From IMG/VR virus record IMGVR_UViG_3300030098_003955: 64,000 nucleotides of DNA. One strand, given 5' to 3'. Below, piece after piece: positions 1 to 64,000 of the stretch; positions within the stretch are counted from its first letter, which is position 1; every line of letters starts with the position of its first letter. The position numbers and the translations under genes are program-made. This DNA is from a virus. The notes under the pieces were generated by a model. It saw nothing but the letters and a program-made list of their open reading frames with translations, made no database searches and was not told where the DNA came from.

Positions 1-1
1 G

Positions 2-3000
2 CTGAGCTCCGCAATGGGCGATCTCGTCTAGTCCTAAATTGTTAACTCCTAACAATCCACTATGCGCTCTAGAAGAAGAATCAATTGCAATATCATCAAG
101 AGTTCCGTTTGGTTGAACTATCTTAGTAGTAGTACTTCTCAAGAACCTCTTAGTCTTGTCCGTGACATATCCAACAACACCAATGTCTGCTTTTGACAGT
201 ATCTCAACCGCGCTACTGACTTTGGTGATATCGTAGAGTTCTCTTTGGAATAGTTGATCGGTCTCAACATCTGGCAAGAATGGAGAGAGAAAGGCTTCTC
301 CTACTTTCTTTGTACCGTCCATTCCAGAGTAAAATCCCATAGAATTATGGTCAGAATCAAATAGCTGTGTTGGATTTTGTGAATGCTGAATTGGGTATTC
401 AACAAGGCCTTTTTTGTCTAAAGGATCGTATTTAGCTGACTTTTTATTAAACCCAAATCTATCTGCGTTGTCTAAAGGATTTCTGCTGTATTTTGCTAGT
501 CTAGTAAAGTCTTGTTCAAAGTCTGTCTGATGCTCCCAACCAATGACAAACGCCTTGGTGTCGAGAACTCTTACAATATGCTCTCCATCTAATCCAAACA
601 ACTCTCCATTGGAATCCTCTCTAGCGCAGAGAGGGCAGTGCGTAACATCTTCTTCTCCTTCTGTTTTCTCTACTTCGCAGTCTTGGCAGAAGTTTTCATC
701 TAGACATCCTTTCTCTGTCCTAAACGCCTCTATCTGTGCTTGATTTCTACAGAACACAGGACATCCCTGCTCATAATCATAAGCACTCTCTATGCTTGCG
801 TCAGGCCCCCAGCTTCCACCAAGAGTGACTTCGCATATGGTTTTGTCTATCGTGTTAGCCTTAATTGTCACGCCAGCTATGTCTAGGACGCCACTATACC
901 ACACAAGATCAGGGTCTTTCTTGCAGTCCGCTTCGGTGATATTAAAGACAGTTCCAAAGCCATCTTTTTCATAGCATCCTGTATCCTTGGCGTCTGAAAT
1001 TACAGACCCATCGACAGTACAAGCTGCATCGTAGCATCTATTGCCACTTATTGTAATAAGTTCGTTGTCTAGTAAGTCATGATGTCCTAGTACATGGACG
1101 ACAGTACCTAAGAATTTAGGAACCCAATATCCTCCAAGTGTAGTGCATTCTGTCCTTGTTAACGCTCTGTCAGGATCTGAAAGTTCTACATGATTCTCGA
1201 ATAAGCAACTTCCGTTATCGCCAGTATCATAAACATTTTCGATTCTTTCAATGCTAATATGCTTATTACCAATACCTGTAGTCGGATCATAAGGAACTAC
1301 AGAAGTGTAGTAAGTTCCATTAATTGAATCTTCTAAGTTAAGATTATGAGCAGTAGGTATCAATCCTACTCTAGAGTGATTGACGCCTAGCCCAAACCCT
1401 ACTCCAAAGGAATCTCCAACGTGAGTTTTTCCGGGTGTTTTGCCTCCACCAAAAGCCTGACTACCTACTTGCTGGGAACTCTGTACCGGCATTGGCATTG
1501 GATAATTACCATAAGGTGCAGGTAGTTGTAGTTTCTTTACAAAGAATGCCTCTGCTGGCTGTGGATCACCGTATTCATCTACCGGAATAAACTCTTCATA
1601 AATGGCGAACTGCCTGAAGTAAGCATTGTTATTAGTCATTAGCCCAGTCGCATCGTCAACCTTTATGGTTGTGTATGCTGGAAGCTGTATTCCAAACGAT
1701 GATGCTCCTCTAGTATCTTTGATTTCATCAACTAGTCTAGCATTTCCAGAGATGTAAGGATTTTTACTTTTCTTATCTATACTACTTCCATTGTAGCTCC
1801 CGGTTTCGGCTTCAAACTTTTCAGCCTTGCCAACACTTACAAGAGTACCTTCGCCATAGCTACAGCTTTCCCTGTTATCTATATGTAGTAAGTCATAACT
1901 TTCTTCATCATTCTCTATTCTTTCTACCCAAAAGACCCTTCTGTTTAGAGTTGGTTTTTTAGGATAATAAGGAGAAGAGGAAAAATTCCACATCTCATTT
2001 TGGCCTTGATGAGTGTCTGCCTGCATTGGGAACGCTGCGGCTGCACTATATTCATATAAATGACCACTGTAGTCATCTACTATTCTTCCACTAATAAACT
2101 CGCACCCTCCAGTACACGGTGGCCTTACGTCGCAGTGTTGTCCGGGAATGCTATGACAACTTTGTTTAGTGCAAGAATATCCACTTTCTATCATCTCCTC
2201 TCTTGTTACGCACAAGAAAGGAGTTTCTACTACATTTGATATAGCATCGCCAATTTTGTTTCCTTTATCATCTACTACATCTTCGTATTCATATTTAATT
2301 ACTACATCAGGACACTGGCTATTAGCTGGAGCAGCAGAGATAGCAGAGGTGTTACAAGCAACACCACAATGAATAACATCCATTTCTAAATTTAATCTTG
2401 GATCTGAATACGTTCTATCTTCCCCAAGAGCATCAGGTGGTATTTGACCATTAAGAGTTTCAAATAGCCCAACTTCAGGACCGCACTGAGCTACAAGGCG
2501 GAAGAAATGACCATCCCTATTGCTTGTAGGTCTAGGAAGATCATTAGATTTTTCATATAGGCCGCATCCATAATCGTTCGACGGGCAGCTTCCACAGTCT
2601 GCGTTTCTTACAACGTCGTGGTTTCCTGCTCTCACTTTGCTCCTTGGAGGACACTGGAATACATCTCCGTTTACGACAAACTGATTAGATTTTATATTGC
2701 TGGGACTAACACCCCCGACCAGCACTGGCTCAAATTCAGTCTTATAAAAATCACTCCAACAACAATATTGCTTTTCTACATTTGGGACGCGGAAAGTCTC
2801 ACAGTTTTGACCCCCTACATACTCGCCTTTTCTTACTCCTTGTCCATCAAATTCAAACCTTTCTTTTGCTCCCATCAAAGCCCAATCGCTTCTCCAAGCA
2901 GAATCGGTGTACTTCAGATCTATAGTCTTAGATTGGCCAAAGCCTAAACATCCTACCGTTGGAGCATATATGTCCGCATAACAATGAAATCCGTCGTCGG

Positions 3001-6000
3001 CAGCTCCCATTTCATTTATGTTAGGACAGCCATCTATACCTCCATGTAGACCAGAAGCAACAACGTTTTGGTTTATATCACATCTATTCTTGATTTCATT
3101 TCCAGCATTGTCTTGCTCACAATTAATTGCCACAGTAGGATTTGGGAAAAATTCAGTTCCTCCACATCTATGATCTTTCTGACCTCTACAAAATCTAGGA
3201 GTTACATTTGTCTCTACGCACGATGGCTCGCAGGCAAAAGGCCTGTTGTTTGGATATCCTATGCACGGATCACAAACAGGATCTCCTCCGCCAGCATTAC
3301 TCATCCAATCACAGCCAGCATTGTTACAATCCGTTCTCGTCGATTGTCCGCTACAAGCAAATGGATCTGGACTGTTATTACCTTCTACACATTCACCACA
3401 GTTTTCAAAGACGTCAGTAGGGTCCATTCCCGGATCTGTAAAGCAAACATCTTGAGGTATTTCACAAGTTATATTCTGTGCTGTATGACTTCCATTCGCA
3501 TATAAAGTTGCGACATGGCACCCCATCCACTCTTCAATGGTAGGATAGTCTTTTTTACAAGGGTCATCTACTGCGGTGTCTCCCGGAATACAGTCCTCAA
3601 GACAACAAGGATGACTAGATCTAGACAAATGTTGGTGGGGAATGTTTCTCAGTTGGTCAGAAGGTCTAGCACAGAATTTCTTCTGAGCGTCACATCTTAA
3701 TGAAGCATAGGTTTGTTGTAGATAAGAAATCTCATCGTCATATATTTTTTTAGCGACATGGCAAGTGGACGATGGATCAGAGGAGCAAGGTACAGACTCA
3801 CACTTACAAGTCTTGCCTTCTATTTCCACATACTTATAATTAGGAGCAACGCAGTCAACTTTTTCAATTCCGTTGGCTCTACTTCCATCAGAAACGTTTG
3901 TACAGAAACCTTGCTTATTGTTGTCTGTACATTCTTGCATTGTGCTATATTCTTGCGCATTACAAGACAAGGAAGCGGATAAGTTGATTGCAGCAAAAGC
4001 GTCACTCACTTCTTGCTGGATATCACTTTCTCTACACAGTCTGTACTCACTTATTTTAAGGCCGTACTCATCTAATTGATTGGTAGTATGGTAGCCAACA
4101 GCATTGAATCCATCACATGAATTAAATCCACAACCATCATCAGTATATAGGTCGTTCAATATACTTGTACTTACAGAGCCTATAGTCGCACTGATGGTAT
4201 CAGGCAAAAAGTGATCGCAGCATACGGGGCATGTCTCTTTGTGCTCTACATAAACATAATAATCATCAGCAGGAGGCTCATTTATCAGAGAGCTTCCAGT
4301 CCAGCCTTTGAAATATCCATTCTTATTTTGTCCAATACCATAAACATCCTCAGTACGTATAAGTCCATCTGCGTAGTGATTCCAAGTTCCGCTCCAAGGA
4401 ACATTACCTAGAATTTCTATCTGACCTCCTTGGATGATGCTCGCTCCGCAGGTCATAGATACTTGAGGATCATTGGTCAGAACAAACTCATTCTGATTGT
4501 ACGATGTGTCGTCTTGGCCAGCTACTACTTCTCCGGTTATGTGATGTTTAATACTTGATAGGGTAGTCCCGTCTGAAGATGTGGGCCCTGAGTAAGTAAC
4601 ATCTTCACAACCCCTTGGACAACAAGTGTCATTCATAGCTTTGCATGAAGTAAACTTCAGTCCAGCTCCGCTGAATGTAAATATTGTAGAAGGACAGAAA
4701 TTATTAGAAAGGAATTGAGATATTCTTTCTGTAGATTCTAAAGTATTGCCGTCGCAGGTAAACAAAGAGAAATGGTCTTTATCTACTTGCTTTTGTACTA
4801 AAAATTCAGCAGGAGCAGGATCACCATTTTCTTTGGTTGCAAAAGAGCACATAGGCTCTCCGTCAATCCTAAAGCTACAGGCAGGTTTGCAGGCGCTTTC
4901 CCTATCAATCCATTCACATAAGCCACCTCCAATGTCTGGTCTAGAAGCTGCCAAAGTGCCGCAATCAAGTTGATTCCTAGCCATATCACAATTTGGATAT
5001 TCAGCCGAAGGAACTTTAGAAACACATTTATAAAGAGAAGCTGCGGTAGATGGCTCGCATTGAGGAGGATGCCATTTATATATTGGTGGCCAACACGCTT
5101 CTTCAGAAACGTTAACACCACCTCCAGTGGAAAGGTCTTCACACCAACCCTGAGCTTCTTCTACGCCACAACCAGAATCGGCACTAGCATAACAAATCCC
5201 AAGTATATCAGGACCAAGTATTTTTTCAGGATTACTGCAACTGACAGTGGTCAATCCTGCGGGAAGACCCATGCATGGATTACCATCATCATCAACTCCA
5301 CAATTTTGTTTTAGATGCTCTAGGTCTAAAGGTTTAAATGGATTGTCTTCGAGGAACTTAGAAAAGCTTCCAATGTCGTCATGCTTGCATCCTCCAGCAC
5401 CCTTCCTTAAATAGTCATAAGGACATTCAACCAGAGGCCATATTTGATCATCAGGACCATGTTTCTTTAAGTCATATTTTTCTGCTTCTTTTTTAATTAT
5501 CCTAGAAGCCTTGCCAGTGCCATCAGATTCTAAAGCTGCATGGAACTCAGTCTCAATCCAGTCTTTCTTGAATATAGGCGCGTTTACTACAAAGTTTCCA
5601 TACACAGGGTCGTTGTTGATATAACCAATCTGCAACTTTGTTGGGTAAGAGGGGAGCTTATGATTGCTTGATTTTACAATAACAGGGTCTGTCAGGCTTG
5701 CGTGTTCGACATATCCAAATAGCTGATTGCCTTTGCATGAGTCTGCTTCATAACTAGAGCTTTTATGCTCTGGCCATAATCCAGTTTCTCCCCAGTATTT
5801 GAGAGAGTCTTCTTTTCTCTTAGTTATAAAGGATACATCCCTTCCTAAGAGAGATCCAAATGTGTCTGCGTCACTTACCGTGCCTTCTCTATACAGAACA
5901 GATAAAGATTCTGGGCTTAAAAATTCAGCCTCTTGACATCGACTGTCGTCTGATGTGCTTTTACATGTGTATCCTACGGTAGCTCCTTGAATGTAGGTTG

Positions 6001-9000
6001 CTCCGCCGGACTTCCAAGCATCATACCAAGAACAGTTGAGCTCTGTGGCTGGCTTACAAGTTCCCACATGACCGGGTTCGGGAGCGTTCCCATTAGCATC
6101 AAGGAAGTCTTGCCAGACACAGCATGTATAGTCAATCCCATCGCTGTCAGTACCGGAAAGGTTTTCACATTTGTTCTGATTGTTGTTTGCTGGGTCTGTA
6201 GGACTGGCCATTCCGCCACTCGTATTTGCAGAGACCCCGTTTGTGAACTGCCCACAGTTAAGACCACATATAGCAGTCTTTGCATTGCAGTCTGTTCTTG
6301 CTTGATTTCCAGTAGTTCCAATATCTATGAAAAATGCTTGGCATTTTGTTCGAGCATAGGTTTCAAAGGGTATCGAGTGGCGTACTACTTGGCCAGCACC
6401 AACGGCAGGTTGATCTTGTGTAGCTTCACAAATTTCCGTACCTACTGCGGCGACATCGCAATACCCACACTCATCAGGATCATCTATAGCGGCGAAAGAA
6501 AGCCCTTCTTCTTTATGACCATTAATAAATAGCTTATCGCTATAAGCAAGATCTAATTCGTTACATTTACTTCCATCGCCACCTTCTTCTATAGGGGGAC
6601 AATGCCCAGCCAGAGGAGTCTTAATCTCGGCAATAGTTGGTGTTGGTTCGCAGAACAAGTCTGGGCAATCACACTCTGATTCACATCTTTCTAAGGTTGT
6701 TTTCTTGTCTAGTAAGTCTTTCTCTGGCTTATAAAGATTTCCCAAGCCTATATCATTACAGTTGTCTGGGTCCTTTGGAAGACAAACACCACCCATCAAT
6801 CTGCATCTTGCAACTGGGCAAACTCCAGTACGGAGATATTCAGCGCCGCAGTTTTGCGTTGGGAAACAAGCAAGCTCTTGACCTATGGAAGGATCTGGAT
6901 GATATTCCATCGCCCATACGCTGTGTACGGTGCAATTTCTATCAGTCAACCCAATGTTGTTTTGAATTCTGTAATTTGAGATATCAACAGACAAAAGCTC
7001 ACAGGCGTCATGATCCATTACCGGACTGAAAGAGCTACCATTATTCCAATTGGTTGGGTCGTATTGCTTCTCATTGCCTACCATTTTGAAACATCTTCTA
7101 GTTTGAGGGTCGTACTCAACTAGAGGGTCTGTATTTCCAAAGCTGTCTTTGCATAAATATGCAACAAAGTCATGATCGAACCAGTAGGCAAGTCCTCTGT
7201 TTATTGACAAAGGAGAATAAGATGTCGCTCCGTGACATGGAGAAAACCCAAACGATCCGGGATCAGCATCCTCTGCGTCTACAACTTGTTGGATAGCCAG
7301 ATTTCGAGCATTGTCACTCGAAGCAGTTTTACCAATACATAAGTGATATTGGTCAAGGTCAAACTTTGCTTGTGCTAGTGTTTTGTATTTTAATGATTTG
7401 TGTTCAGTAGCCTTAAAGGGCTGTGGTTGCAGATTGAGGTTTCTTAGCCTAAAGTCTCCGACAGCATGATGGCTTCTGTTAAGAATGTTTGTATATGGAT
7501 AAATACCAACAACGTTACATTTGACTTGTTTTGCTAGGTTTGGAGAAAGGCAAGTGTAGTATGGGTCAGGATCAAAAGGATTGTTTTCGTCATGGAGTTT
7601 CCAACAGTTGCCATCTGCGTCAGGGCCAAGATCACAGTTTCCTAAGTTGGCGAGTCCTTCACACTTAGTATCAACCCAAATAGACTCAGCAGCTTCGCAC
7701 GCAGATCTAGTTGTAGACTTACCGTCTTGGCAAGAGCCATCACAATCAGCAGGAACGTAACTTGACTCAACCTCATCGCAATGGTCTGGACATGTTGGCT
7801 CGTGCCATAGGTAGACAGGACCAAGGCAATCTTCTTTTTCTATTGGTACAGTTACACCAGTCGCTACTTCTTCACAAAATCCATCTAAAGGAAGTTCGTG
7901 AAATCCACCCTTCGGCGATGTTGGGTTTTCTGGATCAGGGTCTCCCTTACATCCAGCACCTCCTGAAAGAACAAAGTCTAGACCCCAAGCTGATTCTGGA
8001 TAGTAGGCAACAGAACAAGCAGTACCGCCGGTTTCGCCACAAAAATCTGGGTTTGGATGAGAAAGCCCTAGATCAGACAAAAACGCCTCGCTAGGACATC
8101 CCGGATAATCCGCAAGCTTATTGTCACCTATTTGCCTAATTCCATCTGTTTCAATTCTGTATTCGTTGGTGCCAGTAACTAAAAAGGGAATTTGTCTTAC
8201 AAATCCGGGCCTTCCAAAATCTTTGTCAACATCCTCATTTAGGCAATAACAAAAGTCTTCGTTGTCTAAAGGCCTTCCCGGAAATGCAACTCCAAAGTGC
8301 CTATATCCACTATGGTCTTGGTAAGGAACCATATTTAGGTTATCAAAGCAACCGTAATAGTAATCACCGCCTTCTTCTATTCCAGTGCATTCTTTGTTCC
8401 CATCATTTACAAAGTATGTACCGTCTATATCAATAGCGTGACCTTCGGGATTATCTTGGTCAGGTGACTTTTTCCAACATGTCGCACTAGGAGTGCAGCC
8501 AGTAGGGCAAGAATCTTTGTTGTCATAAATGTCTGGAGGATTGCCGACGTTGGTGCAACCGCCGCCAACGTTAGCTTCTGAATCCACAAGAAGATCTCTA
8601 GGAATCCAACCTTTTCTAAATCCTATACTATCTACTTCACTAGCAAAGAAATTACTAGTACTTGCAAATTGATCTGTGGGAATTTGTAGTACTGTGGTTC
8701 TTCCTAGTAAGTGTTCTTTTACCTCGCAAGTACCAAAATTTGTCCACTTCTCAGTAGCCGACGCTGGCCCATTGCCACACTCAGATTGTTTTCTTGGATT
8801 TCCGTCATCATCTTGCAGGCACATGCCAGTGCCCTCTCCTGTAGATGGATCTAATTTCTCACAGCAAGATCCCTCAGTTTTCCAGTAGCAAGGATTTGTT
8901 GATATACCGTTATCATAAACAGTATGCTCACCACAAGTTTCAATTTCTTGAACACCACAATCTTTGATAACACTTTGCGAAACGCAGTTGCCGTAATAAT

Positions 9001-11269
9001 CACAGCCCCTAATCGCCAAGTTAAAAAAGCCAGTCTCCTCATCAGTAGCTTCAAGATGATAATAGTTTCTATCATAGATGTTTTTTATTCCCTGACAGGA
9101 ACCATCAGCTTGGAATACTACTTCTTTATGTGGACTATAGCAGACTTGATTGTATTTCAGTCCAGATACATCTCCTTCTGCATCCATGTGCGGTATATGA
9201 TGAGGGCTATCATCACTTAAGGCTACTCCACCACAGCAACTACTAGCGTCTGAAATTCCTATCTCCCAATCAGGAGTCCAGTAAACGCTACTACTTCCAA
9301 CAACCTCTCTATAAGCAAGACATTGGTATTTATCTATGAAGGCCTCGGCAGTATTATGAAATCCGCCTTCTCCTAAGCTATAACATTGAGGCCCAATACC
9401 TAATCCAGAAGAAGGATCTGTTTCACCCCTATCTTCGTAAGAGCACTGGTCACTAGACTTACAAAGATCGGCGCTAGTAAGGTCTCCACAAGCTACAGTG
9501 ACACAGCTAGTTCCTGACTCCAAGTCTTCCCAAGCCAGCCAAGTCATTAGGTCGTAGTTTACATTTTTTTCATACTTATCGTAGTGTACAGTCTCATAAG
9601 TAGTAGGACTTGATATCGTTATAGGTTTTTTGCAGCATCTAGACTTTGCAGTACACTCAGATTCTGTAGGCCTTACAGCTTGAACTATATAACCCTTGGT
9701 GACTCCATCCGTCGTCTCGAAGCCTTGAGGGCAATTATCTGGAGTGAATTCTGTAGCAGGGACATAGCCAACCTGAGAGTTGTAGTACATACACTTAGAT
9801 AGAAGAAGCTCTCCATCGGCAACAACACCTTCTTCTTCTCTCCATTGTGTACATATGCCATTTGGGTCAAATTCCTCACAAGCGTTTTGCCAACCCTTAA
9901 GAGACATCGTGACAGTCTCTTTTTTATCTTTTATATATACGCCACTAACGCCATCAAAATTACTCTTTTGGCCGTCTACACTACAATAGTTTGGAAATCT
10001 TCTAGGAGCGACTCCATCCTCAATACAACCTATCCTCAAATCTCTTTCATCTTTTAAGGAGTAAATGGTTCTTGTTGGAAGATGAACCGTAGCTATGTTA
10101 TCTACTACGTTGTCAGATTCAGGCGAGCTTAAAGAGTTGAATGAAAAAGAGGTTGCTGCCTTGTCAGTCTTATTATGAAATATTCCGGGAGGCAAATCTC
10201 CGATAATATCATATGAAGGGAGGGTATAGTTGAGCGTCGCTAGACCAGCGATTTGAGAAAATGTGTACTGAGCTTCTCTGTATCTTGAGGACTTACCTAC
10301 AGGGTCTTGATTGGTCCTATTAACGCTTCTAGCTCTATCGTCTACATCATTACTAACATCATCTCTAAAGACAAAAGATGGTCTGTGTATGCCACCACCA
10401 CCAGAGAAAGAACAGTCAGACCTTTGACCAGTCACATCAAAGTTTACGATTTCGCCGTTTACCAAGTTTGGCTCTATGTGTTGTACCGACGCTAGAGCTC
10501 CACCACTTATTCGGAGAGCGTCAATCGTAGTTACCGAGCACGGCTCACAGCCACTCCAGTCTTTTATTTTTGACGTTACAGCGAACTCGCCCGGAGATGT
10601 CTCCTCATAAGCGTCTGCGTCTGGATGGCATTGAGTTTTATTAGTCTCAAGGTCTCCTGTGCCAATGTCACCATCTACATAACCCCATTTGCACTGCATT
10701 CCTAAAGTCTTGAGTGCTCCGCACTGCTCTTCGCCCGCCTTTCCTCCGTCTTCATCATTGCCACTTTTGTCTGCAAGTTCGCAGGCTGGCCTGCACATCT
10801 TTGGAGCTTCTTTTCCACGATCTGGACCAGATCTAATTATTAAGTTTGGGACACTGCCCCATTTGCAAGAGACTCTATCATTACACTCATCTTCATCTGT
10901 TATGTTAGAGCATTCGACAGGCCATTCAAAGTATGGATAATCTCCAGCTGGTTCTACATAGAAAACTCTAGTGTCAGAATCAAAGCAACACTTTCTGCCC
11001 CTCCAAGCTCCATTTGAATATTTGACATCAAATCTTTCAGCTTGGCCTAGTTGTATTTTCTTCCTAGCCTCATCTCTAGAACCAGCTTTGACAATTGACA
11101 AAACCAATTCTTGAGGCAGTATGGGTTGATATCCAGTGAGATTGTTTGAGCACTGTTGTATACAACCACATCCTATATTGCAAGGATGATGAGTGTTATG
11201 ACTTCGACGGCCTGTTGACCTGTTGACAAGACCGGGCCAAGAGGTGTCAAAGTTGTCTCCTATTGTCAT
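2..11269 (-). CDS. Giant cysteine-rich putative tail-tip/adhesin protein, >=3756 aa, 3' end beyond the window
   Basis: ATG at 11269, 3 nt after the TAG of 11273..13324, translating MTIGDNFDTSWPGLVNRSTGRRSHNTHHPCNIGCGCIQQC. Hand-translated samples of this frame (2-360, ~1020-1110, ~1620-1680, ~5640-5720, ~6540-6640, ~8460-8580, ~9780-9900) have no stops. The track lists no minus-strand ORF in this frame, as expected if no stop occurs inside the window. Confidence 0.9.
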   Translation of the reverse strand, partial: MTIGDNFDTSWPGLVNRSTGRRSHNTHHPCNIGCGCIQQCSNNLTGYQPILPQELVLSIVKAGSRDEARKKIQLGQAERFDVKYSNGAWRGRKCCFDSDTRVFYVEPAGDYPYFEWPVECSNITDEDECNDRVSCKWGSVPNLIIRSGPDRGKEAPKMCRPACELADKSGNDEDGGKAGEEQCGALKTLGMQCKWGYVDGDIGTGDLETNKTQCHPDADAYEETSPGEFAVTSKIKDWSGCEPCSVTTIDALRISGGALASVQHIEPNLVNGEIVNFDVTGQRSDCSFSGGGGIHRPSFVFRDDVSNDVDDRARSVNRTNQDPVGKSSRYREAQYTFSQIAGLATLNYTLPSYDIIGDLPPGIFHNKTDKAATSFSFNSLSSPESDNVVDNIATVHLPTRTIYSLKDERDLRIGCIEDGVAPRRFPNYCSVDGQKSNFDGVSGVYIKDKKETVTMSLKGWQNACEEFDPNGICTQWREEEGVVADGELLLSKCMYYNSQVGYVPATEFTPDNCPQGFETTDGVTKGYIVQAVRPTESECTAKSRCCKKPITISSPTTYETVHYDKYEKNVNYDLMTWLAWEDLESGTSCVTVACGDLTSADLCKSSDQCSYEDRGETDPSSGLGIGPQCYSLGEGGFHNTAEAFIDKYQCLAYREVVGSSSVYWTPDWEIGISDASSCCGGVALSDDSPHHIPHMDAEGDVSGLKYNQVCYSPHKEVVFQADGSCQGIKNIYDRNYYHLEATDEETGFFNLAIRGCDYYGNCVSQSVIKDCGVQEIETCGEHTVYDNGISTNPCYWKTEGSCCEKLDPSTGEGTGMCLQDDDGNPRKQSECGNGPASATEKWTNFGTCEVKEHLLGRTTVLQIPTDQFASTSNFFASEVDSIGFRKGWIPRDLLVDSEANVGGGCTNVGNPPDIYDNKDSCPTGCTPSATCWKKSPDQDNPEGHAIDIDGTYFVNDGNKECTGIEEGGDYYYGCFDNLNMVPYQDHSGYRHFGVAFPGRPLDNEDFCYCLNEDVDKDFGRPGFVRQIPFLVTGTNEYRIETDGIRQIGDNKLADYPGCPSEAFLSDLGLSHPNPDFCGETGGTACSVAYYPESAWGLDFVLSGGAGCKGDPDPENPTSPKGGFHELPLDGFCEEVATGVTVPIEKEDCLGPVYLWHEPTCPDHCDEVESSYVPADCDGSCQDGKSTTRSACEAAESIWVDTKCEGLANLGNCDLGPDADGNCWKLHDENNPFDPDPYYTCLSPNLAKQVKCNVVGIYPYTNILNRSHHAVGDFRLRNLNLQPQPFKATEHKSLKYKTLAQAKFDLDQYHLCIGKTASSDNARNLAIQQVVDAEDADPGSFGFSPCHGATSYSPLSINRGLAYWFDHDFVAYLCKDSFGNTDPLVEYDPQTRRCFKMVGNEKQYDPTNWNNGSSFSPVMDHDACELLSVDISNYRIQNNIGLTDRNCTVHSVWAMEYHPDPSIGQELACFPTQNCGAEYLRTGVCPVARCRLMGGVCLPKDPDNCNDIGLGNLYKPEKDLLDKKTTLERCESECDCPDLFCEPTPTIAEIKTPLAGHCPPIEEGGDGSKCNELDLAYSDKLFINGHKEEGLSFAAIDDPDECGYCDVAAVGTEICEATQDQPAVGAGQVVRHSIPFETYARTKCQAFFIDIGTTGNQARTDCNAKTAICGLNCGQFTNGVSANTSGGMASPTDPANNNQNKCENLSGTDSDGIDYTCCVWQDFLDANGNAPEPGHVGTCKPATELNCSWYDAWKSGGATYIQGATVGYTCKSTSDDSRCQEAEFLSPESLSVLYREGTVSDADTFGSLLGRDVSFITKRKEDSLKYWGETGLWPEHKSSSYEADSCKGNQLFGYVEHASLTDPVIVKSSNHKLPSYPTKLQIGYINNDPVYGNFVVNAPIFKKDWIETEFHAALESDGTGKASRIIKKEAEKYDLKKHGPDDQIWPLVECPYDYLRKGAGGCKHDDIGSFSKFLEDNPFKPLDLEHLKQNCGVDDDGNPCMGLPAGLTTVSCSNPEKILGPDILGICYASADSGCGVEEAQGWCEDLSTGGGVNVSEEACWPPIYKWHPPQCEPSTAASLYKCVSKVPSAEYPNCDMARNQLDCGTLAASRPDIGGGLCEWIDRESACKPACSFRIDGEPMCSFATKENGDPAPAEFLVQKQVDKDHFSLFTCDGNTLESTERISQFLSNNFCPSTIFTFSGAGLKFTSCKAMNDTCCPRGCEDVTYSGPTSSDGTTLSSIKHHITGEVVAGQDDTSYNQNEFVLTNDPQVSMTCGASIIQGGQIEILGNVPWSGTWNHYADGLIRTEDVYGIGQNKNGYFKGWTGSSLINEPPADDYYVYVEHKETCPVCCDHFLPDTISATIGSVSTSILNDLYTDDGCGFNSCDGFNAVGYHTTNQLDEYGLKISEYRLCRESDIQQEVSDAFAAINLSASLSCNAQEYSTMQECTDNNKQGFCTNVSDGSRANGIEKVDCVAPNYKYVEIEGKTCKCESVPCSSDPSSTCHVAKKIYDDEISYLQQTYASLRCDAQKKFCARPSDQLRNIPHQHLSRSSHPCCLEDCIPGDTAVDDPCKKDYPTIEEWMGCHVATLYANGSHTAQNITCEIPQDVCFTDPGMDPTDVFENCGECVEGNNSPDPFACSGQSTRTDCNNAGCDWMSNAGGGDPVCDPCIGYPNNRPFACEPSCVETNVTPRFCRGQKDHRCGGTEFFPNPTVAINCEQDNAGNEIKNRCDINQNVVASGLHGGIDGCPNINEMGAADDGFHCYADIYAPTVGCLGFGQSKTIDLKYTDSAWRSDWALMGAKERFEFDGQGVRKGEYVGGQNCETFRVPNVEKQYCCWSDFYKTEFEPVLVGGVSPSNIKSNQFVVNGDVFQCPPRSKVRAGNHDVVRNADCGSCPSNDYGCGLYEKSNDLPRPTSNRDGHFFRLVAQCGPEVGLFETLNGQIPPDALGEDRTYSDPRLNLEMDVIHCGVACNTSAISAAPANSQCPDVVIKYEYEDVVDDKGNKIGDAISNVVETPFLCVTREEMIESGYSCTKQSCHSIPGQHCDVRPPCTGGCEFISGRIVDDYSGHLYEYSAAAAFPMQADTHQGQNEMWNFSSSPYYPKKPTLNRRVFWVERIENDEESYDLLHIDNRESCSYGEGTLVSVGKAEKFEAETGSYNGSSIDKKSKNPYISGNARLVDEIKDTRGASSFGIQLPAYTTIKVDDATGLMTNNNAYFRQFAIYEEFIPVDEYGDPQPAEAFFVKKLQLPAPYGNYPMPMPVQSSQQVGSQAFGGGKTPGKTHVGDSFGVGFGLGVNHSRVGLIPTAHNLNLEDSINGTYYTSVVPYDPTTGIGNKHISIERIENVYDTGDNGSCLFENHVELSDPDRALTRTECTTLGGYWVPKFLGTVVHVLGHHDLLDNELITISGNRCYDAACTVDGSVISDAKDTGCYEKDGFGTVFNITEADCKKDPDLVWYSGVLDIAGVTIKANTIDKTICEVTLGGSWGPDASIESAYDYEQGCPVFCRNQAQIEAFRTEKGCLDENFCQDCEVEKTEGEEDVTHCPLCAREDSNGELFGLDGEHIVRVLDTKAFVIGWEHQTDFEQDFTRLAKYSRNPLDNADRFGFNKKSAKYDPLDKKGLVEYPIQHSQNPTQLFDSDHNSMGFYSGMDGTKKVGEAFLSPFLPDVETDQLFQRELYDITKVSSAVEILSKADIGVVGYVTDKTKRFLRSTTTKIVQPNGTLDDIAIDSSSRAHSGLLGVNNLGLDEIAHCGAQ

Positions 11270-11272
11270 TCT

Positions 11273-13324
11273 CTATATAATCCCTCTAGTTGGGTAATCA
11301 TCATTCGGTCCACAATCTTCTGGAGTTACATATCCTTGAGCGAAGAATTTCCTAGTACAAGCTGCCATCTCTCCTTGTTCGCAACCTGCGTGGGTAATGA
11401 TGTCCATTCCAAAGAACTCACCCTGTAGTATAACATGCACTGGTATTATCTCTTTAACGGTAACTGGGTTTCCAGCAGGGAATCCATTCCTTATATGAGA
11501 TCCTTGCATGTCAGACTTTACATACTCAAAAATAACTCTTCTGCCAGTGTCATAGCTAAAGAAGTTATCACCTAAGTTTAACCCTTGACCTAGTGGGTTT
11601 TCTATAAATATTTTTTGATACAAAGTTGACATAGCGGCGTCAGAAAATCTTCCTGCTTCTACCTTGTGAGAGAGCTGCTCTACCTTGCTTTTTAGTTTCT
11701 GGTCAGAGTATGCTCCTCCCATTCCATGGCAAGGGTCTCCCATTCTTCTAGCGTAAGGAGAGCCGTTTGATGTTTTTCTGAACTTGTCACCACAATCACT
11801 GTAATCTCCACCAGCAACATAATGGTCTACAGACCTAAGTATTACTGCGTCATAAAAAGGAACACAGTTATTCCTAAAGTCTGTACAGTTTACATATGGG
11901 TTACCATTACCATCTTCCTTTACCTGACAGTTTCCTCCCCAGTCAATATCTTCAGGATCGTAGATTTCTATATCAGGATAGTGAGGACTTCTCGCAAAGT
12001 AGACGCTAAACTCACAAGGCTCGTTTGGACATACATTTCTATAAAGCCTTCCGGGATTATTGATATTACCTCCAACCCCTAAGTTGAAAGAGTTCTTGCC
12101 ATCAGGCCCAGCTTTGGGAAGTATACACTTAGTTGCTTTTGACAGGTAAACTCCATTATGCCTACCACCAACCCAAACTTTTCTTTCTCTGTCCCATCTC
12201 AAGTCGATTGGTCCGGTCTTCCACTTATCAGTCCTTCTGAGGTGACCATTCAAAAAGTGTTGCTTTGTCGTGTTTGGGATTTTACTTGGGAATGTTTGCT
12301 CGGCGATGCAAACTTCACTACTTGTACCTTTGTCTTTTAATGTATAGGTTACGGTTGAGCCATCGCTAAGAACATAGACCTTGGAGCCATCAGCATCTAC
12401 GTGCTCACTATCAACAGTTGATGACCAAGTAGAAACATCAAATCCAGTTCCTGCCGGATCGCAGCTAGCGGCTCCCGGAAATTTTTGGGAAAACATAATT
12501 GTCTTCCCGTATCGTCTACTGTGAGGGTCGCCTACCCTTAAGTCTGACTCTAGTTTGGCGTTTGGTACAGGCAGTCCTTCTAGGTCAAAGCCCCAGCCAG
12601 ACATAACCATAGGACCTCTAAAGGCAACAGGCCTAGCAGGGGAATCAGCCTTTATTGTAGTAGAACCAAACTTTGGAAGTGACGGAGACTGGTTTTTAGT
12701 TTTTTGCGTGGCTACTTCTTTAGGGTCGTTGCCAGCTAAGCTCATTTCAATTGTAGAGCCAATAACGTATGGATTTAGTACTGCACTACTAGGTAATCCA
12801 CTTCCCTGAACCATAAAGCTAGAAAAAGATTTAGTAGCATCTGCATTATTAACATAAGCAAAAGGTGTTTCAAATGAAGGAAACCTTAAATCTGTCTCCT
12901 TGTCTTTACCGCCTTCAGAGTTGAATATCTCCCCAGATAAAGTTCTTATTTTGAATCCGGCAGATATCGGTATAAATATAGAGTCTAGGGTGGCAGAAGC
13001 GCCTTGGTTGTAGTCTTTGTTTTGTAAGTAATTCTGCTCTTCTGGGTTCGCGCTTTGCGCCGCTTTATTAGCCGGAAAAAAAGTACTAAGCTGATCTTTT
13101 GTGGTTGTACCTACACTGTACTCCGCCATTAAGATAGGAACAGACGTTCCCATAAATGTAAGAACGCTAGCACCATCTGCCTTTGTTTGTGTAGGAAGTC
13201 CTGTCATCCCAGCGTTCAAAATGACTGGCGATGGTCTATAGTTAGCAGCTAAGACCACATGCGAAACATTTGACTGACTGGCATGTGTCTTCTTATGCTG
13301 TTCTACTTTGTGTATATTAGCCAT
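11273..13324 (-). CDS. Putative tail-tip/baseplate-region virion protein, Cys-rich C-terminal half
   Basis: 683-aa ORF overlapping the upstream gene by 8 nt and lying downstream of the tape measure; motifs GPMVMSGWGFDLEGLPVP and WKTGPIDLRWD. Confidence 0.7.
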   Translation of the reverse strand: MANIHKVEQHKKTHASQSNVSHVVLAANYRPSPVILNAGMTGLPTQTKADGASVLTFMGTSVPILMAEYSVGTTTKDQLSTFFPANKAAQSANPEEQNYLQNKDYNQGASATLDSIFIPISAGFKIRTLSGEIFNSEGGKDKETDLRFPSFETPFAYVNNADATKSFSSFMVQGSGLPSSAVLNPYVIGSTIEMSLAGNDPKEVATQKTKNQSPSLPKFGSTTIKADSPARPVAFRGPMVMSGWGFDLEGLPVPNAKLESDLRVGDPHSRRYGKTIMFSQKFPGAASCDPAGTGFDVSTWSSTVDSEHVDADGSKVYVLSDGSTVTYTLKDKGTSSEVCIAEQTFPSKIPNTTKQHFLNGHLRRTDKWKTGPIDLRWDRERKVWVGGRHNGVYLSKATKCILPKAGPDGKNSFNLGVGGNINNPGRLYRNVCPNEPCEFSVYFARSPHYPDIEIYDPEDIDWGGNCQVKEDGNGNPYVNCTDFRNNCVPFYDAVILRSVDHYVAGGDYSDCGDKFRKTSNGSPYARRMGDPCHGMGGAYSDQKLKSKVEQLSHKVEAGRFSDAAMSTLYQKIFIENPLGQGLNLGDNFFSYDTGRRVIFEYVKSDMQGSHIRNGFPAGNPVTVKEIIPVHVILQGEFFGMDIITHAGCEQGEMAACTRKFFAQGYVTPEDCGPNDDYPTRGII

Positions 13325-16300
13325 TGTCTTGTCTCAAGCTTCTTGGGTCTGGAAGCCTGCTTTTCTTAATTGAATCTGCTTGCTTCTTTTTCATTTCAAT
13401 CATTGTCTTCTGTATTCTTCTAAGTCTCTTTTCTTGCCTAGAATTATCACCAAACCTTATTTCTCTGGAAAGGCTATAAGTGGTTTTCATCCCAGCATCT
13501 CCAATGTCAACAGACATGTCGGTTATGTATGGGCCGTACTTAGGACTTGAGGTATTTAATCCAAATTGGATAGGTTTTCCGGGTTGGTATTTAGGTAGAC
13601 CTGCCAAGGTGACGTTTCCACTTTCATTTTGGTCTATACCAACAGTGTCAAAGTAGACTTTTGCTTTCCCAGAAGAATTCAAAATAACTTCAGATCCAAA
13701 TGCTCCCGGATGATAACTTTCGTCTATGCTGACTTCTGCCTTTCCATAGCCTTGATTTATAGCCCAAGGTCCCCATCTAACTCTATTGGAAACTTGAGGA
13801 ACAGCCGCTGCCCAAGGTTTAAATCTAGCAGCTACTAAGCTAGACTTTTCTTGCTCTGCGTCGGCTAATACTTGTCCTACATTAGGAACATTTGAGTTCA
13901 ATGATGTTAATGCTAAGTATTCCAACTTTGGTCCAAGCAATGATGCAGGGCCATCAATAGCCCCTAAGTGAACGCAATAAGACAACGTATTCAAAGGAGC
14001 AGTTAGTTCGGGATTTGATATTGGCGGGGCTATTGCGTTTGGGCCAACAGCATACTCAGAAGCCTGTGGTGAGTGATAACTTACGTTGAAGTCTAGAGCA
14101 CCAAGAGCTGGGATTTCTATTTCTTTAACAGCCCCAACGTCTGGAGATACATACTCAACAGGATTGTCTACATTTATTAAGGCGTAAGGCCTTAGTTTAG
14201 CGCACCTTACCTCATCAGTATCAACGCAGTCTACCCTAACGCTGACTTTCCTCTTTTTAGGAGCTGCGGTATCCCAGTTATAACCAGAGGCACACTCATT
14301 TGTATTAGGGTCTGGTTTTGTTGTTTTCGCAGCATCTTTCGGCAAGTTTGAATTGTCATCTTTAACACAACTCTTAAAGCAGTGATTTCCATCACCTTCA
14401 ATAAGTGAATCCGCATCCTTTTTGTCTAGCACACACCTTCCTCTGTATTCTTCAGCATGGTGTATTTCCCAGTCTGGAACATCATAAAGCCAATAGACTT
14501 TATCGGACACATTTGCCTTCACAAAGGTCTTACCATAAGTAGGAAAGCCTCTTTCGTCTGAATACTCAGCCGTCATTGAGTGATGTGTGGTATGAATCTT
14601 TTCAGGGGTTACGTTTTGGAAGTTTAGCGGTTCTAATTTTTGAGAAAGGATGTATTTTATTTTCGTGGGATATACCACGAACGGCATCAAGTTTCCTTCC
14701 CCTGTAAAGAAGTTTATGTTCTGTGGATATCTTGTATTGGTAGTATCATTATCAAACCTAACCTCGCAAGGCCATCCGTCATTCGCTATACTCCACTTAT
14801 CTTCAAAGCTATTTGCCGACTCAGGTATAGGTCTCACCCAGTTTGACATCACATTGTCATACGGCAATGGCATTAAGTAATGAGTCCCATAAAATTTAGA
14901 AGCCACTTCATTTATTAGACGAAAAGCAGTGTCTTTCTGCCACCTAATTTTGTCTTCTGGCTTTAGAGTAAAGGTCACAGGAGCGCACGGATCTCCGTTT
15001 GCCTCTGTCGAGTTTTGAGACATCGCCTCTGCTTTTGCGAACGCCTCTTCGCTATACGGACCCATAGTCAATGCGTCCATAGCATCGTGTTCTAGCTCTG
15101 TATTAGTATTGTTTTCATTTGCGTCATCAGGCCATCCCATGTATGAGGCAAGGTGATTGTCGATGTTTCTTATGAACTTCATCCATTGTTCTTGGCCACT
15201 AGCAGCAGCCCTAAGCTCTGAAACAGTCGCGTAATAGAACCTGCGGAAGTCTCCATTACCACCTGAGAATACTTTCTTAAATTGGAATGGGTCAGTTAAG
15301 GCTGCGGTCTTTGGAACTGGGTCGCCTATGTTTGCCCCTTTGTTTTCTAGCAAGGCCTTGCAAGCGACTGGATCTCTAGAAGTTCTCCAGTCTCCGTATT
15401 CACACCGATCATTGTCAGGGTCATATACTACGCAGTCATGCGGTTGTTCTGTCGTTTTAGAAACACACTTAAACGTTGCGGGATTAAAAGGACCTCCGTC
15501 ATACCCAATTTCTGACAAGTCGATTGGTATCGTGGCTGTTATTGGTTTGACTGTAGGCTGTGCAAAATCGTCTACAAGACCACCTTCGTTGTAACATCTT
15601 AGAGGATCATCATCCGAGTATTCAAAAGTATCGTCTGGATTCAGTGGGTCTAGAGATAGGTCTACACATCCTTTTTGTCTTTTTGCGTATGTGACACCTA
15701 CACTAAATACTTCAGCAACTTTCTTGGCATAGTTATCGCTTGCCAACTGAGCTGCGTCTGCCGCGATCCCAAGAACGCCACCTACACCAATTTCCGAAAG
15801 AGGTCTTTTAGCTTCTCTTTGTAGATTTTCAAGAGCTCTCCAGTCGAGAACTTCATAGTCACCTCCGACAAAGAAGTTTGCTGGCTTGTCGAGTGCAGGA
15901 AATGGACCTTTTGGCAAATTTGCATCAACAGGACGAAGCGGCATGTTAAGAGGCATATCCTGATAAAATGCTTTCATCGCGCCTATGCTCTTGAACTTCC
16001 TACAGAAAATAGAGCTTTGCCCTAAGAACTTTCTGACGTTATCTACTATGCCCATCTGAGAACCGCCCAAATCTAACTCAGTTGCATGAGAAGGTTTAGA
16101 AACACTCTGCACAGCAAAAGATCCGGGATTTAGGACAACCGTAGCTTCACTATCTGAAGACTCTTTTACAAGAACGCCACCTTCTTGCTTCCAGCATATT
16201 TCGGAGTTGTCTCCGGGCTCTTTAGCACTTAGGTGCTCCCAAGGATGAAGCCTCGTGCTATTGAAGGCGTGATAGATGTTGTCCTTCTCTATAACGATTA

Positions 16301-19300
16301 GCTTAGTAAACGAAGCTTCTGATTGAACTTTATTGAACTTAGCAAACTCTTCTTCTCTACTTGGATCACATCCACCACCATTAGGATTGATATATATGGT
16401 AGATATGTCACCTTTTCTAAATGCGAGCTGTCCTGCTTGACTTGCTCCAATTGCAGGAATGTCTTTGTCAAATCTAACAACGCAAACAGGCTGGTTGTTT
16501 AGAGGATCTGGCTGCTTGGTAGTTGCGGGACATTCGCCATTATCGTTGCTAGGATTTCCGGGCTGGATTGCTGAAAAACCAAAGAGTCTTCTTCCCGGAC
16601 CAAATCTCTTCAATGGATCTTTTAATAAGTTTGCCTCAAATGGGGTAAGGTCTACAGCCCTCTTAGCGTCGGGATTGTTTGGATCTTTTTCTAAAAGAGC
16701 GCAAGCTACGGTGACGGTATCTCTATCAATACATGCATAGTTTCTGCAAGCAACAGCTTGAGAATTATAATATGCCTTATTACTAGTCAGCCCTTCGTCA
16801 TTAAAATAAGAGCCGGGAACTATCAGTCCACCGTTTACGCCAAATACATTTTCGTTCCTAATGTCTTTATCGTAATCTCTATAAGGATCATCATCATCGA
16901 ACAATCCTTTAATAGGATTTCCTTGGACTTCAACCTTTACTTGGTTCAAGCCTTCTGTACAAACACCATACTTCAAACAAGTTTCGCCAGTGTCGTCCCA
17001 CTGAGCACAACCCTTGTCGTCCCATATACAATCCAGAGACGCTTGGCATTGGTTTTCGTTTTTAGTGCCGCATAGACTAGAAGCAGACCTCTTGTTGTAT
17101 CCCCACATTGGATACAGGTCTATAATGTTATCGCCAAGAACTGAGTATCTTGTTGTTTCTAACTCTATGTTTGCAATGTCATCAACCTTGGATAGATTCC
17201 ATAGCAGGTCTCCAGCACTCCTGCCAGTCACAGGAACTCCATCATTACAGTCGATACCTTCATTGAACTCACATCCTCCAGTATGGTCTACACACAGGTT
17301 GAACAAAGATCCAAATTCCGCGCTCGACTTCATGTCATTTAGAGAATATGAATAAATTTCTCCCAGATCTCCCTGATTTTGAAACTGTCTAGTAAAGTTT
17401 AGCCCATTGTAAGGAGCTTGACAATTTGTGTCGGTGGTTACGTTGTAGTACCCCTGTTGCACTAATTTCTTGGGTTCTCCAGCGGCATTTTTGTTTATAT
17501 TCTTGTCAAAGGTTTTCTTGCCTTCAGGACCTCCTAAAGAAACAGAGTTAAACATGTATGGAGTAGGTACGAGCTTTACGTTTTCTACTTTGGATTGATC
17601 CTGAGTTTCATCTTCATTGCTACTTTTTTCTATAATCGTAACCGTATGAAGGTTTAATTTTAGATTGCTATACTTATCTGTATTGTAAGAATCTGCACTT
17701 ATGATCGGTGCGACTGTCGGATTTGCTTCCCATATCTCTTCTCCATCTGCTAGATTGACTAGATTAGCGGGAATGGGGTCTGGCTGAAATCCAACAATCC
17801 TATTAAATACAGATGGAAGGTCGTCGATTGGTCTTCCGTAAAGCTGAGTACCATCTGTGTCTGTCGGCTCTACAAGATAGCCATTGTATGTATCGCCATA
17901 CTTTCTATTTTCTTTCCATATACCAGCACGTCCGTCGATTACGTTACCGCCCAGAGGTGTAACTCCAACGACTCTCGTTCTATGGCTCCCAAATAACATT
18001 TTGCTTTGGGTAGGATTGGCAAAATCAAAACCTATACTTGCGTCAGAAACAGAATTAAACCAAGGATTTTGATTTGCGGCAGATGTATTTGCTCCAGAAG
18101 AAATACTTACAGACTCTTCTATGACATCTCTAATCAAGCCTTCTGTTAAAGGTCTTCTTCTAGATATTAGATCTATCTTTATAATCCCAGAGTAAGGGCT
18201 ATCAACAGGAGCCTCTACCATATTTACTATGAAGTCAGCACCAGCAGCTTCGCAGACTTCTTGTATTAAAGACAGCAAACTCATTTGACTACCGTCAACT
18301 CTGAAATCGCTACTTAGATCCCCTTGCCTCCCAGCTCCAAAATTATCATACAATGTATATAAAGAAGTAAGGTCTACTGCATATCTATGGGCGTCATGTT
18401 CTCCCGGCTGTGTAGCTCCATATCCTCTAGCCCATTCTCTTAAGTCTGGACCCCAGTAAACAGGGCCGCCAAAAGGCTCTCCAAAACCGATATACTTGTT
18501 ATCTTGTACTATCCTTCCAGTTACTGGATGAATAGCATAACCCAACATCATGGTAAGGGCTGGCAAAATACCAAACTCATGCTCTAGATTGTAAAATGTT
18601 TTTCTTTTTCTGGGGTTTGGATCGTACCATTGCATTCCGGCCTCGTTAGTCTCGGCGGAACCAAACTGATTTTTTTCATAATATCCATAGACATTAAGAA
18701 CATTATAAGCACCAAGATATCCGCCCTTTTGCCCTTGCGGAAAAGTGACAGCTGGAGTGCTTCCAACAACTCCGGGAGCTTGAGGGTCAGAAAATTTTCT
18801 TATGAAAGGATCATGTATATACGGAAAGTCTGCTGGAGCCACATTTCTGTCATCGTCAGAAAGTATGACTATTACATTCTCCAGTATTGTTCTTGGGTCT
18901 TCTAGAGTAACACTAAAGGTTTCTCCGCTAGTACCCATCGACTTAGAAACACTCTTTACTATTCCGTTGAACTCTAGAACTTTTTCTATTTTATAGTCAT
19001 TCCAGTCATCACACTGATTGGGATGTGGTGGGGATGCGGTTGGCTTAATAGGGGCTGGAACGCAATCAGGGTTTTCTGGGTGATTTGCTCCGGGAGCCTG
19101 AGCATAATATTTGAAGTATGCAGGACTTCCAACTCTAGGTGAATAAAAGACATCCCCATTAGGATATCTCATATGTTTATAGGTTGCAGATTCTTCATCT
19201 AGGTTCCGAAGGCTTGTAGGAAACTGGCGTTTCGATGTTCTGGTCTGTTTTCCTTCTTGATCTACGGGAGCTCCACGATCAGTGTCGTAAAAATTTATAA

Positions 19301-19688
19301 CTGGAGAAGCTTTTATATCCCAGCTATGATAACCTTCAGAAACAGCTCCTGCGTATTGCAAAGACTCATAGTCATTGCCATTAGAGTCTGTTCTGGTAAT
19401 TACAACTTTGGGAGCACCTAAAGGAGTATTAAATTTATTGTCTGGGTCATCCTCATACTGAGTACTTGCAGCATCAAGCGCGCTGATAGAATCAATCCAA
19501 TTGCCTTTGGTGTCATACTCACCAGTAGCAGCACCTCTGATAAAGCCATCATCCTCAACAAGATTTATGTTCATCGTTGTGGAATCAGAGTTATAACCAA
19601 TACTAATATTGAAGCTGGTTATTGACGCTCCAAGGAACGTCTGTTGGAATGGTATATAGTTTGGATGATTTCCGGGGTATGTAGACAT
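13317..19688 (-). CDS. Large tail-tip (hub/central tail-like) protein, 2123 aa
   Basis: Third gene after the tape measure. Hub-like elements (FLGASITSFNISIG; FNGIVKS...FSVTLEDPR; SLLSLIQEVCEAAGADF; C-terminal ITDMSVDIGDAGMKTTY) are interrupted by Cys-rich insertions. Confidence 0.65.
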   Translation of the reverse strand: MSTYPGNHPNYIPFQQTFLGASITSFNISIGYNSDSTTMNINLVEDDGFIRGAATGEYDTKGNWIDSISALDAASTQYEDDPDNKFNTPLGAPKVVITRTDSNGNDYESLQYAGAVSEGYHSWDIKASPVINFYDTDRGAPVDQEGKQTRTSKRQFPTSLRNLDEESATYKHMRYPNGDVFYSPRVGSPAYFKYYAQAPGANHPENPDCVPAPIKPTASPPHPNQCDDWNDYKIEKVLEFNGIVKSVSKSMGTSGETFSVTLEDPRTILENVIVILSDDDRNVAPADFPYIHDPFIRKFSDPQAPGVVGSTPAVTFPQGQKGGYLGAYNVLNVYGYYEKNQFGSAETNEAGMQWYDPNPRKRKTFYNLEHEFGILPALTMMLGYAIHPVTGRIVQDNKYIGFGEPFGGPVYWGPDLREWARGYGATQPGEHDAHRYAVDLTSLYTLYDNFGAGRQGDLSSDFRVDGSQMSLLSLIQEVCEAAGADFIVNMVEAPVDSPYSGIIKIDLISRRRPLTEGLIRDVIEESVSISSGANTSAANQNPWFNSVSDASIGFDFANPTQSKMLFGSHRTRVVGVTPLGGNVIDGRAGIWKENRKYGDTYNGYLVEPTDTDGTQLYGRPIDDLPSVFNRIVGFQPDPIPANLVNLADGEEIWEANPTVAPIISADSYNTDKYSNLKLNLHTVTIIEKSSNEDETQDQSKVENVKLVPTPYMFNSVSLGGPEGKKTFDKNINKNAAGEPKKLVQQGYYNVTTDTNCQAPYNGLNFTRQFQNQGDLGEIYSYSLNDMKSSAEFGSLFNLCVDHTGGCEFNEGIDCNDGVPVTGRSAGDLLWNLSKVDDIANIELETTRYSVLGDNIIDLYPMWGYNKRSASSLCGTKNENQCQASLDCIWDDKGCAQWDDTGETCLKYGVCTEGLNQVKVEVQGNPIKGLFDDDDPYRDYDKDIRNENVFGVNGGLIVPGSYFNDEGLTSNKAYYNSQAVACRNYACIDRDTVTVACALLEKDPNNPDAKRAVDLTPFEANLLKDPLKRFGPGRRLFGFSAIQPGNPSNDNGECPATTKQPDPLNNQPVCVVRFDKDIPAIGASQAGQLAFRKGDISTIYINPNGGGCDPSREEEFAKFNKVQSEASFTKLIVIEKDNIYHAFNSTRLHPWEHLSAKEPGDNSEICWKQEGGVLVKESSDSEATVVLNPGSFAVQSVSKPSHATELDLGGSQMGIVDNVRKFLGQSSIFCRKFKSIGAMKAFYQDMPLNMPLRPVDANLPKGPFPALDKPANFFVGGDYEVLDWRALENLQREAKRPLSEIGVGGVLGIAADAAQLASDNYAKKVAEVFSVGVTYAKRQKGCVDLSLDPLNPDDTFEYSDDDPLRCYNEGGLVDDFAQPTVKPITATIPIDLSEIGYDGGPFNPATFKCVSKTTEQPHDCVVYDPDNDRCEYGDWRTSRDPVACKALLENKGANIGDPVPKTAALTDPFQFKKVFSGGNGDFRRFYYATVSELRAAASGQEQWMKFIRNIDNHLASYMGWPDDANENNTNTELEHDAMDALTMGPYSEEAFAKAEAMSQNSTEANGDPCAPVTFTLKPEDKIRWQKDTAFRLINEVASKFYGTHYLMPLPYDNVMSNWVRPIPESANSFEDKWSIANDGWPCEVRFDNDTTNTRYPQNINFFTGEGNLMPFVVYPTKIKYILSQKLEPLNFQNVTPEKIHTTHHSMTAEYSDERGFPTYGKTFVKANVSDKVYWLYDVPDWEIHHAEEYRGRCVLDKKDADSLIEGDGNHCFKSCVKDDNSNLPKDAAKTTKPDPNTNECASGYNWDTAAPKKRKVSVRVDCVDTDEVRCAKLRPYALINVDNPVEYVSPDVGAVKEIEIPALGALDFNVSYHSPQASEYAVGPNAIAPPISNPELTAPLNTLSYCVHLGAIDGPASLLGPKLEYLALTSLNSNVPNVGQVLADAEQEKSSLVAARFKPWAAAVPQVSNRVRWGPWAINQGYGKAEVSIDESYHPGAFGSEVILNSSGKAKVYFDTVGIDQNESGNVTLAGLPKYQPGKPIQFGLNTSSPKYGPYITDMSVDIGDAGMKTTYSLSREIRFGDNSRQEKRLRRIQKTMIEMKKKQADSIKKSRLPDPRSLRQDNG

Positions 19689-22147
19689 TACCAGCTAGCC
19701 TTTCCTTCATCAAGAGGTGTGGTAGTATCATAGTCAGTGATAGGCTGATTAACCTGTCTTCTGATTGGTGTGTCACTAGCAGTATGCATTTTGACTGGGT
19801 ACTGAAGCTGTGACATATTGCTATCATCGAGGTGTGTAACATCCATCTCGTATGTCCAGCTTATACTCCAAGACCACGATCCAGTCTTTGGATTCCAGCT
19901 TTCAGAAGGAGGATCGACATAATATTTACGCACGCCATTTTGGCCTTTAGGACTTATGGCATCAATGATTCCCTTTATTTTACCAATCACATCTCCATTG
20001 TTTGATGGCTTAGAAACCATCATTTGAGAAAATGTGTTAGTGCCTTGCGTAAGATTTGTGCTTATGTCATGTATTCTATTGGCCTGAGTTGGGCCATAGC
20101 CAGCACGAGTACTAGCGTTTGTGCTTTTAATCGAGTTTGCAATTGTATTCTCAGTCAATGCTTGATATCTCATGCCGACATCAACAGTGCAATCAATATT
20201 TAAAGTTCTTTTCCATTCGGTTTGAGTGCCGATGTTCTGTAGCACAGGACCAATTTTTCTACCAATGACTCCTTGAGATGCGTAAACATTTCCGGGATAG
20301 TTATCACTGATCGTTATATTTTCAGACCTAGTATTAGGTATTAAGTTCAAAGGTCTATTATTAAACGAATAGTTGTAAGTGATTGTTCCAGTAGTTGGAT
20401 TAGTAGCAACAGATTTTGAAATAGGCCTTGGGTTGAGTAGTATGTAACAACCTCCGCCATACTTGCCAATATTTCTAGCAGTCCTAACATTGTTAATATG
20501 ATTAACGACACCAGAGCAGGCAATCTGATTAGCCATGTGCTGTGCTGTCAGATAGAGCTCTTGCTGTATCCCATTAAAATGAGATAATGCCTCTTCGTAT
20601 TTTGAGTTTTTATAATTGTTGCCATCTATCCCTGCGTTTGTAAACTCGTTGTTCCTAAAATCAGCAGCAGACCCTTCTTGCAAATCTAGAGCGTCACTCA
20701 CAATCGCATCTTGAGTGTGGGAAGGATTTCCAAAGTTGGTTGCAGTTGCGTCACCATTATCTATAGCTGGATTTGCGTCAATGCCATCAATACCAGTCAT
20801 AACAGGCTTGACTAAGCCTTGGACAGATCCATTTATAGAAACAGACACGAGACCATTATCTTGTGATTCTTCAACACTTATATCAACAGTTTCGGTGACG
20901 TTTGATTGGTTTACACCGGAAGGAGCAAGTAAGTAACTCTCGGAAACCGAAAAGGCTCCTCCCATCTTGTCTACATTTTGACTTCTGCTATAGTTGAATA
21001 CAGCATATCCCGAGGGAATACTTACCCCTTGAAGATCAATCTTGTTGTTTAATGGATTAAGACCGTGACCAATAATATCAGTCACAAATCCACGAGCTTG
21101 TTCCCAAGCAGGGCTATCATATTTTTTAGCAAAGTTTTGAGCTTCTTTGCCTCTAAAATTGACGCCACTAGCGGCAAGCCAATCCTCTCCTGCGTACTCA
21201 TGGTCTGCGGAGCCAGTGCTGGGCTTTAAGAATCCCTCTGCTTGTGGCGTGTTGGTAAACTCAAACTTATTCTTACCAGTAGCACTTATTGATCTAGAAA
21301 CAGTGAAAGTTTTATATGTTCTAGAAATGGTTTCTAGAGACGCTGTGTTTAAGTTGTTTGTAAGACTGGTGTCGGAGTCGTCTTGCTCTCTCCCAGTGTT
21401 TGCCGCATTTCCAAAGTTGACTCTTTCTATTACTACCTCAGAACCTTCGGAAATATCGTATGACTCAGAAGCTCCGGTGATAAGCCACTTGTTTGTAAAG
21501 TCATCCTGATCTATCAGCGCTCCGCTAGTCGGGCCAATCAAAAAGTCTGCTTCTAAGTTGATAGTGTATTGAGCTACATATGTGTTGCCTTCTGGATGTG
21601 CTGGCAAATCAACACTAACAATTCTCGGATAGCATTTAAAACCAGAGTTTCCACCCATGCCATAGGCGTCAACGAGAAGCTCGCCACCTTCATTCTTTTT
21701 ACTGAAGAGGTTGGCTATAGCCATTTGCTTTACTTGTAATGACTTATAGTACTGGTTTATGTTAGTTCCGGGCCCATCTTCCTTGTCAAGCCCTATTGCA
21801 CCATTGTCCGCACTTGAGGCATCTGTTATTGTAGTAGTCCAATCTTGACTGTACTGGCCTCCATCATTCCCGTACTTAGTGGTGTTTGGCCTTTTCGAGT
21901 ACTTAGATGCTTCAAACTTAATGTGTTTGGTTTCATCAACATCATTGTCTCCAGTCAGGGCGAAAGACCCATTAGACAAGGGAGAGCCATGGTTGGCGAC
22001 CAATGTACCAGTTAGCGTAATGCTATATGTAATACCAATTATTTCGCCATTACCGGCTTTGATATAGTTTTTATTTAAATTTATAAAAGGACACGGCGTT
22101 ATAAAAAATGGATTAGCCTGACCGTGTACGTGGTATGAAATAGGCAT
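19688..22147 (-). CDS. Putative distal-tail/baseplate protein
   Basis: 819-aa beta-rich ORF (YSITLTGTL, YTINLEAD, TVSRSISATG, ITYNYSF) translationally coupled within the tail-tip operon. Confidence 0.55.
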   Translation of the reverse strand: MPISYHVHGQANPFFITPCPFINLNKNYIKAGNGEIIGITYSITLTGTLVANHGSPLSNGSFALTGDNDVDETKHIKFEASKYSKRPNTTKYGNDGGQYSQDWTTTITDASSADNGAIGLDKEDGPGTNINQYYKSLQVKQMAIANLFSKKNEGGELLVDAYGMGGNSGFKCYPRIVSVDLPAHPEGNTYVAQYTINLEADFLIGPTSGALIDQDDFTNKWLITGASESYDISEGSEVVIERVNFGNAANTGREQDDSDTSLTNNLNTASLETISRTYKTFTVSRSISATGKNKFEFTNTPQAEGFLKPSTGSADHEYAGEDWLAASGVNFRGKEAQNFAKKYDSPAWEQARGFVTDIIGHGLNPLNNKIDLQGVSIPSGYAVFNYSRSQNVDKMGGAFSVSESYLLAPSGVNQSNVTETVDISVEESQDNGLVSVSINGSVQGLVKPVMTGIDGIDANPAIDNGDATATNFGNPSHTQDAIVSDALDLQEGSAADFRNNEFTNAGIDGNNYKNSKYEEALSHFNGIQQELYLTAQHMANQIACSGVVNHINNVRTARNIGKYGGGCYILLNPRPISKSVATNPTTGTITYNYSFNNRPLNLIPNTRSENITISDNYPGNVYASQGVIGRKIGPVLQNIGTQTEWKRTLNIDCTVDVGMRYQALTENTIANSIKSTNASTRAGYGPTQANRIHDISTNLTQGTNTFSQMMVSKPSNNGDVIGKIKGIIDAISPKGQNGVRKYYVDPPSESWNPKTGSWSWSISWTYEMDVTHLDDSNMSQLQYPVKMHTASDTPIRRQVNQPITDYDTTTPLDEGKASW

Positions 22148-24636
22148 TATTGATAACCTCTGACATATAATGTTTCTGAGCCAGTGCCACTAGCAAAAGG
22201 CTTGACAAACAATGTTGTATTCGATGTTACTGCTGCGTGACCACTTGTGGCCAGATTCATGTTACTGTTTCTTCCCAATGTTCCAAATCCATGCATTGAA
22301 GATCCACCAAAGATGTTTATATGCTTTAAGAATAAGTTCATATTGTCATTTGCACTGTAAACACCAGAGTTCCTAACCAAAAGATTTAAGCTGTTATTAA
22401 CGGGCTCATTAGATCTAAGGTATAGAGGTATGTTGGAGACTGGCTGCAATCCTTTGATAAACAACAGTCTGTAGTCTTGGAACCCAGCACCACCAACATT
22501 TGGCAGTACCATGTTCATGGCTCCACTTATACTTCCAGAAGATCTATCAGCGTTACTCAAGTAAAGAGGAGCTGTGTTGAAGAGAGAAGGAACCAAGTCC
22601 TTTCCAGCTTGCAGCATAAGATTTACACTAGCAGCCCTCGAACTAAGGACCTCGCTTCTCTTTAAGAACAGCTGTAGTGTTCTTATCTCAACACCACCAA
22701 TAGTAAATAGGTTTGCGCTGTTGGATGTGTTTATAGTGGGGACGCCAGAAACATGACCTGTGCCACTATGCCCGAGAGAGGTAAGTGGAAATGGATTGTA
22801 TAATAACAAGTCCATGCTTTGGGCGGCGGTAGTAGCATTTACAAAAAGGTCTGTACTACCACTCGAAGAAACTGCGCTAGCCCCAAATGTTTTGAGGGTT
22901 AAAGAAGGCGAAAGCTGTCCTGTATTTTGGAAATCTCCACTAGCTGTGTTGAAAGAATAAAAACGATCATAGGAAGAAAATCTTACTTTGCTCGAATATA
23001 TTTTGAACTCGCCGTCGAAGTAAGAACCAGTATCTTCATAAAATACGCTAAGGTTAAGCTTGTGCTCTTCAAAGAACTCCTTGTAGCTTAAAGACTTTCC
23101 GCCTTGGAAATATAAATCATCTGCAAGGACCCCAGAAAAAGTAACTAATTCTGGAAATCCTGAAGGGATTAATGCTCCGCCTCTCCATCCCTTTACCTTT
23201 CTTATACCACTGACGGCAGCTGCGTTTTCTCTAAACCTAGTAGCAGAATGTGGAATGAATCGCATATTCCTCTGATAGCTATTATCGTTCTCATTTTCAA
23301 ACGTAGCTAAAAGTATAGCCCCACTAGGGTGATTTGTTCTATTCTCTACATGGATGTCTATGAATACATCTTTGACTTGATGTAGATTTGCATGTGCGCT
23401 TTTTATAGGGAAAGATATTTGAGAGGAAATGGCATGGGTTGAATGACCCCAAATATCGAAAGCTCCTCCAGCGGCACCTTCTGAATTTGTGCCATCAATC
23501 TCCAGCATGACATGAGTTTTATCTTTGGCGTCAAAAGCTCTACTAAATCCAGCTTGAGCTATTGCACCACTACCCGGAGTAGTGACCTCTTCATCTATAA
23601 ATGTAGGAAGAGCAAAGTGAGAATCATAAAAGCTTTTAACTTCATTAGAAGTCATAGATCCGCTAGCAAGACCAAGCTCATCAACAAATCCAACAAAGCT
23701 ATTTTCTACAATGTTAAACTCACTTCGTCCTAGAACGATGTTGGTAGTGTTGTTTCCAGCGGTTCTTGAAAATGATGGACTTCTACCTTCAAGCTGTCCA
23801 TTCACATATAGCTTAAGTCTACTATCACCAGATGCGTAAGTAGTAACCATATGGATTGGGTAGGCATACTGCTCAAACTTCTTAGTACTAGTGACTACAA
23901 TCGGAGTATTTGTTCCGGCGACGCTTGTGTCTGTTCTAGCAAAGAATCTACCCTCGTCATTACATCCCATAATCAAGATTGCAGGATCTTCTTTATGCTG
24001 ACTAAGGAAGGTGGTGCCTGTTATATTTCCACTAGGAGTGAACTTTACATATCCAGTGAACTCTCCGCCGCCGGTCGCTGGCAAAGCAGCGCCGCTACCA
24101 AGAACGACCCTAGAATCATCCCTCAGCAATAAGGACCTTTGCTTGACTGCATTATTTCCTATTTGCTCTACTGTAGCACCAGCTTTATACCATTCAGCGT
24201 TGCCTTGGACTGTGAAGCTGACAGTACTTCCAGATCCAGAGCTACTACAAGTACCATCGCCGAGATCGCCATCACTACTACCATCGTATGATGGAGGGCT
24301 TGCTGTACATTCAGCATGGTCAGCACACTCATCAGATTGACGACTCCATTCTCCCGGCGGTTCATTCCATTGATAACTAGCTTGATAGCTAGAGCAGTTG
24401 TCGCCCTGTGGAGCATTGCTATTAGGTGTGGATACTACAGGCTTTCCGCCACGAACACCACTACCTTCAAAGGGTAAATATAATAAGGAGAACTTACTGT
24501 TCTTAAAGTCCCTGTCGGCACTTCCTCTCCAATATCCGTAGTCCAAGTGCGTACCGCTCGGGAAAACGGCATTGTCTTGCTTATATGCGACCTTGCCGTT
24601 TATTACCAGCGAAGCATTATTATTAATCTCTGCCAC
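22147..24636 (-). CDS. Virion protein with a LamG/concanavalin A-like domain
   Basis: HMVTTY...LKLYVNGQLEG...IVLGRS...FVGFVDEL is the LamG-like jelly-roll signature. The C-terminus has short xNLFxx repeats. GTG start directly after the tape measure. Confidence 0.75.
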   Translation of the reverse strand: MAEINNNASLVINGKVAYKQDNAVFPSGTHLDYGYWRGSADRDFKNSKFSLLYLPFEGSGVRGGKPVVSTPNSNAPQGDNCSSYQASYQWNEPPGEWSRQSDECADHAECTASPPSYDGSSDGDLGDGTCSSSGSGSTVSFTVQGNAEWYKAGATVEQIGNNAVKQRSLLLRDDSRVVLGSGAALPATGGGEFTGYVKFTPSGNITGTTFLSQHKEDPAILIMGCNDEGRFFARTDTSVAGTNTPIVVTSTKKFEQYAYPIHMVTTYASGDSRLKLYVNGQLEGRSPSFSRTAGNNTTNIVLGRSEFNIVENSFVGFVDELGLASGSMTSNEVKSFYDSHFALPTFIDEEVTTPGSGAIAQAGFSRAFDAKDKTHVMLEIDGTNSEGAAGGAFDIWGHSTHAISSQISFPIKSAHANLHQVKDVFIDIHVENRTNHPSGAILLATFENENDNSYQRNMRFIPHSATRFRENAAAVSGIRKVKGWRGGALIPSGFPELVTFSGVLADDLYFQGGKSLSYKEFFEEHKLNLSVFYEDTGSYFDGEFKIYSSKVRFSSYDRFYSFNTASGDFQNTGQLSPSLTLKTFGASAVSSSGSTDLFVNATTAAQSMDLLLYNPFPLTSLGHSGTGHVSGVPTINTSNSANLFTIGGVEIRTLQLFLKRSEVLSSRAASVNLMLQAGKDLVPSLFNTAPLYLSNADRSSGSISGAMNMVLPNVGGAGFQDYRLLFIKGLQPVSNIPLYLRSNEPVNNSLNLLVRNSGVYSANDNMNLFLKHINIFGGSSMHGFGTLGRNSNMNLATSGHAAVTSNTTLFVKPFASGTGSETLYVRGYQ

Positions 24637-24650
24637 AAGAAGGTTCCCGA

Positions 24651-27600
24651 CTAGGTTTGAACGTTAGTTTCGATTGTTTTACTGCGTCTTTTGCCAATCA
24701 CCTCTGAATCTCTGCCGAGTTTAGGGAAGTGCTTCTTGAGCATTGAATTAATACCCTGTCTGACCTTACCGGCAGCTATTTCTCCAATCGCTCCCTCAGC
24801 TTCGCTCAGCCACTCAGCTCCATTGAGATGGACATCTACATTTATTGTACCACCGACATCCACGCTAAATCCTCCTCTAAGGACATCACTTAGTCTGTCA
24901 ATTTGTACAGAGAATCTTTGTATGCTTTTGTCAAACTGAGATGCGTCTATCATCGCTACTCCGCCGCCACTGACTGTGTCGCCGTCATGATAGTACCCAT
25001 TTCCTCCACGACGCTTGGTTCCAGCACGACCCATGTTGTTTATGCTTCTTAAAGTTGAAACACCAACAGCATCTACTGCGGCTTTTCTTACAACGAACTC
25101 TCCGGGAGTAAGCATAGCTGGAACAGTGTCAGTACCTCTACGGATGAATGCTCCAGTGCTTGCGTAGATCATACCTCCTGCATATCTACTTGTTACCGAT
25201 TCTGCTTGATTTCTTCTTTCCTCTGCCTTTTGGTTGGCTATGGTTTCAGCTTCTGTACGAGCTTCCGACAATTTCTGATTTGCTTCATTTATCTCCACTT
25301 GTAAAGTATTCAGCGACCCTGTAATAGCATCAAGCGCATTGTTTGCGTTGGTCACAGCTTCTCCAAAGCTTGACATAGGACCTAATGGTATTCCTGACAG
25401 GGCTGCGCTCAATTCTTCAAAACTCATACCAGACTCAAGCATCCTATCTAAGGTATTAGCGCTAATTCCAGCAGCTAAAGCCTCTTCGCGAATTGCTGCT
25501 GCATTTCCCTCTCTCGTAGCTGTACCAGCCATGATCGAAGCTTGCAAGACATCTCCAAGCATGTCGTCATCAAACTCTCCCATATTAGCGAACCTAGTCC
25601 TGAATTCTTTGATGATTTGAGCTCCTAGCTCAGTGTCGCCAAAGGTTCTCTTCATTTGTTCTTCAATTGCTTGTGCTACTTTTTGTCTTCCTGTTTCTGT
25701 ATCTACTTCTGCATCGCTCAAGCCAAAGAACTGACCTATTCTATCAATAATCTGAGTTGTTCCTCCCTCGTCTACTAAGTCTTCCATTTTTAATCCAAAC
25801 TCTTCACCAAAGAACTTGAATAAGTTTTGAGAGGCTCCAATTCCTGTAGCGTCAGAGTCTTCTAGATTTCTAATTCCTTTTATCATGTCCCTTTCTTCTG
25901 CCGTCATTCCAGAAGTACCAATTCTTTTTATTAAATTCCTTCCGCTCTCTGTGTTAATCTTGTCAAATTCAGCTGTAGTTAGTTTGAAGTCACTTCTAAT
26001 CTTATTGGCCGCATCCCGATTGGACTCCGCAGCTTTCAAATTTACCTCAGCGGTTCGTTGTTCTTGTTCTAGCCTTCCCTTCTGAGCCTCTAGCATAATC
26101 TTCTTGAGCTCTGCTAAAAACGTAGCATTTTGGTTAGCTATGACTTTATTCATATCATCAAGAGCTTGTCCTTGTAGCTCTGCTAATATCTTCGCAGCTT
26201 CTTCCCTATCTTTGAGGACATCTCTGATTTCCCTCATGATGTCAACTTCTGTCTTAGAAGCTTCAAACAAAGCCTTGGCTTGACTTTCAAGCATGGCAGG
26301 ATCAGCTTGTCCTGCATACCTTCTTTGGAACTCAGAGATCATGAGCTGTTCAGCTTCTTTGCCTTTGCCTTGAGCTCTCAGGAAGCCAATTACATCTTTT
26401 TGTCTTTCTCTAGAAAGTCCAGCCAGACTTCCTGTTTCTTGAGTTCTTCTTGTGGCAAGAGCAGTCCTGATAGCCCTATTTGAACTACTAGCATCACCAA
26501 ACATGATGTCTTCTGCCATCGAGCCTTTTGCTTCTCTTTCTTTTCTAGCTTTAGAAAGACGTTCTTGTAGCTGGGCCAGCAGTTCTGTGGAGCTCTTATA
26601 ATTTTCTAAAACCTGAGTAAGACTTTGGAACTCACTTCTTAAGGTCTCTGACTCATCTAGAAGTGCTCTTTGTTCTCTTATCTGGTCTACATTTAATCCG
26701 CCGCCTTGGTCTGATTGCAGTTGCGCAAGTTCATTAAGCCTGTTAGCTATTTCTCTCATCCTGTCTCTGTTTGCTCCAGCGGCAGCTCCAACAGAGGAAA
26801 GACCGGCGCCAGAACCAAGACGAGTATTTGATAGCAAAACATTCTGTCTTCTCTCAAAATCTGCTTGAGGTTGTCCAGCAGCAATCGAGCCTCCAGTCAT
26901 TTCTCTTATTATTTTTGCATTGTCTTGCTGTACGCTTACGACTGCTCCAAGCGCCTTAATATATTTTTGCTCAAGGTCAGTCCTTTTCTTAAGTGCCTGA
27001 GCTAACTGTGCGTTCTGTTTGCTGATTATCTCTCTCATTGTATTAAAGAGATCTACTGCTATAGTTCCGGGCAATCCTTCTATTAACTTTTTAGTAGCAC
27101 CTTCTATGTCAGCATCTACAAACTCTTTCAGCGTTTTCTTTGCTCCGTCTGCGTCATTAGCCATGTTGCCAAGCTTAGCACTAAACGCATCTAGCTGAGC
27201 CTGAACCTCTGGAAGGCTTATGTCAATTCCTGCTTTTTTAAGTCTCTCTTCTAACTTTTTCCGAACGACATCTTCAATTTCTTCACCTTCACCAAGCTGG
27301 GTAAGAGAAGCATCTGAAATTATATTTTGCAAGTCTGACTGAACAACATCAGCTATACCAGCAGTGACACCGGCGGCAGTTCCTATGCCGCCCATGACGG
27401 AGGCGCCTCCAATCGTAGAGGTGGCCTGAAAGCCTGCCATTATACCGGCGCTTTGTCCAATCATTCCACGCTTGGTAACATCTAATTTGACAAACTTACC
27501 TAAAGAAAGAGAAGCGTTATCGGCAGTTGCACTTAAGTTGTCCAGTGCGGTTTTCTGTATGTCTAGTGACTTGGAATAATTTTCTAAAGCTGAGAATAGA

Positions 27601-30600
27601 TAGTTCATACTAGACCTAAGAGTGTTCATCTTAGCTATAGTATCTGCCATGTCTTTCGTTCGTTGGTTTGCTAAGGCTTGGGCTTTTATCTGATCCATAT
27701 ACTGCTTTTTAAGCCTATGGAATGGTATGCCCTGCATCAATGCAAGTTGTCTAACTGCATTTTCGGCATTAGTCGCAAACAAAGCTTGAGCCTCTGCGGC
27801 AGTACGACCGCCACTTGCAACATCTTTTACTAATTTATCTAGACCAGCAACAGTCCCCTTGATGACTTCAGTTCTGGCTTTCAGTGCATTCTGTCTGTCC
27901 TCATCATTAGTTACCTGATATAGTCTTTCAGCTGTACCAGCCAAAGTTCGACCAGCTTGTACTACGTAAGAGCCTGCCTCTATTCCACCAGCTTCAAAAG
28001 CTTTGGTAGCTGAGTTAAACGCATTTATCATAGAGTCAAATTTGAATTTATTTTTAGCGGCATTAATTTTTTCTGCTACCGTGCTAGCAAAATTCGCAAG
28101 CTCTGCAAGAGCCATGATCCAACCAACTGGACCCATAAAGGCAAAGATAAGAACCTTGAGTCCCGTCTTGATCGCCTCGCCCACTTTAACCATAGTTTCG
28201 GCTTGCATTTGAATGCCTAAGAAGGTGCTTGTTGTCTGCCCTTCTTCTAAAGCTTTCTGTCCTTTTTTGGACATCTTACTACCAGCCGCATAAAGAGCAG
28301 CAAAAGCTATAACAGCAGCTCCAACCCCAGCAGCTAATCCGATTAATGGCCCGACTGCCCCAGCAGCAGCAGATGTGAATGCACTGCCAGCCTTTGTCAG
28401 CCCTGAGCCGAGCGGCCCTAAACCTTTACCAAAGTTCGACATCTTAGTGCCAACATTAGTAAGGCCTCTACCAATTGAGGTAAATTTTTTGCTCAAGGCT
28501 ACGGCTGCTGGATTAGCTGCCATAGCAGCGCTCGGTGCGGCTGCTCCCCCTGCCAGACCTGCCATTGACTGATGTTTCATTGCCGTCAAAAAGCCAGTTT
28601 TTCCACCGAACTTACCGCTAAGCGCACTCGCTATAGCCTCTTTCTGCTTCGCGACAATTAACAAGCCTGTGGCAATTCCGAGAGCTCCAAACAACTTAAT
28701 GTTTTCAGCAATCGACTCATTTTGGCCAGATATACTGTCAACTACATTAGAGGCACTATCTGCCAGAGCTTGGAGAACAGCAGGCAACATAGTGAAAATA
28801 AATAACGCATTGGTGAGCTTACCCATCATTCCACCAATGCCACCCGTACCACCACCAACAGGTCCAGCACTTCCAGTATTGAATCCAACAATACCACCTT
28901 TATTGAACCTAGCAGCTCCATGCCTGTTCATTCGTGAAAGGTTGCCATAGCCAATACTTTTAGCGGACTTTGCATTGACTACAAATTCGCCGGGAGTCAA
29001 AAGGGCAGGGACGCTATCAGAGCCATAGATACCACCACCTGTATTTTTTGTTTTCCTTTTTGATCTTAGTGCGGTCGTTCGACGTTGAATTGCGCTTCTA
29101 AAAAGACCTTGATTGACCCCTTTTTTAATAACATCTTGTGCAGCTTTGTTGGTGCCGGAAAGCTTGATGTCTGTATAGGGCTGTATGTCCTCCTTAGTGT
29201 ATTGGCCTAGTGAGGCATTAATAAGGTCAAAGTCTCTATTTCCCGGTTTGTCGGCTTTTGAAATAGCAATAACGTAGTCTTCAAATAACTGACCCATACC
29301 TTGGCTAAATTTTTTGCCCATGGTAAGGCCCATAGCATTGCCTTTGGCTCTTTTAGAACTCTTGCTTAATTTTTTTCTACTTTTTATGACAGTGCTTTCT
29401 ATTGGGTCTTCTGCCATTTTTTTGAAGCCTTCGCTTCTTGTGAATTGAGATACATCCACTGGGGCAGTAAACCTAGTCGCGGGAGCAAGTGTTTTAAGTC
29501 TTTTTATAGCAGTAGTTTGTCTGACTTTATCAATCGAAACACTTGACTTATTAAAGTCTCTAGGGTCGCCATCTCCTGTCTTACGAATAAGCATCCCAAG
29601 GCTGTCATTCAATTTTACTTTGTTACCAGCGCTGTACTTGTTCATAGCATGAAGACGCTCAGTGCCTATCGACTGAACGGCACTCTTTCTAAGAACAAAC
29701 TCTCCGGGAGTTAAGACTGCTGGAACGCTATCAGTGTTGCCACTTCCGGGAACGACGCCACCCCTATTAAACCCAAGCATCTTCCCGAAGCCTTTAGCCG
29801 CAAATCTACCAGCCATACCTACAGCAAGCATACCAATGACAGGTATCAAAGGACTAAGAGCATCAGCAACTTTGATAGCCGCATTGGCTATCTTAATCAT
29901 CATGTCTACAAAGACTTGGAATCCTTTAGTCGCAGTGATTGTTCTAAAGAGTTCCTTGACTGTTTCTGTTAGTCTTTGCATCCTAACTATGGTAGCCTTC
30001 TGGGCTGTCTGCGCGTCCCTATCTAAAGAACCAGACTCGGCCATGGCAACAGCTCTAGCTTTCTCCGCTTCAGAGAATTGCTGAATCATAGGGATAACTT
30101 TAGAAACCTGACGGAAACCACCAAGTTGTTCAATAATCATTGAATACCTGATGTCTCTAGGATCTAAAGAAGCCAAAGCAGCATTAAGCCTTCTAACAGC
30201 GTCATAAGAACCAACAAACTTTCCGTCAAGACCTTGAAGCTCAACCCCAAATTGCCTCAAGAATTTAATTGTTGTCGGTCTCTGTAAACGTGTAAAGATA
30301 GTCCTAAAACCAGTAGCAATGGTTTCAGCAGTTTCACGAGTGGTCGAACGCACGGATGTGAATAAAGCTATGAGCTCTTCTACACTACCGCCAGCAGCTC
30401 TAAATGCACCACCAGCACGCTTGATAGCAGTACCAATGTCAGATGCCTCAACAGCAAATTGACCAGCCACAGCATTAATCTGCCCAAGAACTCTATCAAG
30501 GCCAGATGCTTCAATTTTGAATTGCCTCATTACGGCAACCGCAGTTTCAGCTGTATTTTTAATATCATCAAAAGTAGGTGCTAGCGTTGTTTTGGCCAAA

Positions 30601-31115
30601 GCTTGCATCGCTATTCTGGTATCGTTTGCACTTAAACCAGTTTGCGCCAAAATTCTAGTGACATCTACTAATGAGGATGACGAAACCCCAAGACCTGTAC
30701 TTATATCACTAATGGATTTTTGTAGACCTTGCAGTTGTTTTACACTTTTGCCCGTAACCTGAGAGACTTTTATCATTTGTCTCTCAAATTGAAGTGCTGC
30801 ACTAGTGGCATCAGAGATACCTCTAGTCATAATTCTTATTGCGGCGTATGCTAATTGAGTTCTAAGAGCGTAGAAAACAGCACCCTTAAGCTGTTTGCCA
30901 AACTTGTTCATCGCTCCCGCTGCTTGATTTGCCTGCTTAGCTACGTTGGAAGTTTGGTTAGCGGTGTTCTTTAATTGCTGATTAGCCTTACCAGAATTGA
31001 CGTTTACATTTACATTTAACTGATTTTGCAATTGCTGTCTAATTTGCGTTGCAAATCTAGTTAATTGAGGTGCTTGGAAATTCACCTGTGCTGTCAATTG
31101 AAATGGTTGCGCCAT
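24651..31115 (-). CDS. Tail tape measure protein, 2154 aa, with internal repeated modules and an insert
   Basis: TP901-type tape-measure N-terminal region (FERQMIKVSQVTG...LAQTGL...), long Ala/Gly-rich and coiled-coil tracts, hydrophobic segments and three DxVPAxLTPGEFV modules; follows the tail tube and chaperone genes. Confidence 0.93.
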   Translation of the reverse strand: MAQPFQLTAQVNFQAPQLTRFATQIRQQLQNQLNVNVNVNSGKANQQLKNTANQTSNVAKQANQAAGAMNKFGKQLKGAVFYALRTQLAYAAIRIMTRGISDATSAALQFERQMIKVSQVTGKSVKQLQGLQKSISDISTGLGVSSSSLVDVTRILAQTGLSANDTRIAMQALAKTTLAPTFDDIKNTAETAVAVMRQFKIEASGLDRVLGQINAVAGQFAVEASDIGTAIKRAGGAFRAAGGSVEELIALFTSVRSTTRETAETIATGFRTIFTRLQRPTTIKFLRQFGVELQGLDGKFVGSYDAVRRLNAALASLDPRDIRYSMIIEQLGGFRQVSKVIPMIQQFSEAEKARAVAMAESGSLDRDAQTAQKATIVRMQRLTETVKELFRTITATKGFQVFVDMMIKIANAAIKVADALSPLIPVIGMLAVGMAGRFAAKGFGKMLGFNRGGVVPGSGNTDSVPAVLTPGEFVLRKSAVQSIGTERLHAMNKYSAGNKVKLNDSLGMLIRKTGDGDPRDFNKSSVSIDKVRQTTAIKRLKTLAPATRFTAPVDVSQFTRSEGFKKMAEDPIESTVIKSRKKLSKSSKRAKGNAMGLTMGKKFSQGMGQLFEDYVIAISKADKPGNRDFDLINASLGQYTKEDIQPYTDIKLSGTNKAAQDVIKKGVNQGLFRSAIQRRTTALRSKRKTKNTGGGIYGSDSVPALLTPGEFVVNAKSAKSIGYGNLSRMNRHGAARFNKGGIVGFNTGSAGPVGGGTGGIGGMMGKLTNALFIFTMLPAVLQALADSASNVVDSISGQNESIAENIKLFGALGIATGLLIVAKQKEAIASALSGKFGGKTGFLTAMKHQSMAGLAGGAAAPSAAMAANPAAVALSKKFTSIGRGLTNVGTKMSNFGKGLGPLGSGLTKAGSAFTSAAAGAVGPLIGLAAGVGAAVIAFAALYAAGSKMSKKGQKALEEGQTTSTFLGIQMQAETMVKVGEAIKTGLKVLIFAFMGPVGWIMALAELANFASTVAEKINAAKNKFKFDSMINAFNSATKAFEAGGIEAGSYVVQAGRTLAGTAERLYQVTNDEDRQNALKARTEVIKGTVAGLDKLVKDVASGGRTAAEAQALFATNAENAVRQLALMQGIPFHRLKKQYMDQIKAQALANQRTKDMADTIAKMNTLRSSMNYLFSALENYSKSLDIQKTALDNLSATADNASLSLGKFVKLDVTKRGMIGQSAGIMAGFQATSTIGGASVMGGIGTAAGVTAGIADVVQSDLQNIISDASLTQLGEGEEIEDVVRKKLEERLKKAGIDISLPEVQAQLDAFSAKLGNMANDADGAKKTLKEFVDADIEGATKKLIEGLPGTIAVDLFNTMREIISKQNAQLAQALKKRTDLEQKYIKALGAVVSVQQDNAKIIREMTGGSIAAGQPQADFERRQNVLLSNTRLGSGAGLSSVGAAAGANRDRMREIANRLNELAQLQSDQGGGLNVDQIREQRALLDESETLRSEFQSLTQVLENYKSSTELLAQLQERLSKARKEREAKGSMAEDIMFGDASSSNRAIRTALATRRTQETGSLAGLSRERQKDVIGFLRAQGKGKEAEQLMISEFQRRYAGQADPAMLESQAKALFEASKTEVDIMREIRDVLKDREEAAKILAELQGQALDDMNKVIANQNATFLAELKKIMLEAQKGRLEQEQRTAEVNLKAAESNRDAANKIRSDFKLTTAEFDKINTESGRNLIKRIGTSGMTAEERDMIKGIRNLEDSDATGIGASQNLFKFFGEEFGLKMEDLVDEGGTTQIIDRIGQFFGLSDAEVDTETGRQKVAQAIEEQMKRTFGDTELGAQIIKEFRTRFANMGEFDDDMLGDVLQASIMAGTATREGNAAAIREEALAAGISANTLDRMLESGMSFEELSAALSGIPLGPMSSFGEAVTNANNALDAITGSLNTLQVEINEANQKLSEARTEAETIANQKAEERRNQAESVTSRYAGGMIYASTGAFIRRGTDTVPAMLTPGEFVVRKAAVDAVGVSTLRSINNMGRAGTKRRGGNGYYHDGDTVSGGGVAMIDASQFDKSIQRFSVQIDRLSDVLRGGFSVDVGGTINVDVHLNGAEWLSEAEGAIGEIAAGKVRQGINSMLKKHFPKLGRDSEVIGKRRSKTIETNVQT

Positions 31116-31126
31116 CTTACACCTCT

Positions 31127-31177
31127 AAAAAAAATGGGCATACCGATAGCGCAGTTAACTCGCTAACGATATACCCA
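31127..31177 (-). terminator. Long intrinsic terminator-like hairpin directly upstream of the tape measure gene
   Basis: Minus strand TGGGTATATCGTTAGCG-AGTTAACTG-CGCTATCGGTATGCCCA followed by T8: a ~17-bp stem with two G:U pairs and one mismatch. Confidence 0.7.
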
Positions 31178-31190
31178 CTTTCCAAGTTTA

Positions 31191-32105
31191 CTATTCGGGA
31201 TTATTTGTTGCCGTCTTTTTAGGAGGACGACCTCTCCTTTTCTTAGGTTCCTTTATCTCCGTCTCCTCTGCTTCAGCTTCAGCTTCAGCTTCTTCTGAGT
31301 TTGGAGGCGTAACTTCTTTTCCATCTTCATCTAGAAATGGAACAAAGTCCATCTTGTAACGAAGCTTGTCATCTAATTCAATACCGTCGTGAGAAAGAAG
31401 CTTTCCATCTTCATCTACTCGATATCCAAGCTCGTTCACCCTTTCTCCATCTCTGTTGACTAAATTGCCATCCTCATCAATCAACCTTAGTTCGTCATCT
31501 ACAAACTTGTAATCTGAAAGGAAAGTATTCTCAGGTAAATTCTTTTCAAAGTTTGCGTCCAAGCCGTATAGCCGTTCGGCTAAAACTCTAGCGGCTTCAA
31601 CTACATAAGGAGTTCCTGTGTCGTTTTCATAGTCTTCTTGGCTTTCAAATAGTTTTTCACCATTCTCATCAAGAATACATGCAAAGCAAAGATAATTAAA
31701 TCTAGCATTGTCCGCTTGTCCTTCTGCGGTACTGCTATCCATCTGTGTACGTTCTGCAATGAGATTCCTAAACTCGGCTCTTGAGTCCCTCATCTCTAAT
31801 GCTATTTGTTTTGCTTCAGAAAGCTTAATACCACCTGAAGCAATCTTTTTCTCGTTATCATTGATGCTTGTGAGTATTTCTTGGTATCTGGTTTCTTTTT
31901 CTTGACTCCAAACACCTTGCTCAATTAAAACATCATCGAGTTTTCTTCTCAACACAGCGCCTGACTGTATTGCGTCTCTAAAAGTTCTGTTGTAAGCTAG
32001 CTGTGATTCTTTAGATACTTTGGAATTTGGCAACTGAATATATACAGTTACCTTCTTTCCATCATTATCATTAGATTCGACCTTAATTCGTTCCGGCATC
32101 TTCAT
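31191..32105 (-). CDS. Putative tail assembly chaperone
   Basis: Lies between tail tube and tape measure; CILDENGEKLF motif typical of tail chaperones; acidic DEDG repeats; C-terminal KKRRGRPPKK. Confidence 0.6.
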   Translation of the reverse strand: MKMPERIKVESNDNDGKKVTVYIQLPNSKVSKESQLAYNRTFRDAIQSGAVLRRKLDDVLIEQGVWSQEKETRYQEILTSINDNEKKIASGGIKLSEAKQIALEMRDSRAEFRNLIAERTQMDSSTAEGQADNARFNYLCFACILDENGEKLFESQEDYENDTGTPYVVEAARVLAERLYGLDANFEKNLPENTFLSDYKFVDDELRLIDEDGNLVNRDGERVNELGYRVDEDGKLLSHDGIELDDKLRYKMDFVPFLDEDGKEVTPPNSEEAEAEAEAEETEIKEPKKRRGRPPKKTATNNPE

Positions 32106-32469
32106 CTCCTTCTAAACTTTTAACTGGGATAGTCATCTCATATCTACGCCAGTTAATATCATAATTAGCAAATTCTCCTTCTAAGTTCCTAGACTGGTTG
32201 TTACCCTTGTCTAAAATCTCAGACCTTATTTGAGAGAACTGTTCTCTCATATGTTCCTGCTCTGGAGTTAAGGCTTCTTCTGAGCCGTAGCCCCACAGAA
32301 AACCAAAATGTTTTTCTATGATACTAAGAGCGCCTATCATAGTTGTCTCAATTTTCTTTTGAGAGATTTTGAGAAGGCGGTCTTTTGAAATTTGCTTGTA
32401 TCTTTCCTCTCTTGTTTCCTTGTAGTCTTTAGACTTTCTTATTAAGTCTTGATACTTTTCCATATCCAT
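32083..32469 (-). CDS. Hypothetical protein (tail assembly region)
   Basis: 128-aa ORF coupled to both neighbours. Confidence 0.7.
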   Translation of the reverse strand: MDMEKYQDLIRKSKDYKETREERYKQISKDRLLKISQKKIETTMIGALSIIEKHFGFLWGYGSEEALTPEQEHMREQFSQIRSEILDKGNNQSRNLEGEFANYDINWRRYEMTIPVKSLEGDEDAGTN

Positions 32470-33506
32470 TATCGGATTCCTTTTTGTTCTTGTGCTATTC
32501 TTGTGCGAACATCCATGAAATCTAAATCATGAGCAGTCTTACCTTTTTCAGAAGCAACCTTTATTGCTTTTTGTCTTTGAGCAATATTAAATCTTGACTG
32601 TTCTGAATTGAGGTCATAAATTTCTTCTATTTCCTCTTGGTTATCAGCCATGATGAAAATCTCATCAGAGTTTTTGACCTTGTCTGATAATCCATCATCT
32701 AAGGACTTGGTTTTTTTATCCTTGTCTCTTTTGCGGTTCTCTTGTATTAGCCAACCATCAAAAGCATCATCGTCTTCAACTATTTCCTTGCTTGGACAAT
32801 CAGGACTTTCTTGAACATTTTCATAAAGTTTAGACCATCCAACTACGCTTTTTTGTTCTTGAGTGAGCTCAATTATTGGCCTGTCGAAAATAGACGAGCC
32901 TTCCTTTGAGCTAGAAGCCCAAAGGCTTCTCCAAGGTTCCTCCCTCGATATCTTCCTAGCATCACTATCTGAAAGCATGTGTTTAGTAACGTGGTTTAGA
33001 ACCGTGTTAATTCCCACTTCTTTCCAGTCGTAAGGCCGTCCATCCTCAAATGTGACAGTATTTTCTATTAACCAATTAAGCTTTGCGTATGTAGCTAAGC
33101 CTTCGCAGGTTACATAATTATACTGCATTTTTTCTTGCATCAATTCAGTGAATTGATCTTCAAGATTTCTTAAATCCTGTCTATAGCCTTCTCTAACTGT
33201 AGTTTGTCGAAAGTTCTTAAATATCTTTATTTTAAGCTCTTCGACTTCATTAGGTATTTGCTCTAAAGTTTCTTCCTTTTCTGAAGACCAAATACCTTCC
33301 GCTTTTAACAATTTAACAGATTCTTCTGAAGTCAAATTGTCTTTAACTAACGCATCTCGATACGCTTCCTTGTATACTACTTGAGACTTGTATAATTGCT
33401 GTAAGCTTGGATTGTGAATACGAAGTACCAAACCCTCTTTGACTTTGTATTCTTTGTATCCAAGAAACAACTCATAAACAATTAAGTCTCTTTCGTATGC
33501 TTCCAT
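32469..33506 (-). CDS. Putative tail assembly chaperone-like protein
   Basis: 345-aa helical, charged ORF immediately after the tail tube gene; called from position only. Confidence 0.5.
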   Translation of the reverse strand: MEAYERDLIVYELFLGYKEYKVKEGLVLRIHNPSLQQLYKSQVVYKEAYRDALVKDNLTSEESVKLLKAEGIWSSEKEETLEQIPNEVEELKIKIFKNFRQTTVREGYRQDLRNLEDQFTELMQEKMQYNYVTCEGLATYAKLNWLIENTVTFEDGRPYDWKEVGINTVLNHVTKHMLSDSDARKISREEPWRSLWASSSKEGSSIFDRPIIELTQEQKSVVGWSKLYENVQESPDCPSKEIVEDDDAFDGWLIQENRKRDKDKKTKSLDDGLSDKVKNSDEIFIMADNQEEIEEIYDLNSEQSRFNIAQRQKAIKVASEKGKTAHDLDFMDVRTRIAQEQKGIR

Positions 33507-33517
33507 CCCATAAGTCC

Positions 33518-33595
33518 AAAAAAGTCAGCATACCACTTGCCTATCTTCCACATGCTTTCCTTAAGCGATGGCTATCGCAGATTGCATATGCCGAC
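33518..33595 (-). terminator. Branched stem-loop followed by a U-tract after the tail tube gene
   Basis: Minus strand GTCGGCATA...TATGCTGAC outer stem followed by T6, enclosing an inner GCGAT-AGCC-ATCGC hairpin. Confidence 0.45.
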
Positions 33596-33603
33596 CAATA
33601 TAT

Positions 33604-34770
33604 TTAGTTGAGGTAATCGCCTTGGCCATGACCACCACTAGCACTTACAACGCTAAGTTCGTTGAAGTTACGGTAAGAGAAAGTCATAGTTGAGTTTTCA
33701 CCACCAGTTGTACCACCACCATAAGCAACGGAGGTAAGGGTATTATTGTCCCCTAATCCGAATGTATGGTTGGCTGCACTATTACTGTCAGCTTTGTCTG
33801 GAGTGTTCTTAACCTGAAGCACAATAGATCTTGCGCCCGTGTTAATCTCATTAGTCAAAGCGTTGACGTCGGTTCCAGAAGCTAAAACTTCAACTTCGGT
33901 AGTGACTTCAAACGGAAGACTGACAAATCTCAGGAACGGGTCTTTTTGGCCTAGTATGTTAATATTTTCTCGACCAAAATCAGCGCTTACAGAAATGTTT
34001 GTAATTCTTGCATTGCTACCAGTATCAGTGGCTACACCATACTTCTTGTTCGTGGTTACAGCATCTACCCAGTTCGTTGACCTGATGCCACTAAGAGCAC
34101 CCATGTTAACAAAGTGCTGTCTTCTCTTAACACCAGTATCTTTAGCAACAGTGCTAGATCCGTCATTCTCATTAAGAACATCAGTAGCTCTGGCTCTTTT
34201 AGCCGCGTCTTTTGTTGGTAGATGCCTAATTGACTGGCCACTTTGTGTCTGATATACAAATCTCTTGTTATTACCAACAAAGGTAATGGACTCGGTGAAG
34301 TTTCCGTCGGTTGGGAAAGAAAAAGAGGCAGAAGATACGTACATACCAGTGGCAACAATGAATGTTCCCAAGGTTGTATTATCAACGTCGCCTAAGTTAT
34401 TCTTGCCGTCGTTACCAACTTGGAAGACCAAAGTTTTCTTGTTGTTCTGAAGCTGAATAACCCCACCGTGACCGCCCATACCTCTATTGTAAAGAAGGTC
34501 GTAGTCATCAATGGTCTTTTCTACAGTGATTTCGATATCTGGAACTTCTTCGTAGTCTTGGTACAAAGCAAGCTGACCAAGCTGGAAGATTTGTTCTAAG
34601 TTGAATGTAGTTGTAATACCGACACTCTGAACGCCCGGTACATACTCTGCTTTTTTAGCAGGTGTGTTCATGTCGGTGCGAGCATTGTCGTCGCTGTCTG
34701 TTCTAATTGCGCCGTCGTCCGCGACTCCAAGTGCGGTGATAGCCCAATATAGTCTATTTGGGACTGCCAT
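33604..34770 (-). CDS. Major tail tube protein
   Basis: 388 aa with two similar beta-rich halves (GVQSVGITTTFNLEQIFQLGQ...EITVE / ITNISVSADFGRENINILGQ...EVTTEVE). Has its own promoter motif and a strong SD (AAGGAG), and lies upstream of the chaperones and tape measure. Confidence 0.75.
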   Translation of the reverse strand: MAVPNRLYWAITALGVADDGAIRTDSDDNARTDMNTPAKKAEYVPGVQSVGITTTFNLEQIFQLGQLALYQDYEEVPDIEITVEKTIDDYDLLYNRGMGGHGGVIQLQNNKKTLVFQVGNDGKNNLGDVDNTTLGTFIVATGMYVSSASFSFPTDGNFTESITFVGNNKRFVYQTQSGQSIRHLPTKDAAKRARATDVLNENDGSSTVAKDTGVKRRQHFVNMGALSGIRSTNWVDAVTTNKKYGVATDTGSNARITNISVSADFGRENINILGQKDPFLRFVSLPFEVTTEVEVLASGTDVNALTNEINTGARSIVLQVKNTPDKADSNSAANHTFGLGDNNTLTSVAYGGGTTGGENSTMTFSYRNFNELSVVSASGGHGQGDYLN

Positions 34771-34812
34771 TTTATGTTAAACTCCTTAAAAGTTGAGAAT
34801 ACTTTCCAAAGT

Positions 34813-34821
34813 ATTATACAC
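34813..34821 (-). promoter_or_regulatory. Putative late promoter GTGTATAAT
   Basis: One of six intergenic copies; upstream of the tail tube gene. Confidence 0.65.
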
Positions 34822-34826
34822 CAAAA

Positions 34827-35810
34827 TTAATTTATAACTTCCATAGTTACCCTTACCGTTCCATGGTAAAGGTTAGTAGATAATGGGTCTGAATTTGCCA
34901 CTCTAGTGTTCGTAAATCTAGCAATACCACCCTCTACGCCGTTGTAAGCAAATCCTCCAACTCCACTTGGCCTTATTAAGGCTGGGTATGTCTTAGCATA
35001 AGCATTCACCATGCCCCTATAATCAATAGGAAATGCATTATTTTCGCCTATTGCATTTGTATCAAAAAGAACGATTGCCGCTTCTTCTTGGAAGGATATC
35101 ATGTCTATGAGCTGATCTCTTTCATAATCTTCCTCAGCAAGAATATGAAATACTACGTCTAAGCCTAGTTCATGCTTTGAATTACCAAGCTCGTAGGGTT
35201 CAAATCTTCTGCTTCCAGCTATCTCTACGCCAACTGCTGGTAATTGGATTCTGTTTTCTCCAAGGATAGAATAGTCGCCAGAGCCAACCATTTGAAAATC
35301 TTCGTCTGCTCTTTGGGTTCTATATTGTATTTCCCTAAAAAACCTACTATTGGCTGGCACTACGTCTACATATTTATAACTGTACTCAGCGGTAACAGTG
35401 CTGCTGGTATCTATAGCAGAGTCAAAGACAACTCTACCATTATCATAGTCAATATGATGGGAGTAAGAATCACTGCTAGTAATGGGCTTAAAAGCGCCAT
35501 CGACATAAACTCCAGATATTCCGGGATTTGCTGGGGTCGTTGTAGTATTAGGTCTTTCAGGAGCAGATAATCCACTCTCCCATACCCAGTTTTTTCTAAA
35601 GCCTTCCCAAACCTGACCAGAGTCATATCTTGGATCGTCAACAAGTCTAAGTTGGTGCTTATCAGCACCATACCAGCCACTAGTAGGTATTTCTATATTC
35701 GTAAAGCCACCTGCATTCAAAAACTCCCAATCAAAAAATGAGACTAGGTTGTCTTGAAGTAAGGTGCTTAATGTAGGCTTACCAAATGTAGTTATTTTAT
35801 TTAATACCAT
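34827..35810 (-). CDS. Putative tail terminator/completion protein
   Basis: Directly upstream of the tail tube; QLPAVGVE...DVVFHILAE..YERDQLID pattern resembles tail-terminator folds. Confidence 0.55.
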   Translation of the reverse strand: MVLNKITTFGKPTLSTLLQDNLVSFFDWEFLNAGGFTNIEIPTSGWYGADKHQLRLVDDPRYDSGQVWEGFRKNWVWESGLSAPERPNTTTTPANPGISGVYVDGAFKPITSSDSYSHHIDYDNGRVVFDSAIDTSSTVTAEYSYKYVDVVPANSRFFREIQYRTQRADEDFQMVGSGDYSILGENRIQLPAVGVEIAGSRRFEPYELGNSKHELGLDVVFHILAEEDYERDQLIDMISFQEEAAIVLFDTNAIGENNAFPIDYRGMVNAYAKTYPALIRPSGVGGFAYNGVEGGIARFTNTRVANSDPLSTNLYHGTVRVTMEVIN

Positions 35811-35811
35811 A

Positions 35812-36486
35812 TTACTTCATGTATTTTTGTATTGACATTTTTACCAGCGCTAAGAAGCCACTTTCTCTCAAAGTTCTAGTAATAATGTTGTCAAATTGAG
35901 TACCAGATATTGAAGAAGGAACCTTCCAAACATTTATGCTGCCAGTTCTCATCATCTTACCCTGCCCAGATCTACCTCCAGCCATGGCGGTAAACTGGCC
36001 ATCGGTTACTATGATAGCGTCACCTCTCATTAGTATCCAATTAAGCCAATCAAGCTCAACAACCTTCTTATAATACATTGAGTAGTATCTAATAACAGAA
36101 TCTAGTCCAACAGAAGCAAAGATGTTAGTAAAGTCTTCTGGCTGCACATGAATTGAAAACCCTCCAGTAAAACTACGGTTTTTATATTTTAGAGGTGTAT
36201 GTGTATACATCACGCTATTTGTGATGCCAGCTATTATTCCATTGACAGCACTTCTGGCCTTGGCGGGAGTTAATCCTAATTGACCTCTCAAATCATCTTG
36301 AAGGATATCTGCTATCTGACTTTTATTAAGATAAACAGCTGCCTGTTTTCTAATGTCAAGAATAGCCTTATTCGCCGCTACACCCATCCTTTTGTCTAGA
36401 TCAGAAGCTATGGCTTTCCCTATCATCTTAGCAATTTGTGCTGGGGTCTCCTTAATAATGATTTCTACATCAGCTATATTTGTCAC
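35812..36486 (-). CDS. Putative neck/tail-completion protein
   Basis: Track ORF 35812..36507. The likely start is GTG at 36486, which overlaps the upstream TAG and has GGAG 9 nt upstream. Called from position in the neck cluster. Confidence 0.5.
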   Translation of the reverse strand: MTNIADVEIIIKETPAQIAKMIGKAIASDLDKRMGVAANKAILDIRKQAAVYLNKSQIADILQDDLRGQLGLTPAKARSAVNGIIAGITNSVMYTHTPLKYKNRSFTGGFSIHVQPEDFTNIFASVGLDSVIRYYSMYYKKVVELDWLNWILMRGDAIIVTDGQFTAMAGGRSGQGKMMRTGSINVWKVPSSISGTQFDNIITRTLRESGFLALVKMSIQKYMK

Positions 36487-36998
36487 TAGACTTGCTCCCA
36501 AAAACAAACGCCATACTGAGTGTTGTTTTGCTTAAAGCCTTGGACAAAAGGTTCAGTAGCTCGTTTATATCGACCACTGCCATACTTGCCTATATCTATT
36601 AATATTTCCTTTGCCTTCATAACATCAGGCATATCATCTAAGTAAAATATTGTTTGTATATAGTTAGATGGTACGTTGACTTCAAAATTAGGCACTGCAA
36701 GAAAATCTCTTTGTCTATGATAAACCCTCATAGAAAAGTCTTCTGTTTGTGCTGTCCTTTTATTTCCGGCTCCTCCACATAGCGGGCACTGCATACCTCT
36801 CCCAAAAGGGATCGGTCCATTAGTTCTATAAACATGAATAGACCGACCACCAATGGTGTTAGTAATGCAATTACCGCATCTTTCCACTTTGTCTGCAAAG
36901 ACCAAAGTAACTTTTCGATTGAAAAGCTTTACAGCATCATTGAAAATGTCAAAGACACTTTGATGTATGCTAATTGAAGATTCACCTTTAAGAGCCAT
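36486..36998 (-). CDS. Putative head-closure protein with a Zn-ribbon insert
   Basis: 170 aa with CGNC...CPLCGG; neck cluster position. Confidence 0.5.
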   Translation of the reverse strand: MALKGESSISIHQSVFDIFNDAVKLFNRKVTLVFADKVERCGNCITNTIGGRSIHVYRTNGPIPFGRGMQCPLCGGAGNKRTAQTEDFSMRVYHRQRDFLAVPNFEVNVPSNYIQTIFYLDDMPDVMKAKEILIDIGKYGSGRYKRATEPFVQGFKQNNTQYGVCFWEQV

Positions 36999-37006
36999 AG
37001 GTCACC

Positions 37007-37807
37007 TTATATTGTTATTTCTAATTGAGCAGGAACATCTCCTGAGTCATCGTACATTTCAACGTATATCATTTGATTGTTGCCTCCGGGCTGTTCAGCT
37101 TTTGAGTAGAATGCGATAACTATGCTATTGCCGGAAGACCATCCTGACCTATCCAGAACCTCCTGAATTGCAGTTTTAATATCGGGAGAGCTTAAGACAG
37201 TTCCATTAGCTGCACTTCTAATTGTTCCATTTCCGGTATCTGTGTTGCTACCCCAAGCGATTTGTGCTGTGGTGTAATTACTGTGGTTGAGACCGGCTGC
37301 GGTTGTTGGAGCAGCCTGATTGTCTGCGTCATAAGCAGCTACATAGAAATCATAATCAGCTGAATTGCCTGAAAACCCTCTCTTATTTATCTTAAAGTAC
37401 GCACTCTGAACAGTAGCTCCTTGCTCTGCAACGATATTATTGAATCTAAAGTATGCTGCATAGTAATCATTAGTACCCTCGTCATCCTGCACACCAACGT
37501 ATTCTTTAGTCTGATTATTCCTGAATCCTGTATTGTACGTTGAAACAGTACTAGAACTAGTAGACCTAGCTGCTCTACCATCGTCTGCACCAGCAGCTAT
37601 GGTATAAGTAGTAGTAGTTTGTAATCCATCTGAATCACCTCTATAAAAACGAGGATTATCAAATCTTCCATCCATGTCATAACCTGTGGAAGAGTCTAAT
37701 ATACGAGGAGATAAGGTTTCAATAATACCTCCTTTAGTCACATAAGGTATCGCATTTCCGTTTTTAACGTCGTTTGCAGATATAGCTTTTGTTACTGGAT
37801 TAGCCAT
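37007..37807 (-). CDS. Virion decoration-like protein: ~60-aa shared N-terminal domain plus a beta-sandwich (DNRLRE/CBM-like) domain
   Basis: N-terminus MANPVTKAIS...GRFDNPRFYRGD; C-domain YFRFNNIVAEQGATVQSAYF...SPDIKTAIQEVLDRSGWSSGN. Confidence 0.65.
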   Translation of the reverse strand: MANPVTKAISANDVKNGNAIPYVTKGGIIETLSPRILDSSTGYDMDGRFDNPRFYRGDSDGLQTTTTYTIAAGADDGRAARSTSSSTVSTYNTGFRNNQTKEYVGVQDDEGTNDYYAAYFRFNNIVAEQGATVQSAYFKINKRGFSGNSADYDFYVAAYDADNQAAPTTAAGLNHSNYTTAQIAWGSNTDTGNGTIRSAANGTVLSSPDIKTAIQEVLDRSGWSSGNSIVIAFYSKAEQPGGNNQMIYVEMYDDSGDVPAQLEITI

Positions 37808-37817
37808 TATTCACCTA

Positions 37818-38285
37818 TTATGAATGTGTTATCACTAATTGGTTAACATTTCTAGTTCCGTCACTTGCATTGGTCGTACTGCTCATGCCGTGTACTTTTC
37901 TATATTCATCGCTTGTAAGACTAGCTACAGGTTCACGAATAATAATTCCGATTGCATTTCCAGAACTCCATCCAGTTCTATCTACAATTTCCTGTATGAT
38001 CGTTTTTATATCGGGACTTGTTTTGTAGTACTTGCCTGAGTCTTGAGATCCTTCAGATGGAATGTTCCAACTGACAGTAGCCGTTGTTTCAGTACCATGA
38101 GCGGCATATGTATTGTCGGTGGGTGCATCAAAATCATCAACGTCTACAGCAGCTATTAAGAAGTTAACGTCTTCTCCACCCTCCCAATTCAATTTTATGT
38201 ACGCACTGTCTATAGTCGCTCCTTGTGGAACAACAACATTTTGAAACCTAAAATAAGCTTTGTAGTATCTATATCTATGTGACAT
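37818..38285 (-). CDS. C-terminal-domain paralog of 37007..37807
   Basis: YFRFQNVVVPQGATIDSAY...SPDIKTIIQEIVDRTGWSSGN aligns by eye with the C-domain of 37007..37807; AGAGGA SD upstream. Confidence 0.7.
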   Translation of the reverse strand: MSHRYRYYKAYFRFQNVVVPQGATIDSAYIKLNWEGGEDVNFLIAAVDVDDFDAPTDNTYAAHGTETTATVSWNIPSEGSQDSGKYYKTSPDIKTIIQEIVDRTGWSSGNAIGIIIREPVASLTSDEYRKVHGMSSTTNASDGTRNVNQLVITHS

Positions 38286-38287
38286 CG

Positions 38288-38641
38288 TTAATTCCTCTCA
38301 AACCCAACTTTCCATTCGGCAGTACTCCTCGTTGGACTCCCATAATTATTGCTGGAACCGGGATCATGACTAGCGTCTGTACTACTAGACAACCAATAAC
38401 CATTGTCTTGGGTGTCCCACACAACACAAGTGATAGTGGTCGGACCTCCTGCCCCATCAGTGCTTGAATCTCCACTGTAATATCTTAGATCATCAAACCT
38501 TCCATCTAAATCTTTTCCTGTAGATGAATCTAGTATAGGAGGAGCAACTGTTTCAATTGTTCCTGCTTTGCTTACATGTGCTACAAAATTTCCGTTTTTG
38601 ACATCATTTGAAGATATCGCTTTTGTTACTGGATTAGCCAT
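38288..38641 (-). CDS. N-terminal-half paralog of 37007..37807
   Basis: MANPVTKAISSNDVKNGN...ILDSSTGKDLDGRFDDLRYYSGD is nearly identical to the N-terminus of 37007..37807. Confidence 0.75.
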   Translation of the reverse strand: MANPVTKAISSNDVKNGNFVAHVSKAGTIETVAPPILDSSTGKDLDGRFDDLRYYSGDSSTDGAGGPTTITCVVWDTQDNGYWLSSSTDASHDPGSSNNYGSPTRSTAEWKVGFERN

Positions 38642-38651
38642 TATTCACCTA

Positions 38652-38867
38652 TTAAGTGGCTGCGTCGCCTGTATAGTATCTAGCATCGTCAAATCTATCA
38701 GAAAGGTTGGCGTTTAACTGAGCTGGCTCACCTTTCTTGTTAATACCCATGCCAGAATCCTCTGGATTAATCTCATGAGTATTACCAAACTTATCTACTC
38801 CAGTCACTACAGAACCATTATTTTCAACAGTGATTGAAGAATGAGCATTTGTTACCGCGTTAGGCAT
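38652..38867 (-). CDS. Small stand-alone member of the same N-terminal-domain family
   Basis: MPNAVTNAHS...VENNG...DRFDDARYYTGD; SD GGAG. Confidence 0.7.
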   Translation of the reverse strand: MPNAVTNAHSSITVENNGSVVTGVDKFGNTHEINPEDSGMGINKKGEPAQLNANLSDRFDDARYYTGDAAT

Positions 38868-38879
38868 TTTTATTCTCCA

Positions 38880-40700
38880 TTAAAATGAGCTTAAAGTAAT
38901 TCGTTTCCAAGTGTTAGATGCAGTACAAACGTACAAATAACTTGTATCCCAAGCAATGTGTCCAACAGAACAAGGACTAGAAGCTAAAGGCGTTCTTGTC
39001 TGCGATATGATTACACCACTAGAAGTAGTGAGCGAACCATGAAATGTACTGGCGTCTGAATAAACATTAAATTGATTTATATTCGTGTTGTCAGTGTCAA
39101 ATCTATTGACTGCTAGCTTTGCTCCAGTATCTGCGGCGGTTGTACCAGCTTGAATGTAAGCAGAGTCATTTGTGCTACGAGAGCCAAGCAGTCTTAATGC
39201 TGAGTTTCCAGCACCACCAACAGGCGTACCAATTAATACAGCAGAGTCGTCCCCATAAACATGAAGTCTATTAGTACCGATAGAGTTGCCAGCATAAGGT
39301 GCGGCTGTGTTCAATCCAACGTTACCGTGCCTATTTATGGTAAGATTTGAAGGGTTAAGAGATCCTGAGTTATTGATCTTTAGGACATCTGTAGATGCCT
39401 TATAGCCAATAGCAGACCAGAGTCCTATTTCTGCATTTCCGCTACCTTCTGTCTTCGCTCCGATATAAATTGCAGCGCCGTCATTGGTTGCATTTTCTAC
39501 AGTAGACTGTACTGCACTTCCGCTGTTATAAACATGGAAGTTGTACGCAGGAGTCCAGTGACTATCTGGAGCTCCAGAAGTGGCCACACCTACATAACCA
39601 GTAGAAGCGTCGAGCACCAACTGGTTATCTTGCTCGTACTGCTTTTTAGTAGTAATCGCAAGTCTTTTATTATTGTTGTGCCATTTGAATTTGGCCCATT
39701 TAGTTTGGTAAGAAGCTCCAGCACCAGAACCAATAATGAGCTGTGAAGGACCACCATTGTGACCAACGACAACACTAGTTCCTACGCCACTTGGCGTGAA
39801 AGTGCCAAGATTACTACCAATAACAACAGTATCCTCTGGTCTAGCAGAGGTAGCTAAAGATATATGGCCTCCACTGTCTAAAACAAAAGAAGCGTCTGTG
39901 TTGTTGGTGACTTTATCTCTATTTGAGTCTGTCCCAATGTAGAAATAACCAGTGCCACTTCCCGGAGAAAACACACCAAGACCAAAACCAACTCGATATT
40001 GGTCATAGCTGTAGTCCGTTCCATATTTAAGAAGATTTAAGAAGGGTCTTTCAGTACCACCAGTTTTTTGTTCATATCTTAAAGAGGAGTCCAATCCTCG
40101 TATGTGAAACTTCTCTTCAGGGTTGGTAATACCAAAGCCAAATTTGTCATCTTTAGTAATTACAAACTTATGTGTATAGCTTGAGTCATTGTTTTTCCAA
40201 TGGCCTAAAGAAAAGCCTTGGCCACTAGGGTAAGCTATGTTGTTATGACCATCTAATAAAAGATTCACGCCAGAGCCATGAATAGATCTGACATATGCTC
40301 CATACCTATTACCACTACCAAGGACTTCCAAAGATCCGTGATTGTCTATTATCACAGACTTGCGAGGTCTTCCATCTTCGGCTGTTAGAAAATGTATCTC
40401 TCCATCGTCTTTGTTTGAAGTGTCGTCACCAGTGACAAACCTTACTTCGGCTACGTGCTTAGTATCCCACTGACCAAATATAGAACCGATCTTCTTACCA
40501 GCTCCAGTTACTGAGTTGTCCCTAATATCTATGTCATTCTTGAAATAGACATCGGAACCACTAGCCATGATTGGTATGATAGAGTCCGCAACATTTTTCA
40601 TGTTCTCACGAATGTTCGCTGCGGTAATCGAGCCAACAGTATTATCTGGTAGCTCGCTATCAATTAAGCTTTTTAGTGCAGGGTTGGTATACTCAGCCAT
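38880..40700 (-). CDS. Fibre-like virion protein
   Basis: N-terminal LPDNTVGSITAANIRE; recurring GFGITNP/GYVGVAT/GNVGLNT fibre motifs; C-terminal GHIAWDTSYLYVCTASNTWKR module common in phage fibres. Confidence 0.7.
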   Translation of the reverse strand: MAEYTNPALKSLIDSELPDNTVGSITAANIRENMKNVADSIIPIMASGSDVYFKNDIDIRDNSVTGAGKKIGSIFGQWDTKHVAEVRFVTGDDTSNKDDGEIHFLTAEDGRPRKSVIIDNHGSLEVLGSGNRYGAYVRSIHGSGVNLLLDGHNNIAYPSGQGFSLGHWKNNDSSYTHKFVITKDDKFGFGITNPEEKFHIRGLDSSLRYEQKTGGTERPFLNLLKYGTDYSYDQYRVGFGLGVFSPGSGTGYFYIGTDSNRDKVTNNTDASFVLDSGGHISLATSARPEDTVVIGSNLGTFTPSGVGTSVVVGHNGGPSQLIIGSGAGASYQTKWAKFKWHNNNKRLAITTKKQYEQDNQLVLDASTGYVGVATSGAPDSHWTPAYNFHVYNSGSAVQSTVENATNDGAAIYIGAKTEGSGNAEIGLWSAIGYKASTDVLKINNSGSLNPSNLTINRHGNVGLNTAAPYAGNSIGTNRLHVYGDDSAVLIGTPVGGAGNSALRLLGSRSTNDSAYIQAGTTAADTGAKLAVNRFDTDNTNINQFNVYSDASTFHGSLTTSSGVIISQTRTPLASSPCSVGHIAWDTSYLYVCTASNTWKRITLSSF

Positions 40701-41218
40701 TATTCAAAATATCCCCATCTGTTGTCTAAGCGTTGTCTGGCTATACTGTCTGAACCCGGAGAGTAAGGGCCAAGTATTGCTTTCCCGACAATTCCGTTGA
40801 GTTTGTATTGTGTTTTGGTATCTTCGTACTTCTTACAAAGATCCGTGTATAAGATATTCAGTCCTTGAACAATGCCTCTGGTGTCAATTGCGGAAGGGCC
40901 ATCTTTGAGAGATATTGCACTTAGCGCATTTGTTTTCATTTCGCTACCAAGTAACAAGCATCCAGTCTTCAAAGACACTAGGCTTATAAACCCATCATCT
41001 TTGCCGTCACTTCCGGTGCTTGCTGTAGGGTCTGGTGTAAGTGTCAAAGAGTCAACATCTACAGTGTAAGAACTTTCAAAGTCTACTTCATGCAGTACTA
41101 GTTGGGAAGACACGAGTATGCTTTCTTCTATTCTACTATCAGTAAAGGTGTAAGAACTAGAATCTAGATCATTGATTAAGTGACGAACTATGATCGTCAT
41201 TTCATTTTGCCAGCTCAT
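40700..41218 (-). CDS. Putative head-tail adaptor
   Basis: IVRHLINDLD...YTFTDSRI...ISLKDGPSAID pattern and position before the neck genes. Confidence 0.55.
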   Translation of the reverse strand: MSWQNEMTIIVRHLINDLDSSSYTFTDSRIEESILVSSQLVLHEVDFESSYTVDVDSLTLTPDPTASTGSDGKDDGFISLVSLKTGCLLLGSEMKTNALSAISLKDGPSAIDTRGIVQGLNILYTDLCKKYEDTKTQYKLNGIVGKAILGPYSPGSDSIARQRLDNRWGYFE

Positions 41219-41228
41219 CTAGTACTCC

Positions 41229-41546
41229 TTATATGTTTCTGTAAACTTTGAATGTGTGAACGTCCGTAAAAAAAGTACCGTCTGTGATCTGAACCTTGCC
41301 TTGTAGCTTATATGTACCAGACTCATCTAAGTCATTTGCTACTGTTGTGTATTCCATAACTCCATCAGTGCCGTCAGTTGTAAAAGATGCATTCTTCTCT
41401 AACTTATCACCAGATGGTTTTTTGATAATTACCTGCTTAGTACCAGCCGACACAGCGCTAGATATATTAACGGCACTACTACCGTCTTTTACTGTCAGCT
41501 TAAATTTAGTGCCGATATCATTTTCATGTATTTCGTTAGCTGCCAT
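41229..41546 (-). CDS. Small Ig-like (BppU N-terminal-like) virion protein
   Basis: NDIGTKFKLTVKD...IIKKPSG...DGVMEYT...DLDESGTYKLQ pattern. Confidence 0.65.
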   Translation of the reverse strand: MAANEIHENDIGTKFKLTVKDGSSAVNISSAVSAGTKQVIIKKPSGDKLEKNASFTTDGTDGVMEYTTVANDLDESGTYKLQGKVQITDGTFFTDVHTFKVYRNI

Positions 41547-42526
41547 TATCTCTCCCTCGTTAGTGTTTTTTCTATTTGTTTGTCTATATATGAATCAACA
41601 CCGGATTGCTTGTCTATGTAACTACTAATAGCCAATGATTTGTCGATAAACCCATCCATGCTCTTAGTCTTTGAAATGTAACTTGTAAAAGACTCTTCCT
41701 TGTTTAAAAATAGTGTGAAACTAACAATGTCTGGATTGTCCAGAGGATTCGTTAGTCTGGGTTGTAGGTAAATGTTTCCTACTATTGATGAAAAGCCTCC
41801 ATTATATAATACACCGATAGATGATATATTTGCCGAAGTTGTAGGATTTGAAGACCCACTAACCAGAGGCGTTCCAGTTCCAGAGGTGCTGGCCGAAGAA
41901 GAAAACGAACCTAATCCAGATATGTTTAGTTTCGGGATTGGTGACAAAGAGGCAGATGAAGAGTTACTAGCCTTCGCACCCAATATCAAGAAAGGGGTTG
42001 AGGTCATAGAGGCGCTGGACGAACTTGAAGAGCTAGCCGATAAGTTCAAAAAACCAGTAATTGAAGTGCTTGCAGAAGCAGAAAAAGAACTGGAAGAAAC
42101 AATGTTCAAAAATGGACTTGCGGCTACTGACCCAGAAGCAGACTTGGAAGCTAGTCCAAACAATACCCTAGTGCCAATCGCAGCTACAGAGCCTGAAGAA
42201 CTACTAGAAGACTTTCCAGATATGTCTAAACTTGGTGTTGGGGAAACAGATCCAGAAGATGAAGCAGAAATAAATCCTGCTAGTTTCATCTCAGCTACAG
42301 ACTGAACTGTAGCGTTTGAAGAAGCCTCAAACGTAGCAAAGAAATTCAACACAGCAGATGCAGAAGTGCTAGAAGAACAAGACTGCGAATGTTCTACGTT
42401 GAATATTAAAAATGGACTAGATGCAATAGATCCAGACGAAGAAACAGAAGACGATCCTTCTATCGTAACGCCAACTCTTGGTATTGAGGAGATAGGATTT
42501 TCACTAATTGCATTAAAACCAAGCAT
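41546..42526 (-). CDS. Serine-rich repetitive virion protein
   Basis: About 28% Ser by hand count; ~19-aa degenerate repeats; MLGFNAISENPISS N-terminus; C-terminal 10-aa (S/G)(Y/F)I(D/S)K repeats. Confidence 0.75.
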   Translation of the reverse strand: MLGFNAISENPISSIPRVGVTIEGSSSVSSSGSIASSPFLIFNVEHSQSCSSSTSASAVLNFFATFEASSNATVQSVAEMKLAGFISASSSGSVSPTPSLDISGKSSSSSSGSVAAIGTRVLFGLASKSASGSVAASPFLNIVSSSSFSASASTSITGFLNLSASSSSSSSASMTSTPFLILGAKASNSSSASLSPIPKLNISGLGSFSSSASTSGTGTPLVSGSSNPTTSANISSIGVLYNGGFSSIVGNIYLQPRLTNPLDNPDIVSFTLFLNKEESFTSYISKTKSMDGFIDKSLAISSYIDKQSGVDSYIDKQIEKTLTRER

Positions 42527-42575
42527 AATTAGCTCCTATCTGCTAAAACTCTAAAAAAAACAACCCTCACATAAG

Positions 42576-42584
42576 AATATACAC
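42576..42584 (-). promoter_or_regulatory. Putative late promoter GTGTATATT
   Basis: Variant of the six-copy motif, intergenic, upstream of 42526. Confidence 0.55.
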
Positions 42585-42608
42585 TTTTTTTTATACAATA
42601 TAAAAAGA

Positions 42609-43139
42609 TTAAGCTGTGTTTAGATGGGGTAGCTCACATCTTGGTATGCTGCATTTGTCACATATCTCATCCCATCTTTGAGGCAGGTCCTCAAAGTTAT
42701 AGACTTCAACACCAAGATCTTCTCCATAGACGCCCTCAGTGAAAAACTGCGTAGTGTGACTTTTCCAGTTTTCCGTTATCCATTCTTTGTAATCATCTCT
42801 ACCTACAAATTCTTTTATTTCATCGGAAACATATTCTTGCTCGTGAAATCCTTCTTTTTTCAAATGCTCTACCCATTTGAATATACTTTGCATTCTCTCT
42901 TGCATTGGTCTATGAACCGCAAACCTATATATATCATTCCATTCGCGTATGTAACCTCTTAGAGTAGAGGCAGTTTGATGTATCTGCACACGCTCAAATT
43001 GCTTTATGAAAGTTGGGATTGTACTCACAACTATTGGTATGTTCTGCCCAATGCAAGACTTCGCTATGGCATTTTTTATAGAGTGCCCACCGGTTCTTGG
43101 TATATGTATGAACACTGCTCTTCTAGGTAAGTAAATCAT
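42609..43139 (-). CDS. Sulfotransferase-family protein (Sulfotransfer_2-like)
   Basis: 5'-PSB-like VFIHIPRTGGHSI, 3'-PB-like FAVHRP..ER..S, and C-terminal FEDL...LPHLN. Confidence 0.75.
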   Translation of the reverse strand: MIYLPRRAVFIHIPRTGGHSIKNAIAKSCIGQNIPIVVSTIPTFIKQFERVQIHQTASTLRGYIREWNDIYRFAVHRPMQERMQSIFKWVEHLKKEGFHEQEYVSDEIKEFVGRDDYKEWITENWKSHTTQFFTEGVYGEDLGVEVYNFEDLPQRWDEICDKCSIPRCELPHLNTA

Positions 43140-43693
43140 AATACCTCACACATAAAACTAGGCCACCGTTCTATGGTAATACCTATCATCCTAATCTTTC
43201 CTTCTTGTATCTTCTCATTTACCGCCCTGACAACTCCGGCCTTCCAGACCTGCGCATTTGGTGCATAATCATGACCCATAATCAATCCACCGGGCTTTAC
43301 CTTAAGCAAAGAAGCCTCTAACTCTATACTGACCGGCTTGTAATCGTGACACGCATCTATATAAACCCAGTCTAGATCGTTATCCTGTAGAGTGTGTAGA
43401 AAGTTTCCTCCCCACTCTCTATGTGTTTCCACCGTGCCTCTTTGTACCTCTTGCGGAAAAAACTTTTTCACTAGATCTTCATGATCGTCTTCCCATAAGC
43501 TCGTATCTTCTATTAAACACATATTTGGATGTCTCTCTTTCCAAATATCACATAAATACATTTTGGAAGGTCTGGTTATATGCCAAAGATTTATTGCATT
43601 CATGCCTTTGCATACACCTATCTCCACACCCACTCCTCCTTTTGGCACATCAAGATACATCTCTTGAGTTGTTTCGTATTCTTTAATTTTCAT
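43136..43693 (-). CDS. Class I SAM-dependent methyltransferase (Methyltransf_24-like)
   Basis: GVEIGVCKG, DWVYIDACHDY and VKPGGLIMGHDY motifs. The likely start is ATG 43693 (AAGGA SD) rather than 43759. Confidence 0.85.
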   Translation of the reverse strand: MKIKEYETTQEMYLDVPKGGVGVEIGVCKGMNAINLWHITRPSKMYLCDIWKERHPNMCLIEDTSLWEDDHEDLVKKFFPQEVQRGTVETHREWGGNFLHTLQDNDLDWVYIDACHDYKPVSIELEASLLKVKPGGLIMGHDYAPNAQVWKAGVVRAVNEKIQEGKIRMIGITIERWPSFMCEVL

Positions 43694-43746
43694 GATTTTC
43701 CTTTTCAAGAACATGCAGCATATGGAATGGATAATTGCAAAACATA

Positions 43747-44763
43747 TCAGCTTGGACACACCACAAACTTTCCACTTTTTTCTTTTATTCTAGTGGCTTC
43801 TGCGATCTCGCTTTCTATAAAAAACTTGGCATGTGACCGTTTGAATATTTTAGCTTTGAACGTAGAAGATTCTTCGATGTGATTTTTGTCTCTTATGTCT
43901 TTCTTTTCTGTAGGATACATTTCCAGAAAACCATAATTAATTCCATACCTCTTCAGCCACGCTTCTGTTATAGCTCTGTACTTTTCTAAACGAGCCGTAA
44001 CTATCCCTACACATTTAGTCTTGGGAATTCTGTGATAAAAAGGCTCTACAGTAGAAATATAGTCTATATATTTATCTTCATCTTTGCAGGCCTCTTGTGG
44101 AACATTAGGGCAAAGTATTCCATCAAAGTCTAGTAGTGCATACTCTATGTAAGTACAGTTAAAAAGATTCCATTCTAATAAATGAGGTGCCTTTAGCTCT
44201 CTGGCATAAAAATCTGGTTTGAATTCAGATTCTGGCCTGACGTAGACGGAACAAGTATATATATCCTCTAATATGCGGGGCATGAAATTTTTCATTGCTT
44301 TGCCGTTGTAAATGGTGTCATCTACGACTAAAAAACTTCCATTGCTACCTTTATATTTTAACATTCTTATTCCGCCAAAACGACTAGCTGCGGAAAGAGG
44401 TTGAGGAGACTCAAGAGCATCTAGATAATACATTGGCAGATTGAGCCACATCGCAATCATGCTTGCTGGAAACATCCCAGATCTTGGAATGCCGATAACT
44501 CCCTTCAAGTTAAGGTTAGCAATCTTAGGGAGTAAAAGATCTTTGCAATCTTTTATGAGTTGTGAGTTTGTTATATAATCCGCTTCTAAGAAAGAGCGTT
44601 TCTCTCTTGCTTCCCTTGCTTGTTTCTTTTCACATGAAATTTTGTATTTGGCCCTATCTTCTGGAGAGGCGTCCCTACACCACTGCCAGTTTGGTGGGTC
44701 ATAAGTCATTTCTTGTTTATAAAAATTGCAGAAACCAGCAGACGCGCATTCGCATCTTTCCAT
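43747..44763 (-). CDS. Type I phosphoribosyltransferase-like domain fused to a HAD-family domain
   Basis: GIPRSG and FLVVDDTIYNG (PRPP loop); LLDFDGIL (HAD motif I) and IVTAR (motif II); N-terminal CEC...FC...WQWC module. Confidence 0.8.
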   Translation of the reverse strand: MERCECASAGFCNFYKQEMTYDPPNWQWCRDASPEDRAKYKISCEKKQAREAREKRSFLEADYITNSQLIKDCKDLLLPKIANLNLKGVIGIPRSGMFPASMIAMWLNLPMYYLDALESPQPLSAASRFGGIRMLKYKGSNGSFLVVDDTIYNGKAMKNFMPRILEDIYTCSVYVRPESEFKPDFYARELKAPHLLEWNLFNCTYIEYALLDFDGILCPNVPQEACKDEDKYIDYISTVEPFYHRIPKTKCVGIVTARLEKYRAITEAWLKRYGINYGFLEMYPTEKKDIRDKNHIEESSTFKAKIFKRSHAKFFIESEIAEATRIKEKSGKFVVCPS

Positions 44764-45585
44764 CTATATAACTCCTGCGGCGATCTTATCATAAGTTAAG
44801 ATGTCAATGTGTTCTCTTTCGTCCATTGGCTTTCTGCAATCGCACACATGGTCCACATTTCTAAGGTCGTCTACAGAACTGCCAAGCTCAGTTGTAAGAT
44901 CCCAATAAGGAACAAACCATTTTCTTTTCGCTAGCAAGATAGGCTCGTAATCTTCTGGTGGGCTTTCGGGAATTTCTTCGATGGCAACTTCTTGCCGGGT
45001 GTGAACAGTATCTCCAGACAGCTCGACTCTCGTAAATGAATCGCCGACATAGCTTCGTCCCGAAGTATTTATGGCAATGAAATGCCTTTTTTCAACGTCT
45101 GAAAAAGGAAAGTTTGCATGATCTGATTGCAAAAAATTTGTGTGAGTTTCTATGTCATTCCAAACAGCATTAATGTCTATGTCGTTCCTTTCTTTTGTGT
45201 ACCAGTACTCCAATCCGTTAGTTTTAAAAATTGCATGATTTTTACTTTTCAACCTGCGGCTGATGTATTTATAGGCGTTGATCCTTTCGCCATCTTGATT
45301 TGGTGTTTTGCTTAGTATATCCTGCTGGTTAGTTATTAGATTTGTCCTTCTGACATCATTTGAATTAAGCCTTTCAAACTTATATGTCTTAGTTCTTTCC
45401 AAGAACTTTATTAGCAATGGGTCTGCCGTCCTCGCCCCATCAGTAGTAAAGGAAAAATTTTTAACATTACACTTGTTTTGTGCGTGATGATAATAGATCT
45501 CATCCAACGTAAATGCCTGAACTATGTCACCATCTTTATATGAAGTTGGAGAAGGTCCATTATTTGCTTTTACAATGATTTCCAT
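44764..45585 (-). CDS. Hypothetical protein
   Basis: 273-aa ORF coupled to its neighbours; no motif recognised. Confidence 0.75.
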   Translation of the reverse strand: MEIIVKANNGPSPTSYKDGDIVQAFTLDEIYYHHAQNKCNVKNFSFTTDGARTADPLLIKFLERTKTYKFERLNSNDVRRTNLITNQQDILSKTPNQDGERINAYKYISRRLKSKNHAIFKTNGLEYWYTKERNDIDINAVWNDIETHTNFLQSDHANFPFSDVEKRHFIAINTSGRSYVGDSFTRVELSGDTVHTRQEVAIEEIPESPPEDYEPILLAKRKWFVPYWDLTTELGSSVDDLRNVDHVCDCRKPMDEREHIDILTYDKIAAGVI

Positions 45586-45593
45586 TATTTTGC

Positions 45594-46976
45594 CTAATCA
45601 ACAAAAATTAAAAATGACTCTGATCCTCCGGCGCTTACCCAGTCAGCACCTATACTCCAGTTACCAGACATCGTTTCGCCATCTATATCTATGTTAACTC
45701 CATTTGTTGTTCCAAGATCAACTCCGGCGCCAATACAAATAGAGTCAACGTCAAGATGTAAATCTTCCGAACCAGCACCTGTAGAGACAAAGTCTATTTC
45801 AGCTAAAGTTTTTCCAGTCAAGGCAGTAGAGTCATTTAGGCTCTGATTCATGTCTTCAGCGTCGTAGGCAGCGTCAGCAGTATCATCGGAAAGGTTGTTG
45901 GCCGAATTTACCGTAGAACTGGCATTATTTTTGTAATAAGCTCTTTCTTGAGATCCACTAAGCTGTGCGACTATATTGTTTTTTATATTAGTTGTATTGT
46001 TTGAGTTATTTGCAAACAGGATGCCATAAGCGTATTTGCTGCCCCCATTTGACTGTAAGTTATAAAGAGTATTACCGTAGATGTTAACGGTTCCTTGCCA
46101 CTGATTGAAGTTAATTCCAACAGTGTGGTCATTAGACGTTTCTACCCAATTGTATATGATGTTATTGATTACACTTATAGTGTCAGAGGTGCCACCAGCT
46201 GCAAGTGCTTGCATTGCGGTAGGGCCAGTGCTTCCGGGGTTTCCTCCTTTATCATGTAAGAGATTGTTTCTTATGATATTGTCATCATTAGTTCCAACAA
46301 AAGTTATTGCCCTGTTAGTATTTCTAGAGTCCAGACTATCTAAACTTATGTCCAGCCACTCAGCAGTCATGTTATCTATATTAATTCTAAGAATACCTAC
46401 GTTATGACCAGAATTAGCTGTTGGTTTCCATAAAGCTCCACTTTCTGCCGTACCATCATGCCTGTCGTCTTCATAGACAGAAAGAGTTACGGAAGACAAA
46501 CTTTGCTTGTTGTCAAAGTTAACAGTCGCATCCGTAAAATTAGAATCTGCATGTAGCTCACCGACAACATCGTCGCTACTTCCCCAATAGTCTGGGCTAG
46601 CATCATCTACCATAGCTTCAAACAGAGTGATTGTCGAAAAGGCTCTTTTGAAGACCATCTCTGCTTGATTTGGGGCGCCACTAGTGCCAGTTCCGTCGTA
46701 TAGTCCTACTGGAGAAGCGTCACCTTTTGAACCAGTGTCTGTCAAATATTTTAAAGTTATATCATCTCCGCTGATGGCAGTGACCAAGAACGTATAGTCA
46801 GATGCATTTCCACCACCAGCGTCTTCAGTATCCATAAAACCAATATCGCCAACATGGATACCTGTTGGAGTTGTTTCAAAGGTGACAGTATAAGAAGGCC
46901 CACTGCCTGAAGTAGTGGCGGGAGTTTCTGTATCTATACTTTGGTTTGATCCTATGCTGACTGTTGTAGTAGCCAT
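45594..46976 (-). CDS. Right-handed parallel beta-helix (pectin lyase-like) virion protein
   Basis: Asn ladders IIRNNLLHD / VINNIIYN / IYGNTLYN / IKNNIV and C-terminal DLHL...SICIGAG...DIDGE. Confidence 0.8.
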   Translation of the reverse strand: MATTTVSIGSNQSIDTETPATTSGSGPSYTVTFETTPTGIHVGDIGFMDTEDAGGGNASDYTFLVTAISGDDITLKYLTDTGSKGDASPVGLYDGTGTSGAPNQAEMVFKRAFSTITLFEAMVDDASPDYWGSSDDVVGELHADSNFTDATVNFDNKQSLSSVTLSVYEDDRHDGTAESGALWKPTANSGHNVGILRINIDNMTAEWLDISLDSLDSRNTNRAITFVGTNDDNIIRNNLLHDKGGNPGSTGPTAMQALAAGGTSDTISVINNIIYNWVETSNDHTVGINFNQWQGTVNIYGNTLYNLQSNGGSKYAYGILFANNSNNTTNIKNNIVAQLSGSQERAYYKNNASSTVNSANNLSDDTADAAYDAEDMNQSLNDSTALTGKTLAEIDFVSTGAGSEDLHLDVDSICIGAGVDLGTTNGVNIDIDGETMSGNWSIGADWVSAGGSESFLIFVD

Positions 46977-49900
46977 TATCTTATATCTTGCCCCACAATG
47001 AATCCATCAAATGCCATCGTACTACCAGCTGGATTTGAGACGCATACAAAACCAATAAGATCAGCACTTGAATTGGTTTCTGTTAAGGTTGGAGCAGTTC
47101 CTCCGGGCCAATACAAAAGAGTGTTTGTTCCGTCTGGAGCATCCAAGTCAGTCCAGACAACCGTGGCTTTTGTGCCAGAACTAGGCTGTTCAAATCTAAT
47201 CAAAAATCTTTGGCCTACTGTAGGGTTGGTAAAGTTCACAGCAGTGATGTCTTCACCAGATCCTAGCTGAACTCTGAAATAGTTACTAGTAGCCAAGTCA
47301 AGGGTAAGAACCATGTTTGGATCGCTACCAGTGGCCGTATGACCTGTAGTAAGCTTTGTAACAAGACCCTGACTGAGTGAAACAGTTCCTCCAGACGATA
47401 TTGAAATTGAATCTGCATCACTAGCAGAACCAATATTTCCACCATCTCCAACTAGAAGATTGGTGGTTTTTACTGTGCCCGTGCTAGGGTTGTAGGTTAG
47501 GTCTCCGTCAGACTCCAAGCCAATATTTCCGCCATCTACATCTCCACCAGCAGTAAAGATAATAGCGTTGTTTTCATTTTCATTTTCGTTATCTGTGATA
47601 GTTACGGTAGTAGCCACTGTTGCAGTATCAGCGTTACCTGTAACGTCGCCAGTTAGATTACCAGTAACATTAGCCGTAATGCTACTAGGCAATCCAATAG
47701 TAATCGTTCCCGAAGATTCGCCTACTTCTACTTCATTAGCCGTTCCCGAGAATGTTATTGTGCCGCCAAGAGACACGGCGGTAGTGCTACTTCCATCACT
47801 GACTGTTATAGAAGAGTTTGATAATTTTGCGTTGGCTATACTTCCTGCAAGCTGCGCGTTTGTAATTGTTCCACTAAGGCTTGAGGTTGGATAGTTCGTA
47901 GCGTCAGCAAGGTCAAAAGCTGGAGTATCATCAGATGCGCCTAAAGCGACACTAACACCGCCAAAACTGACCGAGCTATTTGCAAGTTTATCATTAGCTA
48001 TGCCCGATAAGCCTAAAGTTATAGTCCCCGAACTAGTAACAGGAGAGCCGCTGTCTACCTGAATGCCATCAGTTCCAGTGATAGCTACGCTAGTAACAGT
48101 ACCCGTCGTATCGCTATAACTATAAGATAAGATTTTATCTTCAATCGCGGCGGAGGTCATTATACTAGTATCGTTGTTAGCAAATGACTCAGCGCTAGTC
48201 TGTACAGCCGTGATGCCAACACTATCTACAGTAAGAGTTCCAGCAATAGTCACGTTATTTGGAAGACCAATAGTAATTGTTCCTCCACTTTCTATTACTG
48301 TTGTTTCATTGGCTGTGCCTGCGAATGTTAAAGTGCCACCTAAAGCTATAGCAGTTGTATTGGGTGTACTTTCGCTATCAGAAACTGTTATAGAAGAGTT
48401 CGCTAGTTTTGCGTTAGCTATACTTCCAGCAAGCTGGGCATTTGTTATCGTGCCGCTTAAGCTAGAAGTAGGATAGTTTGTGGCATCCGACAAATCAAAG
48501 GCCGGAGTTGTATCGGAAGCACCAAGGGCCAAAGTAACTCCACCAAAGTTGATAGAATCAGACGCCAGTTTTGCGATAGGTATTTCATCATCATCAATGA
48601 CAAAATTGCTAAAATCTAGATAGTAACTTCCTTCTTGATCATCTAGCTTATCCGCATTAAGATTTGCGACCTTCGTTGTAGAAGATACTGTCAAAGGCGC
48701 TGTTCCAGTGGACACGTCGGAGTTTAGAGTCTGCGCTCTCAGCTCATAACCTCCAATGTCTATATTGGAAGCTGCACCTTGAACTATAGCTAAATTTTGA
48801 GCAGCAGAAGTTGTCAAGGTTCCGGCAGAAACATCCAGCGTTTTAGTACTGCCTACAGTGACATCACTAGTAGCAATTGTAACACCGTCTATATTTCCGC
48901 CGTCTATATCAACACTGTCATGATCTTGAGTAGCAATGTCGCCAAGACCAAGAGAAGTTCTTGCAGTTGCTCCGCTCTCGTAGGCAAAGGCACCTGCGCC
49001 AGTAGCAACTACAAATTGACCATCAGATGCTGGAGCTTCAAGTGTAGCCAAGTCTACCAATCCAGCCACTTGGTTTGCTGTAAGGGCTGCGAGAGTATCT
49101 AACTGAGCATCATAAGCTTGTACATCACTACCTATCGCTACGCCTAAATTAGTTCTAGCAGCAGAGGCAGTAGACGCTCCAGTACCACCATGAGCAACGG
49201 CCACGTCTGTAGCTTGCCATACTCCAGTTGTGATAGTACCTACGGTCGCCAAATTTGCCGCAGAGGTAATAGAAGCTTGCGTTGCTCCTGTTACAGTCGC
49301 TGACGTTCCTGAAACATTACCAGTCACATTAGCCGTGATGGTAGATGGTAAGCCAATGGTAATTGTTCCGGCAGACTCTGAGACCTCAACTTCATTGGAG
49401 GTTCCTGCAAAGGTAATTGTGCCACCAAGCGATATAGCAGTACTGTCTGAGCCTGCTGCTACAGTAATACTAGAATTAGCTAACTTTGCATTTGCTATAC
49501 TTCCAGCCAACTGGGTGTTTGTTATCGTGCCACTTAAACTAGAAGTGGGGTAATTTGTAGCATCCGACAAATCGAAAGCCGGAGTATCATCAGAAGCGCC
49601 CAAGGCTACAGTTATTCCGCCAAAGCTAACTGAGTCATTTGCTAATTTTGCGTTGGTTATGCTTCCGGCTAGCTGAGCATTTGTAATCGTACCACTAAGA
49701 CTTGACGTTGGATAATTAGTGGCATCAGAAAGGTCAAATGCAGGAGTAGTGTCAGAACCACCTAAAGAAAGACTAACACCACCAAAATTGACAGAACTGT
49801 TTGCTAGCTTGGAGTTTGCTATAGAAGCACTACCACTTATGTCAGCATCGACAATGCTGTGAGACAAAACACCACTAGCATCTAGGTATACAGCTTTTCC

Positions 49901-50200
49901 AGCTGCATATGTACCAAAGACTGTGTGCGTACCGCTAGACAGTGTTATTTTAGTAGTGTCACCATTACTAGTAGCAAGAACAGTCGTGCGAGCAAGAGTA
50001 TCTGGGCTAGAGTCGGTGACAGTACCAATACCTATTTCCCAAGAGCCGTTTGCATCTTCGATCGTATAATATGTAGTGTTGCTATTGCCAACGCCAGACA
50101 CAAAGGTTTGAAAACCACTAGGGGCGCCAGCAAGATTAATTGTGCCAGTGCCTGTAGTGGTCGTGGTCTCTTTTACTCTGTCGGCTATTACAAGTGCCAT
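46976..50200 (-). CDS. Long Thr/Ser-rich fibre protein with internal repeats
   Basis: N-terminus ADRVKETTTTTGTG...WEIGIGT is a common phage fibre anchor; four ~54-aa and three ~60-aa repeats; C-terminal WPGGTAPTLT module. Confidence 0.85.
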   Translation of the reverse strand: MALVIADRVKETTTTTGTGTINLAGAPSGFQTFVSGVGNSNTTYYTIEDANGSWEIGIGTVTDSSPDTLARTTVLATSNGDTTKITLSSGTHTVFGTYAAGKAVYLDASGVLSHSIVDADISGSASIANSKLANSSVNFGGVSLSLGGSDTTPAFDLSDATNYPTSSLSGTITNAQLAGSITNAKLANDSVSFGGITVALGASDDTPAFDLSDATNYPTSSLSGTITNTQLAGSIANAKLANSSITVAAGSDSTAISLGGTITFAGTSNEVEVSESAGTITIGLPSTITANVTGNVSGTSATVTGATQASITSAANLATVGTITTGVWQATDVAVAHGGTGASTASAARTNLGVAIGSDVQAYDAQLDTLAALTANQVAGLVDLATLEAPASDGQFVVATGAGAFAYESGATARTSLGLGDIATQDHDSVDIDGGNIDGVTIATSDVTVGSTKTLDVSAGTLTTSAAQNLAIVQGAASNIDIGGYELRAQTLNSDVSTGTAPLTVSSTTKVANLNADKLDDQEGSYYLDFSNFVIDDDEIPIAKLASDSINFGGVTLALGASDTTPAFDLSDATNYPTSSLSGTITNAQLAGSIANAKLANSSITVSDSESTPNTTAIALGGTLTFAGTANETTVIESGGTITIGLPNNVTIAGTLTVDSVGITAVQTSAESFANNDTSIMTSAAIEDKILSYSYSDTTGTVTSVAITGTDGIQVDSGSPVTSSGTITLGLSGIANDKLANSSVSFGGVSVALGASDDTPAFDLADATNYPTSSLSGTITNAQLAGSIANAKLSNSSITVSDGSSTTAVSLGGTITFSGTANEVEVGESSGTITIGLPSSITANVTGNLTGDVTGNADTATVATTVTITDNENENENNAIIFTAGGDVDGGNIGLESDGDLTYNPSTGTVKTTNLLVGDGGNIGSASDADSISISSGGTVSLSQGLVTKLTTGHTATGSDPNMVLTLDLATSNYFRVQLGSGEDITAVNFTNPTVGQRFLIRFEQPSSGTKATVVWTDLDAPDGTNTLLYWPGGTAPTLTETNSSADLIGFVCVSNPAGSTMAFDGFIVGQDIR

Positions 50201-50230
50201 TTTACATCCCCATTATTGGAATCGTGGAGA

Positions 50231-50647
50231 CTATGCAAATGTAATATCTAAGTCGCCACTAGCAAAAATAAATTGATCGCCATTTCTAACGTCTCTTGGA
50301 GTCGTGAGGGCTCCGTGTAGTAGTACATTTCCGGCAGTAGCGTGGTCTGTAACAATCACACCAGAAACCATTCCCCAGTCACTACTAGCAGTAGGAAAAG
50401 ATATACTACCCATATTTTGGGTAGCACCGGCAGCTCCAACAGTTTCCCATTTGTCATTGTCTGGGCCGTGGGCTACTCTAGCATAACTACCACCAGAAAG
50501 TTCTTGAGTCACAGTGCCAGCCTCTAAGGTTCCGGCCACATAGTATTTTACTAGCCCAACATAAATGTTCGATGGTTTTGAGTATGTATCATCTCTAAAA
50601 AGATGATCTAGCAACTTACCTTCAAGGTAATTTGACATTGCCGACAT
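50231..50647 (-). CDS. Small conserved phage structural protein (fibre-associated)
   Basis: MSNYLE.KLLDH...ELSGGSYAR...ISFPTA..DWG...GNVL..GAL pattern widespread in phage structural modules. Confidence 0.75.
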   Translation of the reverse strand: MSAMSNYLEGKLLDHLFRDDTYSKPSNIYVGLVKYYVAGTLEAGTVTQELSGGSYARVAHGPDNDKWETVGAAGATQNMGSISFPTASSDWGMVSGVIVTDHATAGNVLLHGALTTPRDVRNGDQFIFASGDLDITFA

Positions 50648-50697
50648 ATTTTTGCTCCTCTATATATAGAAGTCTTTTAGACAGAATATTCTATCTT

Positions 50698-50706
50698 ATT
50701 ATACAC
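50698..50706 (-). promoter_or_regulatory. Putative late promoter GTGTATAAT
   Basis: Immediately after the capsid terminator, upstream of 50647. Confidence 0.65.
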
Positions 50707-50711
50707 CATAC

Positions 50712-50746
50712 AAAAAAAACCGCCCACGAAATGAATCGCAGGCGGC
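50712..50746 (-). terminator. Intrinsic terminator after the major capsid gene
   Basis: Minus strand GCCGCCTGCGA-TTCATT-TCGTGGGCGG followed by T8. Confidence 0.85.
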
Positions 50747-50768
50747 TTTTATAAACGTTACTTCTAAC

Positions 50769-51773
50769 TTAGAAGGAACCAAGAAGAACTCGTCTGTTAT
50801 CAAGAACAGCAAATCCAATCTCAGCCCAACCGTAGAAGCCAGCGCGTTGCTGACGATGCAGAGAGGCATCTTCGTAAACTTGAACTTCCTGCTTGATAGG
50901 CATAATAAAGCTATCATTTGCGGAAAGGTCCAAACCTACTACCAACTCAGGGTCAGTACCGTTGAGACTACCACCAAGTTGGTTGCTGTAGAACAGCTGG
51001 TATTCTTGGCCTTCGCCAAGCTCATCAATATCGTGCAGGTTTACACCAAATACACGAGTAAGAGGAGCACCATCATCGCTAGAATTGTAAATCTCGCGAC
51101 GAGTTACTTCATCAACTTGGTCGATACCCCAGTTACGGATATCTTCAATAGCTTCAGGGCTACAGTACAAATCAGTCATGGCACCACGACTAATAGAACC
51201 AGTGTTACCACCAGCATTGCGACGCATAACAGTTTTCAACAGAGAGATAAGTCTCTTTGTAAACTGTCCGTCAGCTGCATCACCATCATAAACCAAGATA
51301 TTTCTATCTACGCCAGCGGCCAACAGTGTGTGCCATCCGTCGTCGTTCATTTTCTTAGTGAAACCAGCTTCCAGAACTTGCATTGCGCGACCTACAACAT
51401 CCCAACGGGCTTCGCGAGCGTAGCGAAGTAGGTAATCAATCGAGGAAGCAACCGTGTAGGTTGGAACCATGACGTAATCACCTTCGACAGCACGTTCAGG
51501 AATTCTTCCGTGGCCGGGATTAGTGTAGGCGACATGCTCACTCTCAGTACCGGGAGAAAGCAAATCTAGTGGAAATTCAGCAGCAGCACCGGGTTCCATT
51601 GGCATCTTTTCAAAGATACCGCCGAGAACGTCACCAACCAAAACACCTTTACGGAGCGGTTGCTCCAAGGCGACGGCTAATTCTCGCTGCGCGTCTAACG
51701 CTTCGACTCTGTCAACGCTACCAGAGCGTTTCACAAGGTCGATAAACTTATCATCAGGGCGAGTCATACTCAT
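50769..51773 (-). CDS. Major capsid protein (HK97 fold)
   Basis: 334 aa following protease and decoration genes, with a strong SD (AAGGAG) and a downstream terminator; C-terminal GFYGWAEIGFAVLD is typical of HK97-fold capsids. Confidence 0.88.
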   Translation of the reverse strand: MSMTRPDDKFIDLVKRSGSVDRVEALDAQRELAVALEQPLRKGVLVGDVLGGIFEKMPMEPGAAAEFPLDLLSPGTESEHVAYTNPGHGRIPERAVEGDYVMVPTYTVASSIDYLLRYAREARWDVVGRAMQVLEAGFTKKMNDDGWHTLLAAGVDRNILVYDGDAADGQFTKRLISLLKTVMRRNAGGNTGSISRGAMTDLYCSPEAIEDIRNWGIDQVDEVTRREIYNSSDDGAPLTRVFGVNLHDIDELGEGQEYQLFYSNQLGGSLNGTDPELVVGLDLSANDSFIMPIKQEVQVYEDASLHRQQRAGFYGWAEIGFAVLDNRRVLLGSF

Positions 51774-51802
51774 TATAGTTATCTCCTTATAGGAATCTAA
51801 AA

Positions 51803-52303
51803 TTAACCGTGGTTAGGCAGATTGATTTCGATTTTTGCATAACCGTCTTCATCTACCGTTGACATAAACCGACCAACAGCCAACGCCTCATCGTCGCCAG
51901 CAGCATGGCTGTAGGTATTACTGAAGTATCCAGCAGTACCTGAACTTGCATAAGCTACTTGACCAGCGGTAGGTGAGCTACCATGAGTAGATGTGTCAAT
52001 CATATTAGTAACAATCGTGCCCTTCTTAAGAATTGCAACTTTGTTACCCTTTTGAACTTCATCTTTGTGCCAGTTAATGTGTTGACGAGTGAGGTCAATA
52101 TTAACGACATCATTTAGAAGAACGCCAACTGGAATGCTAGCTCCGGTCACGGTAGCATATTTAACTTTAGCTTGTGACTGGTCCATAGCAGCTCCAGAAC
52201 CAACAGTGTCGAGGATTACGACACCACCACGAGTAGCTGTACCTTCGTCATAGAAGAAGGAGATATCTACATCGAGTTCATTTCTATCAGCTTTTAAAGC
52301 CAT
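51803..52303 (-). CDS. Capsid decoration/cement protein
   Basis: 166 aa between scaffold and capsid; PVGVLLNDV...G.VAY...G...AVGRF beta-tulip-like pattern. Confidence 0.7.
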   Translation of the reverse strand: MALKADRNELDVDISFFYDEGTATRGGVVILDTVGSGAAMDQSQAKVKYATVTGASIPVGVLLNDVVNIDLTRQHINWHKDEVQKGNKVAILKKGTIVTNMIDTSTHGSSPTAGQVAYASSGTAGYFSNTYSHAAGDDEALAVGRFMSTVDEDGYAKIEINLPNHG

Positions 52304-52332
52304 TTCAATTACTCCTTAGTTATTGGAAACAA

Positions 52333-53073
52333 TTACTTAATGTTGGAAGTTGAGCGAAGAACGTTTTCTTCTAACCATTCACTAGCGACAGATTTCATTT
52401 CTTCAACGACATCATCACCAGCATCTGCAAGAGTAGCTTCTGCTTCTTCCTCGAAGTCTTCAAGGACTTCTTCACCGGCTTCAGCTTCATCTACTTCTTC
52501 TTCAGCAACTTCTTCTTCGTCTTCACCAGCTTTAACAGGCTTTAATTTAGCCTTTTCTTCTGGTTTGGACTTAGCTTTCATCTCGTCTTCTTCTTCTTCC
52601 TTCTCGTCAACCTTGCCTTTAGGCATTGTTGGCGGAGCAGGTTTAGCTTCGGATCGGAAAGCTAGGATTTGCTCAAACATTTCATCTGATGCTTCTTCAA
52701 AAGTAGCCAAAGTTTCTTCGACTTCTTCTTCAGATACACCGACTTCAATAAGAGCGGCTTTACGAGCAGCTAACTTAGCTTCTGCCTTCTGTGCTTCCAC
52801 AGCAGCAACAGCTTCGTCGAGCTTCTCTTGGGTTTCCGCTAAAGTTGTTTCCAACTCTTGCACCTTAGCTTCAGTTTCTTGAACCTTAGCTTCGGCTTCA
52901 GTAATTGCTTCTTCTTTTTCGGCAATAGTTGCTTCAAAAGCTTCTACTTTAGCACGAATTTCTTCGTCTTTCTGTTTAGAAACCTCATCTCTTAGAGCAG
53001 CTTCATTAGCTTTAGCCTCAGATAGCTGTGACTTAAGCTCCTCGATCTGAGCTTCAAATACATTTTCAGACAT
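52333..53073 (-). CDS. Probable nested in-frame scaffolding protein (246 aa)
   Basis: Internal ATG at 53073 (MSENVFEAQIEELK) with GGAG 9 nt upstream, exactly at the protease/coiled-coil boundary. Confidence 0.6.
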   Translation of the reverse strand: MSENVFEAQIEELKSQLSEAKANEAALRDEVSKQKDEEIRAKVEAFEATIAEKEEAITEAEAKVQETEAKVQELETTLAETQEKLDEAVAAVEAQKAEAKLAARKAALIEVGVSEEEVEETLATFEEASDEMFEQILAFRSEAKPAPPTMPKGKVDEKEEEEDEMKAKSKPEEKAKLKPVKAGEDEEEVAEEEVDEAEAGEEVLEDFEEEAEATLADAGDDVVEEMKSVASEWLEENVLRSTSNIK

Positions 53074-53892
53074 ATTATTAGTCTCCGTAAAATATACAGT
53101 AGCTTGAACTTTTTCAGTGGACAGAAAAGGTTTTGTATTTAGAATAACACTGCGAGGGTTAGCAGGCTTTCTTACAAGACCCTTTCCAGAAAAAGAAATA
53201 TTCCTTAACATTCTTCCTAATTTGTGTCCTTTATATTCTCCAGTTCCTCCATACGCTCTAAGATGTTTAGTTAAAAAAGCGGATTCTTCATCTCTTGCAA
53301 TAACTTTGTTGAAGCCGGGATCGTCTTCACGAGACACGGCATAATCAAAGTCATTAAACAAGCATTCCATGGAAACAAACCATTCTCCTGCCTCGATCTC
53401 AGAAATGATTTCGTTAATGCGTTCTCTAGTTTCTGGATCTGTCCAGCTTTTATAGATAACAGCACTTGTTACGATATCAAAGTCCTCTTCTGGATACATC
53501 TCTTCTAAAGTAAGGTCTTTGCCTTGCTTGTCGATTACGGTGCTTCCAGTAATGTGCCCAATGATTTCTTTTTCATTGTGCATAAGATTGAAGGGCTTGT
53601 CTTCAGGTGTATTTCTAGCTGCCCAAGTTTGTTCTTTTTCAAAGACGTCGTCGTTTCTATTCCAACCTGTAGAAACGAGGACTGAATTAATATAATAAAG
53701 ATCAATCTGATCTTGATTGCTTTCAGCCTGTGCGAATAACTCGCTAGCCTTGACAATTTTCTTAGCATTATCAAGGTCTATTTGGTTTGGCTCAATGCCA
53801 TTAAGCTGGGAAAGAAAAGCTATGCTAGCGGAGGCTTTTACTTGCTCGGCGATCCCTGCTTCAATTTCATCTTTATAAATAGGTATATTCAT
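52333..53892 (-). CDS. Prohead protease fused to a coiled-coil scaffold
   Basis: WNRNDDVF, PFNLMH (His), IIGHI, VSMEC (Ser) and G.GLV..PA protease motifs, followed by an acidic coiled coil. Confidence 0.85.
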   Translation of the reverse strand: MNIPIYKDEIEAGIAEQVKASASIAFLSQLNGIEPNQIDLDNAKKIVKASELFAQAESNQDQIDLYYINSVLVSTGWNRNDDVFEKEQTWAARNTPEDKPFNLMHNEKEIIGHITGSTVIDKQGKDLTLEEMYPEEDFDIVTSAVIYKSWTDPETRERINEIISEIEAGEWFVSMECLFNDFDYAVSREDDPGFNKVIARDEESAFLTKHLRAYGGTGEYKGHKLGRMLRNISFSGKGLVRKPANPRSVILNTKPFLSTEKVQATVYFTETNNMSENVFEAQIEELKSQLSEAKANEAALRDEVSKQKDEEIRAKVEAFEATIAEKEEAITEAEAKVQETEAKVQELETTLAETQEKLDEAVAAVEAQKAEAKLAARKAALIEVGVSEEEVEETLATFEEASDEMFEQILAFRSEAKPAPPTMPKGKVDEKEEEEDEMKAKSKPEEKAKLKPVKAGEDEEEVAEEEVDEAEAGEEVLEDFEEEAEATLADAGDDVVEEMKSVASEWLEENVLRSTSNIK

Positions 53893-53908
53893 CGTATCAC
53901 CTCATTTT

Positions 53909-53917
53909 AGTATACAC
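53909..53917 (-). promoter_or_regulatory. Putative late promoter GTGTATACT
   Basis: Variant of the six-copy motif upstream of the protease gene. Confidence 0.55.
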
Positions 53918-53949
53918 TTCTTTTTTTTAATCGTGCTTAAAATGAGGGT

Positions 53950-56160
53950 TTAGTTTTTAGTAGCCACGTATGCAGAAACTCTAATGCTCCTAAATTCATC
54001 AATGGTTGGCTGTCTAGAATTGGATTCGACAAAGCCATCCACCAAAGAAGCTAAGGTTGAATTATAACTATTCATGTCTGGTTTTGAAAACTTAAGTGCG
54101 TGATTGACGGTCTCTGCGGTAACATCTTGCCCGCTATCCATCGCACAAAGAACATTGAACTTCAAGTTCTCTAAGTCTTTAACTTCTTTCTTTGTAAGAC
54201 TTCTTAAGTTCTTTTTGTCTAATGATGCAAGGACTGCTGGGTTAATTATCTCAGATATCTTCTTCTGAGCTTCCGAAGCCCAAACTAAGTCATTGACAGA
54301 TATATAGTCCACAGAATTTATATCAGACCTTTTATCATTACTAGATGTTGGAGGTCCAGAACGAGGATTAACAATCTTCTGTTTTCTTTTCTGCTTATCT
54401 TTAGCATTTTTAGGACGACCATCTTCAGGCCTTCCCACAGGATCAAACTCTTTTTCTTGCTGTTGCTTCTCTTGTGGCTGACCTTCTTTCTCGGTATCAA
54501 CCTCTACTTCCTCGTCCTTCGGCGGAAGTCCGATGCTTTCTAAATATTCTTCGTTGTCAAGAATGTCCTTATTAATAGAAAGCTTTGCCACATCTTCTTT
54601 GTGTTGAGGGTTGTGGTACGGACTTGCCTTGGGAGGAGTAAGTGAATCTCCATCTCTGTCTTTTACTTCTCTTCTTATTCTTATTTTTTCGATTGAAGGA
54701 ATCTCTCCAAATCTTTCGAGCAATGTTTCGCCGCTAATAATGTCTCTATCAGCGAGTTGAATTAGGAGATTTTTTTCTGCCGACTCATCAGAAAGTATCA
54801 TTTGGTCAAAATGAATTTGCGGAGGAAGTCTAAAGCCCATGGCTTTTCGTATGACTTCAAGCTCTTCATTCATCCAATTAATAAGAGCTGATCTTCCGTA
54901 CTCTAATCTTTCTACAAGAGTTTTCAAACTAATAAAGTTGTTAGTGAAGCCTCCACCATTGCTAGCGAGGCCAGTAAGAGTAGGAGGTATGCCAAGACCG
55001 GCATAAATATTGGTAAGGACTGGTTCGTACTTTTCTTTTCCTAAGAATCTATATACTTGAGTACTTGACTCTGTAAAACTTAGTTCAGGACCCCATACCA
55101 AATCCATAGTACCGCCACCAACATTACTAGCTAAAATATTTCTTAGCTTATTGATCGCATTTTTTGTAGGCAAGATTTTGTTATCTATATCGCCAAGGCT
55201 CCAAAGCCGAACATTAGATATAGCGCCATCTAGAGCAGCGACATCAGCTAGCTTCATTTTTTCTAGCATGATGATGTCATCTAAGATTGAGTAAATCATT
55301 GGATTCGCCCAAACCAACCAGTCATCCTTTTTATAATAATGAACAGAGACTTTTTCAGGATCTAAAGGTACTGTGTTGTCGCCGTTGTTTATGGCCTTTA
55401 ATATATCTGGCGGCAACTGAGAAACTAAGCTAGTAGAGTATCTTCGATTTTGTGTCATCTTCGTAATTGATTTTGATATCTTCAATACGAGACGAGGCTC
55501 TCCTACAAATCTAGCTAGCTGTCCGCCTTCTACTTCTATAGATAGAGGGTTTAGAAAGTCATATCCCCAAGGTATCTCTCTTTGGTTTACTTTTCTTCTA
55601 CGGATTTTTGTATCTACCTGTCCGGCAGATTTCATTAGGTCTTGCTCTGCTTGTTTGCTTAATTTAGCAGTTCTTCTTTTTACTACTACATTTCCGGTTC
55701 TGTAAAAAAGGTTTAGAAATCTTTCAGCTCTTTCTTTACCGTTTATTTTTGAGAACCATTTGTTGTAAAACTTCTCTATTCTTTTATTTGGGTGGACAAT
55801 AGAAATGCCCTGACAAGCAAAGTCAGACATAAGGTCAACAACATTTCTGATGATACCAACCTTGTCATAAGCAGCCATGCACATACGAATTGCATTCTTC
55901 TGCTCTTTTGGTACAGTTTCCGTAGGGCGAAATCTGTTGTAATCACTACGGTCAAAGCCAACCCTTACAGATCTGTTTGGCTCAATATCAATAAAAGAAC
56001 GACGACCAGATACACCGCTATAAGCAACTGCTTTTTGCACACCATCATAATGGTCTACATTGTCATAGGTCTGATCGAGGGCATCTTGCATACCCTGCTC
56101 GTCTGTCCAAGTAACGAAGCCGTTTGCTTTTTGTTGTTCTGGGATGTTGTCTTCTGGCAT
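53950..56160 (-). CDS. Portal protein
   Basis: Between terminase and protease; IIRNVVDLMSDF, IYAGLGIP and IISGETL portal-like helices plus a charged tail with GRP. Confidence 0.88.
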   Translation of the reverse strand: MPEDNIPEQQKANGFVTWTDEQGMQDALDQTYDNVDHYDGVQKAVAYSGVSGRRSFIDIEPNRSVRVGFDRSDYNRFRPTETVPKEQKNAIRMCMAAYDKVGIIRNVVDLMSDFACQGISIVHPNKRIEKFYNKWFSKINGKERAERFLNLFYRTGNVVVKRRTAKLSKQAEQDLMKSAGQVDTKIRRRKVNQREIPWGYDFLNPLSIEVEGGQLARFVGEPRLVLKISKSITKMTQNRRYSTSLVSQLPPDILKAINNGDNTVPLDPEKVSVHYYKKDDWLVWANPMIYSILDDIIMLEKMKLADVAALDGAISNVRLWSLGDIDNKILPTKNAINKLRNILASNVGGGTMDLVWGPELSFTESSTQVYRFLGKEKYEPVLTNIYAGLGIPPTLTGLASNGGGFTNNFISLKTLVERLEYGRSALINWMNEELEVIRKAMGFRLPPQIHFDQMILSDESAEKNLLIQLADRDIISGETLLERFGEIPSIEKIRIRREVKDRDGDSLTPPKASPYHNPQHKEDVAKLSINKDILDNEEYLESIGLPPKDEEVEVDTEKEGQPQEKQQQEKEFDPVGRPEDGRPKNAKDKQKRKQKIVNPRSGPPTSSNDKRSDINSVDYISVNDLVWASEAQKKISEIINPAVLASLDKKNLRSLTKKEVKDLENLKFNVLCAMDSGQDVTAETVNHALKFSKPDMNSYNSTLASLVDGFVESNSRQPTIDEFRSIRVSAYVATKN

Positions 56161-56211
56161 TTTAGCCCCAATCAGATTGCAATTTGAATGATGTATAAAT
56201 TAATCTAATTG

Positions 56212-56220
56212 ATTATACAC
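56212..56220 (-). promoter_or_regulatory. Putative late promoter GTGTATAAT
   Basis: Intergenic, upstream of the portal gene. Confidence 0.65.
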
Positions 56221-56224
56221 CAAA

Positions 56225-58195
56225 TTAATAAACATCTTTCATTCCTTCGGTAAACCAAGCAGGACCCATATATTCAGGACCCGAATCCGACTTACTTTCT
56301 GTGTTGGCAAATCCGCCATATGTCTCATAATTTACTGGAGCTGGAGCCCTTTGTTTACTCCTAGCGGCCATGTTTGCCATTATTAAAGATGAATAACGGT
56401 CTTTACGAATTCTATTTTTTCTACCGCCCGGAAGTTTGACTTCAGGAGTGTCCCATCTTTCACGACCAGAGTTTGTCTGCGTGACTACTATCATGGAAAG
56501 CTCATTCTTCAACTCTTCTATTTCCATCACGCAATCTTCTAGAGTATCGTATTTTCTTCCTCTCAGTTTATCGTCAGAGATTGCTAGACCTATGGTCGCC
56601 GCGTCAAAATATGGGAATAGCAAAGCTTTGTCTTCAAAGTCTTTCCTAAGTCCATGATTAGCTTCTGCGAGCCAATCATACTTTGCAAATTGGCACATTT
56701 CTAGGATATGCGATCCGGGATTTCCGTCTGTGTCTTTTTCTTTTCCTTCTTCGATAATCGGCCAGATAGCTACTTCGTTTTCTCTAATCTTGTCTTTGTC
56801 ATGAAGTGCTTCCATTACAGCGATACCTCCACCCTGAGCATCCATAGCTATATGCTCACAAGGAAAGGTTCTCATAAGATCTCTAATTTTTCTAGCGCAG
56901 TATGAATAGAAATCATCCTCGTCTGCTAGTTTTGCTTTTAGCTCTTCTTTATGCTGCTGCCTATTTGTTGTCCAGCAATACACAACTCTTCTGTGGTCTT
57001 CGTGAACCTCTAAAACCACAATGCTAAAGTTGTCAACTTCGGAAGCTGGGTCAACACCATATATATACTTAGCTTGAGGATTGCCTCGTATCATTGGCTG
57101 AAAGTTGACCTGACCACTTCTTAAATCTATGGCATTATTTGGAGATACTACACAGCTTTCTATCAAAGACCTTTTGAAAAATCCCTGACTGTCTGTAGTA
57201 AAGCAAGCTCCGTATTCCATCTGGTAAATACCAGAGTGAACTGTTGCCTTAGATCTTGCCACTTGCCCAGCGTCCATAAATCCATGAGGTAACAATTCAA
57301 AAGGAATTCTGATTACACTATAGTCTTTCCAGTTAAAGTCAGAAGGTACTTCGCCCTTAAATACTTCTCTAAGTTTCTTTTCTTCGCCCTTACTCTCAAT
57401 TATGCTTTTATATCTTTTCCAGTAATCGGCAAAATGATTAAAGTCATAAAAGGCAGTACCAGACAATATGATTTGGTTTGTCTTAGTAGTCTTCTTTTCT
57501 TCTACAGCAAACTCAGTACCAAGCTCTATGGCTTTCTTCTTTGCGGCTTCTAGCTTTACATTTTCTACAGGAGACGCGCTAACAGCAGCAAAACCAGCAA
57601 CAACATTTTCAAATATGTCACGAGGTATAGATGCAAACTCGTCGGCAATAATATCGTTGGCTCTTTGACCACGAATTTTACTACCATCGCCAAGCGGCAA
57701 ACATGTGATTGTGCTTTCGCCTATTGTAAGACGACACATATCTACCTGACTTCTTGGGCCTCCTGTCGTTCCAACTATGTCTCTGAGTAGAGCGGCGTTC
57801 CTCCACATCGTACTCATATATTCAAAGAGAACTTTAGATTGTCTAAAGGCAGCACCAACAACAACTATTCTTCTACCCGGCATTAGCAATGCGCGAAGTA
57901 TTGAGTAGAGAGAAAGTATAAAAGATTTGCCAAAACCACGAGAGGCTATTAACATAGGAAACTTCCGATTCCACATTTCCTCAAGCATTAATGCCTGTAG
58001 TGGAAGTATCTCTATATTTAAGAGCTCCTTGGCTACAAAAGAGAAATACTCTGGTTGAGACATAAGCCAAGTTAGTTTTGTCTCGAACGGAACATCTGCG
58101 TCTATAGAAAAAGGATTGATTAGCTTTGCCTCATCAACGTCGATGTTCAACCAAGCTTCTTCGATTACTTCTTCAATTCTTTTAGTTTGATCCAC
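56225..58195 (-). CDS. terL: Terminase large subunit
   Basis: Walker A ASRGFGKS, IRGQRA, Walker B IIADE, RNase H-like YGVDPA and KDRYS. The likely start is GTG 58195 with a GGAG SD (track gives 58222). Confidence 0.95.
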   Translation of the reverse strand: MDQTKRIEEVIEEAWLNIDVDEAKLINPFSIDADVPFETKLTWLMSQPEYFSFVAKELLNIEILPLQALMLEEMWNRKFPMLIASRGFGKSFILSLYSILRALLMPGRRIVVVGAAFRQSKVLFEYMSTMWRNAALLRDIVGTTGGPRSQVDMCRLTIGESTITCLPLGDGSKIRGQRANDIIADEFASIPRDIFENVVAGFAAVSASPVENVKLEAAKKKAIELGTEFAVEEKKTTKTNQIILSGTAFYDFNHFADYWKRYKSIIESKGEEKKLREVFKGEVPSDFNWKDYSVIRIPFELLPHGFMDAGQVARSKATVHSGIYQMEYGACFTTDSQGFFKRSLIESCVVSPNNAIDLRSGQVNFQPMIRGNPQAKYIYGVDPASEVDNFSIVVLEVHEDHRRVVYCWTTNRQQHKEELKAKLADEDDFYSYCARKIRDLMRTFPCEHIAMDAQGGGIAVMEALHDKDKIRENEVAIWPIIEEGKEKDTDGNPGSHILEMCQFAKYDWLAEANHGLRKDFEDKALLFPYFDAATIGLAISDDKLRGRKYDTLEDCVMEIEELKNELSMIVVTQTNSGRERWDTPEVKLPGGRKNRIRKDRYSSLIMANMAARSKQRAPAPVNYETYGGFANTESKSDSGPEYMGPAWFTEGMKDVY

Positions 58196-58667
58196 GTAAT
58201 AGCATCTCCGAAACTTCGTCAAATACCCTTATCGCTCTTTCCTCTGCGGCAAGTCTATCCCCACAAAATATGGTAGGGATGTCGTATAGATCTTGGTATT
58301 CGTATAACTTCTTAAGCATGAACTTTCCATTCATGCGTGTGAACTGCCACTGTTTCTTAGGTATGCCAGAATTCTCAGGAAACTTCATTAAATCCTCAAT
58401 TGAGAACTCGCATATGATGTACTTAAATCTAAACTTAGATAATCTCTTCATCTCGGCCTCAAAAGCTTTTCTTTTTTTGCCAAGATTTAAGTTTAGTTCT
58501 CCGGTACTAGCTTTTCTTTCTATCGCTAGATATTTTTCTAAACCTCTAGCGGTGTAGTCACCTGTACATAAAGTTCTTGTTTTTAGTTCTTTGCATTTCT
58601 CGTAAGAAGCAAAGGTCCAGCCGTTCTTTTCTCTGGAGTCTTGTATGATGGTATAAGACCCGCTCAT
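58182..58667 (-). CDS. ERCC4/XPF-family nuclease
   Basis: IIQDSRE, GDY and IERKAS..EL match the ERCC4 GDxnERKx3(D/E) signature. Confidence 0.85.
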   Translation of the reverse strand: MSGSYTIIQDSREKNGWTFASYEKCKELKTRTLCTGDYTARGLEKYLAIERKASTGELNLNLGKKRKAFEAEMKRLSKFRFKYIICEFSIEDLMKFPENSGIPKKQWQFTRMNGKFMLKKLYEYQDLYDIPTIFCGDRLAAEERAIRVFDEVSEMLLRGSN

Positions 58668-58939
58668 TTCTTATTTCTTACAATCTCACTAAATATTTGT
58701 TCGTAGTGGTTTTCATGCCCTGTCACTCTTTCATGACAATGACGACAAAGGGTTATGCCGTTATCTACATCGTAACGTAGATAACTAGCATTTGCCCAAG
58801 TCTTTATATGGTGAGCCTGTATTTGTCTAGTAGACCCGCATTTACCATTAGCTGTCGGCATCTGGCATTTGAACCGATCTCTCCGGTAGATTTCTTGTCT
58901 CCACCGTTTGTAAACGGGGTCCTGATAGTTCCTCTTCAT
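58664..58939 (-). CDS. HNH endonuclease
   Basis: RDRFKCQ...CG...AHHIK...NGITLCRHCH. Confidence 0.9.
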   Translation of the reverse strand: MKRNYQDPVYKRWRQEIYRRDRFKCQMPTANGKCGSTRQIQAHHIKTWANASYLRYDVDNGITLCRHCHERVTGHENHYEQIFSEIVRNKK

Positions 58940-59177
58940 CTGAGGCTGTGTTCCTTTGCATTACTTGTTTAAGTAACTCTTGTTGAAAAGAAAAGAAAGT
59001 TTGGAAGAACTGAGAAGAATATGTTCTCCATCTCATGTCTTCAGCAATTTGCTCTTCTATACGCTTGGCGATTTTGTCTTGGTTAGACTCAATCACTGTA
59101 ATTTTCTTATGGGTATAATAAATAAATGTGCTTAATGCGATGATATTTAGGACACCGAATAAAAGTATTTTCTTCAT
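58848..59177 (-). CDS. Small protein with an N-terminal hydrophobic anchor
   Basis: MKKILLFGVLNIIALSTFIYY followed by a coiled coil; its tail overlaps the HNH gene. Confidence 0.55.
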   Translation of the reverse strand: MKKILLFGVLNIIALSTFIYYTHKKITVIESNQDKIAKRIEEQIAEDMRWRTYSSQFFQTFFSFQQELLKQVMQRNTASDEEELSGPRLQTVETRNLPERSVQMPDADS

Positions 59178-59222
59178 TTTGGTTTCTCATATGTAAGCCT
59201 TTTATGTGTCCTGCCTTGTTTA

Positions 59223-59501
59223 TCAAGATTTTTTAATTTTTATCACCTTCACTCTCTGCATGAATTTATTGTATAGGTCGTCATTAGAACGTAAGTTTTC
59301 AACCACCTTTTCCGGCGCGCTCACAAATGCTTCTTTAGTCAATTCAAACCATAGTTTAGTTATAACTAGATAACAAACTTCATCAGGGTCATTAGCCTGA
59401 ACTTCAAAAGATCTAAATTTAGATTTTTTGCATGGTATCCCATGCCTCCTAGCTAGGTGAACTACCTTGGAGACATCCACCACGACTTCGTATGATGTCA
59501 T
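59223..59501 (-). CDS. Hypothetical protein
   Basis: 92-aa ORF overlapping the gmd end, in operon orientation. Confidence 0.55.
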   Translation of the reverse strand: MTSYEVVVDVSKVVHLARRHGIPCKKSKFRSFEVQANDPDEVCYLVITKLWFELTKEAFVSAPEKVVENLRSNDDLYNKFMQRVKVIKIKKS

Positions 59502-60543
59502 GTTCGACCATTCTGCTTACTAGTTCTTCAAACGAAATGCTTGGCATCCAGCCAAGCTGCGTCTTCGCCTTATTTGCACTTCCTCGCAAATAAGGAACCT
59601 CCGAAGGGCGAAACAGATCCGAGTCTATGCGTATAAATTTCTGATGCTGATCCAAGCCAATGCAACTAAATGCTTCTTTAAGAAAATCAGTGATCTCATG
59701 CGTTGCGCCTGTGGCGATAACAAAATCATCTGGTTCTTCATGCTGTAGCATAAGCCACATGGCCCGTACATAATCTTCCGCATGTCCCCAATCCCTTTTT
59801 GCCTTGAGATTCCCCAGCTTTAACTTAGGAAACTCCTCACGATTACTATGGATATAGTTTTCGTCTTCAAGATCCAAACCAAAATGCGCGCGACTTGGAT
59901 CTAGTCCTTGTTTTTCACACCACCAAACAAAATCGCCAATCCACCTTGTTATTTTACGAGAGACGAAATGCTCGCCTCTTCTTTCTGACTCATGGTTAAA
60001 AAGAATGCCACCACAGGCAAATAAACCATAAGACTGGCGGTAAAGGGCAACTGAATGGTGAGCAGACAACTTAGCAATAGCGTATGGAGACTGCGGGTTA
60101 AATCTTGTCTCTTCGTCTTGCCGGTTGAATGCATTATATGAATCTCCAAACATTTCAGAAGAAGAAGCCTGATAAAACTTAGGCCTGTCTGCTTCTGGCA
60201 TGTTCCTAATAACTTCCAATATATTCATGCAGCCATTCGCCGTTACATCCCATGTCAACTGAGGTTGCTCAAAGGAAGTCCAAACTTGTGACTGTGCTGC
60301 AAGATTATACACTTCTTGGGGCTTATACTTGTTCAAAAGCCTATAGATGCTGCCGGAATCAGTTACATCACCACGCTCCAATATGAGGCTTTGGTTGTAC
60401 AATAGTAAGTGATTCAGTCGGGTTGTGTTATCAAATGAGGTTCTACGAGAGACAGCTATAACCTTATAGTCTTTCTCTAATAGGAATTCACATAAGTAGG
60501 AACCGTCTTGTCCTGTGGCTCCATATATGAGAGCGGTTTTCAT
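59449..60543 (-). CDS. gmd: GDP-mannose 4,6-dehydratase
   Basis: GATGQDGSYL, YNLAAQS, QASSSEMFG, SPYAIAK, GILFNHES.RRG..FVSRKI and LGNL.AKRDWGHA.DYV.AMWLMLQ. Confidence 0.97.
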   Translation of the reverse strand: MKTALIYGATGQDGSYLCEFLLEKDYKVIAVSRRTSFDNTTRLNHLLLYNQSLILERGDVTDSGSIYRLLNKYKPQEVYNLAAQSQVWTSFEQPQLTWDVTANGCMNILEVIRNMPEADRPKFYQASSSEMFGDSYNAFNRQDEETRFNPQSPYAIAKLSAHHSVALYRQSYGLFACGGILFNHESERRGEHFVSRKITRWIGDFVWWCEKQGLDPSRAHFGLDLEDENYIHSNREEFPKLKLGNLKAKRDWGHAEDYVRAMWLMLQHEEPDDFVIATGATHEITDFLKEAFSCIGLDQHQKFIRIDSDLFRPSEVPYLRGSANKAKTQLGWMPSISFEELVSRMVEHDIIRSRGGCLQGSSPS

Positions 60544-61331
60544 TAATCGTTGTCCTTAACAGTATCCGGTGTTAAAAAAGGTTGGTCTACCATATTGTCT
60601 TCGTATGTATGGTATTCTGACATTCTAGCTTTTTCATTAGCCATAGCCATCCGCATTTTTTCCATCTTCATGCCGAGTTCTTGCCGAACCTCGCTATTAG
60701 ACATGAGGTTTCTTACCCATCCAATGAACGTTTGCTTGGAATCCTCTAGGCGTTTTATACGCTGTTCTCTGGTGGCTTTTAAATCCTTGAGCATTGAGCC
60801 CTTTTTGGTTTGTAAGTCTCTGTAATCGCGCGACAGGCTGTCAAACGCGGCTCTAGCGACTGCTATCTGTCTTTCTAGGTTAAACAGGTAGTCTCTGTCC
60901 TGATCTTCAATGGGTTTTCCTTTTTCGTCAGTAATCATCTGCTCATACATTGAGATATCGTTCATATTTATCTGCTGTTGTTTGAGAGCGCGATTCATGA
61001 GTACTTCAAGCTTCACGGCGTCAAGAACTTGTAATTCTTCCGTTGGTAGAACATCATCACGGAATTGACTGATAATTCTCTGCCAGTGATAAATAACAGT
61101 CTCAAGCTCTTCTTCAGAGAATTGTTGTGTCAGATCTCTCCAAAACGGGCGCTTCTTGAGATCATATATGTCTTTGTCAGATATAGCACCATGAGTTTTT
61201 ATAATATAAGAACCTATACTGTCAGGATCTCTATCTAACTCAGTGGCTATTTGTTGTACTGAGAGCTTTTCAAAGTTTTCTTTTATAAATGCCTGCTCGG
61301 ATTTAGAAAATCTACCCTTCTTCATAGTCAT
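60543..61331 (-). CDS. HTH plus coiled-coil protein, possible terminase small subunit
   Basis: N-terminal FSKSEQAFIKEN...VQQIATELDR HTH-like segment and a long coiled coil; lies a few genes upstream of terL. Confidence 0.5.
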   Translation of the reverse strand: MTMKKGRFSKSEQAFIKENFEKLSVQQIATELDRDPDSIGSYIIKTHGAISDKDIYDLKKRPFWRDLTQQFSEEELETVIYHWQRIISQFRDDVLPTEELQVLDAVKLEVLMNRALKQQQINMNDISMYEQMITDEKGKPIEDQDRDYLFNLERQIAVARAAFDSLSRDYRDLQTKKGSMLKDLKATREQRIKRLEDSKQTFIGWVRNLMSNSEVRQELGMKMEKMRMAMANEKARMSEYHTYEDNMVDQPFLTPDTVKDND

Positions 61332-61863
61332 ATCCTCCTTCTTTGAGAATATCTTTTATGCGGGCAAATATTTCTTCCCGCTTTTGTTTGGGTACATACA
61401 CATCATCTCTTATTCTTAGATAATCTGCACGTAGAGATATATCTAATTCTTCGTCGATGAGTTCAAGCATCTCATTTACAGTAATGAGATCAACTTCGTC
61501 AAAGAAGACTTTCATGTTATCTTCTTCTTCGTCACGAATATAATCAATATCAAGAGGTTCCATTAGGAACTTCTTGCTATTGTTAAGCATTTGTGTGCGT
61601 TCATCGTTTTCTTTTTTGGTTTGCCGGTAATATTTATCGCGCTTAAAGTTATTAAGCCTATTTTTTATATGTACGGCTAAAAAGTTTTCTAATGGGCGAG
61701 CTTCGTCATATCTGTTCAAAGCTTCCATTCCGATGATTATAGCTTCTTGCTTGATGTCTTCGGCAGTATAGTAGCCGAATCTGAACTTGTGGGCGTATCT
61801 AGAGGCAACTCTCTCGATTATCTCAAGAACTTGTTGCTCCGTCATTCCCTTCGGTATCTTCAT
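61312..61863 (-). CDS. Phage sigma-70-family factor (region 2), probable late sigma
   Basis: VASRY...AEDIKQEA.I..MEALNRYD..RPLENFL..HIKNRL.N..R matches sigma region 2. The likely start is ATG 61863 (track gives 61908). Confidence 0.8.
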   Translation of the reverse strand: MKIPKGMTEQQVLEIIERVASRYAHKFRFGYYTAEDIKQEAIIIGMEALNRYDEARPLENFLAVHIKNRLNNFKRDKYYRQTKKENDERTQMLNNSKKFLMEPLDIDYIRDEEEDNMKVFFDEVDLITVNEMLELIDEELDISLRADYLRIRDDVYVPKQKREEIFARIKDILKEGGYDYEEG

Positions 61864-61981
61864 CTTTGAATAAAGCTTCTGCCTTTTCTTCTTCGGGGTC
61901 AGGTACATTTAATTCTTCTTCTACCTGCCTCTCTAGATCAAGGCTCGCTTTAGCGGTCAATCTAGTTTCTATTTTCTTCAT
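61823..61981 (-). CDS. Small acidic protein, 52 aa (below the track cutoff)
   Basis: MKKIETRLTAKASLDLERQVEEELNVPDPEEEK...; TAAGGT SD; first gene after the promoter motif at 62022. Confidence 0.55.
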   Translation of the reverse strand: MKKIETRLTAKASLDLERQVEEELNVPDPEEEKAEALFKDEDTEGNDGATSS

Positions 61982-62021
61982 TGTATTACCTTATTGTTGT
62001 ATAAAACGCTATGGCTAATGT

Positions 62022-62030
62022 ATTATACAC
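62022..62030 (-). promoter_or_regulatory. Putative late promoter GTGTATAAT at the head of the minus-strand module
   Basis: At the strand-switch point, upstream of 61981 and the sigma gene. Confidence 0.6.
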
Positions 62031-62044
62031 TTGGAGCAGAAAAT

Positions 62045-62266
62045 ATGGTACGGAAACTAAGTGACAACGAACACGACTTCATTAAGAAGATGTCTGGAAT
62101 TTATTCAGATAGCATGATGGCTGACGAGCTTACAAGGATAAGATACAGCATCGGCGAGAAGGATAGGGTCACAATAGACCAAGTACGTAAGTCAAGATAC
62201 AAACAAAACATAAAAAAGACTAAGGGAAGTGGAAAATGTCTAAGAGAGAAGAAGAGAGGTATGTAG
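62045..62266 (+). CDS. Small basic putative DNA-binding (HTH-like) protein
   Basis: ATG 62045 with a GGAG SD; LSDNEHDFIKK...SDSMMADEL...VTIDQVRKSR resembles the N-terminus of 60543..61331. Confidence 0.6.
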   Translation: MVRKLSDNEHDFIKKMSGIYSDSMMADELTRIRYSIGEKDRVTIDQVRKSRYKQNIKKTKGSGKCLREKKRGM

Positions 62267-62703
62267 AAATACCTTTAAGTGGCATAAGAGGAGCTGGTAA
62301 GGCTGCTAAAGTTAGTCCAGAAGATTATCCATACCTCAGTGCGCATAGCTGGCATATGAACAAGAATGGGTATGCTGTTAGTAAAATAAAAGGAAGCCAC
62401 AGGTCTATGCACAGGATGGTTCTCGGAACTACCAATCCGTATGTGTTTGTTGACCATATCGACAAAGATCGTCTTAATAATACCCGAGATAACCTCAGAG
62501 AGCTCACTCCCAAAGAAAATGCGAATAATATGAAGTCCAATGTCAAGATAGAGGCATTCGGCGAGGAGAAGAACATATCCGAGTGGGTGGACGACGAGAG
62601 ATGTGAAGTATCATATGCCGCATTTTATAATCGGCTTAAAAAGGGTATACACCCTGAGATGGCAATGCAAAAGGCGGGGAATAGACGGGCGCTAGATGCG
62701 TAA
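62236..62703 (+). CDS. HNH homing-type endonuclease
   Basis: W..NKNGYA...MHRMV...VDHID.DRLNN.R.NLR plus a C-terminal EAFGEEKNISEW...RLKKG DNA-binding-like module. Confidence 0.88.
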   Translation: MSKREEERYVEIPLSGIRGAGKAAKVSPEDYPYLSAHSWHMNKNGYAVSKIKGSHRSMHRMVLGTTNPYVFVDHIDKDRLNNTRDNLRELTPKENANNMKSNVKIEAFGEEKNISEWVDDERCEVSYAAFYNRLKKGIHPEMAMQKAGNRRALDA

Positions 62704-62881
62704 CCCGTATGAGCCTCCAAAAACAGAGGATAACAAAGTAAGAGATCGTTGGGGCGAGGTGCATCGGCCAGATGTAGTCGATTGGTTTGATTTCTTTTGG
62801 ATCGTTGTGATCCTTTTTATTATATTCTTCGGTCCGTTTCTGAGTAAGATGTTGGTGGATTGGCTAAGTAATAGGCGTTAG
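62696..62881 (+). CDS. Small membrane protein with an N-terminal NPYEPP motif
   Basis: 61 aa; one TM segment FFWIVVILFIIFFGPFL. Confidence 0.7.
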   Translation: MRNPYEPPKTEDNKVRDRWGEVHRPDVVDWFDFFWIVVILFIIFFGPFLSKMLVDWLSNRR

Positions 62882-63125
62882 CAGTAAGGTTTAGCTAATA
62901 CTTTTGCTTTGCAAGGGCTGTACTGTGAATGAACCACCCCCCAAAAAAAGAAAAAAAAGACTACTATACGACTTAAACAAATTAGTACCCGTGGCCATGA
63001 TGAGACACAGTATCAATAGCATACTACCAGCAATTATTTTCTTTATTTTCTAGAATTATCCGGCATGGCTGAACATAGGTGCTATGTTTTAATAGTTCAC
63101 TAAACAAACAGACAAGGAAAACACA

Positions 63126-63236
63126 ATGTACACTCCCGAAGAGATGATGATTATCGCTGTTACTATTTTCATTGGTTTTGTCTATTCTATGGCATGGGCA
63201 GAAAAACAAAATCGAAAGAAAAACAAAATAAACTAA
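63126..63236 (+). CDS. 36-aa single-TM peptide
   Basis: AAGGA SD; MYTPEEMMIIAVTIFIGFVYSMAWAEKQNRKKNKIN. Confidence 0.5.
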   Translation: MYTPEEMMIIAVTIFIGFVYSMAWAEKQNRKKNKIN

Positions 63237-63306
63237 AAACGTTCTCAAATGCCTATTTTTATAGGCTTAAATGAATGTCATAAAATAAAGTTTTTTGCTA
63301 ATGTGC

Positions 63307-63334
63307 TTGACTTTATCGTGCCGATAATTATAAT
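63307..63334 (+). promoter_or_regulatory. Sigma70-type (early) promoter
   Basis: TTGACT-16 nt-TATAAT upstream of the ORF at 63374. Confidence 0.7.
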
Positions 63335-63373
63335 AGAAAGTATAACAAACAACGTTCTTGAAAGGGACACGAC

Positions 63374-63544
63374 ATGACACGCAATGAAGCTAAACTGAAA
63401 CTGTTCACGACTAACCGACAAATTGAAGCGAAAGTCAACGAACACGCTAGCGCACGGTCACGCTATAAGAAAACTGAGATAATGAACGAATTGGAATTTC
63501 TTTGGGCTAGAAAAAAAACTTTGTTAAAAATAATAAATAGTTAG
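63374..63544 (+). CDS. Small basic hypothetical protein, 56 aa
   Basis: AAAGGGA SD; MTRNEAKLKLFTTNRQIEAK...LLKIINS; promoter upstream. Confidence 0.6.
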   Translation: MTRNEAKLKLFTTNRQIEAKVNEHASARSRYKKTEIMNELEFLWARKKTLLKIINS

Positions 63545-63550
63545 GTTAGT

Positions 63551-63567
63551 GTGACCTAATGTGTCAC
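63551..63567. promoter_or_regulatory. Operator-like palindrome GTGAC-N7-GTCAC, copy 1
   Basis: GTGACCTAATGTGTCAC; 16/17 identical to the copy at 63870. Confidence 0.7.
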
Positions 63568-63625
63568 GACCATATGCGATAATACATATATAAGAGATTA
63601 AGAAAACGTTTTTCGGAGAAACAAA

Positions 63626-63853
63626 ATGCCACAGTTAAACACAGAATCACCGACCTACATCAAAGACACAATGACCCGAATCTCATTGGCGCTAGGCTAT
63701 GACGGTGAAAGCAACCAGCAATGCTGGGATTGGATGTACGCATTAGCCAACCGTTACGGTTGGGATGGCATAGACGAAAGAATGTATGCTTTCTTGACGT
63801 GTTACGACAATACGGGCTACTTGGCTATGAGTAAAGAATTCAGGAAAAAATAA
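63626..63853 (+). CDS. Hypothetical protein
   Basis: 75 aa with a GGAG SD, preceded by the palindrome cassette. Confidence 0.7.
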   Translation: MPQLNTESPTYIKDTMTRISLALGYDGESNQQCWDWMYALANRYGWDGIDERMYAFLTCYDNTGYLAMSKEFRKK

Positions 63854-63869
63854 ATAATTATTGCCCTGA

Positions 63870-63886
63870 GTGACCTAACGTGTCAC
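63870..63886. promoter_or_regulatory. Operator-like palindrome GTGAC-N7-GTCAC, copy 2
   Basis: GTGACCTAACGTGTCAC with the same downstream layout as copy 1. Confidence 0.7.
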
Positions 63887-63940
63887 ACCCCTAGCCAATA
63901 ATATACATATAACAATTAAACGTTTTTTGGAGAAAACAAA

Positions 63941-64000
63941 ATGAACAAGTTCACTACAAATCAATTCGCTGAAGAAACCACTGCCGCCGATATCTATGAG
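63941..64000 (+). CDS. Hypothetical protein, 5' part only
   Basis: GGAG SD then ATG; MNKFTTNQFAEETTAADIYE open to the window end. Confidence 0.55.
   Translation, partial: MNKFTTNQFAEETTAADIYE

Follow-up and report, generated by a model that had tools for sequence, protein, structure and literature searches.

The tail tape measure protein (TMP) encoded within the window analyzed here (the whole stretch of 64,000 nucleotides from IMG/VR virus record IMGVR_UViG_3300030098_003955) seems to carry, at aa 473–690 and between two conserved modules, an exchangeable enzyme cassette, wherein E612, D630, D649-x-K651 and K665 would make up the putative metal-binding/catalytic site of a nuclease with PD-(D/E)xK-type chemistry. 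The reading favored throughout, to which we would assign a probability of roughly 0.58, is that of an exchangeable enzyme cassette with such a nuclease site being borne by the virion and probably delivered to the host early in infection.

The genes of the window form one long minus-strand run of phage structural genes, and the 2154-aa ORF in question can be recognized as a TMP by its PF10145 core (E=2.9e-26, 93 bits against the Pfam cut-off of 33.2), its matches to several PHROG tape-measure families, its great length, its hydrophobic and coiled-coil segments and its position among the tail genes:

24651..31115, minus strand: tail tape measure protein (TMP, P0001) gene, 2154 aa, assigned by PF10145 and PHROG tape-measure families
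30156..30719, minus strand: PhageMin_Tail (PF10145) core, TMP aa 133–320 (Pfam)
22147-24636, minus strand: 829-aa protein directly downstream of the TMP gene, with a Laminin_G_3/ConA-like (LamG) domain (E=1.8e-10)
56225-58222, minus strand: terminase large subunit

The source phage is uncultured and marine; among 50,697 phage records, Megablast found no match to the TMP gene, and the nearest match from a cultured phage, none being close, was the SPbeta tape measure at 26% identity. Relatives from metagenomes are, on the other hand, plentiful: TMP aa 60–500 retrieved more than 2085 of them at E<1e-10, of which the best 120 were examined, while the slot comparison covers 127 related TMPs and the MAFFT alignment 102 slots. 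The order of the TMP gene and the gene for the LamG-bearing 829-aa protein is the same on the TARA scaffold L002 as in the window, where, past the tail-tip genes (downstream), an open frame of at least 3756 aa (2-11269, minus strand) extends past the end of the window.

Three D[ST]VPAxLTPGEFV modules were found in the TMP, the first two of which bracket a basic segment of ~195 aa:

29616..29777, minus strand: module 1, TMP aa 447–500, core DSVPAVLTPGEFV at aa 462–474 (29694-29732)
28902..29063, minus strand: module 2, TMP aa 685–738, core DSVPALLTPGEFV at aa 700–712 (28980-29018)
25014..25175, minus strand: module 3, TMP aa 1981–2034, core DTVPAMLTPGEFV at aa 1996–2008 (25092-25130)

Module 3, which an earlier reading made from the sequence alone (hereafter, the sequence-only reading) had not listed, lies near the TMP C-terminus (before the last ~150 aa), in a position as in lambda gpH, and has no domain of the kind beside it. 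A beta hairpin (VPAxL / EFV) and, after it, two short helices are predicted for each module. The copies within the TMP gene are about 60–70% identical to one another at the DNA level and each module position has its own sequence type across the TMP family, which rules out a recent module duplication; judging by these sequences, the modules are of old standing, and their position-specific copies recur throughout the family, the overall TMP layout being general among the relatives. An intein-like nature of the flanks was also considered and dropped, as the two flanks repeat one another and the repeat recurs near the C-terminus. When aa 440–760 were used for a tblastn search, the modules alone were matched, in other TMPs, cyanomyovirus proteins and some lysins, and the tape measure gp16 of PDB entries 8zdo_S / 8zdq (1699 aa) has the module twice (aa 966–1011 and 1413–1459). 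On sequence grounds, the module appears to have a relative near the C-terminus of lambda gpH, aa 732–785 of which align with it (GG..G..PA..GEFV..K.A..IG..L; BLASTP of the pair, E=0.001); with lambda left out of the module profile, gpH scores 17 bits, which is marginal on the database scale. Lambda gpH, which matures to gpH* and gpHC, differs in having one module copy and no cassette, as opposed to the three modules and a cassette seen here.

The segment between modules 1 and 2 was modelled, confidently, as a folded alpha/beta domain and not as helical tape:

29046..29627, minus strand: basic globular insert domain, TMP aa 497–690 (AlphaFold2 models)
29085..29342, minus strand: conserved core, TMP aa 592–677 (column conservation in 102 slots, signature table and core alignment), with the core residues G608, F611, E612 (29280-29282), D630 (29226-29228) and D649 (29169-29171) and the core lysines K651 (29163-29165) and K665 (29121-29123)

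Lysine and arginine make up 21% of the insert (about 12% elsewhere) and aspartate and glutamate 10%, resulting in a net charge of +22 over 194 aa. The AlphaFold2 model of the insert (from a 10-sequence alignment) has a pLDDT of 85.7 and a pTM of 0.80, and the same fold was returned in a 301-aa model that included both modules (89-sequence alignment, pLDDT 84.7). Modelled are several N-terminal strands, one short helix and two long helices, with G608, F611 and E612 on the second of the latter, followed by D630 ahead of a 2-residue strand, YTDIK as a strand and K665 on the next helix. A phmmer search of the insert against 1.84 billion representatives yielded 8 matches, all of them TMP-like except for a 185-aa frameshifted fragment, and a profile search for stand-alone proteins (42–191 aa) with the insert domain found none. 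The sequence-only reading had already pointed out a basic stretch unlike helical tape, flanked by two modules and containing the motifs GQLFEDYV, NRDFDL and YTDIKLS, and this description has been borne out: the motifs are indeed at aa 608, 626 and 647, respectively, and the conservation of the E/D/(D/E)xK residues, on which it had made its interpretation depend, was found as well, these being almost the sole conserved positions of the insert.

Mean column identity across the 102 MAFFT-aligned slots is just 7%, and the sole conserved internal columns are G608 (97/102), F/W/Y611 (93/102), E612 (93/102), a hydrophobic residue at 629, D630 (95 D and 3 E, i.e., 98/102), D/E649 (55 and 43, 98/102), K/R651 (85 and 9, 94/102) and K/R665 (95 and 3 out of 102), which is the residue order of PD-(D/E)xK enzymes. 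Such an acidic triad with D/E interchange plus a lysine is the classical PD-(D/E)xK-type metal site. The spacing of the signature varies (18–27 residues from E to D, 7–34 from D to (D/E)xK and about 14 from K to K); with the loose pattern E..D..(D/E)xK, 46/102 slots were matched, which is more than chance, as 200 shuffles gave 1.0 on average and 4 at most, and the stricter G..FE/D/(D/E)xK/K pattern occurs in P0001 at aa 608–665 only. When HMM, jackhmmer, pattern and reading are combined, the signature is present in about 106 of the 127 relatives.

As to the fold, the sequence-only reading had expected that of restriction endonucleases, and this part of it found no support: while the insert does fold as a non-tape domain in the models, neither Foldseek, VIA-align and ESM Atlas nor Pfam, PDB profiles and hhalign recovered a restriction-endonuclease fold. 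Pfam assigned no nuclease family to the insert or to any of the 102 slots, and indicated no similarity of the insert to lysozymes, peptidases or 2H-type enzymes; Pfam and PHROGs, as run on the insert, the 102 slots and the neighboring genes, gave nothing relevant; sequence and profile searches of the PDB with the insert and its core stayed at E>0.3. No nuclease was among the Foldseek matches in the PDB and BFVD, nor was one listed by VIA-align (both models against 48,161 chains, plus a second look), the matches from these two programs covering just the helical hairpin of the insert. Shape searches of the ESM Atlas gave no nuclease, and nothing usable came from a language-model look-up with the core. 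Comparison of the core profile with E. coli YraN and Mrr by hhalign remained at noise level (probability <1%), and the best local alignments, although falling on the G..WE and D..QAK motifs of YraN/Mrr, are not counted as evidence.

The domain nevertheless resembles PD-(D/E)xK enzymes (Hjc, YraN/UPF0102, Mrr_cat) in the order and kind of its residues, with a G-x-x-F-E helix coming first, then a hydrophobic residue plus D, then a (D/E)-x-K strand and a helix, and with D/E interchange at the third site. It differs from them in lacking any significant sequence, profile or fold match, in having (in the window version) only about 10 residues from the E-helix to D630 with no evident intervening strand, in a sheet that seems to be completed by the N-terminal strands instead, and in an extra invariant lysine 14 residues past (D/E)xK.

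A different line of evidence comes from what else can occupy the slot. In 19 of the 127 relatives, it is filled by a homologue of staphylococcal nuclease (SNase, PF00565), a fold unrelated to that of the E-D-K domain; these slots came to light by reading those that the core HMM had missed, 17 of them making up a profile and two more (P0053 and P0070) being added by reading. Their common pattern reads ...DGD(S/T)... R-L-x-G-Y-D-A-P-E ... F-G-R-P ... L-x-x-x-G-L. Positions 5–114 of the 17-slot profile align, near full length, with SNase 9–106 (4qb4, 1ihz, 4k14 and others; E 0.003–0.018). The catalytic segments DGDT, R-L, D-T-P-E and Y-G-R of SNase are retained in this alignment, being matched by the invariant D-G-D, R, D-A-x-E and R of the profile. 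These invariant residues we take to be D21, R35, D40, E43 and R87 of staphylococcal nuclease. One SNase-type member reaches the Pfam SNase family at E 0.052. The cassette of the window itself is not of the SNase type, yet the two types share the slot on backbones that are up to 98–100% identical.

How sharply cassettes are exchanged is best seen from the DNA:

29047..29697, minus strand: exchangeable cassette, TMP aa 473–690, without DNA similarity to L002 (blastn)

The window and L002 are 97.2% identical over 5.4 kb up to TMP aa 473, at which point (29698 in the window, within the LTPGEFV stretch of the module 1 core) similarity is lost for 651 nt, only to return at 29046 (aa 690), just before module 2, and to continue at 93.8% identity over 8.4 kb. 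At the protein level, P0014 (from a TARA Oceans scaffold) is mostly 95–100% identical to the window TMP, save for a lesser dip at aa 841–960, and falls to 12–37% at aa 481–690, where the signature is likewise found, but short-spaced (FE, 21 residues, D, 9 residues, EVK). Spacings of this kind, with ExK at the end, are typical of minimal resolvase-type members of the PD-(D/E)xK enzymes. Even the fold can be exchanged: P0092 (SNase type) and P0108 (E-D-K type) have slots with 14–20% identity, the same exchange of folds is seen between P0049 and P0053, and for both pairs the flanks are 98–100% and the slots 14–35% identical. On an N-terminal FastTree of 116 rows, the SNase label changes 8 times, at least 7 of these changes being forced by well-supported branches; this is a quick tree with some long branches, of which the pairwise comparisons are independent.

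The inter-module slot is, then, a true cassette site, exchanged by recombination with breakpoints that the modules are shown to mark, and the SNase-type cassettes, together with the sharpness of the swaps, contradict a slot holding one fixed domain. A cassette of either type is present, in frame, in 125 of the 127 relatives. The sequence-only reading had asked whether different domains occupy the same slot in relatives, which they do (19/127 SNase homologue, about 106/127 E-D-K), and had attributed the slot to module duplication; of this, the slot proved real (different inserts in backbones that are 95–100% identical), while the modules proved old, without a recent duplication. The cassette has a GC content of 0.405, as compared to 0.44 in the remaining TMP gene. 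When compared with the TMP of a virus record designated G001 (P0003), the insert shows a dN/dS of 2.4 (nonsynonymous differences, 21.5; synonymous, 2.5) and TMP aa 1–461 one of 0.10 (2 and 6, respectively), with dS similar to that of the insert; this contrast between insert and flank is strong, although the counts are small and do not amount to proven positive selection.

Tape measures of other phages fill the tail lumen and are ejected before the DNA. As TMPs leave the tail ahead of the DNA, early entry of the cassette into the host is probable, and as relatives place a staphylococcal-type nuclease in the slot, the most likely job of the latter would be to bring a nuclease along with the virion. 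The tail would thus probably carry a ready-made candidate nuclease, as the sequences suggest, into the host envelope or cytoplasm just ahead of the genome, where it would act on host, competitor or defence-related nucleic acid, possibly after having been cut free at the modules. For lambda and T5, both TMP ejection ahead of the DNA and C-terminal TMP cleavage are documented (PMC12617516, PMC10038345). The module-like segment of lambda is in the unresolved N-terminal part of gpHC, adjoining the Gly-rich gpH cleavage region, the exact cleavage site and the protease being unknown in lambda (PMC12617516); T5 pb2, a metallopeptidase, is cut after R1127, which splits the peptidase domain from the rest, and exemplifies a “ruler” that contains an enzyme, which ejection releases or exposes (PMC10038345). 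Given these two precedents, cleavage beside the modules of the window TMP is, by analogy, a reasonable hypothesis and nothing more. A conflict with the host would be in keeping with how fast the insert evolves at the protein level and how often it is replaced, and SNIPE is a host defence engaging tape measure proteins during injection (bioRxiv 10.1101/2025.11.03.685801).

Could the domain be doing something else altogether? With its net charge of +22 over 194 aa, it might simply grip or shield the leading genome end and escort the genome into the cell as a non-catalytic, basic DNA-binding or “pilot” domain. In the textbook orientation, the N-terminal end of a TMP is head-proximal, and the domain (aa 497–690 of 2154) is located about a quarter along, which would suit such a role, as would the failure to recover a nuclease fold and the existence of relatives without the lysine of (D/E)xK. 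What has been conserved, however, is the acidic triad plus lysine and not the basic surface residues, and close relatives swap in an SNase homologue whose catalytic residues are all retained, so we regard a pilot function as unlikely. Much the same evidence weighs against a purely structural spacer or assembly element, its conserved residues forming a network of salt bridges or binding a structural metal: that no catalytic fold was identified, and that two long helices could extend the helical TMP bundle, would agree with it, but it can explain neither why an unrelated fold, its catalytic residues intact, takes the place of the domain nor why the surface diverges rapidly while the E/D/(D/E)xK/K set stays fixed, making it the least probable of the alternatives considered. 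A purely structural or DNA-holding role is, in short, disfavored because an intact SNase interchanges with the orphan domain.

An enzymatic role leaves room for other substrates, e.g., for a signalling-nucleotide phosphodiesterase or an envelope-polymer enzyme acting on something other than DNA or RNA polymers. Embedded muralytic TMP domains are well known (T5 pb2), a parallel with the TMP peptidoglycan hydrolases suggests itself, and a fold that matches nothing leaves the chemistry open; the insert, however, shows no lysozyme, peptidase or 2H-type similarity, and its interchangeable partner in the slot is a nuclease of nucleic acids, on account of which we deem this quite improbable. Nor do the sharp swaps among nearly identical genomes, their breakpoints at the conserved flanks and the interleaved cassette types on the backbone tree have to denote a benefit to the virion, as a selfish nuclease spreading among co-infecting phages by cutting rival alleles, with the modules as homology arms, would be expected to leave such traces. 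Its being in frame and present in 125/127, the lack of sequence specificity in SNase-type enzymes and the stand-alone copies not being found all speak against such an element, which is accordingly held to be very unlikely. The nuclease function put forward by the sequence-only reading, by comparison, fits the replacement of the domain by an SNase homologue with its catalytic residues: that interchange is the strongest available argument, and supports a nuclease role of the orphan domain, or at least argues that it acts on the same kind of substrate.

Cell-wall hydrolases embedded in tape measures are textbook knowledge, with peptidoglycan-hydrolase motifs being carried by the TMP of mycobacteriophage TM4 and by others. 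The enzymes of T5 pb2 and the TM4 type act on the cell wall and lie near the C-terminus, in contrast to the window cassette, which resembles a nuclease, is located in the N-terminal third and is swapped between modules. Our search of the literature found no published description of a tape measure with a nuclease, restriction-endonuclease-like or thermonuclease domain. If the favored reading of a virion-borne nuclease cassette is true, a nuclease cassette swapped between otherwise identical phages would represent a new class of virion-delivered effector, acting before any phage gene expression on host DNA/RNA, competitors or defences, and the insert domain would be a candidate new nuclease family. 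A function would also follow for the widespread GG...D(S/T)VPAxLTPGEFV module, which lambda gpH shares beside its still unmapped cleavage region. The TMP family is abundant in ocean metagenomes, where early degradation of host genomes would affect nutrient recycling. A wider proposition, tentative and in our opinion possible rather than probable, would be that more than 2000 TMPs, mostly of marine uncultured long-tailed phages, deliver interchangeable nucleases, that the E-D-(D/E)xK-K domain is a new, TMP-only nuclease family or fold, and that the modules both anchor recombination and are processed to free the enzyme in the host.

Several further observations concern individual family members. 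In P0019, P0023-25, P0035, P0051, P0055, P0099 and P0127, W-E ... L-D-G ... G-D-A-A replaces (D/E)xK, and this subgroup, being without the catalytic lysine, may be inactive or use another residue. P0101 and P0107 have neither cassette type: a second module was not detected after module 1, and the region is charged and of low complexity. Two E-D-(D/E)xK cores per protein are found in P0009, P0109, P0018 and P0011; in P0009, the cores (aa 221–313 and 580–667) are each between modules (aa 74, 352 and 683), and cassette slots can therefore be arrayed. The virus record G001 (100,148 bp) shares 46% of the sampled 31-mers of the window; as CheckV rates it 50% complete, its full genome may be near 200 kb, and other family members are on contigs of 157–183 kb. 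Finally, there is a second variable patch in the TMP (aa 841–960, window 28236-28595), within the Gly/Ala-rich hydrophobic region after module 2, over which patch identity falls to 50–72% against the otherwise near-identical P0014 and P0003.
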